DNA of 62,906 nt, filler included, from Folioceros fuciformis (taxonomy: Eukaryota), in the NCBI GenBank assembly GCA_049999805.1. It is 4 parts of 4 records of this genome, joined end to end, with 100 filler letters (N's around TTAATTAATTAA, not from the genome) between each part and the next. Parts side by side here need not be neighbours in the genome. Positions count along the whole stretch, not along the records: positions 21,380 to 52,458 come from JBNGIO010006289.1; 3 more parts are not named here. One strand, given 5' to 3'. Made by a program: the position numbers and the translations under genes. The notes below the pieces were generated by a model. The model had not been told where the DNA came from. It ran no database searches and saw only the letters and a list, made by a program, of their open reading frames with translations. This document shows positions 1 to 62,906 of the stretch, piece by piece. Numbering within the stretch: the first letter of the stretch is position 1; each line of letters starts with the position of its first letter.

Positions 1-1815
1 GGACAAGTGGGAGAAGGCAATGCAGACGCAGATGGATTCGCTCCATAAGAACCAAACTTGGGAGTTGGTTCGGTTGCCAAGGGGCAAGAAGACATTGCCA
101 TGCAAATGGGTGTATAAGATGAAGGACATACCCCATTATGGCAAACCCAAGTACAAGGCACGATTGGTTGCTAAGGGTTTTAAGCAACAACAAGATATTG
201 ACTTTGATGAGATTTTCTCACCAGTTGTTAAAATGACCACCTTGCGATGTGTTCTTGGTCTAGTTGCGAGGCATGGCATGGAACTTATCCAGATGGATGT
301 GAAGTCGGCATTTTTGCATGGTGATCTCCAGGAAGAGGTATACATGCAGCAACCAGAGGGTTTCATTGAGAAGGGCAAAATCGAGTCTGGTGTGCAGGTT
401 AAAGAAGAGCCTTTATGGTTTGAAGCAGGCACGCAGGGAGTGGTATTTCAAGTTCCACTCATTTATGCTTTTTTAAGGCTACAAGCGTAGCGATGAGCAT
501 CATTGCCTCTATGCGAAGCAAGCTAAGAATGGAAGCTTACTCATTCTGGTCCTCTATGTGGATGATATGCTGATTGCTGGGACGAACAGTGATAAGATTT
601 CAACGTTGAAGTCAAAGTTGAATGCTCGCTTTGACATGATAGACTTGGGAGAGGCAAGCCATATTCTTGGCATGCGTTTGCTTTACTTGTCTCAGACTGA
701 GTACATTAACAAGGTGCTTCAATGTTTCAATTTGGAGAAGGGGAAGGTATTGAGTACTCCGTTGCCTCCATATGTGAAACAGTTGAGCAAGGAATTCCCA
801 AGTTCTGCAGAGGACAAAGCTGAAATAGAGAAGGTTCCATATTCATCAATTGTAGGGAGTTTGATGTATGCAATGATTGCTGCACGTCCTGACATTGCCT
901 TTGTAGTGGGAGTGGTTAGCAGGTTTATGTTAAACCTTGGCAGGAAGCATTGGGAGGCAGTGAAAGGAGTTATGAGGTACTTGAATGGTACGAAAGCTTT
1001 GTGCTTATGTTTTGGTAGAGAAGATGCATCTGTCGTGGAATATACGGATGCTGATTATGCAGGGGATATGGACAAAAGGAGGTCCACATCAGGTTATGTC
1101 TTCATGTGCACTGGAGGGGCAGTCTCATGGCGATCTCGTTTGTAATCGTGCATAATGCTATCTACCACAGAGGCCGAGTATGTTGCAGCGACTGAGGCGT
1201 GCAAGGAAGCCATGTGGCTTGCTCATTTAGTGGGAGATTTGGGGATCAAGGTTGAGCTGCTAGTGTTGCATTGTGATAGCCAGAGTACTATCCAGTTGGC
1301 GAAGAATCCAGTGTTTCATGCAAAGACCAAACATGTGGAAGTGAAGTATCACTTCATTCGCGAGGTGTTGGAAGACAAGAGGGTATAGCTTGTCAAAGTT
1401 CACACCAGTCAAAACCCTGCAGATGTTCTTACCAAGGCGCTCTCTTTAGAGCAATTCGCACAAGCTTGGACACTCATGGGCATGAGGTAGACCGCTCTCC
1501 TATGAAGGTAAATTGACCTTTAAGGGGGAGGTTGTAGGGTTATTAAAGCCCAATGTGCTTAGACTATTGTGTTTAGCCTAAGATTAGTCTCTAGTTAAGT
1601 ACCATTAGTTTAGATTAGCTTAAGCTAATTTGTAGGAAGCTTCTTGTGCGCTTCTTGTGAAGCTTCCTAGGGATCTCTTCTAGAGGGTATAAATACCCCC
1701 TTCAGCTCCCTTGCTATTGAGATTCTACTGTGAAAGTGTAACCTCTCTTTCTCTTCTCCTCCTTGCCTCTCCTCCTCTCCTCCTTCACCATGTAGCTCCT
1801 TCTAGCGATCCTTCA
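1..1815 (+). mobile_element. Degenerate Ty1/copia 3' half (RT-RNaseH, PPT, 3' LTR)
   Basis: Copia RT/RH motifs KWVYK..KARLVAKGF, QMDVKSAFLHG, YVDDML, DADYAGD..RRSTSGY, SSTEAEY, HARTKH-like. Frameshift near 380 and stop at 1143-1145. PPT AAGGGGGAGG at 1522-1531, then an LTR-like tract TGTAGG(1533)...TTCA(~1815) with TATAAATA. Confidence 0.9.
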
Positions 1816-1849
1816 AATTTAAGGTTTTATATTTACCGGCAAAATATAT

Positions 1850-2000
1850 GATGGCACACGTGCTAACCAAAGCACTTGCCTTCGTTAAGTTCAGGCAACA
1901 CAGGGTTGATGGAACTTAGAAGCTTATCACAAGCAACTAATAAATTGCAACATTGTAAAGACTAGACGTGAAGTGGAAGTGGAAGTGTTAAATTCATAAC
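1850..2000 (+). mobile_element. Second copia RNaseH-end/PPT remnant
   Basis: Reads MAHVLTKALAFVKF (ADVLTKAL-like RH end). A purine tract GAAGTGGAAGTGGAAG is followed by TGTTA. Confidence 0.45.
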
Positions 2001-2802
2001 ACCTAGGCCCTGAAGGCCTTATGGCATTGTTCTTAATATCATAGATCGAACATTATTTGATTAAACGATTAGGCCACAGACGCAGCATTTCGTTCATTGA
2101 ACACAAACGTTCGATCTAAGCAAAACATTATCTCTCAAAATCCTTGCTTCAATCACACATGCAATAGGTGGACTAATGTAGACATGATTGAAAGACACCT
2201 AAGGGTAGCAAGAGCTCACAAGGAACCTACAATGGCGACAATTAAAGTGAATAAGCAGGTTTTTAGACTTTATGGTGGGTGACATGAGAGAGAATGTCTC
2301 ACGTAGGATAGAGAGCTCAAATGCATGTTTGAAGCAAGAAGGAGATCATGTAACTCACACAAAGCTGGTTTTGAAGCCATTTTGTGAGAAAGGAAAGAAA
2401 GATATTTGGTCTACGGGCATGCTAAGAAGCTAGCTTTGGCGTTTGATCCATTGAACACTCCGAGTGGAATACCTATGGTGGTAACAAAGCATGTGCTCAC
2501 TAATGATTGCCACAGTTCCACTAAGATTATATCTAGGCTAGAACAAAGACACATCGTTGTAAGGGATGACTACTATGGGCATCGATTTAGTGGAAGTTCG
2601 TGTAGTTGTAATGGTCAACCGTGAGATTAATGAAGAATCAAGCAATGCAATTTGGCTGGGCCACAGAGTTGCATGAGCTCAGCTAAGAAGGAATGGCAAC
2701 TGCATGCGATGAGGGATGGGAGCCTATGGGATATTATGAGAACTTGTGACAAGATGTTTCTTGTCGACTTAAGCACATTTTGCTGAATTTCCATGTAGCG
2801 CC

Positions 2803-4482
2803 TAAAGGGAACCCTAAAGCGTATTATCCTTTAATTTTAGGGTTTGGTAGACTCATAATCCGATATTAGAGTCATAAATACTCCTTATGTCATGTAAACA
2901 CTTTCTTTGGAAAATAACCATCACTTCTTCTTTTCATGCATCATCTCAGTGCCCCTCACGTCTGTGCCTTGTGTGATCTTGTGCTGCTTTATGGTATTAG
3001 AGCCATGTTTTTGGCGTTTTTTTAACCCCTGCATGTAGTGATGATACTTGGTTGATATCACAACCGAAGATATGTTGAAGTGCCAGGGAGGGTCTGATAC
3101 AAGTGTCAAGAAGAGGAGTTATAGGAAGGAGGATTGCTTCACTTGCAATCCTTCCTGAATTCAATTGTCACAGTTGCCATGAGGTAGAATCCAATCTCTC
3201 CTAGCGACAACCGGTAAACCCACACACCTTCATCGAGAATATTTGTTGTGCCGACATAAGACTTGTATCCACTCACAAGCGCTCAGATTCCGCAAGAGTG
3301 ATTGATCCCTTCCTTGTTAGATAGCAGTGGTTTGGATTCGACCTATTCACAAATCTTTAGGCTCCAAGAGTTGTTTGATGACCTCAAAGAAATCATCCAA
3401 GAGATGTGCATAACTTGTGAGCATCACAACGCATTTAAGGATAATAGATTGAAGAAGACATCGTTCAACGCTCTTGGCGAGCGCTACCGCTACTGACAGC
3501 AAGCATGTAGGGATGCCGTCGGAATTTGACAATGATGATGATCTTGATATTGATGATGCAGGTTGCAACTTTGGTAGAGCAACCTTTAATAGTGCTAGTG
3601 GTTCAACAACAGTAAGTAGGGCTATTAGCTAGGCAAGGAACTGGCAGCCCTATTTCGAATCTAGTTGTCAACCCTGCTTGCACCGCTTCTTGGTACCTTG
3701 AAGGTAGACTTTAGGGATAGTGACTCATTCAACAACATTTACTACTTTGTATGGGCCATGAGGCTTACACAGATTTTGGAAGGGAATGAAATTTATTCTC
3801 TTCCAAAATATTGATTCAATCAACATTTATGGGAGTTGTTGATAGGATTGAGTAGTTGCCTTTACCAACTCCACCATACCAACTTCGTAAGACTGAATCA
3901 TTGAGTTCCATTGCTTGATTCAAATTATGTTGCGCAAGACAAAATCATTCAGTTCCACTATCTGTTGCGTTGAATCACTATGTTCCACTATCTATTGCGT
4001 AAGACTGAATCACTAAGTTCCACTACTTGATTCAAACTCTGATGTGCTGCATAAGACTAAATCATTGAGTTCCATTGCTTGATTCAAATTCTACTGCATA
4101 AGATTGAATCACTAAGTTCCACTACNNNNNNNNNNATTCAAACTTTGATGTGCTGCATAAGACTAAATCATTGAGTTCCACTGTTTGATTCAAATTCTAC
4201 TGCATAAGATTGAATCACTAGGTTCCACTACTCGACGATTCAAACTCTACTGCGTAAGATTGAATTACTGTTCTGTTATGTGCTGTTTGAGGCATGATAA
4301 CTTGGGAATGCATGGTTCCTTAAAAACAGATTATTTTATCTAACAGGGAGTAAATGGAACCCTACAACGTATAATCCTTTAATTTTAGGGTTTGGTAGAC
4401 TCAAATAACTGTCACTTCTTCTTTTCATGCATCGTGTCCGTACCCCTCACGCCCGCGCTGTGCGCGATCCTGCGCCGCTTTA
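2803..4482 (+). mobile_element. Small non-autonomous LTR element (TRIM-like) with TA...TA termini
   Basis: Direct repeats at 2803-2991 and 4351-4482 (TAAA..GGAACCCTA...GCTTTA). PBS TGGTATTAGAGCC at 2992-3004, purine tract ACAGGGAG before 4351, TSD GCGCC/GCGCT. Confidence 0.8.
3885..4270. repeat. Minisatellite (~45-50 bp unit, e.g. AAGACTGAATCATTGAGTTCCATTGCTTGATTCAAATT) inside the small LTR element
   Basis: About 8-9 degenerate tandem copies are visible; there is a 10-N gap at 4126-4135. Confidence 0.85.
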
Positions 4483-5601
4483 GCGCTTAGCAACCGCTCC
4501 TCAAAGCTGTTTAGCTTCGCAGTACGAGGCGGACCATGCCGCAACGAGCCCGTAAGAACCACGACGCAAACCAAACCAAACGAGCTCCAAGTGTCGCTCA
4601 CAAAGAGAAAACCTGTGAAGCACTCAACTCTCCATCTTGTCCAAGACGCGTATCGATCCGCAGCACCCCGCGAATCCCACAGATCTACTTCTTATGCCCG
4701 GACAAAGTCCTTCAGCTTGTCCAGGGTCAGACTAGCATCCAGGAGGAGTGTGCAATTGTTTGCAGCATCGGAACATCGCTCGCAGAGAGCATTCAGGCCC
4801 TCAGCTTTCCCTGTCCTTCAATGCTCTCCAGCGTAGCCGCGACACCGTACAATCCAGCAACACTGTTCATTCTCCTCATGAATTCTAGAGGAGCATGAAC
4901 GCGTGGAGGGAGGCCTGGGGACGGAGGAGTCGAGAAGCACCACATTGTGGCCGTGCCCGCTCACAAGCGGAGTGCTGTCCACCACGTATCGAATGCGCGC
5001 GTGCACTGCCTCCGTGCCCTTTCCTGCCATGCCCCGGCCGCTGCGGTGGAGAATGGAGAAACAGAGGTCGACAACCGTTCTCGGTCCTGAAAGACAGTCG
5101 GTACCTTGAGCGCGACTCCCACGTACCACATTGTCCGACCAAATCGAATACTTATCACTCCCAGTGGGGCCTGGCATCCCACCTACCCTCGTCTGTTCGA
5201 TCCAGCCTCCAGAATATTCTACGCGCGGCACAGCTCATCGTCCTCTTATCTGATCCGTCATGATCTTCAGGAGACGGTGACACACGGTCCACAGCGCTGT
5301 GCCACTGAGGGATGAAGTAAAGTCCTAGCACCAATAAAATATTCTTATTCTTAAATTGATTTTCCTTTTTTATTCCATGGAAAACTTAAAAAGTCAATAT
5401 TCTATACTTTTGGCGCCCTATGCAAGTCAGCCCCCGGTCTTGTAATGAGACAGAAATGTTATACAATGGGGGAGTCGCAGGGAAGAAATTGTATAGAATT
5501 GGACGAGTCGTGTGGAAGAAATATTATAGAATTGGGTGGTGCAAGGAAGCAGGTGATATGTGCTGAAACACTTATATGGTAGGGAATGAAAGTGATAGAA
5601 G

Positions 5602-8184
5602 ATGGTGCTGGGCATCAGTTTCCTCCAGGCTTTACTTTTATCCTCCCTTGGTGTTTTGGTACTTGGATTGGGGCATGGAGTTGATGCTTTGAACAGGGAT
5701 GGCCAGGCCCTGCTGGAGTTCAAAAAGTCTATGACGGATTATAGTGATACAGAAAATTTGAACACTTGGAACGAATCTGACTCTGATCCCTGCGGATGGT
5801 GGGGAGTGACTTGTGCTCCAAATTCTTCCAATGTCTCCGAGATTAATCTTTTTCTAGTGGGTGGGGTACTTGTTCCAGCCTTGGGTTCTCTTGCCAGCCT
5901 CCACGTCCTCAACCTCGACAACAACCTGTTCATCGGACCAATTCCAGCAGAGCTTGGGAATCTGAGCAAGTTGATTGTTTTGGACCTTGCAAACAACGCC
6001 CTCTCAGGCGGAATCCCCATCAGCATCGGCACCATGACCAGTCTCAAGGTATTGTGGCTATCGTCCAACCGTCTCACAGGCCCCGTTCCTGATCTGCAGG
6101 CTTTGCAGGATTTGCGCGAGCTGGACCTTTCGAATAACCCGCTAACGGGCAACATTTCCAATTTCGTGAGTCTGAAGAAGCTCTACCACCTGGGTGTAGC
6201 ATTCCTCGGTGCTCTGGCTGGCAATGTTTCTGATTTTAACAGGCTAGCGAACCTCAAGCGCTTGGATGCTTCGGGCAACAATCTGGGTGGTGGAATTCCC
6301 AATTTCGATGGCGTAAGAAATCTTACCGTGTTGCGCTTGGCTTCCAACGCACTAATTGGACCGATTCCAGAAGCAATGTGGACAGAGGCACGAGAGGAGA
6401 TAGACTTGTCTCGTAATCAGCTAACTGGCACCATCCCACGCGCCTGGTTCCAGGATCACGCGGCCATGGGGATCGTGAATTTGAGTGGGAATTCCCTGCA
6501 AGGTGATATTCCTGGGGAAGCTTGGATAGCCCTGCCCAAACTGCTGAGTCTGGACTTGAGCAGCAACAAACTTGTGGGCCCCATACCACAATGGATAACA
6601 AGTGAAGGGGTGCCTAGTTTAGCTACCTTATGTTTACAGAACAACCAGCTCGTGGGAAACCTATCAGACCCGACGACACTGGATTTGAGTCTTACGACAG
6701 CGCTTACCGAGCTTCGACTTGGGAGCAACAGATTCACTGGAAATGTTGGTCCTCATAGCTTCAATCTCCGGATATTGGAGATCCTGGATTTGAGCAACAA
6801 CCAGTTGGTTGGACAGATATCTACAGCCTACAGCAACACATACATGCCCTCCTTGACATGGTTGGATCTTTCTGGCAACCAGCTGAGTGAGGGGGTTCCG
6901 TCCGACCTACTTCTGATGAAGAACCTGGTCTTCCTCAATTTATCAAACAATCATTTCTCTGGACCGCTTCCCCCCATGCCCCTGCACTTCCTGAATGCAG
7001 ACCTGTTCGCAGGCAACCCTGACCTCTGCGGACCTCCACTTCCACCCTGCCAACCACAAGGTGTGGAGACCTACATCAACGACTTTTCGTCAGCTCCAGC
7101 CCCCGCTCTAGGGATCAACATGATGACAAGCGCAAGAACCCGCCCCCCTTGGCATATTCTGGCAACAGTAGGTGGGGTGCTAGTACTTGGAGGTGCTTTA
7201 TGTGCAATGCCGCTTTGGGGCCTAGGCTGGCCATGGACTAAGAAACATGTCCAGGACGCAGATTTGATTGCAGCCATGCACGATAAGGAACGGACTTCTC
7301 TAATGTCGCTTAAGGACCTGCGCAAAGCCACAGCAAACTTCTCAGAGAGTTACAGGATAGGCGAGGGAGGCTGTGGGATGGTGTATGCAGGCAGACTAAG
7401 CGATGGCACAATAGTGGCAATAAAGAAGAGCAAGCGGGAAGCAAATGATAAGGACAAGCACCAGTTCCTGAATGAGGTGAGAATCCTGTCCAAGGTGAAT
7501 CACAGAAACCTGGTGAGGCTACTGGGCTGCTGCTTGGAGAAGAAGGTGGCTGTGCTGGTATTTGACTACGTGTCCAACGGCACCTTAAGAGAGCACTTGC
7601 AAGGAGCAAGAGGAGCTCGGTTGAGTTGGCAGCAACGGCTTCGAGTGGCACTGCAGACGGCAGAGGCCCTCTACTACCTGCATTCGTCTGCAGACCCTCC
7701 CATCTTCCACCGAGACGTGAAGTCCTCGAACATTCTTATGGACCAGGAATTGAATGCTAAAGTAGCAGATTTTGGGATCTCCAAGCTGGCCCCTCTTGAG
7801 GCTACCCACATCTCAACACAAGTTGTGCAAGGGACCATGGGGTACATCGACCCGCAGTACTACCAGAGCTTCCAGTTCACTGGCAAAAGCGACGTCTATA
7901 GCTTCGGGGTGGTGCTTCTTGAGTTGCTCTCTGGACAAGCACCAGTGGATTTTAGCAGGGGGGGTGCCAATGCAAGCCTAGCTGAGCTAGCGGTCCCCTT
8001 GATCAGGGAAGGACAGCTCAACCTCATTCTGGACCCAGCCATTGTACATGTTTATGATTCGGCAGAGGGGAAGGACTCTATAAACAGCGTAGGCAACCTG
8101 GCAATGCAGTGTGTGCGCTTTCATAAAGGGGACAGACCTTCCATGAAAGAAGTCGTGCAAGAGCTCCAAAAACTATTAGAGTAG
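5602..8184 (+). CDS. Intronless LRR receptor-like kinase (860 aa) with WAK/WAKL-type RD kinase domain
   Basis: Signal peptide, LRRNT cap (SDPCGWWGVTC), many LxxLxLxxNxLxGxIP repeats, GNPDLCG cap and a TM helix. Kinase motifs VAIKKSK, HRDVKSSNIL, DFG, GTMGYIDPQY, SDVYSFGVVL. One uninterrupted ORF. Confidence 0.95.
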   Translation: MVLGISFLQALLLSSLGVLVLGLGHGVDALNRDGQALLEFKKSMTDYSDTENLNTWNESDSDPCGWWGVTCAPNSSNVSEINLFLVGGVLVPALGSLASLHVLNLDNNLFIGPIPAELGNLSKLIVLDLANNALSGGIPISIGTMTSLKVLWLSSNRLTGPVPDLQALQDLRELDLSNNPLTGNISNFVSLKKLYHLGVAFLGALAGNVSDFNRLANLKRLDASGNNLGGGIPNFDGVRNLTVLRLASNALIGPIPEAMWTEAREEIDLSRNQLTGTIPRAWFQDHAAMGIVNLSGNSLQGDIPGEAWIALPKLLSLDLSSNKLVGPIPQWITSEGVPSLATLCLQNNQLVGNLSDPTTLDLSLTTALTELRLGSNRFTGNVGPHSFNLRILEILDLSNNQLVGQISTAYSNTYMPSLTWLDLSGNQLSEGVPSDLLLMKNLVFLNLSNNHFSGPLPPMPLHFLNADLFAGNPDLCGPPLPPCQPQGVETYINDFSSAPAPALGINMMTSARTRPPWHILATVGGVLVLGGALCAMPLWGLGWPWTKKHVQDADLIAAMHDKERTSLMSLKDLRKATANFSESYRIGEGGCGMVYAGRLSDGTIVAIKKSKREANDKDKHQFLNEVRILSKVNHRNLVRLLGCCLEKKVAVLVFDYVSNGTLREHLQGARGARLSWQQRLRVALQTAEALYYLHSSADPPIFHRDVKSSNILMDQELNAKVADFGISKLAPLEATHISTQVVQGTMGYIDPQYYQSFQFTGKSDVYSFGVVLLELLSGQAPVDFSRGGANASLAELAVPLIREGQLNLILDPAIVHVYDSAEGKDSINSVGNLAMQCVRFHKGDRPSMKEVVQELQKLLE

Positions 8185-8979
8185 ATTTGTCTATATAAAC
8201 TGTCGGCAGAGTGCCAAGTAGAGTCTACTAGTACGCATGCTGTTTGTGGCACCTACAACACGGCTAGGCACAAACAGTATGCGCACAGGCACAGGCCCTC
8301 TGGAATTCCATAAACGAGACTGGCCAGAAAGATTTGCATTGAATTTGCACCTTTCAGTGCTGCCTAGCACATAAAACAGAACGAAAACTTCGATATCGAG
8401 AATTGTCTCGTCAAACACCTGCACCCAATCTTCTCTTGTTTGCACTGAAGCCCTCCCAGGTTGGAACTCAGTGAATTGGGGCCACCCCGTATTACATGCG
8501 TGGTTCACGTACAGTATCTGGGCTTACTGCCGTAGGCTGTAAGTACTTTGAGTTCCCGACTACGGCAGTAAGCACGCTGAGTTCCCGACAGCGGTCCGGG
8601 AGGATGGCCACAGAACGGCAACCAGAGCTCCTGTGTGGACCCAGCGACGAACTGGAGTTTGTCCAGGGATTCCAGAAACTTCCTCGTCAACTCGTTGTAT
8701 CGCAGGAAGTGAACCCTTGGCAACCCTTTTTGTGGACCCTACCTACATTGTGATGGGACAATAGACGAGATAAGGAGAGCTCCAGGTCGCCTAAAGGCTC
8801 CAGCGAGGTGCTGTGGTTAGACAACAGGTTTAAGCCACCTCGGGTTGATGAGCAGGTCGTTTCCATGTATATGGAGATGGCTCATGGTGTTCCGGGTCTA
8901 GCTCTCGGGATAAGGCTGAGCATGGTTGGCGTGCCGGAGCAGGAATTGCCGTGTTGACGGCTGGAAGCGTCAGCACGTT

Positions 8980-10015
8980 ATGCCAGCAGGGAAGCTTTCA
9001 GAAGCGATTGGGGGGCTGAAATGTGTGGCGCAATCAAGTGCTGCCATTTGTCTCTGTTTTACCCTCTGCTGAAACAGTGCATAGGTAAGAAGGATTTAGT
9101 TGTGGGGCGACGAACTTGGGTACGATTTGAATGTATTCTTGGGGAACCATATCTTGCGAAGGTATGCATGTGGAGTAGTCTAGAGGAGTCTATGGGTATG
9201 TTCAGCATGGGGGAAAACCCAGACAACTGCCTTCATGTGGTGTACCATAATCTCCGCATGCGCTAAGCTTGGCAAGCCTAAGCAGGCCATACAACTGTAC
9301 CAGAAGATGGATGCATGCGCAAGTCAGGAGCGAAAGCGGATGCACATGTCTTTGTAGCTACTCGTCAAGGTTGTGCATGTGCCGCAGACTTGGGATCTGG
9401 CAGAGAAGTGCACCGCGATGAGTCGGACGGTGGGGTTCCTGCCAAAATGTTTGTTGGCACCTGCCTGGTGGACATGTACGCAAAATGTGGTGAACTGAAA
9501 GATGCACGACAGGTTTTTGACAGCATGGCCACAAAGAATGTGGTGACATGGAATGCGATCATTTCTGGGTATGCAGAAAGTGGTGAACTGAAGGAAGCAC
9601 GACAGGCTTTTGACAGCTTGAGTATAAAGAATGTGGAGACATGGAATGCCCTGATAGCCGGGTATTGGGAGCAAGGGCTCGGACATGATTGTCTTCTTGA
9701 AGGGCAGGCAGCTGTGCTCACAGATCGTGGAAAGAGGTCAGCCGAATAATGTACAGTTGCGCAACTGCTTGATAGACATGTATGCAAAATGTGGTGAACT
9801 GAAAGGTGCACACCAGGTTTTTGACAGTATGAACACACGAAATTGGTTTCATGGACTGCCATGATAGCCGGTTATACTGATCAAGGGCTCAGCCAAGAGG
9901 CGCTTGCACTGTAAGGACAAATGAAGCAGGAGGGCGTGATTTGGGCTACCAATGTGACTTTTGCTTACCTTCTGAAGGCCTGTGGAAGGGCTCGGACCTG
10001 AGGTCATGTCAAGGC
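8980..10015 (+). pseudogene. PLS-class PPR pseudogene
   Basis: Motifs LKQCIGKKDL, GREVH, FVGTCLVDMYAKCGELKDARQVFDSMATKNVVTWNAIISGY and SWTAMIAGY are split across frames by stops and frameshifts. Confidence 0.9.
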
Positions 10016-10724
10016 TTGAACCAGAGAGACATTGTTGTAAGAGATTGGGTACCGTGTGCAACCATTCGCAGCTGTTTTTTGGCAGTTGCAAAGGTCGACC
10101 GTGAGTGTAATGACGAAGTCGGGTCCGTTCACGTACCGAGTTGGGTTTTTGTCTTCTTGAGCACAAGAACGATACCACCTGTTTCGGACAGAAGGAGCTG
10201 AGCTACCAAGATTCCCAAGATTCCAAGAGGCCCTCCCAAGATTCTGGCGTCACGCAAAATTGGTGGTGACGGCAAGAAACAGGCGTGTTTGGGAGTATTC
10301 AGCACTCTTATATTCTGAATGTGAAACGATTAACTTGATGTATACCAAACTTCCATGCATAGAGACAATGATAGTGGGTTTTGTTGGTGGGCACATGTCG
10401 GGCATTTGGATACGATAAGGCGGATGATTGTTGAGGAACAAGTGCTTGCCTTATACTTAAAGATGCCTTATACTTAAAGAAGAATTCTACTTAAGTCCAC
10501 CTGAAGGAAGGGACACCTTTTGGTCGGGAGTGCTATGTTTTGAAGTCATGAGTGTGAGTGAGTGTTTATATCATTTGTACCATTACCAAGGTATTATCTT
10601 TTCCAGCATGTGTGGGTATTTATGGACAAATAGCATCAAGTCCTTGTAGTTGGTCCAGGACTAGAAATTATATATATATATTTGTGCTGTTGCTGCTGTG
10701 ATGTTGTGGCCAAATGATGTTACT

Positions 10725-10888
10725 AGTAACAATGTTGGTTTGAGTGCCAAGCAAGAAAGTTCAATAGTAACAATGTTGGTTTGAGTGCCAAGCAAGAAAG
10801 TTTAATAGTAACAATGTTGGTTTGAGTGCCAAGCAAGAAAGTTCAATAGTAATAATGTTGGTTTGAGTGCCAAGCAAGAAAGTTCAAT
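10725..10888 (+). repeat. 41-bp tandem repeat x4 formed from the 5' LTR terminus
   Basis: AGTAACAATGTTGGTTTGAGTGCCAAGCAAGAAAGTTCAAT starts at 10725, 10766, 10807 and 10848; the 3' LTR has a single copy. Confidence 0.95.
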
Positions 10889-11647
10889 GCAGAAGCATGT
10901 TTAGCAAAGCAAGTTACTAAGAGCATGAGTAGCATGTAGTATTCGAAAAGTGTGTGGTAGTGAATAATTGCTTAAAGCTTAAGTAAGTAGTTGCTAATTT
11001 AATGACTAGAGCTTGTGTATAAAAGGGGACCTAGCCAAGGGCTAAGGACATTACAATTGAGTTGAGTATCTCCTCAAAAGCCTTGAGAGCACAAGGTGCT
11101 AGGGCGACGCCTAGAGAGCATGTTTTGCTTGGGATGTGAGCACATGAGAGGTGTGCTGTGAAGGAGCAATCAAGAGAAGGGAGAACTAAGCTCCTAGCTT
11201 AGGCAAAGATGGGGAGTTCTCTCTAGCCCTCCAACTCTGTATGTTCTTGTTGACTCGTGGTTTGAATAAAGAGTAGCAGCAAGGGTCTGGCTGTGAGTCC
11301 TCCTAGAAGAGGAGGGCGGGCTACTTGGAGGCCTAGTGTTGTGTCTGGTACTTGGAGGCCTAGTGCTGTGTCTGGTACTTGGAGGCCTAGTGTTGTGTCT
11401 GGTGTTTAATTACTGACTCTTGCTTTTGCTTCTAACTGCGTGGCTCTGCCCACCCTGCTGAAGGGGGTTTTACTTGTTGGTATCAGACCATAGGTTGAAG
11501 CATCCTTGCCTAGTACGCTAGTTAACGATGGTAGATCCTGCTGAGCTAGGTAGAGCGGAGAGGGTACGCCGCAGGAAGGATAAGGCCCTGCTTACACGAA
11601 GCCGTTGTGGAAGAGCCACGGGCGGATGTTTAAAGGTTCAATCATAG

Positions 11648-23830: not shown

Positions 23831-24241
23831 TCAGAAGCCTGACGCTGCATCGCCCGGAAGGGCCGGCGGGATCCGACGCTGGAGTTCAACGCTGCCGGGG
23901 AAGGGAATTCGGCATGAACCTACGGACGCAGTCTGAGATCCTGACTAATTTTGGAGCCCCGATCTGATATCACCACAACAACCTGCGATTAACGGGAGAA
24001 CGTAACGCCCTGGGCGCCAGTGGTTAGGAATGTCCAGTACTGTTGAATACCTTGCAAGTCCCAGGACGGGAAAGTCCATCCTTAGAATGCTCGTGGTGTT
24101 GTGGTCGGCAAATGATTTGGGACCCACAGTAGCCACTTGCGGTGACAAGCAATATGATCCGGTAATGAATCAAACAAGTATATTAAGGCTAGGCAAAAAG
24201 AGAACCTCGCATGGGTCGTGCTGCCTTTCTTACTTTATATG

Positions 24242-24255
24242 AAACCCTAACCCTA
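24242..24255 (+). promoter_or_regulatory. Telo-box (AAACCCTAA) upstream of RPL27a
   Basis: AAACCCTAACCCTA lies ~110 bp before the ATG; telo-boxes are typical of plant translation-machinery promoters. Confidence 0.7.
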
Positions 24256-24360
24256 GTGGCTTAGGTTTTCATATTGCTCACCTGGGGAGATCAAAGCCTT
24301 TCACTCCTGTTGGACCTCGCCGTAGACTGCGAGGCTGCCGGACGCAAGGAGGTGTGCGCG

Positions 24361-24801
24361 ATGACGACTAGGTTGAAGAAGAATCGCAAGAAGCGGGGCC
24401 ATGTGTCGGCCGGGCACGGGCGTGTGGGGAAGCACCGCAAGCATCCTGGAGGGCGGGGTAACGCTGGAGGCATGCACCATCACCGGATTCTCTTCGACAA
24501 GTACCATCCTGGGTACTTCGGGAAGGTGGGCATGCGATACTTCCACAAGACGAAGAACCAGTACCACTGTCCCATCGTTAACGTGGACAAGCTATGGTCG
24601 CTGGTGCCGGACGCGGTGAAGGAGAAGGCCAAGGGCGCCAGCGCCGCGCCCTTGTTGGATGTGACCCAGCATGGGTTTTTCAAGGTGTTGGGCAAGGGCG
24701 AGCTGCCCACGCAACCCGTGGTGGTGAAGGCCAAGTTCTTCTCCAAGCTGGCGGAGAAAAAGATCAAGGCTGCCGGAGGCGCTGTCGTGCTCACGGCGTG
24801 A
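24361..24801 (+). CDS. RPL27A: 60S ribosomal protein L27a (uL15), 146 aa
   Basis: [62 protein letters not shown]...AGGAVVLTA. Confidence 0.98.
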
Positions 24802-26073
24802 GAGGTTTAATGATTTTTGCAGCGCCTGTGGCGGAGCTGCGAGGGATTCGGTCCTTTCTTGGCTCTAGTAGAATCGCTGAGCTTCCAGATGCTCGGTGTA
24901 GAAGTGGTGTTGCGGCGGCTTTGCTAATGAGAAATCTGACTTCGTGCCTTTCAGTTGTAGGCTCTTGCCTTCCTTCTTCCAATTCATTCTTGTTCCGTGA
25001 CGTGGAGTGGAGCGTGAATTTTAGCAGACGTTTTTTCCGCCCTAACTTGTTTGCGTTGCAACCGTTTTCTCCGCTCTTACGTTTGCTACTATGAGCACTG
25101 AAGGTTTCGTCCGAGTTTCTCATGCCACCCATCTTCTAGAGGCCGTACCCATGTCCAGCATTGGCTTTGTTGTTCATGGACTCCGTGTGCGTGCCTCGTC
25201 GTTCCCTGTTATCCAGTGAACCAACCTACCAAATCACGCATGATGAGACCGGCCGAGACTCTTCCCCCCGGAATTTTGTATTGACCTTGGCAATGAATAT
25301 TTCCTGTTCTCAGATCACAATAACTGCTTCTTACTTGCCCGGCGAAGGTTTAGGTCCCTGGCCAATATCTTCATGTGCCCCTATTTGGTCTTCGCGTGGG
25401 TAAGCATCGCCGTGACGCAAGTCCTCTTCAGAGATGGTTGTGTTTCTTCGTAGTCCCTCATACCCCAGTGGAGTGAACACACGGAGTGATAGGCTTGGGG
25501 ACTTCCCTGCAATTAGGTAGGGACTAGGCTCTTCTCTGCAGTTAGGTCGGCCAAGAGAACGAATGGCAAGCAAGGCGATGCACGAATTCCCTCGATAGAG
25601 ATCCCTCAGAGAGGGTATGTGAAAATTTGTCACAGAGACAACAATCGCATTTCCCAGATGAGAAACACCAGGACACATTACAATCTGTGTACCAATTGGT
25701 AGCAATTGTACCAATTCCGCACAGGAACGGACTGTGTGCTTGAGGGCCTACTTACAATACATCAGGCCACCGTCCGTCGGCAGAAAAGCAAAGTCTGCGT
25801 TGTGCCGTTATGTGTAGGAATCGGTTACAGTTAAGATGAACCCCTTCTTCGATCCAGGGTAGCCCGGGTTTGCTCTCGATCCTTAGCCCCCTTTGGCCGA
25901 TCTTGCTCTTCATTTGTATATTGTCTCGCAACATGGACAGAACAGACTTGGGGCGGAGCTGCACATGACCTTGACAGCCTTCTGTTTTCTTTTTCTAATT
26001 TTGTTTTTTTGGTTATGGATCCTACGTTGTACTATATGCTTTAAGTTATGTTTGGAGATCATATTCATATTCT

Positions 26074-27230
26074 TTGCACTTAGATGATGTGCACTTTATG
26101 GCATCCAATGACAGTGTGATGCATGTCATGCTTTTGGCAACTTCAAGTGGTGCTCTTGTGGAGACGTTGCAGACATGTACAAGTCGTATTTGGTGGAAGG
26201 CTCCATCCTCTATAGGGCTTTGGGGAGAGCTACACAACATGCAAGCTTGGCACTTGGAAGGTCTTGAAAGAAGAGGTGAGCATTGGTGGAGAGAATACCG
26301 AATGTCATATCCAACTTTCATGGTTTTTATGCAACAAATAGAGCCTTTCCTGGTACGAACCTCACATAGAACACCAATACCATGTAATAAAGTTATTGCT
26401 TTGGTGTTGTATAGGCTTGGGTGGGGACTTCCTTTGCTCACCGTTGCTTCAAGATATGGTGTTGGTGATGCAACAGTTGTTCAGTATACTAAGCTTATTG
26501 TTTTCATCTTAAGTGACCCTACAAAGTTATATTCTTCATTTATTGCCATTTCGTCAGTTCGTCGACAAGCTGACATATCAAAAGCATTTGAGCAGTGGAC
26601 CTTATTTGTTGGTGCTATAAATGGATCTCTTATCAAGTTTGCCACCTTGTTTGTTGGTGCTATAAATGGATCTCTTATCAAGTTTGCCACCAAACTAGCT
26701 GAGCAGTACACTCTAGCAACATATCACTACAAACAATACAATATGCATTGCATGATTGTGCAAGTAGTATGTGACAACTAAAAAGATGGCATTGCATGGT
26801 TGTGCAAATAGTATGTGACAACTAAAAAGATGTTCATAGATATATGTGCAAATAGTCTAGCCGATTCAAATGACGTTGGTATTATGAGGAATAGTAGCTT
26901 GTGGCATAGCCTTATCATAAGCAAGACTAATATTTGCAAAGCCAATGATTGAAGTGGAGGGAGTTCTAGTACCACCTTATATCATTGGTGACTCCAAGTA
27001 TCCTTTAAGACTTTTTCTTATTAAAGGCTTCAAAATGCCTCCGGATGTAGAGCAAAGAGCATTCAACTCTTTGTTTTCTTCTAAGTGAGTTGTCATAGAG
27101 AATGCTTTCTCTTTACTGAAGAATAGGTGGAGAATATTGAAGAACCTCAATGTACATGTAAAATATGTTGCGAAGACAGTAGCCGCTTGTTGTGTTTTGC
27201 ACAGCTTTTGCATATTAACAGGCGAGTTAA
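26074..27230 (+). mobile_element. Degenerate PIF/Harbinger (HARBI1-like) DDE transposase
   Basis: YRMSYPTF, LVLYRLGWG..VASRYGVG, VGAINGS (D to N; 45-bp internal duplication), IIGDSKYPL, VIENAFSLLKNRWRIL, ACCVLHSFC. Stops and frameshifts. A second fragment lies near 28010-28160. Confidence 0.88.
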
Positions 27231-27439
27231 AACCTGCCAAAGAGGGGTGGATGAGTATCCTCTACCACATGATGTTTCAATTAACTGTCAAGTGCATATG
27301 AAGATGGTACGAAGAGTATTGCTCAGGCTCAACATAATGCCTTAATCATGCATTGGCGTAGACAAAGACAAGAGCGATAGAGCTGCATTATATTTTTGTG
27401 TATGAGTGTACTTTCTCTAGAGCTTTGCAAGTTGATTCT

Positions 27440-27985
27440 AGTGGTGTGTAGCACTTGTGAAGTCCAGTCATAGTTGGGGACTGAATGATACTTGAAGATG
27501 TATGGAAATTGTAGCAAATCATGTAGAAGGTTGAACTTTCGGCACTGTTTGAGAAACCATCATTCATTGGAATAGAAATATAAAAGTATAAGCTTGTAGA
27601 GCTCAGCAAGCTCTACAAGCTTGTACTTGCTTTAATTCGCACGTGTAAAACTTGCGAATTGAAGTCGTATTTGGGGACTAAATAGCATTGGAAGATATGT
27701 AGAAACATTAGCAAACTTTTTGGAATGCTGAACTTCTAGCGCTGTCTGAGCATCCATCTTTTATTGAAATGGAAATATGAAAATACAAGCTTGTAGAGCT
27801 TCAAAATCTAATTCTATTATTGTGTAGCACTTGTGGGGATATGACATATGTTGGGACTGAATGACGCTTGAAGATATGTAGAAACTTTAGAAAACTATTC
27901 AGAAGGCTGAACTTCTCACGCTGTTTGAGAAGCCATCTTTCATTGAAATGGAAATCTCAAAACACAAGCTTGTAGAGCTCTACGA
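27440..27985. repeat. Three degenerate ~188-bp tandem repeats
   Basis: GTGTAGCACTTGTG..GGGACTGAATGA..TTGAAGAT..TTCATTGAAATGGAAAT..AAGCTTGTAGAGCTC recurs three times. Confidence 0.8.
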
Positions 27986-28899
27986 TAATATTGGAGCTAA
28001 GGTGCAAGATGGTCAGTGGCGGTTTGTTTATAGAATGTCATATCCTAACTTCATGGTTTTGGTTCATATCCTTTCATCTTATGTGCCTCGCACATCAATT
28101 ACATAATCTCTTCAACATCACCATGTAGTTGTTATAGTCCTCCTTTGTCTTACTAGTGGGTTGCTACTTGCTCCAACGACATCCTACCCTTTAGACACCC
28201 CATCTAAGTACATATCCAAGTGCAAGAAAGGGATCAATATCAAGAAGGTCATAGCTATGGAATAGTACACTGTTATTCAATATGTGTTGTTTTTTTTAGA
28301 TATATTTATTCAACTAAATATTTAATAATATTCATAAATTTTAGAGCATTATTTTTTTTGTTTCCCATACTCTCAATATAGTAAAAAACTTGGTCGTGTA
28401 TGGAAGCAATGGTGCCTATACTAGTAGACATCATGCACCAAAATAAACTCACTACTTTTGTGATGTATGGTGCACACTTTGTTTATGCATAACCATAAGT
28501 GGTTAGAAAATTACATGTATGCACCAACACCATCCCGTTACATCTATTTCTTAGATCCATACATGTGTACAGATACCACACCATTACATATGTGGACCAT
28601 TGTATCCATCTGTGGGCCCCACCAACACCTTGTCCAGAGCACCAGCCCACATGCACCAACACTACATCACTGTAGCCATCCATGATCAGCGACAACACGT
28701 CTCCGTACAGGTTTCGAATTTCGCATGCTCCATGCAGTTTGGCATGTTATCCACGTCCGGTTGCATAAGACACAACGGTACTATGAGCACTGCCGTATTC
28801 CATAGCCCGTAGGGTATACGCTGCAGAATTATCCTGCATGAAACAGGAGAAAATGGGAGGAAGGAATGTAACAAGACCTCTGCGGTCAAAAGGCATCCA

Positions 28900-29405
28900 A
28901 CAAAGTCCAGTTCCCCACTAGCAACGCCGCCGCCACACCACTTTTACATCGAGCATCTGGAAGCTCAACAAATCTACCCCTACTGGAGCCAAGACAGGAT
29001 TGCAGCCCTCTCAGCTACGCCGCACAAATCAAACCACCTCTCATGTGGCGAGCAAACCCGCGCGTACGGTAACTATTATCTCTTCTCCGCCGGCGTGGGG
29101 AAAAACTTGGACTTAGAAAAAAACGGGCGGCGTGGACAAGCCGCCCTCCTCCCAACACCTTCATCAGTCCTGCTGAGTCACATCCAACAAGCGCTCGGCG
29201 CAAGAGAGTTGGCATACGCCCCTTTACCAAGTCCCTCAGCGCCCAAAGCTTGTCCACGTTCTCGGTGGAGCAATGGAGCACTGGTACTGGTTCTTCATGT
29301 CGTGGAAGTGGTGCATGCTGACTCGCCTTCCCGAACTACCCAGGATGGTGCTCGTGGAACAGAATCTGTTGATGCGGCCCGTTTCCTGAGTTACCCCACC
29401 TTACA
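28900..29405 (-). pseudogene. Inverted, 5'-truncated RPL27a pseudogene including 3'UTR homology
   Basis: The reverse complement contains CACCATCCTGGGTAGTTCGGGAAG, AAGAACCAGTACCA, AACGTGGACAAGCT, TTGTTGGATGTGAC and GAGCTTCCAGATGCTCG, matching 24450-24940. Confidence 0.9.
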
Positions 29406-29419
29406 CCATAATCGGGAAC

Positions 29420-32400
29420 CTAGCCGTTTCTCTTTGCCTTTCTGAGCCTTCCCGAATCCTGAGCTGCGCCATTCCGCCTTTTCGTTTTCTTCAGTCTCGA
29501 GGGCGTGGAATGCCCATTCTCCTGTGCGTCCACGGGCTGGGGATGTCCTTTCTCTTGTATGTCCGCAGACTCTTGTCCATCTTCCTGTATGCCAGTGGAC
29601 AGAGAATCTGCACTCTCCTGGGTGACCACAGACTGCGGTTGTCCAATGTCCTCTATGTCGTCTAGGCTATCTTCAAGAAGATACTCCAATCTCTTTAGCC
29701 TAGGTGCGTCAAGTGCCTTAATCGCTGCAAGCAACATTGGCACATCAACCACGTCTACCAATCGTAGATTGAAGTAGACTTTAGGCAGAGACTCCAGGCA
29801 GAAAACACAATATCCATAAGCTTCCTTGCGAGTGGAAGCTTTGTCTGGAGGCTTCTGGAACAAAGCAACCAGGGCCTCCCCCAGCATCTTCAGGTGCGGT
29901 TCCAGCGCCGCTGCCAAGCTCCCAGCCACCAAAGGTGCTCCCTTTGTACGCTTTGTTGTCTTGACATATAGCGCAAGTAGCTGCAGAGCTCGACATTGTA
30001 GAAACGCTGTCCTAGCAGACTTACACTGCTGAAGTAGGACAGTCACAAAAAACTCTCCTTGCCAAGGGTATCTTACTAGTATCTCGCTGAAGAATGTAGC
30101 TTGCAAACGCAGCTTTCTGTTCACAAAGAAATCCTGCAAAGAACCTGAAAATATATGCCTAAGATCTGTGTCATTCTGCAGCTCACTTCTTGACCAATTC
30201 CCATTGAGTACTTTCAACAGCCAAAACACAGAAAGCTGTGCGATGTTTCTAACTTCCTTGTTCAGTGATCGAGCCGCTACACTGATTGTCTTCGGTAACA
30301 GCTCCTTTACTACAGATTTGCTAACATCGGGACCTGTAGGATACTGTTTGGCTTTCAAGATTTTGCCCTTAATGATGTCACCAATCCTGCCAATCAACTC
30401 TGCGTTACCGTCTCCACTTGCGATAACAAACTGCTGCAACAACGTGCGCAAAATAGGGAACACCAGGGGACTAGATGAATTCTTCAGCAGGAATATCTCT
30501 AAGAGAGAGAGGGCTCGCAGCTTGAAATCTGTCAGTTGACTTTGGACATCTTTGTTGCTCTGACTACCATCACCACCTGCCTTCTTCTGTTGCAAAATTT
30601 TGGACAGGTGGAAGTCCATCGCAAACATCTGCTCGTCGTCCATGTCAGAAAGGTTACCATCCTCATCGTCTGAGTGTGACTTACTTGCTGTTTCATTGGC
30701 ATTGGCATTCCGTCCTCTTTTCTCCTCCACCTCAGGAACCTTCAAGACGTCCGCCACCTGCTTCTTTACTCTGCACTTGTCACCATTATTGACAACACCT
30801 TCCTCTTCATCCTCATCATCGCTCTCACAGTCCTCTTCTTCATCATCCTCAACGTGATCACTCTTGCTCTCTTCCTCCTCAACATCACTGTCATTGTCTA
30901 TGTCAACCACCTCGTCCTCATCACTGTCTTCCTCGACTTCGAAGGCAGGCCTGAAGCGAGCAGCTTTGGGTTGCTTCCGGACAACGCGCAGAATGGCCTT
31001 CAGACCATTAGCTGTGAGGTCCCTACAAAACACTTTGAACAATTGCTCTGCACCAGCTCGAAGGCGTGCAGACGGCTGTATTAGCACAGACAACAGAATG
31101 TCAACCAAAACATCCATAGTATGTGGAAGTTCATCGTTATCAACTGGGACAACTGCCACCGGCACCTCAAAATGCTGCCCAAGCAGGTATTGACAGCAAA
31201 GCAGCAGCTCTGCCACTATGTCACTTGGAGCATCTGGCTCCACATATATTTGAAAAATTAGCTGCACCAAAAACAGCCGCATAGCTCTCAACTTCGCTGC
31301 ACTCTCCCTGTCGCATGTAGATAGAGCTTTGCTCACTTGCACAAGAGCAGCATGAAGACCTGTCAAGGCCATCTTGGTTTCTTTCGACAGCGGACGCACA
31401 AATGACACATTCTCAATCTTCTGGACCCTGGACAGAAAGTCAACTACAAATCCTAAAAGGTCTTCTGTCTCTGATGAATCAACATTACCCCTGTCTGCTT
31501 CATTCCCCTGGTTTATGTGTTTGTGCTTCAAGAGAACAGACCGTTTGGTATCCACCAGAAGAGTACAGAGTCGAGTGACACACATACTCCGTACGAGGTT
31601 CGAGATGGCACCCTCCGGAAATTCCAACTTTTCACCCTCTTCTGTTATCGCCCTATCCATAGGAGCACTTGCCTGGAACAACCCATGCAAAGCCAAAAAC
31701 CGAAGAAAGTCTTTTTGCAGACTAGACCGAACCACAGGTTCAAGCTCCGCAACCTTAAAAACCAGCAGAAGCTGCTCTATAACCCAAACCTTTGCCGTAT
31801 CCAAACCTGAGTGATCCTCGGTAATCAGCTCTTCCCCACCGTCCTGCCCGTCTTTCACATCTTCCTTCGTGTTGTGCTCAGAAGAACCTGAGTCCTTTAT
31901 TCCACCTACCCCTACACTGGTTCCTTCGTGTTCATGTGCCCCACGAGAACCTTGAACAAAACATTCGAAGAGCCTCGTGATTAAAGTCCTCCAGCTTCGC
32001 TCACCTGATAGCTTGCTGACAAGAGTCTTGACTGTTTGAGTGCCGGACTTGACATCAAATTTCCCAGAAGTGCATCTTTGCAAGCTGATTATCACTTCAA
32101 TGATGCGCTCATCGTCTTGCTGGGCCCACTCACAAATTTCCTGTAAACACCGCTGAGCAGCTTTATGCAACCAAGTCTGCTGTCCAGAAAGCACATCCGA
32201 AAGGCAGCGCACTATCGGTCCAGTTAAAACAATCCTAATCAAAGATGGGCTCAAGCGAGGGAGGAGCAGAAGCAACAGCTCCATGGCCAAGTGCTTCCTC
32301 TCATGAGAAGAAGTTAATAAGCCCTCTTCCACCACAATCTCCCAAAAATTCTTTAGCCTGGTCTCCAATTCCTGACCGACATTTGATGCTTTCTTTTTTT

Positions 32401-33436
32401 TCCGTTTCCCTTCTGGAACCCCAACGTTGTTCCCTGACAGCAGCAGCTCCAGGAAGACTGGCCACAACGAGTGCACCCTAGGAAGGCTGCAGGTTGTTTC
32501 CTTCAAAATCGGCACTAGACATGACAAATGCGCCGGACTGAGCACCTGCTTCAAATCTTCAGAACCCGAAACCAACGCACAACTCGCCCTTGCTGGGGCC
32601 GGTAGTCTTGGGAACAATCTCAACGCCATTACCAAAGTGTCAGGGCTAGCGCCATCCGGCTTCGCCTGGATCCACTCTTGAAACAAAGGAGCGGAAAAAA
32701 CCCCCTTCCTCAAGATGTCTGTAGGCAGGGATTCTGAAAACTCTAACAGCAGAGAAACGGAGGGCTCCCGCAAATAGATCTTCCGGGCAGCGAGAGACAA
32801 CAGCAGCTGCGTAATCTCCTGGGCCAGCTCCACTGACATGGTTCTCTCTCTGAAACCTCGTATCAGAGCACCATATGCAAACAGGCGGCCTAACAGCACA
32901 TGTCTTGCTTCCTGGCCTTTCATGGAGGAGGCAGCCTCCAAATTCTTTTTCACCAGATTCAGGACAGCTTCCCCACCCACGCACGTCAGAGCACCAAGCA
33001 CCGCCGCAAGGGCAGAAGCAAATCCCTGTCGAACGGTCTCCCTGGAAGACGACAGACCCCGCACTAGCCGACGCAATGCGTAGCGCACATCTGGAGCACA
33101 TCCCGCCAGCAGAACTTCATCAGAGGAAGCTCCCAACACCTCCTCTTGCACTGCTTTATGCTTTCCCTTCCTACTTCCCTCCCAACCCTGCTGCGCCAAC
33201 GTCAGCTCCTTCACCAATGCAACCGAGGCCTCCTCCCTAGCTTTCTCATCTCTGAGCGAGAGATTCCAGTAAATCTGCAGCCCCACCGGCTTCTCAACAG
33301 CGCCACAAGCGTCCCCCTCAACTTCTCGTCCACTTGCAACTCCATTCTCGTACACAGCTACGGCTTGCTCGTCCACATCAAGCATTTCCTCTTGCTCTTC
33401 CTGGGACACCGCCTGCCGGCGGCGCTTACCACCCAT
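29420..33436 (-). CDS. MYBBP1A: MYBBP1A / DNA polymerase V (Pol5/phi) family rDNA regulator, ~1338 aa, intronless
   Basis: YALRRLVRGLSSSRETVRQGF, LLGRLFAYGAL, SSHERKHLA, FDVKSGTQTVK, acidic tract, DMDDEQMFAMD..L, FKLRALSLLEIF and a basic C-terminal NLS-like tail. First ATG at 33436. Confidence 0.93.
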   Translation of the reverse strand: MGGKRRRQAVSQEEQEEMLDVDEQAVAVYENGVASGREVEGDACGAVEKPVGLQIYWNLSLRDEKAREEASVALVKELTLAQQGWEGSRKGKHKAVQEEVLGASSDEVLLAGCAPDVRYALRRLVRGLSSSRETVRQGFASALAAVLGALTCVGGEAVLNLVKKNLEAASSMKGQEARHVLLGRLFAYGALIRGFRERTMSVELAQEITQLLLSLAARKIYLREPSVSLLLEFSESLPTDILRKGVFSAPLFQEWIQAKPDGASPDTLVMALRLFPRLPAPARASCALVSGSEDLKQVLSPAHLSCLVPILKETTCSLPRVHSLWPVFLELLLSGNNVGVPEGKRKKKKASNVGQELETRLKNFWEIVVEEGLLTSSHERKHLAMELLLLLLPRLSPSLIRIVLTGPIVRCLSDVLSGQQTWLHKAAQRCLQEICEWAQQDDERIIEVIISLQRCTSGKFDVKSGTQTVKTLVSKLSGERSWRTLITRLFECFVQGSRGAHEHEGTSVGVGGIKDSGSSEHNTKEDVKDGQDGGEELITEDHSGLDTAKVWVIEQLLLVFKVAELEPVVRSSLQKDFLRFLALHGLFQASAPMDRAITEEGEKLEFPEGAISNLVRSMCVTRLCTLLVDTKRSVLLKHKHINQGNEADRGNVDSSETEDLLGFVVDFLSRVQKIENVSFVRPLSKETKMALTGLHAALVQVSKALSTCDRESAAKLRAMRLFLVQLIFQIYVEPDAPSDIVAELLLCCQYLLGQHFEVPVAVVPVDNDELPHTMDVLVDILLSVLIQPSARLRAGAEQLFKVFCRDLTANGLKAILRVVRKQPKAARFRPAFEVEEDSDEDEVVDIDNDSDVEEEESKSDHVEDDEEEDCESDDEDEEEGVVNNGDKCRVKKQVADVLKVPEVEEKRGRNANANETASKSHSDDEDGNLSDMDDEQMFAMDFHLSKILQQKKAGGDGSQSNKDVQSQLTDFKLRALSLLEIFLLKNSSSPLVFPILRTLLQQFVIASGDGNAELIGRIGDIIKGKILKAKQYPTGPDVSKSVVKELLPKTISVAARSLNKEVRNIAQLSVFWLLKVLNGNWSRSELQNDTDLRHIFSGSLQDFFVNRKLRLQATFFSEILVRYPWQGEFFVTVLLQQCKSARTAFLQCRALQLLALYVKTTKRTKGAPLVAGSLAAALEPHLKMLGEALVALFQKPPDKASTRKEAYGYCVFCLESLPKVYFNLRLVDVVDVPMLLAAIKALDAPRLKRLEYLLEDSLDDIEDIGQPQSVVTQESADSLSTGIQEDGQESADIQEKGHPQPVDAQENGHSTPSRLKKTKRRNGAAQDSGRLRKAKRNG

Positions 33437-33569
33437 GGCGCTCTCCTTCGAGCTGGCCAAATTAAAAATACGAACACTCGACAGATCTATTGGAAAGACC
33501 TATAACGCTCTAAGTGAAGCTATAAGTAACCAATAGCTAATTAATAAATGAATCACGTATTAAATAAAT

Positions 33570-36000
33570 CATATTTTTTATTTTTGAAAAAAAGATGGAA
33601 AGTCCCATCTTTGGAAGACCTACCCTAGCGAGGCCAAAGGCTTAAAGGTACTAACCCGTTCGAACATTATTCTTAATAATTATTTATTGCTCCCAAAATG
33701 TGATGATGTGGAATAACAAAAAAGGCCTACCATTGCTCAGGAAGCCGCTTAACCTAGGCTTGTCNNNNNNNNNNNNNNNNNNNNNNNNNNNNNNNNNNNN
33801 NNNNNNNNNNNNNNNNNNNNNNNNNNNNNNNNNNNNNNNNNNNNNNNNNNNNNNNNNNNNNNNNACCTAGGCTTGTCGTTGTTCTAAAAACCGTGGTGGT
33901 CACCGCTTGACCTGGGCTTGTTAAACCGCAATTATCACCGCTTGACCTAGGCTTGTTGTTGTTCTAAAAACCGTGGTGGTCATTACTTGACCTGAGCTTG
34001 TCGCCGTTCTAAAAACCACGGTGGTCACCGCTTGACCCGAGCTTGTCCCCGTTCTAAAAACCGCGGTGGTCAATGCTCTTTGCAAAGCAATGTACGCATT
34101 GCCGAAAGAAGGCCACCACAAAGGGAGAATACGATCCTTATGACTCCCATAAACCTTGACACACTCTTTCATGAACCTCAAAAAGTCCTTGCCCATGGCC
34201 TTACAAGTCTTAAGAGCAAGGGGGATGAAAAAACGCCCATCTTGTATAGGATAATACTTATGGACTTTGGCGCTTGTACAACCCTCCACCACCCATTAGG
34301 GGCGTTGATGACAATGTGCTCACAAATCGAATCTCTAGTTGGATCCATAACAACCATATCAGCGACACAAAACCTGTTCCCCCCTAGTGAAATAAAAGTC
34401 GGCTCTAAGTGAAACCTTGTTGCACAAAGTATATGGACGCTCCCTATACGAAAGAAACCCACACTCCCTAGCCATTGAGAACATGACATCTCATACTACA
34501 TCATGGGTAGCAATGCAATGGCCCCAACCAGGACAACATGCTAAATGGGACCCTATATCGACAACAACAACCTCACAATTGCATGTAGAGAGAGAAAAAG
34601 CCAAGGGGTGGGCTAAACCTAAGTGAAATTTCATCACAATGGTGCCAAGTTGTTGGTGCGATTTAAAACGCTTAGATGCAAGGTTGAGCCAAAAGCCAAG
34701 AGCCTAGTCCTTTACCTGAACAAGGGCGAATACGAGCATGAGAAGATTTAGGAATGGATGAACATGAAAGAATGGCTCTTAGTGCTTGGCCATATTTCGT
34801 TTCTAAGAGGGGGGCCTAGAGACCCCTCAATTCTTCCCTAGAAAAGGAGGTGAAAGGAGATAAAGCCTCACGAACCTCCAAAAGTAAAGAGTTCCTCACT
34901 TGCCTAAGAGATACCTGTAAAGGGAAAACGCCCTTCTCAACACCTGAGATAAAACCTTCAAGAAGAGAGAATCTTGTAGCATAAACGAGAGGCCAAAATT
35001 GGAGCCAAGAGGACCCAACTACTAAGAAAGACAATTGGGGCAAAGACCTCTATGGCTTAAAGGCCAACCCCTCCAAAGACGATGCTTGAAGGGGACCAAA
35101 CCCTACATTTAGACATCTTAAGCCTCAACCCCACCTTGGAGAACTCTAATGAGAAGAAATCAAATGCTACTTTAACTATGACTCATTACCCAAGAATATA
35201 AGTGTTATTAGCCACAAATGGGAATATACCAAGGCAGGAGAAGACCACGCTCGAAAATGTGCCATTGCAAAAAGAGCAAGCCCTAGTGGATCCCCTTACC
35301 TTGTGCCCGTTGCTACATCAAACCCCCTCGATAGTTGGGCCATGTTGGTAGTAGAGCTTGGACGGCAAGCTATAGATGGAGCGAAAAAAGGCGATGAAAC
35401 GAACCAATTGACCTCTATATTCTTGAGCTCTACGAAGATGGCGACTATAACGACGGTGTTGAAAGCATTCTCGATATCAACCTACAAAGCTACCCAATGA
35501 GGATGTAACTCAAGGGCCGCCTGGATGTCAAGGGCAATAAATTCATACTCACTTGGGTAGCAATCCCAATTTGGTGGGGTGCAAGATGCGCTTAGAAGTG
35601 CTCCCGACGTTGAATTGCGTACTTTGGCTGATAAAACATAAAAACACCTACCCCATGGCAATAGGACGCAATCCTAAGGTGGGTTTTTCCAACGCTAGTA
35701 GCCTACTAGCCGCCAAAACCTGAGAGATTTAATTGGGAACTTTGCCCGTAGTCATAGCAGCTACTAGTGTATAAAGCTCCAAAAGACTACTTTAAGGATC
35801 CTCATGAAAAAAAGTCCTGAAAATGGCCATAAACTGCGCGAGACAAAACCCCTGAAAAAGAACTACGGCGCAAAAGAGAGTGCATGACCAAAAACAACCC
35901 TATCCAAGCAAAAAGGCTTCTTGACCGTGTGGTCAAGAAGATCTTGCGGTATAGTGTTATGAGATTCTGGGTGAAGGGCACGAAGTGCAACAATGGTGTC
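33570..36000 (-). mobile_element. Degenerate CRE-like (RLE-type) non-LTR retrotransposon
   Basis: RT motifs LRPIAMG, DIENAFNT, GTRQGDPLG. C-terminal RLE region ADMVVMDP and FIPLALKT..MGKDFLRF...IALQRAL. Internal ~45-bp tandem repeats at 33865-34070. Confidence 0.75.
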
Positions 36001-37087
36001 CTCAAATGCAGATGTTATCGACTTTGAGTGTTAGGGTTATGAAATAGGAATGTGGACACCCCTGTATTGCATATCATACCATATTTTTTAACTTAATGGA
36101 CATGACCATATTGGCAAGGCAATGTGTGGTTATTAGGGCATCCAAATATGGCCATCACTTAATAAAGATTTTTTTGTATTTTTCTTTATGACACGTCGCA
36201 TAAATCATTTTCATGACACATCTCATTATACCTTTCAGGGTTCAAGGGCACAAATGGTGACTTGTCAAGTCACCATGTTCGCTATCACCTCCTTCAGGCA
36301 AACCAAGTTCATTGCCCTTGAGGCAAGGATTGAGGCGAGCCAAGTCTATCTTCATTGAGGCAACAACTGTGTTATAACACCTTCACCAACAGAAAGATAG
36401 GGAATGGAACCAAACGATATTTATTCCAAGCATGTGAGGGCAATATGACCCAACAATAGTTTAGGAGCAAAATCATGGAATCCATATACCTTTACTAGAA
36501 GACCCTACACTTCTGCAAAGATTAGAGAAGGCAAATGCTGTTCCACTCCCATGGAGTGGCCTCCTCTTTGGTCCATGGTTGTAGGTACACCTTCAATGGC
36601 TCCATCCTACTCCTACATTTTGTACACAACACAACATTGTTAAATCAAAGCGAAGCCAATACATGTCAAGTTCATACCCTCCAAGCCCTTTGCATACGAA
36701 TTGTCACAAGCAACCTGTAGGGCTCAGACAATAGACACAAGGGTGTGTAAGGCATTTTCAATGACTACAATTGGAATATGCAACGTGCAAGGCAATTTGC
36801 AATTGCAAGTTACAAGAATATATGGAAGGTAATGTTGGAGGCACTCTGCAACTACACTAGATGTACTCATGGGCAACACAATGTTGATGGGGTTTCGCAA
36901 GGCCTGTATCAAGGCAACCTGCACCCACAACTTTTAAGGCAATACGTAGCATGAAATATGCAATACAAACAACAAGGCAAAAATCTGCAGCTACAACTTG
37001 ATCTACAATCCTCAAGGCAATTTGAACCTTCCATCTATAAGGAAATCTACAATTAAGATCAACAACTGCACAATGCTCTCGCCATCG

Positions 37088-37335
37088 CTAAGGCCATCTG
37101 CAAGCCCAACTATAAGACACTCAATACTCTTGCTACCCCTAAGGCCATCTACAAGCCCAAATGTAAGACACACTTGGTACTCTTACCACCCCTAAGGTCA
37201 TATGCAAGCCTAATCATAAGACACACTTAGCTCTCTTCCCAACCCTAAGGTCATCTGCAGGCCCAATTGTAAGACACACTTAGTACTCTTGTCACCCCTA
37301 AGGCCATATGCAAGCCTAAGTGTAAGACACCCTTA
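37088..37335. repeat. ~53-bp tandem repeat x4-5
   Basis: CTAAGGCCATCTGCAAGCCCAA.TGTAAGACACAC...CTCTT..CACCC recurs in tandem. Confidence 0.8.
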
Positions 37336-38788
37336 GTTGAGATCAAACCTTCCAATCCCTACTTGCAGTTGCTCACCCCAGCATGTGTAAGAGAGTTACA
37401 CCCACAACGATTGGTAATGTGCACGCAATCTACAGGGCAAGCTATAAGGCAATCTACAAGGGCACTATGCAACGTAGTGTGCATGGACCATTTGCAAGAC
37501 ACTCTGCATGGACCATCTACAAAGTAGTGTGCCAAGACAATCTTCAACCTATTGTGCCCAGTGTGCAAGGACAATATGCAAGTTCTACTCATCTGCAAAG
37601 TAGTGTGTTCGATTAATCTTCAACCTACTATGCCCACTATGCAAGGACAATATGCAAGTTCTACTCACTTTGCAAGGCAACCTGCAAGGCCAATGTAGTC
37701 TAGTGGCACAATATGCTAATGCGAATTGAGGTCCGAGGGTTTCCTACATAATGTGGGGAGAAAAATAACATCAATGAGCTTGTGCACTGAGAAGAAAGAA
37801 AGTTATGGACAAGAAAAGAATGTTCATTATTACTGATCGGTCACAAGGGTGGTAATCACAAAAGAAAAAAAATATTTGTTTTGTAGGGCAATACCAAATG
37901 TGATTAATCCATAGGGTAGCAATCACTAAAAAAAAGAAAGACCGTATTGTAAGGCAATACATAATGTGATTAATCCATAGGGTGACAATTACTGAAAAAA
38001 AGAAAGTATGTATTGTAAGGCAATACATAATGTGAAGCCGTATCATAGGGTAGTACATAATGTAAAGTCCGTATCGTAGGGCAGTACATAATGTGACATG
38101 CAACCCAGATGTTGTAGAATATTTATGTACAATATATGGTTGAGGAAAAAACAAATTAATTATGCATTGAATGTGTGCATGGATATGGAGTCCATATTGG
38201 TATTTCATATATGCCTCATCATTTAAAATGATTTTTTTCTTTAAAAATCCTCGTTCCATCCTTCTTTTACAAGAATTATTTTTCTAAATAAAAAAACTCT
38301 CACTGCAGCTCTTCTTTAATAAAAATTTTTCCTACGTAAAATTCGTCGGTACATCGACTTAGCTGCCCACAGGGAGGCGACCGGTACTCCCAGAGAGTTA
38401 TACGTTTCCTTTCGGTTACTGCTGTTTACTTTGCATCATACCTATCAAGAGTCTTCTACCGAGGACAGACTGTACACTAGGCTATAGCTCGCGTAGGCAC
38501 TAGGTCCTAGACATATGCAAGCATCCGGGAGCATTGCCCCCTTAAGCAAGCATTGGGGCTCCCCTTAAATTTGGGCCAGGTGCTCCACATGCCGTGAAAG
38601 TGAAAGCGTACATCTGCGAACTCATTAAAGTGAAAAGAGATAGTTGAAATGGGCAGCCCATCTCGCACGGTTCCTTGCACTTTCAGGCTACACCCTGGCC
38701 ATCACCCACATCAATGGCACGATAAATAATTTCCTTGGATTCTTCTTGCAGAGCAGGCACAAATGAAAGGCTACCGATGACACAGCAT

Positions 38789-39810
38789 CTAGTCGTCATC
38801 CTCAGAGTCATCCTTGGAGTCACTCTGTCGAACACTCCGCCTCGTTTGGACGGGAGCTTTCTCTTTACTTACGGCCCCGTCCAGGAAAAGATATCCTCCT
38901 CTTGCGAGTCTCTCCTCAAGATCTTCAGTGGTGAAATCGTCCTTGCCACCGAGCTCGTCAAATCCAACCTGTGGGTGCGACCGATTGATCAGACACATTC
39001 AGGCTCTTTCGAGCTGAAGAAGAGCCAGCAACTGACAGGACAAGAGGACTGGAACTTACCACGTAGTCATTGACTTTGGCATCCTTGATGAGGGCCAGGG
39101 TTGGTAGCACAACTATCTTCAACTTCTCTGTAAGGAAGGGACTCTTTTCTGCGTTAATTTTCACAAACAGAGTCTCCATATGCTGCTTGCACAGAATAGT
39201 CAGATGTTTGTCCACAACCTGCAGCATGAGGGTGTTCAGCTATCATCTTCTAATGCAGGCATAGCACCGGACTCCACCCAAAGCACACACAATAAGAACT
39301 TCATATCACGCCGTCGCCAGCAATTCGACTTCCATGGTGAGGGACGAACATCACAAGGAGATTACAAGGTGCTGCTGCGAGAAAATCACCTTGCACGGCC
39401 AGTTTTCCCTAAAAAAGTGGCAAACAACACGTTCGTTCGCCTTCACCTTGACGAAAAACTCCTTCTCGCTCTGCAGTTCCGAGTACTCGCCGTGTCCCTG
39501 GGCAAGCCATTCCTGTCGCTTGGCAGCTAGTTTCTTCATCTGCTGCAATCTCCGCTCCCGCAGCTGCTCGAGGTCGTCCTCATCCAAGCGTTCCAATCTG
39601 TCGATCTGCTCATCTAACTGCTGCTCTATAACCTTAGCTGCAGTCAACACCTGATCCTCCACAACCTGCACGCACAACCTCCGTCCCTCAGATCCTGTTG
39701 CTCCAATCGTGAACACCAACCATCCCACTCCAACGCAGGACAGTGATCCAACTACCCGAGGCAAGCACTGCCACTGCTCTTACCTTCTGGATGACAGCCG
39801 TGCTGGCCAT
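38789..39810 (-). CDS. TXNDC9: Thioredoxin domain-containing protein 9 / phosducin-like PLP3, 213 aa, 4 exons
   Basis: Exons 39810-39784, 39665-39390, 39218-39060 and 38968-38789 encode LRERRLQQMK..GHGEY..VVCHFFRENWPCKVVDKHL..FVKINAEKSPFL..VGFDELGGKDDF. Confidence 0.95.
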
Positions 39811-40469
39811 GCTCGCTCTTTCCGCCACCGCACCCGCACGCGCAGATCTGGATGTGTAAAATTGTGGCAGATCACACGGCCGTAAAGCAACTTATCCGGC
39901 AGCTCCCCTGCAGTCATCTAATCCCATGGCCCTGGCGGCAAGCAGGCAGCAGCTCCATCTCCAGCAAACCGACGAATTGCGAGAATGCGCATGCGCTTCC
40001 CGCCATCTTCCAACCGGCAAACTGTAACCAAGCCAATCCCTAAACTGTTAACAGCTCGGTAAATCGTAAAACACAACTACCACCTTTTTTATTGGACAAC
40101 GGAGATCGCATAGCACGGGAAGTTTGCTTCCAATCCTTCCTTAGTGTGCGACACAATGTCAGCCACCGATGACAACGAATCATCAACTCCTGGTGCAGAC
40201 ATCTGTACTCCTCATTCTGTGGACACAAGGTGTCCGAATGCAGAACGATCCAACAGCTGCGAACGCCCTCTTCCGCAGCGTACTGGTGGCTTGGCCTGCC
40301 GGTCAGAGATTGCTTAGCCTCAGCCGTGGGCGTGGGCTCTCACTTGGGGAGGGCGGTTGTGCATGATTAGAATTGCACCGGGACTGCGGCAGACTGTGAG
40401 TGGCTGCTGGCCAGCAGATAGTGCTGCACCATCATTGGACGGAGGAGTGAGGAATCGGAGCTGGACGCG

Positions 40470-42889
40470 ATGAATTCCGTGGGCTTGTCTTCCTTGTCAC
40501 ACCGAGTCCCTGGGGCCTCGACTTCATCATGCGGTTGCCAAAATGCTGTGGTATCGCGGGCAGTTGCCGCACGGTGTCGGCAGGGCGCAGTCCAAGGAGA
40601 GCGGAACAAATTGGCTGCCGTGTCTAGATGGACAGATTCGTGCTTGCCTTCATACAGGAGAAGGTGTTGGGAAGTTTGGCACGGTACACAAAGGAAGCGG
40701 GAGACCACGATGTCTTTGGTGGCGCCTGATAGCCACAGCATTCTCTACGGCGTGCTTGCAGCCTGCGCAGCCATCGGGCAGGTAACAATTCTGGCCTCTG
40801 CGTTCTTGTGGGCTGCGGTGAAGGACTAATGGTACGGAAGCAAATCAGATTGTGGAGTCGAGGACCAAATGGGGGGCCCGGGTGTCAGCTCCTCTTCTGG
40901 CCATGGGAGTGGGCATGGCGCTTTCTGCAGCTCAAATTTTACCGTCTGCTGCACCAACCTATGAATCGGTGATATGTCTTGCTGAATGGCGAGGATTGTT
41001 GCAGGGTCGAATTGACTCCGGCACGACCCCAGCTGCTGAAATGTTAACATGTGGATTGCTGAGGCTGCAGGTGTTCAGCGCTCTGATGCCCATGGCAGTT
41101 GGCCTGTCGCTTCTGGAAACCGATGTTGCGAGTGCCTTCACTGACGCTGGTGCGATTTTGGTGCAGCGCAATCGTTACTCTGGTTGCCAATGGGTGGAGT
41201 CGGGCCACCTCATGCGTTGACTGAACCATGCTGAACGCAATGCAGGCTCAACGCTGAAAGCCTTTGCGTTTGGGTCTATCGGGACGATCCTAGGGACTAT
41301 TCTGGGCTACTGGTGCATCGGCAGGCAGCTTGGGTCAGATGGATGGAAGGTGTAAGAGAGGCTGTACGTCTTGAGCTGCTCTGCGTTTCAGCAACTTGCC
41401 GACCTGATGGCTTGACCTTGAATGCTCTCCGCTTGTGCTAGATCGCATCGGCCTTGTGTTCAAGCTACGTCGGAGGTAGCATCAACTACGCTGCTACAGC
41501 TCAGGTCAGTGTACTTGAGCTCTACATGTTGCACAGATCTAGTACACCAAGTCTTCATTTCTCTCAATTCATCAACTTGGGTTTGGTGGCGCACTGCAGG
41601 CTTTGGGCTTGACTTCCGGGAGCACCTTAGCAGCTGGAATGGCTGCAGACAATCTTGCTATGGCGGTATATTTTAGCATCATCATGTCAATCCCCGATGA
41701 TAGTGCAAAACGAGCGGAGGGGGTGGAAGCTGCAGGTTGGTACTGACATTCCGGACTGAGCTGAGAGGAAGGTGACTCTTTCTAAAGCTCCTTCGCGTAC
41801 AAAAAACCTGACACGGAGTACCTAGGTGTGGACCTGACCGCCACCAGCATCAGATGCGGCACAGAAAACTGATCCTCAATCGACTGTGGAAACGATCGCT
41901 ATCTCCATAGCTGCAGCTGCATTGGCTTGCACTTTGGGAAGTGCCATTGCGTCAGTCCTTCCTCCTTCATTCGCAGGTCTGAACTCGGCACATGTGGTAG
42001 GCTCTGAGGCATGTAATCATCGCATGGCTTCCTCAACACCTTTCTGCTTGTTCGTTCAGGTTCGGGGCTAGCCATTATGGCAGTAGTCGCGTCGCTCTTC
42101 TCAGCTGGTGGCGCAAGAGTGTGTGGTGTGACGGATGGCGCAAGGGTACCACTGTTTGCTGGCTCGCAAACACTTGGTGGAGCTCTCATGCTTTTCTTCT
42201 TCTCTGTGGTAATTTGTCCTTCACCCCGGTCAACTGTAGACAACTCGCATCACCATGATCCGATCGCGCTCAATCCGGACACTGCCTTCTCAGATCGGAG
42301 CCTCAACGAATCCAATAGAAGCGGTGAGGGGTGGCTGGGCTCTGGTGGTCTTCATTCTTACGATCATGCTGGTAAGCACCGTCTCAGAGTCGCCTCACCT
42401 TCAGCATCTACACCTTTGCCATTGAACTCCAGTCTATCCATTCACTTGTGTGCATGCAGGTGCACTTGGCCATCACCCTCGGTCTTGGACGCTTAGCTCG
42501 CCTTCCTATGCGAACTGTAAGCTACCTTCTTTTTCCCACCAATCAATTGCACGTAGACTAAATGTCGTATTCACTGAACCCTGGATGGTGCACGCGAGCA
42601 GCTTCTGGTCGCTTCTAATGCAAACATAGGAGGCCCCGCCACAGCTGCAGCTATGGCCAATGCCAGGGGCTGGCCCGGACTGGTAAGCCCCCGCCGCCCC
42701 TGGATGCAAGGAGAATTCTGGCCTTGACCTGGAGCAGGCCAGGAAGGATCTAAGGCCTCGCTTCGCTCTGTCTGTTTCTTGTGGCTACCTCAGGTGCGGC
42801 CTGCATTGGTTGTGGGCACGTTTGGCTATACAATTGGCACAATCGTGGGGTGTGTGGTAGGTGTTCGTTTGTTGCAACACATGCTGTGA
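40470..42889 (+). CDS. DUF819 family multi-pass membrane protein (probable plastid transit peptide), multi-exon
   Basis: Exons give ESRTKWGARVSAPLL, AFAFGSIGTILG, GWKIASALCSSYVGGSINYAATAQ, AGMAADNLAMAVYF, ASNANIGGPATAAAMA and GTFGYTIGT; stop TGA at 42887-42889. Confidence 0.9.
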
Positions 42890-44057
42890 GCAACGAGCTA
42901 AAGGGATATGCCCACTAAACATACATCGTGTCCAAACAACGACCCACCAAATGATGCACGCTCAGCAATTTCTTCACACCCTTCACATGTCACCCGGAAC
43001 CCGCTAAACGATGCATGCTGAGTATTCGCTGCACATGTACCCTTCCGCGATGCGGTGCGGTCTCCCAATCTTGCCTGGAAGTCTTCTTCCAACATCTCTG
43101 CTGTTGTGACTTCGCTTCTTCACACCATCCGTTTCGCCCGTGACTTTGGGGACAAGGAGGGCATGAAGGGTCCAACACCAAGGGAATATCCACGGAAGAA
43201 ACCAGGAGAAGGTCTTCCCAGAGAAGGTACAAGCAGCCACCCAGACCCCCGAAATATCTAACAGACCCAAGAAAGATATGAAATGTTGAAGGCACGAGCA
43301 AAGACGGAGAGAGCTTCTGGAAGGTCGACGATGGAAGCAGTGCAGTCTTCAGGAATAAGGGCGGAGTAAGATGTGCTCAGAGGGAGAAGAGAGCTTTCAA
43401 ATGCTGGAGGAAGACAGTAGTGAATGTAGAAGGGGCAAGAGATCATGAACATCGAAGGCAAAGGTGTGTGTGTGTGGTCAAGGGACGGGGGAAGACGAGC
43501 CTGCGTTTGAGAGACCAGCGTGGGTATAAAGGGAAGAGAGGGGAAGAGTGCGACGACAGAGAGAGAGAGTCTGGGCTGGGCTGGGCTCGGCGAGCCGAGC
43601 CGACCCGAGTCTGGCCTCGCGTTGTGTGTAAAATATGCACACACTGGCAGGGCCCGCGGATGGCAGGCTGCAGCCGGGGAAGGCGAACTCTGGCATCAGA
43701 TTGCGCCGGCCTTGCCCACTGCCTGCACGCAGGCTGCAGCTGCGTGCACCCGCGCCCGCACCGGGGGTCTGCACAGCCCTCGCCATGCCGCCATCCCCTG
43801 CTCGCCTCCTGCGTCTGCTGGTCACAGCCCACTCCGCAACGGCAGCAGCCCCCGCTCGGGATTTGGCTGCTCTCAGAGTGGCCGCAGCTTCAGCAGCAGT
43901 CCGCCTGCCTGCCTCGCTCGCTCTGCTCGCTTCCGGAAACATCACCAACGGCTGCCTGCTCTGGTGCCCAACACGCCACCTGCTGCTCCTGTTCTTCTGC
44001 AGGTGGTGGTGGCAGTGGAGCACGCCCGGATGATTCTGCTAGCGTCGCCTTCGCGTA

Positions 44058-47000
44058 ATGATTCCGTCCCCGTCCGTCTTGGCCCATCTCCTGTCAGTGC
44101 TCCTCCTCCTCACAGCCCTGCTGGGTAAGCATTCTCCATCTCCCTTTCGCTGCCTTCGATCCGCGATTTCTCTGCCTTCGGCTAAACGTCTGCTTGCTGA
44201 TCCGCAGACGGCCCTTCCGCCGCTGCCCAGGAATTCCCCACAATTGTGCCGGATTCCAGCTGCATGCGCGACACCATCCAGCCGGGTACTAATATAACCT
44301 ACAGGATACTCCTGCGCAACTGCCTCCCTGCGCTGGATAGCGATCAGGGCTTCCTGCACCTGGACGTCTGGCCTGCCGATGCCGATCCCGATGCCGATGG
44401 TCCCCACGTTGATAAATCTCTGAGATGGGGTTATGGCTCTGGGTCGGAGGTGAAGCTGGATGTCAACATGTCCGGCGGCGGCAACCGAACCTTTCCCTGG
44501 ATCGGTATGTGCATCCGTATGATTACCAATCTCCGTGCGCTATCCACACTGTGTCCATCCAGATGCCTCATTCTGTGTTTGTGTCCACCATTCCAGTCGA
44601 CGGACACTTCCTCCCTATTACCATACCTGTGGAGAAACACAGTGAAGAGCTTAGCTGGTTTGCGAATTTAGCTACAACAGCCAACTCTGCTGATATTGTG
44701 ATCAAAGCTTGGTGCTCTGGTGAGTGCTCTGCTCCACAGTCTGTTTTCCGCGTTTGTTATGCTCCTTGCATTTTGCTTTTGGTTTCATTCAATCGCGTCT
44801 CATGGATAATGCTTTGACCAGACACGCAATCTTGCGTCCAAAACTGTAGTGCCCCAAGTGGACTATGCGTGGGCCCAAGGACCTGCAGATGTTTGAGGGC
44901 CAGTGTGGACACCCCTTGTGCTCCGGGTAAGCGTTGGACTCGCGACGCAAACGCTTCATCTGGTAGTCCATCAGCGGGCAAGCTCGTTTCTTACGTTCCT
45001 GTTTGTCTCCTTTTGCAGCTGTCGAGCCTATACCTCCGTTCCAGAACCCAGAATTGGGAGGCGTCGTGGGTCCCTTACAATTCACGATTGGACCTGGCGT
45101 GTGGAGGTTTTACAGTTTTGAGGTATGATGAGCAACATTCTTCAAGTTGATGGTCCTTGTGTTCGACCACCTTCAGCTACGGTCATTCCATTCGGCGTTG
45201 TCTTGAACTTTTCCTTCTGACGGGATTTGTCATGCTGATGCCAGAAAACGTGTTATACTGAGCCATATATCGATTCCTGTTGTCAGGTGCCTGGTGGTGA
45301 TGGCCGATTTTTGGCAGAGATTTCTCGGGCGTATGGTGATGTGGCGCTCTTTGTAAAGCCTTCAAATCCTGACCTTCCTTTACAGAGCCTGCCTTCAGAG
45401 CCTGACCTAGATGTTTACAGTGACAAGCTCAGCTACCTCAGCAGACTGAGCCATCATCATTTGAACGGAACTGGAGCAGGACGGTTTCATGTTGGGATAT
45501 TGAACAGCAACACTTGCGTACAACAGTCAGCACAAGTTAATCTAACTATATGGGCAGCCCCTCTTTCCAGCGATGTGGCCTTCTGCCCCTTGAACTGTTC
45601 GCATCCTAATGGGCTATGTGTCCAAGGTGGTGTGTGTCAGTGTAAAGATGACTATGGTGGACATTTCTGTGAAAGTAGTAAGTCTCTCTCCAGCAGCAAT
45701 CCAAACACAATGCTTCATTCTAGACTTTGTGATAACTTTTGTAGGCCATGTCTAGCTGACCATGCTTCGAAATCTTCCAATTCTTCGTGCGTGAAACAGG
45801 CGTTCATGCAGTGAAACCGCATCGCAAAGTTGAGGGGACGCTGCATCCAGGCCAGGCAAGTTATCTCAGGCTGGAAGCGTCTGGCCTCAGTGAGAATGAC
45901 AACATCTTTATATCTTTCATCCGAAGCGGAGGATTCCCTGTTCTCGTTGCTCAAGCAAACAGGTTTCCAACTCTTACAGATTATTGTTTGCGTTTCTCCA
46001 CGTCAAACGCCACGGCTGTCACATCTGAGGAGTATGAACTGGACCCTTCAGTGGTTTCTCCAGAGGACTTGATTCTGGGGGTGTTTAATGTAGACTATGC
46101 AGTGCATGAAGACGTAACCTTTGAGATCTTGGTTGGCTTCAATTCAGGTTTCCGGCCAACCCCGTTTTCCTTTTCCTGCACAATGCCTGTCGTTCAAGGA
46201 AAATTGCTTTGGGTTGACATGCTTATGCTTTGCAGTTCGAAGAGCTAGGGCACTGAACACATGGATGATTCTCCTGGTGGCTCTTACGAGTTCTATGTTT
46301 ATATGTCTCTCCATGGGCATCTGCAAGATCTTAATGAATCACAGACGAGATGTTCGTGACATTGTCGAAGTGTCCAACGCCACTCACGCCCTTGCCGAGG
46401 TACTTTGCTCACAAGAAAAAGGCCGCCCTCTTTCAGTTGCAGCATCCCTAGATACACTGCGGTGTGCTTGCAAAGCTAAATGACTTTCATTGTCGCATTT
46501 CCTTCGCAGGGTATGGTTGGTACAGAAGAGTTAGATAAAACAGTGCTGGAAACATTTCCTCTCCTCATCTACAGGGAGGGCATTCTTGGGAAAGAAGAGA
46601 CCCAGTGAGTTGTACAAATGCGTTTTCTTAGAGACCTGTCCCTGCACACTCTCTTGCCCTGGGGTAGGGATTGACACGGAGCTTTACACCACGTGTGCAG
46701 GTGTCCAATATGTCTGAACGACTACGCTCCAGCGGAAGTGCTGTGCGCAGTTCCAGTATGTACACACATCTTCCATGTGCAGTGTATAAAGAAATGGCTA
46801 CGAAGCAACTTCAGCTGCCCTCTCTGCCGGATCTCCTTGCAGCATATAGCTCAATCAATACCGGAGGACTGGAGTAGCGGATCCAGCCTAACGTTTCCAG
46901 AGGGGGCCGATTTGGGGGCAACCCTTGGCCATGTACGGGAGACCCACGTCACCCAGCCTTCAGTCAGGGCCAACGCTGCCTATTCCTGGCTAGAGCCTCT

Positions 47001-47512
47001 CAGTGTAGGCGGTGTGGGATCAGGGCTTGCTGCGCGTACTCGCAGCATAGCCCCACCCGATGTAGCGTCCTCGTCTTCCTCGACCCTCAAGGTCTGCAGG
47101 TACGATTGATACCGGACCCGGTTTCCCTATGTGTAAGGTAGACCACATGAGCTGGTCAATGTTGCATCCCCGTTCATTTGTGTCAGAGCTTTCTTTGTAG
47201 ACTATGACTCGTCCGGAGCTGCCACTTCCAGCGCTTCCCTTCTTGCACCGCCATGGCGCACGGTGCCGGCGCCCGCTCGGCCTGACGGCATGGGATAGCA
47301 GCCCGTCGTTCGAAGCTGGAATGATCCCGGCCCCACCTTGCGAGACGCCAGCATTGAGTGAGATCGAACAGGAATCTGGGAGGGCGAATGTACCGGTGGT
47401 CCTGGATGGAAGTGTCGTCTGCGCAATGGTGTCCAGAGAGCGCAATGAATGTGAGCAAGCTCATCACGATGGCAGCCGCGTTCATCCGCTGCCTTTTTTT
47501 GGCAGCTGGTAA
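44058..47512 (+). CDS. Receptor-like RING-H2 E3 ligase: signal peptide, ectodomain with two EGF-like modules, TM, GLD-like motif, ATL-type RING-H2
   Basis: Phase-consistent GT-AG exons 44058-44124, 44208-44504, 44597-44719, 44822-44926, 45019-45122, 45287-45677, 45800-46147, 46236-46399, 46510-46604 and 46701 onward. It stops at 47109, or splices 47091>47201 and stops at 47512. EGF CPLNCSHPNGLCVQGGVCQCKDDYGGHFCE; RING CPICLNDY..PVCTHIFHVQCIKKWL..SCPLCR. Confidence 0.88.
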
Positions 47513-48799
47513 GGGATCAAAGGACGCCGTGCCAGCCTCCAGGTCAGGCAGGGCCAGGGCCAGGTTCAGGACCCTATAGCAGGAGTCGACTCATGAGAGG
47601 TCGGCATTGCGCTTGTAAGTTGCGGATACTGTAGCAAGCAAGGTGTCCATAATCTTGACTGTATGTACTTCTGCTGTGATTGCATGGAATCGGGATTTGC
47701 GCCAGGCGCCACCGTTGCTCCAGTCTCCAGCCCCGTCCACCATCCTCCACAGCTCCCGTTCAACGTCGACGCGGCGCCCAAACCGTTAGCGGGCCCCAAA
47801 GGTTCTTGCCGAGCCGCCCTTCCACTAAGCTTGTGACACGCAGGATGCAATCTACACGGGCTGCGCAAAAGACCATAAAGTGGCCCCTCCAGTGACATTC
47901 CCTCCTTCACCAGGAACACCATCAGTACGGACCTACGTATCTCTATGCTTCAGGTATGGTTTGTCCAAGAGGGAAGAAGAGGAACTTTTAACACCCTAAA
48001 GATAAGATACCATCACAGGATTGAAATGTAATAATCATTTATACCATAAAATTATATTTGATATTATTCCAAGACACCTTCAATTATTACATTAATTATT
48101 GATACGAGCTGGGCAGACCTTATTCTCCTTGCTATCCAAAGCCACTTGGCTTTCTCCAAGTTGAGCTCAACCTTCATTCTCCTTTCTCTCATGACTTGTG
48201 CACTTTTTGTCAAGTTTCTCAAGGTCTTTATCAAGGCATTTCATAACAAGAGAGTTGGTCTCCCTCTATCTCATTATAGGACTTTGGGGGAGTCCCATGA
48301 TAGGACTTGGAGACCTTCATTCTCCTTTCTCTCCAAGACTCATGCACTTTTCGTTAAGTTTCTCAAGGCCTTTGCTAAGGCATTCCATAACAAGAGCGTA
48401 GGTCTCCCTCCATCTTGTGACTATAGAGTTCATCTATCTCTATTTTGGAACTGCTCTCGCTCAATCTCATATTCTGACCTTCTTTCAACAACAAGTGTCC
48501 ATTTCTCTTAAAAGGGAGCTAACACATGCTATTTACAACGAGTGCAAGGGAGGGGGTGCAGCAACTCTAAAGGTAGATAGACTCTTTCAACTCCCAATTC
48601 ATTGGGCTTACCTTCATTCTCCTTAGTATATTGATAGCAAGGAGAATGAGGGTATGCGCATGAATGCATGTCTCGAGACTCCTTCCTTCTAGAGGCTGTG
48701 GTTTTGGATATATACCCTAAACCCGAAACCAATACCTTCCTCTCGATATATGGATAAGAGGGTATCCCCTTTTACAAGTGTCTATGAGGCAAGCCCTAT

Positions 48800-51700
48800 G
48801 AGACCTCCACCTACTTTCTTGCAAAGGGGTCCTTCCTCCAACAATAGGAATTGTTGATTTTTGTGACAGAAGTTAAGAAAGCTCTCCTTTACATGCTAAA
48901 TGGGAAAAGCTACTTTTCGTCGCAAAAATTAAGCAAGCTTTCCTTTACATGCTGAATGGCAAAAGCATAGGTCTAAAAGGCACCGCCAAAGAGTTGGTTT
49001 TAGGGTATGGGACTTCCTATGCGAACCACTACTATCCACAATAGCAAATATTGCAACAAGAGGTATCATGGGAAACATGGTTGATTGTGAAGGAAAGCAT
49101 GAGTACTTTTCTCCTCAAACTTAATGTTGTTGACTCCATCCTTGATTTCTACCGCATAAATCTTCTTAATATGCCCTACATACTTATCACCCAAACATTA
49201 GCCAACTTGATTTTATCAAAGATGCATGACTAGATAGAGAAAGGCTGACGTGGCTTCATCAAATGCAGGTACATATTGGATAGATTGTTGTTGATAAGAG
49301 AGGTAAAATGGTGGATCTCACATTATCATATGTCAATTGTTCTCATATCCTAAAACTTTGAAGAGGCTTACAATACAATTAACTAGTGTTTTCTTTCTCA
49401 TTGCTTACACAAGTTTGGCTTTGGTCTTGAAATCATTTCTTAAGATGTTGGTGCCTATGCTGCTATCCACATGGAACTTATTACTTAGTTTCCTATCAAG
49501 AGGTCACTACAATAGGGCTACCTACTTCCTCCCACCCTTTTCACTATTATTACTGGCTTTGTTATATGGAAAGGTAATTGTTTGATAGTAATTGCAGTAG
49601 TTATCTCATCTGGTAGTAATTACAAGGAGCTACGTATTTCTTACTAAGAAGATGACACACTGTGCTTAGAAGCATAGTGTGTCTAGCAGAAGAGAATCTC
49701 TTCTACCAATTATAGATCATTGTAAGGCATGCATCATGCTATGTGGATGTTTGGTGAACACTTAGGGGGTAAGGTTAATTAGAAAAAATTAAACATGGTT
49801 TGCTTGAATGTTAGGAAGGATGTTCCCACGTCAGTACATCACATTGATTGCACGTAAGGTGATTAATTTTACAAGCATATTGGGATCCCTCTCTAGGACA
49901 GGCTATAGGAGGGGGACGAAAATGCAACCATTGGTAATTATATTTTTGCTAAGTTTATTCGAAATACCAAGGCTATGCAAGTGCTTTAACTTAGTTTGCC
50001 TGCAAACATTATAGTCATTAATCACATACTTACATGTACTTACATAAGTATTCTCCCTTGCAAGACGGGCATACTTTCATCCCCCTTGCTCTTGAGACTC
50101 ATGGAGCTATGGGCAAGGACTTTTCAAGGTTTATCAAGGAGTGCGCCAAGGTTTATCCGAGCAATAGGAATGGTGTTCTCCCTCTTTCGTCTGTGGTGGC
50201 CTTCTTTCGACAACGTGTATCTATTGCTTTGCAACGAGCATTGGCCAATGCAGTTTTTAGAACAGCATCAAGTGCAGGTCAAGCGGCTTCTTCGGCATTG
50301 GTGGTAGGTAGGCCTTTTGTTATTCCACATCATGACATTTTGGGAGCAGTAGGTAGTTTTTGAAAATGATATTCGCAGGGGAGAGTACCTCTTTTTGCCT
50401 TTGGCCCTAATGGGGTTGTTCCTCCAATCTTTGGAATAGATGGGACTTTCCATCTCTTTTTCAATCATAAAAATATTGTCGTTCCTTACATGACACCTTT
50501 CAAGCGTGACATGGACAAGTTTTGAACTCTTATTCTGCAATTATCGTGGAGTTGTTCTAATGATGAAGCTTGTTAACTATATAAGATAGTATGAAACATC
50601 CTTATTTGATATCAAATAAGGATGAAAATATTTTTATCAATGAAAATATGAATTGGTTGATCCATTTCTGAAGACGTTTCATGAAGACGCGCATGTAAAG
50701 TCTATACATGCAAAATAGATAATTAAGGTTATTGGACCCACTCATTTTTCATGGAAAAAGTTTTTTTTTCTTCACAAGCTACAATTTGTGCAAGCCTTTG
50801 TCCAATGGGTGCCCAATACTTGCAAGTTAACATACATATCTTTTCTCAATTAGCTAAGCTAGCAGCCTATGTATGGGGCTCTCTTTTCTCTATTAGCTAA
50901 CCTAGTAGCCTATGTATGGGGGCTCTTTACTCTAGAACTCCATCCAAGCTAGTTTTTGGAGGGTGCTCAAGTTATGTTGTGGGAATCCCTAGACTCTAAA
51001 GTGGAGGCTTTGGCCCTTCGTGTCCAAGTTTGATGTGGTCATACAGGGTGTTGTACGACCTTACCTACTTAATTTTGCCATACGTCAAAATCTAGGCCTA
51101 AATACCATGTCATCCTAGAATGGCATGCTATCATTTCTTTAGCCAATCTTTGGGACGACTCTCGTAACCCATGGAAATCAAAGTAGATTATCCACATTCA
51201 GTTTTAGGTTTTGTCAAGGTGTGCATGGTGTGCACGATTAATTCTACAAATTATTACACAAGATCTAAATGATAATATCCTCTCCACTTTGCACACCTTG
51301 GAACACATACAAGATGGAAGATTCTATATAGTAAACCTACTTTGTCAACACTCCATGTTCCTAGTATCCAATTAAACAACAAATAACACTTGTTTGTTTG
51401 ACTAGTTTGTCTTGGATAGAGCTAGCTACTTAATGTTGATTCAAAGATGTATATAGTTCTAAGGCTTTGGGCTCACTGAAGTCATGATTCCTATTCAGAC
51501 ATCAAGAGTCTACGCTTTGGCTTTCGTTAAATAAGCTCTTATGCATGTAGCACAAATGGGGTGGCTTATGCTTATGGTAGGAGAGGTTTGCATCTTTAGT
51601 TAGTAGGGTGCACCTTTGTTAGTGAAGGTGGTTGCATTTGTAGAAAGGTCTTGCAATTGGTGCACCGAGGAACTCTTTCTTCAATGCCACCACCTCCAGA

Positions 51701-51950
51701 CTTTAAAGACGATTGGCAATTGATTCTTCGCCTCCTTTTTATAAGATAATTGCCTTCAAATTCCTTGTCTAGGCCTCCCTACATTCTAAAATTCTCAAGT
51801 TCTTATGGAAAAATCTAGGCATCACGCAATGACAAAGGTGTCCATGTTGAGACCTGCTTTGTCCAAGTCAAATAAGTGGAATAGCTTCTTTGAAGATATG
51901 ATACATTTATTTTGTACTTTATGTGACTCTTAATATACTAGTGAGCATAT
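48800..51950 (+). mobile_element. Highly degenerate L1-like LINE ORF2 relic
   Basis: EVKKALLYMLNGKS, RGFIKCRYILD, FEEAYNTIN, RSLQ*GYLLPPTLF, Y*EDDTL and later zf-RVT-like remnants; interrupted by a CRE-like fragment. Confidence 0.65.
50034..50470 (+). mobile_element. 5'-truncated CRE-like non-LTR fragment (RLE end + 3'UTR)
   Basis: HTFIPLALETHGAMGKDFSRFIKEC...FFRQRVSIALQRALANAVF; nucleotide homology to the reverse complement of 33580-34270. Confidence 0.8.
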
Positions 51951-52558
51951 CTTCTACAGATATCCTATGGCTCTAAGGGTCAAGGTCAAGTACAGCAAGG
52001 TGTGCGTAAAGGGTGTATCACAGTCATAGAAATAGGGTTCTTCTTCTTACCTCAGTTTCTACATCTTGTTCTCACATCTAGTTTTACATGTTATTGCGAA
52101 CATGGTACTTTCTACATCTAGTTTGTGCTATCGAATCTATACAAACCTCAAGGCAATTGCATGAAGGTGAGAATATCAACTTCAATTTGATAAATTTAGA
52201 TAAATAGAGCTTATCTTCTCTCTGCAATGTTTATAGCAAGGGCATATATTTGTAGCAAGCACTCATACAAAGCTCTAGACCTAAAGGATGAGTCGAGAAC
52301 ATGAAGGTGAGAATATCAACCTCAAGTTGACAAATTCAAATCAACATAACTCCTCTTCTTTCTACAATATTTGCGACAAGGATATATTTTGTATGTTTGC
52401 TTATCACGATACGATTATACTTGAGCAATCAATGTGCGGTAGCCAAAGCTACTCTTCTNNNNNNNNNNNNNNNNNNNNNNNNNNNNNNNNNNNNNNNNNN
52501 NNTTAATTAATTAANNNNNNNNNNNNNNNNNNNNNNNNNNNNNNNNNNNNNNNNNNNN

Positions 52559-55500
52559 TGTAGGAGAGGAGAGGAGAGAAGAGAGGGTGGTATTGGTGAT
52601 CACAACCATGAAAACAATACACATCACCACTGTCTTACTATGGAGGTCCGAGGTCTCCATTTAAGTAGTACATTTAGGGCTACACAACTTCCAGGTTCAA
52701 TATGGGATAATCTACACTATCCTAAGTTCACTAATAACTAGAACTAGTCTAGTATGATCCCAACTGGGATAACTAACACCACATGAGTTTAGCTCATATA
52801 GAGCTCGATAACTCAACACTCCCCCTCGAGCTCAACATAGCATCTGTACGCCTAACATAGCTCGGAATTTCTTCAGCTTCTCTGCTCCCATTGGCTTAGT
52901 AAATATATCGGCTATATGCTCGTCTGTGTTGACATACACAAGATCAATAGCTCCAGATAAAATCCTTTCGCGAAGAAAATGATAATGTATTTCAATGTGT
53001 TTTGTCCTAGCATGAAACACTGGGTTTCGCGCCAACTGTATGCTGCTAAGATTGTCNNNNNNNNNNNNNNNNNNNNNNNNNNNNNNNNNNNNNNNNNNNN
53101 NNNNNNNNNNNNNNNNNNNNNNNNNNNNNNNNNNNNNNNNNNNNNNNNNNNNNNNNAGAAAATGATAATGTATTTCAATGTGTTTTGTCCTGGCATGAAA
53201 CACTGGGTTTCGTGCCAACTGTATGCTGCTAAGATTGTCACAGTAGATAACAACCTTGTCGTTGACCTGCAATCCAAAATCTCCGAGTAACTTACAAATC
53301 CAAGTCACTTCACACGCTGCCATTGCTGCGCCTCTGTATTCAGCTTTTGTACTAGACAAAGCCACTGTAGGCTGCTTCTTGCTACTCCATGTAATTGCTG
53401 CACTCCCAAGTGAAAAAGTGAATCCACTTGTAGATCTACGATCAGTAACACTGCCTGCCCAATCTGCATCTGTGTATCCACACAGGTTTATTTCTAAATC
53501 TGCAACATAGAAGAGAGCATGATCCATAGTTGCCTTCACATAGCGCAACGTTCGCCTTTCTGCATCCAAATGTGGCTTTCTTGGCGCCTGCATAAACTGA
53601 CTTTGCAATCCCACTGTATAGTTCAAATCTGGTCGGGATAGAGTGAGATATATCAAGCTACCCACAATCTTCCTGTACATTGTTGGATCTTCAAGTGCTT
53701 CACCATCATGAGCACTGAGCTTTAGATTTTGATCCAAAGGAATCGAGATTGGCTTGCACTCAACCATACCATACTTAGTTAGTACATCCGACGCATACTT
53801 CCGTTGTGACAGCCAAATGCCTGTGTTGGTTCGTATAATTTCAATGCCCAAAAAGAACCTCAGTTCACCTAGGTCCGCCATCTTGAACTCTTGTTGTAGA
53901 AGTTCCTTGATCTGCTCCACTTGATCCAACTGATTACCTCCAATGATTAGATCATCCACATAAATGGTCACAAAGACCAGTCGTTTTGTACTTTTGCACA
54001 CATACAACGAATGATCCGCATCTGCCATGTTGAATCCGATGTGAATCAGATGCTGAGCAAGACGCTCATGCCAAGCCCTCGGGGCTTGCTTCAGTCCGTA
54101 CAACGTTTTTTTCAGCTTGCACACATGATTTGGATGATCCAAATCCTCATAACCTGGTGGCTGGTCCATGTATACTTCTTCCAGCAATTCTCCATGTAAA
54201 AATGCATTCTTCACATCCATATGATGTAGGATCCAACCTTTCGATGCCGCTAGTGCGATCACGGTTCGAATTGTTGCCATTTGGGCAGCTGGACTGAACG
54301 TCTCCTCAAAATCTATTCCATATGTCTGGGCATATCCCTTGGCCACAAGCCTTGCCTTGTACCTGTTGATACTACCATCTGCGTTGTGTTTGACCTTGTA
54401 CACCCATTTGCAACCTATTGGTTTCTTGCCTTCAGGTAGTTGTACTAGGTCCCATGTTGCATTCTGATTTAACGCATTCATTTCTTCATCCATAGCATGT
54501 TCCCACTTTGTGTCTCCAATAGCTTCTTCAAAGCTTCTTGGTTCCACATCCTGTACAACCTTTGCCATATAGGCATGGTGCCTAGCTACATAGCTATCAT
54601 AGGTCAACCGCTGTATTGGAACCTTCTGCCTTCCAGATCTCCGTGGGATTGAACCACTTCCAGGGGCTGATTGAACCTCTTTTGCACCAGGTGTTTCGAT
54701 TTTCGGTACACCGAATTCCTCATCCAAGCTCTGCTCAGAGTCGCTTGAATCATCCGCACCTGCACTTAGGTCTGGTATCTTTGAATCCTGGACTTTTTCC
54801 TTCCCTTTGCGAGACACAGCTGTGGAGCTCGTAGGACTCACACTACCTTGCAACCTGCCACTCCATGGATTCTGAACAGTTGTCGAGTTTGATGACGCTT
54901 GCGGTCCACTCAACACTTGTGATTGTTGACCTGCATTGCTTGTTACCTCAGTTTCAAGCACATCAGCTACACTACTTCCTTGTACTTCAAAGTACCAGCT
55001 ACCCATTTCATCAAAGACTACGTCTCTGCTTACTCTCATAGTCCGTGTACTGGGATTGTAACACCTGTATCCTTTCTGTGTAACAGAATACCCAATGAAG
55101 ACACACTTTTCTGCTTTTGGATCAAGCTTAGTCCGCAACTCATCCGGAATATGGACATAAGCAATGCAACCAAATACCTTTAAGTGTGACAAGTCAGGTT
55201 TCTTCCCTGTGAACTTCTCCTCCGGTGTTACACTGTGCACCGCTGCTGTGGGAGTTCTGTTCATGATGTACACTGCTGTGCTTACAGCTTCAGCCCAATA
55301 GTAGTGAGGCATCTTCTTCTCTGTCATCAATGCTCTCGCCACTTCTGCTATGTACCTGTTCTTGCGCTCTGCAACTCCATTTTGTTGTGGCGTATAACGA
55401 CATGAGTACTGCCGTTGAATGCCCTGTTCTGATAAGAATTTGCTGAACTCTCTGGAGAAGTACTCTCCCCCTCCATCAGATCTTATGCATTTGATGTGCC

Positions 55501-58151
55501 TACCTGTCTGCTTCTCAACCATCGCCTTGAAAGTATGAAAATGAGTGATCACTTCACTTTTTTCTTTCATGAAATAGACCCACACCTTCCTTGTGTGGTC
55601 GTCAATGAAGGTCACATAGTACTTGCAACCTCCGATTGATGCAGTCTGTGTAGGACCCCATACATCTGAATGCACAACATCCAACACATATCTGCTGACA
55701 TGTTTGTCATGGGGGAACGCATTCCTAGGCTGTTTCCCAAGTTGACATGCTTCACATATACCTTGCAGTCCATTTTCTGTAAGCTTGGGTATGCCTGTGA
55801 CAACCTTCTGATGCTGCATGGACTTCAACTTCTGCACATTTACATGTCCAATGCGTTTGTGCCACATCTCTAGGTCTGTCACTACCCTTGTACCCTTCGC
55901 AAACATGGCTGACTTCAGCTTAGGAACCTCCACGTTCAAGGTGAACATCCATCCAACCTTTTGTCCTTGAGCAATCAGGCGACCGCCTTTCTTGCACTCT
56001 TCAACAAAGAGTCCTGCAGGTGTAAATCTAACCTGCAGTCCTTGCTCAACCATCTGCCCAACTGACACCAAGTTCTTTGTGATGTTGGGTATGTGAAGAA
56101 CATCTACCAGGCACTTCACTTTGCCATCCTGCATCTTCAGAGGTACAGTTCCTGTATGCACAATTGCATGTGTTGTGTCATCTCCAGTTTCTACATATCC
56201 AAGTTTGTCAAGCACTTGCATTTCTTTGAACCACTCCCCATGGCATGTCATGTGGTTCGAAGCTCCTGAGTCCACATACCACACAATCTCACCATTGTTG
56301 GATCCATTAGCAGACACAGAGTTAAGCATATGCTGCATGACAAACAAGTTTTCTGAGTCATTCTGACTGCTGCTAGAGGCATAATTGTTCTGCTGCCTCC
56401 TGTTGCCTTGATTTCTCCTTGGACAGTCTCTTTCGAAGTGGTCTAACCTACCACAAGTCCAGCAACCACTATTGTCTGCATTTGCATCATTTTGTTGTTG
56501 ATTTCCACGTCCTCTTTGACTCCCCCAGCCTCGAGAATTTTCTCCTCTTCCACGTGTACTCTTGTACTGGGACTCCTGATTCTGTTGTTGATTTTGGTAG
56601 GGATTCCGACCTCTACCACCTCTTTGCCCTCTGCCACCTTGGGCTCTACCTCTGCCTCTGCCAGAGTAGAAGGCTTGCTCAGAGTTTTCCTTAGGCTTGG
56701 AGGATGATTCCTCGCCTAGGTTTTTCTCCTCTATGATCAACATAGAAATCAGGTATGAGAAATTGGGAATGTTTTCCCGAGTCTGTATGGAAGTCTTGAA
56801 CTGCTTGTAGGCAGGTGTTAACCCGCGCAAGCAAACTTCGACCTTGTCATCATCTTCCACACTGACACCAATGGACGCAAGGGATTCCACTATCCCTTTG
56901 ATCTTTAATGCGTACTCATTGATTGATAAGTTCTTCTTCATAACTGTGTTGAAGTCATTCTTCAACTGCAGTTTTCTCACCTTCGTGTTAGTCTCATAGA
57001 GTTTTACCAACTCATCCCATGCTTCTTTGGGCGACTCTGCATCCTGTATGTGCCCAATCATGGTGTCATGAATGCTGATTGACTTCCGAGATCCTTGACT
57101 CCAATCCTTCAGCGCCTTAATCTGCTCCGCTGTTGCATTCCGTTCAAGTACTACAGGGGGTTTTTCATGCTCCCCCTCAATGTAGTCCCAATAACCCTTT
57201 CCCATAAGAAAGTTTGTAAAACGAAACTTCCAGGCATGGAAGTTGTTTTTGTCCAGCTTCTCCTGTACGATCTGGTTAATACTGTCACTGGCCATTCTTG
57301 CCACCACTCAAGGTTGACACTCAATCCTTTCTTGAGTACTCACACTTGATAAATGTCTGAAAGAACCAGACTGCTTCTGACTGGAGTTTTACTCACAAGA
57401 CCTTAAGTCTCTTCTTCCTAAGAGCAATCTGGTGCGGAATCACGCTGCCTTGCGTGAACCAGATTGTCTCATGCTCCGTGTCCTTACAGACTCTTGACTG
57501 TCTGCCCACAAAGCTCCCGTGAGATTTCCTGTCAATTCCTTCCCTGCTGCCAAGCTAGGGTTAGCACACTTTCTTGCAGCTGCTGAGGCTATTGCAGCTG
57601 TTGCCTCCACTTGTCAGCCCTTCCACAGAGCTCTGGGGATCAACAGCTAGTCCAGTAAGCTGACAGGGCCTTGTCGCCCTTCTCCTCACTTCCTGCACAC
57701 ACCGATATGAGAGTTAGCTGCCGGGACACTTGCTGCCGATCTCCCTCCAAGCTGCTCCAACTTCTCGTAGCTGCTCTAGCTTCTGGTGTGCACTCTTGCT
57801 GCCTCTTGCAGCACCTCCTACGCCGATCTTGCACCGCCTGCACCGGGCTCTGATACCATGTCAATAGGATCGACTCCAGTCTACGTGCAAGTGTAGGAGA
57901 GGAGAGGAGAGAAGAGAGGGTGGTATTGGTGATCACAACCATGAAAACAATACACATCACCACTGTCTTACTATGGAGGTCCGAGGTCTCCATTTAAGTA
58001 GTACATTTAGGGCTACACAACTTCCAGGTTCAATATGGGATAATCTACACTATCCTAAGTTCACTAATAACTAGAACTAGTCTAGTATGAACCCAACTGG
58101 GATAACTAACACCACATGAGTTTAGCTCATATAGAGCTCGATAACTCAACA
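52559..58151 (-). mobile_element. Near-intact, recent Ty1/copia LTR retrotransposon
   Basis: LTRs at 57859-58151 (TG...CA) and 52559-52818 (edge lost in gap). PBS TGGTATCAGAGC at 57858-57847 and PPT at 52827-52819. Confidence 0.97.
52832..57295 (-). CDS. Copia Gag-Pol polyprotein (Gag-CCHC, PR, IN, RT, RH)
   Basis: Single ORF with CWTCGRLDHFERDC, WYVDSGASNHM, WHKRIGH..CEAC, SDGGGEY, QNGVAERKNR, YVDDL and ADIFTK. The N-gap with duplicated flanks at 53057-53155 is likely an artefact. Confidence 0.93.
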   Translation of the reverse strand: MASDSINQIVQEKLDKNNFHAWKFRFTNFLMGKGYWDYIEGEHEKPPVVLERNATAEQIKALKDWSQGSRKSISIHDTMIGHIQDAESPKEAWDELVKLYETNTKVRKLQLKNDFNTVMKKNLSINEYALKIKGIVESLASIGVSVEDDDKVEVCLRGLTPAYKQFKTSIQTRENIPNFSYLISMLIIEEKNLGEESSSKPKENSEQAFYSGRGRGRAQGGRGQRGGRGRNPYQNQQQNQESQYKSTRGRGENSRGWGSQRGRGNQQQNDANADNSGCWTCGRLDHFERDCPRRNQGNRRQQNNYASSSSQNDSENLFVMQHMLNSVSANGSNNGEIVWYVDSGASNHMTCHGEWFKEMQVLDKLGYVETGDDTTHAIVHTGTVPLKMQDGKVKCLVDVLHIPNITKNLVSVGQMVEQGLQVRFTPAGLFVEECKKGGRLIAQGQKVGWMFTLNVEVPKLKSAMFAKGTRVVTDLEMWHKRIGHVNVQKLKSMQHQKVVTGIPKLTENGLQGICEACQLGKQPRNAFPHDKHVSRYVLDVVHSDVWGPTQTASIGGCKYYVTFIDDHTRKVWVYFMKEKSEVITHFHTFKAMVEKQTGRHIKCIRSDGGGEYFSREFSKFLSEQGIQRQYSCRYTPQQNGVAERKNRYIAEVARALMTEKKMPHYYWAEAVSTAVYIMNRTPTAAVHSVTPEEKFTGKKPDLSHLKVFGCIAYVHIPDELRTKLDPKAEKCVFIGYSVTQKGYRCYNPSTRTMRVSRDVVFDEMGSWYFEVQGSSVADVLETEVTSNAGQQSQVLSGPQASSNSTTVQNPWSGRLQGSVSPTSSTAVSRKGKEKVQDSKIPDLSAGADDSSDSEQSLDEEFGVPKIETPGAKEVQSAPGSGSIPRRSGRQKVPIQRLTYDSYVARHHAYMAKVVQDVEPRSFEEAIGDTKWEHAMDEEMNALNQNATWDLVQLPEGKKPIGCKWVYKVKHNADGSINRYKARLVAKGYAQTYGIDFEETFSPAAQMATIRTVIALAASKGWILHHMDVKNAFLHGELLEEVYMDQPPGYEDLDHPNHVCKLKKTLYGLKQAPRAWHERLAQHLIHIGFNMADADHSLYVCKSTKRLVFVTIYVDDLIIGGNQLDQVEQIKELLQQEFKMADLGELRFFLGIEIIRTNTGIWLSQRKYASDVLTKYGMVECKPISIPLDQNLKLSAHDGEALEDPTMYRKIVGSLIYLTLSRPDLNYTVGLQSQFMQAPRKPHLDAERRTLRYVKATMDHALFYVADLEINLCGYTDADWAGSVTDRRSTSGFTFSLGSAAITWSSKKQPTVALSSTKAEYRGAAMAACEVTWICKLLGDFGLQVNDKVVIYCDNLSSIQLARNPVFHARTKHIEIHYHFXXXXXXXXXXXXXXXXXXXXXXXXXXXXXXXXXXDNLSSIQLARNPVFHARTKHIEIHYHFLRERILSGAIDLVYVNTDEHIADIFTKPMGAEKLKKFRAMLGVQMLC

Positions 58152-58559
58152 AATGAGCAAGGTGGCCCTTGTACAAACAACATACCATGACGACTTGAGT
58201 GTGGCTGAGAGGGACTCTTATACTGCAGCCATACGCTAGAGCCACCAAAGTAGGCAGAAAGGGTAACTAGAGCCACAAGGCCACGTAGGGTAATCAATGA
58301 TTATGGGCTAGGAAGGAAGATAGGGTTTAAATGATGCCACCTACTGAAAGCTGAAAATGTGTGCCAAAACCCAAATGTTGTCATAGGGGAAAAACTCTTT
58401 AAAAACCCAAGTCTCTACAAAGAAATGTTTTGTGTTGTTGCCTTTAAGCATAAGTAGCCTTGTTTGTGTCTCAATGAGAGCGATCTTGCTAGCCACAAAC
58501 CCTCTGTGGTGTCTAGTAGCTTGCAGTCAACCACGACAACCCCAACACTTGGGTGCGTG

Positions 58560-60414
58560 CTATCAAATTTACGCACACCCTCGAGGCTCATCTTGGGTCA
58601 ATTTGTCGTGGAGTATCTGGGCTCAGCCAAAGCTTATCCAAGGGCCCTTGCCATCGTTGCATCCATGATCCCTGTGGAGGCAAAACCCCGGGCACTGATT
58701 GCCAACGAGTTCCACCTTTAGTGGCCACACTTATCCCACTGTCGTTGAGACATTGGGTTTCGTTCCCACAAAGGAGCAATGGGGTTCCTTGCTGCTGTGG
58801 ATGGAGGGTCGGACTAGATCGACTCGATGATGGATTCGAGGGCTCCCCTCCAGCTCCGATCAGGCGTAGGACAGGCCTCGCTGTCCGGCGGTCAGCTGCA
58901 CCTCTCTCGGTGCCCACAAACTCACTCCAGTCACTACAACGACCCTAACCTCTTAGATCTGCGACTTCCCTCACTCACTCTCTCACTCCAGCACCAACAC
59001 CAGCAACTAACAATGACACCACTACCTTCTACACTTCCCTACTGACTTCTCCTACCCGGCAAGAGTCACTAGACTAACCCCAAAGAAAAGAAAGAAGGGA
59101 ACACACTCCCCTCTCGGGTATGCCCCCTCTCCAGACCCTATTGCAATTGATTCCTTCGTAGAGAACATGGACTGGTAATGGGTAAATGCTTTAGAGTGTC
59201 GTGAGGCATACGTTGAAAAAGCAATCTACCTACGCTCAGCCTCCTAGTGCACTTGCTCCAAGGTATACTTGTCCCCATACTTGTCCACCAATGTTGTGAT
59301 GAGCTGAAAGTGAAACAGTGGGTCTCCCTCTAGGGCTGTTAGAAACTTCCCCTCTACTTCTTGATCGGTCAGCATTCTTGTTTCTTCCCTCAACTTCTGA
59401 AGCCTCCTGAAACACATCTGGACTGTCTCCCCCTTCTAGCGAGCAAAAGCAGCAAGTTCTGCAAATTTCTTTGGGGTCTTCAACGGGAATGCCTTCTCCA
59501 GTATGTCCAAGAAATCCTGCACAGGGTTGGTGAGCTTGGGGGTGTGAATGTACTCATCCATCCCTAGTGTGGCCGTCACCCTCTCAGCTGGAGTGAGGTA
59601 GGTGACTGATGGTGGCTGAATAGTAGGAGCAATCATGCCTGCAGCAATAGCCGCCTAATGGGTTGTAACCCTTCCGCTGCCAACTTGGCATTGTAAGCCA
59701 TTTGAAGCGCGCTCTGATAAATCAGATTGGGTGTGGCCACAGTTGAACTAAGCTCTACTCGATGCAGCTCATAGAGGTCCAATGCCTCAAATGCCATGTA
59801 ATTTGACAACTGCTCAAACATATACTGATGGTTGTACGCAGTGCCATGCTTGAATTTTACACGACTAATGACAGAATTGATGTGCAGCTTGAAGTCTTGC
59901 AGCATTTGCGTCCTAGGTTTGCCAGAAAACCTCTCTTGCTTGTAGGGTGCTCCTCCCTCCATGGATCCATTATCTGACTCCTCATAGAGGTCTATTTGGC
60001 CTTGAGCTCCTACTCTAGCAGTAGGAATAGTAGGACAACTAAGCACCCCGCCCTGACTTCCCACATGTGTTGTTGGAATAGCAAGGGCTGCCCAGTTTGC
60101 AAAAGGAGACCAGCTTCCTACCTGCGGTTGACCTTCAGCACCCAGTTCAGCTTGGTCTACTTGACCTTCCTCCTCCCAAGATGGATGTTGCCGACACATT
60201 GTTCTCCTCCTCCTTGCTCGTCCTTGCACAAGTATAACCCTGGTAGGGACGTCTCTAGATCTCAGACGATATTGTGGGCTCCCCTCAGCCTCCTCGGGTT
60301 GCATAACCCATGCGGTAATTCACTCACACAAAACGCCCAATCACCAGCAAGAGGTGGCATGCAAGAACACATGTTAGAGAACCCTAGATGCCTTCCCAAC
60401 ATAAAATAGAAAGC
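58560..60414 (-). mobile_element. Degenerate gypsy-like gag region with possible LTR edge
   Basis: Frameshifted gag-like ORFs (ERFSGKP..LQDFK..EALDLYE; DFLDILEKAFP) and a TGG-initiated PBS-like site at ~60311. No pol motifs were seen. Confidence 0.5.
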
Positions 60415-60513
60415 NNNNNNNNNNNNNNNNNNNNNNNNNNNNNNNNNNNNNNNNNNNNTTAATTAATTAANNNNNNNNNNNNNNNNNNNNNNNNNNNNNN
60501 NNNNNNNNNNNNN

Positions 60514-62403
60514 NGTAGGTCATGCAAAGACTTCCCACGATATGTGGACTCACCTTGCTCAACTCTACTCCTCAATGGATGTTATGAGTATCATTGCCGC
60601 CTCCCGTAATTTCCGCAACTTTCAAATGAAGGAGTCCGATTCCATTGAACGTCATATAAGTAATTTCCGACTGGCAAGATCTCAACTTGAGGCTGCAAGT
60701 GGCATCCCTGTCCATGAGTTGGAAGCATATGTTATCCTTCTATCTTCTTTACCGCCGTCTTATAGAGCTTTCTTACAACTCAAAATATTGTCCTCCGTAA
60801 TGCAAGACGGGAGGCAAATGAGAATCCACAAGCTGAAATTAAGCTTAGCATCGCCGAACTCATAGGAGCGTTGATGCAAGAGGAATCAAGTCGGCGACAC
60901 TCCAGAACCAACAAGCAACAGGTGATGTGCACTGGAAGGGGCAATGGAAGAGGACGAGACAGAGGCCGAGGTTCTACTTCCCAGCGACCCCAAAATTCCA
61001 ATGACAACTCTCGAAGACGAGAGACTTCTTCTTCAACACCTGCAAGAGGTACCAAGAAGAAAGGCATCATTTGTAATTGGTGTAGGATCCCAAATCACAT
61101 GGAAAAGGACTGTTACAAGAAGAAAAATGGCAAGCCTAGAAAAGAGGCTGCGCCTGGAGCTCATGTAGCTGTGAAGAAGACATCTTCTACAACACCTTCG
61201 GCCCTAACCATATGCTTGACTTCATCAAAGTCATCAAACCCAAACTGGTATTTGGATAGTGGAGCCACTGCACACATCTGTAACAATAAACGCCTATATG
61301 AGTCTGATGATTTAGCTACAGGATACCAAAGTGTCTTACTAGGTGATGATCATAACCTTCCTATTTTAGGTGTAGGCTCAGTCAAACTTAGATGTTCTTC
61401 AGGTCAAATTCTTCTTCTTTCTAATGTCCTTCATGTACCAGCCATGTGTAAGAATTTAGTGTCAGCCACTTGTTCATGTATAGAACATAACATGCAGGTT
61501 ATTTTAGATGCAGATAGTTGTCTTCTTACTTACTCTCCAAGTGAATCCCTCAACATCTGCACAGGCACTATAGAGGACGGTCTATATAAACTTTCAGTCC
61601 AAGCGGAATCATCACATGATAGAGTTAATTTAGCTTCCCAAAACTCTGTCCCCTCCAATATTACTGTACTTTGGCACTGTAGATTAGGACATCCTAATAC
61701 CCAAAAGCTTATACAAATGTCTAAGGGAAACCTTGACCGAAACCCTTCCCTTATAAAAACATAACCATTATCATGGTGTGAAGCTTGTGTTCTCACCAAA
61801 AGGCATCAAGCACCTTCTAAAAATAACTCTCCTCAGAGGGCTAAGGCTCCCCTAGAGTTAGTTCACACCGACATTTGTGGTCCAATTTCTGCACCATCCT
61901 TCAGCGGTTGCAGATATTTTATTACTTTTATTGATGATTTCTCCCGTTTTACCACAACATACATCCTCAAGCACAAAAGTGAAGCTTTTCAGTACTTTAA
62001 GGATTACATGATGTGGGCAGAAAGACTTACAGTGAAGAAACTCAAGACCCTTCGTTCCGATAATGGAGGCGAGTTTATCTCCAATGCTTTTACTCATTTT
62101 TGTCGAGCTCAAGGTATTGCTCAACAACTTACAGTGGTCTAATACCCCTCGGCAAAATGGCATAGCAGAAAATAAGAATCTACGTCTTCAAGTGATAACA
62201 GGTTGCTTGCTCTCCCAAGCAAGGTTAACTAAACCATATTGGGCAGAAGCAATGCTAACAGCAACCTATCTCCTTAATCGACTACCTACTTCAGCAATCA
62301 AAGGTATGACCCCTTATGAAGCATTCACTGGCAGAAAGCTTTCCATCGACCACCTTCGGGTTTTTGGCTGTACGGCATATGTTTATATTCCTAAAGCACA
62401 GCG
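60514..62403 (+). mobile_element. Degenerate Ty1/copia gag-PR-IN, interrupted by a nested LTR element
   Basis: LLSSLPPSY, CNWCRIPNHMEKDC, WYLDSGATAHIC, LWHCRLGH, VHTDICGP, QNGIAE, HLRVFGC; stops and frameshifts. Confidence 0.9.
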
Positions 62404-62906
62404 TAATAATGGGATTCAGTTAGGGTTTCCAGACTCTAACTCAACGGATATTCAACTTAAGTTTATAGAACAAGGTTTATATTTAGGTCACAAAACGGTT
62501 ACACACAAAAACTCTTTTATAGTCTCTTGATCACTTATGGAAGTTATCTTTCGTGCCTCTCTTGCTTTCGCTCTCTCATGCTCTCGTACAGGTCCCAGTT
62601 GATGGTGCATCGCTAATGAATACCACTTTATGGTATCAGATCACCATGGACAATATCAGGATCCCCTATGTCATCTCAAGGATTAGATCTTTTGGGACTA
62701 CCATTAGGAAATTACTTTCTTGAACTTCAGCAGCATGGAGCATGCTATGGTATCGCATCCAACGTGGATCGCACCTCCCATCAATGCACATTGGACAGAA
62801 GAAGAGAAGAACAATTACATCAGCCTTCTAAAGCAGTATTGGCAAGCACTCAGCAAATGGCAGAGAGCACGGAAGGATAGACGCTAGGCGGTTACACCAT
62901 GACACG
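62404..62906 (+). mobile_element. Nested LTR element: TA...TA LTR (62404-62630) + PBS, running off the window
   Basis: Copia integrase homology stops abruptly at 62403. The LTR-like tract ends CTTTA and is followed immediately by TGGTATCAGA at 62631-62640. Confidence 0.7.

Follow-up and report, generated by a model that had tools for sequence, protein, structure and literature searches.

A transcribed Folioceros fuciformis gene that probably encodes a membrane RING-H2 ubiquitin ligase with an EGF-like and jelly-roll ectodomain, and its conserved family in streptophyte algae and bryophytes

Plants code for hundreds of membrane-bound RING ligases, and their choice of substrate is mostly obscure. 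The ATLs are the largest group among them and have been described as proteins with almost no extracellular part. A locus in the genome of Folioceros fuciformis (assembly GCA_049999805.1) raises the question of whether an ATL-type RING-H2 is joined, in one membrane protein, to a large folded ectodomain, and what such a protein might do. The window, i.e. the whole stretch of DNA that was analyzed, has 62,906 nucleotides (filler included), of which positions 21,380 to 52,458 come from JBNGIO010006289.1. The original prediction placed there, at 44058-47512, a gene for a receptor-like protein with a signal peptide, an EGF/beta-rich ectodomain, one transmembrane (TM) helix, a GLD-like motif and an ATL-type RING-H2. 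This architecture proved to be correct and is supported by a transcript. Our favored reading, which we consider fairly probable, is that this expressed gene encodes a single-pass membrane RING-H2 E3 of type I topology whose cytosolic cassette is of ATL type.

When the exon chain was rebuilt from the sequence, ten exons between 44058 and 47109 (+ strand) were found to encode 700 amino acids in one uninterrupted frame. All nine introns have GT..AG boundaries, and an in-frame TAG (44040-44042) lies a short way upstream of the ATG at 44058. The intron phases are, in order, 1,1,1,1,0,1,1,0,2, which bears out the claim that six of the first seven introns are in phase 1 (binomial chance 0.0013 under an assumed background rate of 1/4 phase-1 introns). 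The features are as follows.

43600-44057, + strand: 5' leader; record 6 of run X3 spans 43600-44123 and extends about 71 nt further upstream
44058-44124, + strand: exon 1, start codon and predicted signal peptide (aa 1-22); Kyte-Doolittle hydropathy exceeds 1.6 in windows at aa 1-11; the splice is confirmed
44208-44504 and 44597-44719, + strand: exons 2 and 3, predicted beta-rich module A (aa 23-162), which aligns with module A of the family
44822-44926, + strand: exon 4 (phase 1-1), EGF-like module 1 with six Cys at 44833-44919 (aa 167-195)
45019-45122 and 45287-45677, + strand: exons 5 and 6; aa 198 to about 330 form putative jelly-roll module B, and aa 332-360 (45584-45670) the second EGF-like module
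45800-46147, + strand: exon 7 (phase 1-1), putative jelly-roll module C (aa 363-478), from phmmer, an AF2 model and fold matches
46236-46399, + strand: exon 8, single TM helix (46262-46324; about aa 488-508), where hydropathy is highest at aa 490 (2.25), plus a basic juxtamembrane stretch
46510-46604, + strand: exon 9, GLD-like motif ELDKTVLETFP (46528-46560; aa 540-550), aligned with GL[ED]/GMD/GVD...[FY]P of the family
46701-47109, + strand: coding part of exon 10, RING-H2 (46702-46827; aa 566-607), an unconserved tail and the stop codon TGA (47107-47109)
47110-47600, + strand: 3' UTR on the same X3 contig that carries exon 10; it includes the open frame (47201-47512) on which the earlier end coordinate was based

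Contigs from public runs were compared with 43600-47900. Runs X1 and X2 are DNA, and their contigs are unspliced over this entire region. Run X3 is taken to be RNA, by guess and by its spliced contig. One X3 contig of 3123 nt omits precisely the nine predicted introns and is otherwise identical; it thus reproduces the proposed phase-consistent chain and joins all ten exons, confirming that the ectodomain exons and the RING exon belong to a single gene. The locus is a real, transcribed gene. The transcript support is one contig from one run with a guessed RNA label, and because the contigs come from one sample they do not give transcript ends, strand or expression level.

The leader has four upstream ATGs (43635, 43660, 43785 and 44030) and upstream ORFs of 132, 132 and 82 codons. 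With its four upstream ATGs, this long leader may point to inefficient translation or to a 5' end that is imprecisely placed. The gene end had been set about 400 bases too far, at 47512. The X3 contig is continuous and unspliced from 46701 to about 47600, so the frame terminates at the TGA at 47107-47109. Two ways of extending the 3' end were considered and rejected: a splice from 47099 to 47201 is out of phase, and the contig is unspliced there; an acceptor at 47187 would be in phase on paper, and the X3 contig has no splice at that point. Further downstream, a joint from 47597 to 47704 may be part of this mRNA. A tblastn search with the spliced product gave no match in the window besides the gene itself, and no Pfam family was found in the neighboring ORFs (37771-43695 and 47566-48511).

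The order of the parts in the protein is signal peptide, beta module A, EGF-like module 1, module B, EGF-like module 2, module C, TM helix, GLD-like motif and RING-H2, and every motif that had been quoted was found in the rebuilt product. The ectodomain of about 461 residues (aa 23-483) contains 8 N-x-S/T sites and 17 Cys. In the model of a homologue, a helix (residues 456-486) occupies the TM position. Basic residues lie on either side of the TM helix, so the topology depends on the signal peptide. A type I topology with the ectodomain outside is suggested by this signal peptide, by the 8 N-x-S/T sites and 17 Cys, and by the need of a RING for a cytosolic E2.

The description of the ectodomain as EGF/beta-rich agrees with the structure check, in which profile searches and AF2/Foldseek gave two EGF modules between beta modules. 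The EGF-like spacing C-x3-C-x6-C-x5-C-x-C-x8-C occurs twice (aa 167-195 and 332-360). Pfam EGF models give only weak matches in the window product, none reaching its cut-off (exon 6: EGF_Tenascin 15.2 bits versus a cut-off of 25, EGF_TEN 16.5 versus 65). The equivalent of EGF module 1 in the relative P0010 passes EGF_Teneurin (25.8 versus 24.3), and the family profile matches the EGF region of reelin (3a7q, E 6.9e-10).

For the beta modules, models are the main source. Module C of the window protein itself was modeled with AF2 (pLDDT 85). It matches PPC (5sv5; Foldseek E 1.7e-5, TM 0.65/0.70), and its structural neighbors are SIDT2 (Z 11.7), the collagen-binding domain (CBD) of ColG (Z 11.1) and PPC (Z 10.5). 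In the homologue model, module B superposes on the ColG collagen-binding domain (Z 11.1, rmsd 2.8, 99 residues aligned) and on PPC 5sv5 (Z 10.9), and the module A region (residues 6-134) is all-beta. Modules B and C are accordingly modeled as PPC/collagen-binding-domain-like jelly rolls, B from the homologue. At the sequence level, PPC (PF04151) is absent from the exon translations at E <= 1 (Pfam), the window modules being below the PPC threshold; no beta module of the window protein reaches any Pfam threshold, and a phmmer search of PDB sequences with exons 6 and 7 gave nothing meaningful. Modules A, B and C have no significant pairwise similarity in blastp (best E 0.04), so that a common fold rests on the models and, for module A, on an all-beta prediction only. 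The family profile aligns in hhalign with P0076, a protist PPC-EGF string with three PPC and four teneurin-EGF stretches in Pfam (probability 99.2%, E 8e-20, 292 columns). The module C model and this alignment together point to a PPC/collagen-binding fold with remote homology to PPC. The fold matches of the beta modules (Z about 11) come with only 10-18% identity and are to a very common sandwich, and a fold in common is no proof of function.

The cytosolic cassette is more readily assigned. The RING-H2 is recognized by Pfam zf-RING_2 (1e-12, 48.6 bits versus a cut-off of 27.3) and has all eight zinc ligands. Its spacing, C-x2-C-x15-C-x-H-x2-H-x2-C-x10-C-x2-C (42 residues, including PVCTHIFH), which we take to be the canonical ATL spacing, is identical in 16 of the 18 family sequences, the window protein included. 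Also present are a Leu after ligand 2, a Phe before ligand 5, a Trp four residues after ligand 6 and a Pro after ligand 7 (CPICL, IFH, CIKKW and CPLC, respectively). Among solved RING-H2 domains, the family profile matches RLIM (7e-20), Arabidopsis RMR1 (2.4e-19) and rice EL5 (2e-17); it also matches ZNRF3 over TM and RING (ZNRF3 residues 221-343; 4.4e-16). In the homologue model, the GLD-plus-RING segment has the RMR1 RING-H2 as its nearest structure (Z 13.1, rmsd 1.1, 72 residues aligned, 36% identity), and it superposes as well on the RINGs of RNF12, RNF13 and RNF38 that were solved with E2. Upstream of the RING, ELDKTVLETFPLLIY (aa 540-554) fits the position of the GLD motif, with E rather than G as first residue; a GLD pattern search matched 9 of the 18 family sequences and failed in the other 9. 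The intact RING suggests ubiquitin-ligase activity.

According to a 24-genome survey of ATLs (PMC3161093), these proteins have either nothing or several tens of residues ahead of the TM helix, and no further Pfam domain was found, in agreement with the earlier statement that typical ATLs have little ectodomain. The survey also describes the ATL RING-H2 as 42 residues with conserved Leu, Phe, Trp and Pro beside the ligands, and the GLD motif as 12-16 residues between TM helix and RING. Against this description, the window protein resembles ATLs in having a TM helix, then a GLD-type motif and then a 42-residue RING-H2 in which the non-ligand residues conserved in ATLs recur; it also has the Pro two residues before the third ligand. 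It differs in that the TM helix of ATLs is N-terminal and without another domain, whereas here the helix (about aa 488-508) follows a signal peptide and a folded ectodomain of about 460 residues. The motif reads E-L-D versus G-L-D in ATLs. After ligand 6, at the place of the ATL pattern [I/V]D-x-WL, the window protein has I-K-K-W-L and several relatives VDKWL or IDEWF; before ligand 3, at the place of R-x-LP, it has C-A-V-P and several relatives LRVIP, LRRIP or LRKLP.

A phmmer search of 1.84 billion representatives with exon 7 gave 24 matches at E <= 1e-3. Full-length relatives with the same architecture come from Chlorokybus, Closterium, Marchantia, Riccia, Physcomitrium, Ceratodon and Sphagnum, and gene models and transcript assemblies made independently in at least nine named species have an ectodomain and a RING in one protein. 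In alignments with eight relatives, the spliced product shows 25-35% identity over 490-670 columns. Two relatives have no RING: the model of P0010 (Spirogloea) stops after the TM helix, and P0016 (Ostreobium) is a 263-aa piece consisting solely of module C, TM helix and a GLD-like stretch. A word-index search of longer proteins with exon 6 had given no match, though relatives exist; the full scan later found them, so this null result is a failure of sensitivity and not absence. The word-index search with a nine-sequence family alignment, in which at least 3 proteins scored among 8000 candidates, is not a census either. The searches, non-exhaustive for vascular plants, named no vascular-plant member, the matches being to algae, mosses and liverworts only. 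It had been stated that the protein is not recognized from angiosperm models. That stands insofar as only algae, mosses and liverworts were named, but the gene is not a one-off: judged by these alignments, it belongs to a conserved, unstudied family of streptophyte algae and bryophytes. Named members include Mp1g22670 from Marchantia polymorpha and XP_024385263 from Physcomitrium patens, and the relatives are named by their sources as "hypothetical", "uncharacterized" or "unnamed", or by a bare domain label. The literature check found no mention of Mp1g22670, Mapoly0118s0020, MARPO_0118s0020, LOC112286974, R1flu_021775 or KC19_7G093100 and, by topic, no paper describing such an architecture, as judged on titles and abstract openings. 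Members may be counted as ATLs in the supplementary Physcomitrella lists of PMC3161093, which lie outside this check.

The protein shares its layout with the PA-TM-RING proteins (RMR1, RNF13, GRAIL/RNF128) and with ZNRF3/RNF43: signal peptide, extracytosolic domain, a single TM helix and a cytosolic RING-H2. The original prediction had drawn an analogy to RNF43/ZNRF3. The layout supports it, but the ectodomain is not PA-like; it consists of three jelly-roll or beta modules that alternate with two EGF modules of teneurin/reelin type. A PA domain was found neither in nine exon translations (Pfam E <= 1) nor in 16 relatives (E <= 0.01), nor among the best 25 of 36 families for A1; of the beta modules, B and C were the ones searched individually. 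RMR1 and RNF13 come up as RING neighbors only. With PPC/CBD and EGF modules in place of PA, the analogy is limited to layout, and the window protein is an analog in design of these proteins, not a member or relative.

Other systems resemble the ectodomain. Reelin also alternates jelly-roll modules with single EGF modules (subrepeat A, EGF, subrepeat B), and reelin repeats 5-6 (5b4x) are the top Foldseek match of the whole homologue model (E 5.7e-10). For this homologue (not the window protein), TM-scores are about 0.2 and the rmsd exceeds 20 A over 577 columns, so that the packing differs and only module order and kind are alike. No sequence match to reelin was found outside the EGF modules, and reelin, in contrast, is a secreted animal protein with neither TM helix nor RING. 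The homology to P0076 extends in the profile across EGF1, B, EGF2 and C, and the language-model neighbors include GBD_Tenm3/EGF_Teneurin clusters (0.95 and 0.93) and a PPC cluster (0.78-0.81); unlike the window protein, this PPC-EGF string (P0076) has no RING in Pfam. In the animal MEGF8-MGRN1 system, an EGF-rich single-pass membrane protein coupled to a RING ligase reportedly controls a cell-surface receptor (10.1101/2020.05.25.113944); that system divides receptor-like part and RING between two proteins, whereas here they are one chain.

We propose that the ectodomain probably serves to pick out a ligand or a membrane substrate, since PPC/CBD and EGF modules have binding roles in other proteins and ZNRF3/RNF43 offer an analogy. 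Because of the signal peptide, about 460 residues would face either the cell exterior or the secretory-pathway lumen, and the stop-transfer helix would keep the GLD-like motif and the RING-H2 in the cytosol. The binding partner of the ectodomain could then be a ligand, a glycan of the wall or matrix, or the corresponding part of a second membrane protein, and the RING, having recruited a ubiquitin-charged E2, would ubiquitinate the cytosolic part of the bound neighbor or the ligase itself. Endocytosis and degradation of the ubiquitinated target would follow. This would be the logic of ZNRF3/RNF43 and of PA-TM-RING proteins, built from different extracellular parts.

Instead of sensing ligands at the cell surface, as originally suggested, the same chain could serve inside the cell. 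As an endomembrane sorting or quality-control ligase, it would have its ectodomain on the luminal side of the ER, Golgi, TGN or vacuole, where it would bind soluble or membrane cargo, with the RING marking cargo receptors or the ligase itself for the vacuole; a luminal cargo-binding role has been proposed for the plant RMR proteins (PA-TM-RING). We regard this as possible, though on the unlikely side. RMR1 is the nearest solved RING (profile E 2.4e-19; homologue Z 13.1), the fold neighbors of B and C include the GOLD domains of p24 cargo receptors (Z 9-10.4), and no feature of the sequence separates the plasma membrane from internal membranes. The GOLD matches rank lower, however, than those to PPC/CBD, Pfam finds no PA domain, and PPC/CBD-EGF strings such as P0076 resemble surface or secreted proteins. 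Judged against the published ATL description, three features (GLD-like motif, Pro-x-Cys and spacing of the RING) are of ATL type rather than RMR type.

It is doubtful that the protein mainly serves adhesion or wall anchoring, its jelly-roll/EGF string binding wall or matrix and its RING acting only in its own turnover by autoubiquitination. Collagen-binding domains and a porphyran-binding CBM (8xmz; module C Z 8.0, Foldseek E 1.7e-3) among the neighbors would fit such a role, and reelin and the teneurin/tenascin-type EGF proteins are matrix or adhesion proteins; yet conservation within the family is highest in the cytosolic cassette (RING spacing 16/18), which argues for a selected catalytic role. 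That the gene model is an artefact, either a pseudogene or a merger of an adjacent secreted EGF gene with a small ATL, is very improbable. The upstream ATGs of the leader and the two relatives without a RING (P0010, P0016) could be read that way, but the ten exons lie on one contig with a 700-codon frame open, and ectodomain and RING occur in one protein from at least nine named species with independent models.

Taking the protein to be a receptor-type ligase, we tentatively suggest an origin for the cassette, as one possibility that may well prove wrong. TM helix, GLD motif and RING-H2 would have been the output of a PPC/EGF receptor in a streptophyte (perhaps all-green-plant) ancestor. The cassette would later have radiated into the short seed-plant ATLs, and the receptor form would have been kept in streptophyte algae, bryophytes and the lineage of the window and lost in seed plants. 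Its members would be ligand- or wall-gated E3s that clear specific membrane proteins and that arose independently of ZNRF3/RNF43. Through its large folded ectodomain, a conserved form of this kind would directly link extracellular recognition to ubiquitination in the green lineage, and it would also bear on the origin of the ATL cassette. The members in Marchantia polymorpha and Physcomitrium patens lend themselves readily to knock-out and tagging, so that such a link is testable now. If it is truly absent from seed plants, it would be a clean case of the loss of a surface-signaling module in land-plant evolution.

The gene under study was rebuilt independently from the sequence 43500-48200 and its three-frame translation. 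It comprises ten exons within 44058-47109 (+ strand), all introns are GT..AG, and the joined exons form a single open frame of 700 codons. An in-frame TAG (44040-44042) precedes the ATG at 44058. The intron phases are, in order, 1,1,1,1,0,1,1,0,2. Six of the first seven are thus of phase 1, just as predicted (probability 0.0013 for at least six of seven, with an assumed background of 25% phase 1). Module edges coincide exactly with phase-1 boundaries, which enclose EGF module 1 (exon 4), beta-rich module B with EGF module 2 (exons 5 and 6) and beta-rich module C (exon 7). Public sequencing runs were aligned to 43600-47900, and the stretch is present in three of eight. In the DNA runs (X1 and X2) the contigs are unspliced and colinear with the genomic sequence. 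The third run, X3, carries a presumed RNA label; its 3123-nt contig omits precisely the nine predicted introns, with zero other differences, and the loss of nine GT..AG introns is hard to explain unless X3 is RNA. The phase-consistent ten-exon chain of the original prediction is thereby matched at every intron in one public run. Its end at 47512, however, falls in the 3' UTR: the same contig is unspliced from 46701 to about 47600, so that the frame ends at the TGA at 47107-47109. A splice into 47201 was ruled out, being out of phase.

The transcript leader (43635-44057) contains four upstream ATGs, at 43635, 43660, 43785 and 44030. Three open ORFs of 132, 132 and 82 codons; the ORF of the fourth extends past the main start in another frame. 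Translational control is one possible meaning, an imprecise 5' end of the contig another. In a second X3 contig (depth 9.2, short side only 27 nt), position 47597 is followed directly by 47704; the 106 nt left out have GT..AG ends. Either the 3' UTR extends further and has an intron here, or a plus-strand transcript begins here, downstream of the gene.

The window is nuclear DNA of a plant. The gene occurs in it only once, and the neighbouring ORFs gave no Pfam match. Other features are:
5599-8184, +, LRR receptor kinase ORF, intronless, 861 codons (LRRNT_2, LRRs, Pkinase 1.3e-47)
13367-14461, +, integrase fragment of another LTR element
29420-33499, minus, DNA polymerase phi ORF, intronless, 1359 codons (PF04931, 1.6e-143)
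52832-57307, minus, copia retrotransposon with an uninterrupted gag-pol frame of 1491 codons
60766-61764, +, second copia fragment

The predicted signal peptide, single TM helix, GLD-like motif and RING-H2 were all located in the 700-aa product, and the ectodomain is close to the roughly 450 residues expected:
aa 1-22, hydrophobic N-terminus
about 461 residues, ectodomain with 8 N-x-S/T sites and 17 cysteines
about aa 488-508, single hydrophobic helix
aa 540-550, ELDKTVLETFP (GLD-type)
aa 566-607, RING-H2
about 90 residues, C-terminal tail, no alignment with relatives

Pfam confirms the RING (zf-RING_2, 1e-12, 48.6 bits versus a cut-off of 27.3). Both Cys-rich EGF-like modules were borne out by an exact six-cysteine spacing (C-x3-C-x6-C-x5-C-x-C-x8-C), although their Pfam matches are sub-threshold (Teneurin, Tenascin and Mua-3 EGF; E 0.007-0.02). 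The beta-rich parts matched no Pfam family.

Module C of the window's protein was modelled from a 25-row alignment and is predicted to be an all-beta sandwich (pLDDT 85, pTM 0.79). Its top Foldseek match is the pre-peptidase C-terminal (PPC) domain of a Bacillus collagenase (5sv5, E 1.7e-5, TM 0.65/0.70), followed by the ColG collagen-binding domain. A Foldseek-independent search returned the SIDT2 and SIDT1 ectodomain sandwiches (Z 11.7 and 11.2), the ColG domain (Z 11.1, rmsd 2.2, 94 aligned) and PPC (Z 10.5). The whole-protein model is that of the nearest homologue (P0035, 593 aa, 35% identical). It has three beta modules, two small EGF parts, a 31-residue helix and a RING (pLDDT 79.8), and its module B matches the ColG domain (Z 11.1) and PPC (Z 10.9) by VIA-align. 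Its best Foldseek matches are reelin repeat fragments (5b4x, E 5.7e-10; 3a7q; 2e26), with TM-scores of only about 0.2 and an rmsd above 20 A. The likeness lies in the alternation of jelly rolls and EGF parts, not in their packing. The family profile matches the reelin EGF region (E 6.9e-10). By hhalign it aligns with P0076, a protein of protist type in which Pfam recognises three PPC and four teneurin-EGF stretches (99.2% probability, E 8e-20, 292 columns). Neighbours in a language-model atlas are GBD_Tenm3/EGF_Teneurin and PPC clusters. The predicted ectodomain folds agree with the sequence evidence.

For the cytosolic side, a 24-genome survey of plant ATL ligases (PMC3161093) supplies the definition: the RING-H2 spans 42 residues and its ligands are spaced in a fixed way, Trp follows ligand 6, the TM helix is situated towards the N-terminus, and a GLD motif of 12-16 residues lies between helix and RING. 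In addition, Leu follows ligand 2, Phe precedes ligand 5 and Pro follows ligand 7, and the survey notes the motifs [I/V]D-x-WL and R-x-LP. The 42-residue spacing is found in 16 of 18 family sequences, including that from the window (the exceptions are P0018, shorter by one residue, and the RING-less P0010). Leu, Phe, Trp and Pro are all in place in the window's RING, as is Pro-x-Cys before ligand 3, and the GLD-type motif starts with E-L-D; [I/V]D-x-WL and R-x-LP are degenerate here and present in relatives. The GLD-plus-RING part of P0035 superimposes on the RING-H2 crystal structure of Arabidopsis RMR1 (Z 13.1, rmsd 1.1, 72 aligned, 36% identity) and also matches RINGs solved with E2~Ub. The inner side is thus ATL-like, but the N-terminal side, with its predicted folded ectodomain, is a mismatch. 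Typical ATLs do have little ectodomain, as originally stated: region I, as described in that survey, is absent or some tens of residues, with no other Pfam domain. The protein as predicted therefore lies outside the ATL definition on its outer side.

A word-index search with exon 6 found no relatives. With exon 7 (module C, 115 aa), phmmer found 24 proteins at E <= 1e-3, seven of them at E <= 1e-10, among 1.84 billion cluster representatives. Long relatives have module C in an equivalent position and a C-terminal RING-H2 by Pfam. The spliced product aligns with eight of them over 490-670 columns (25-35% identity), and the order of parts is constant throughout the family alignment. Many short matches are single exons called on metagenome contigs. 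Members, all named "hypothetical", "uncharacterized", "unnamed" or by a bare domain label, are:
Chlorokybus atmophyticus
Spirogloea muscicola, gene model stops after the TM helix
Closterium
Marchantia paleacea and M. polymorpha (Mp1g22670 / MARPO_0118s0020)
Riccia fluitans
Physcomitrium patens (XP_024385263)
Ceratodon purpureus, two loci
Sphagnum, three species
Ostreobium quekettii, a chlorophyte, 263-aa fragment

In a maximum-likelihood tree of 17 sequences, the window's protein falls inside a land-plant clade (100/100) on a long branch; the moss clade (98/97) and that of Marchantia and Riccia (100/100) both exclude it. No vascular plant is among the named matches; the exhaustive scan used module C only, as a single sequence and not a profile. 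That no angiosperm counterpart had been recognised fits this result, which is suggestive, not conclusive, of absence from vascular plants.

The Spirogloea and Ostreobium sequences (P0010, P0016) end after the TM helix or GLD-like stretch, without a RING; truncated gene models may be the reason, or such receptor-like forms lacking a RING may exist naturally. Two Closterium entries (P0022/P0037, 1327 and 1554 aa) combine a PI3/PI4-kinase gene model with a module-C-like stretch (1136-1236, E 4.6e-4); this may be a genuine fusion, or two genes may have been merged in the model. In P0012 (3142 aa; NCBI/ENA record, 2.88-Mb contig), which has HYR, dockerin and carboxypeptidase-regulatory domains and looks like a prokaryotic surface protein, 10 separate stretches match module C (E 7.5e-8). 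Long arrays are therefore another setting in which this subtype of PPC-like module is found.

The observed architecture has transcript support and is conserved. Its RING-H2 is intact and belongs to a type of which many complexes with E2 have been solved, and the ectodomain modules, as modelled, are folds of binding domains. Signal peptide and stop-transfer helix would give type I topology and leave the RING on the cytosolic side, where it would recruit an E2. The ectodomain would choose the ubiquitination target: a bound ligand may alter the state of the ligase, or the ectodomain may hold that of a neighbouring membrane protein. Endocytosis and degradation would be the usual outcome. Had the ectodomain and RING exons belonged to separate genes, the architecture would be a gene-fusion artefact; this is contradicted by the single X3 contig that spans both and by independent gene models in many species.

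The main rival to such a cell-surface ligase is a protein that acts in the lumen, in sorting or quality control, as has been suggested for the plant RMR ligases; wall anchoring with self-turnover is a weaker one. ZNRF3/RNF43 and the PA-TM-RING ligases have the same overall design, and the family profile aligns with ZNRF3 from the TM helix through the RING, but their extracellular parts are unlike those found here. The proposed analogy to RNF43/ZNRF3 therefore holds for the design and does not extend to membership.

RING-H2 ligases that cross the membrane once and carry an extracytosolic domain are already known. Among the papers listed by searches of 8.1 million PMC papers and 0.36 million preprints, none describes an ATL cassette joined to PPC-like jelly rolls and EGF modules; supplementary tables may count moss members of the family as ATLs. 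The main interest lies in the phylogenetic spread, from Chlorokybus to bryophytes and the Folioceros genome, and the family is directly testable in Marchantia and Physcomitrium.
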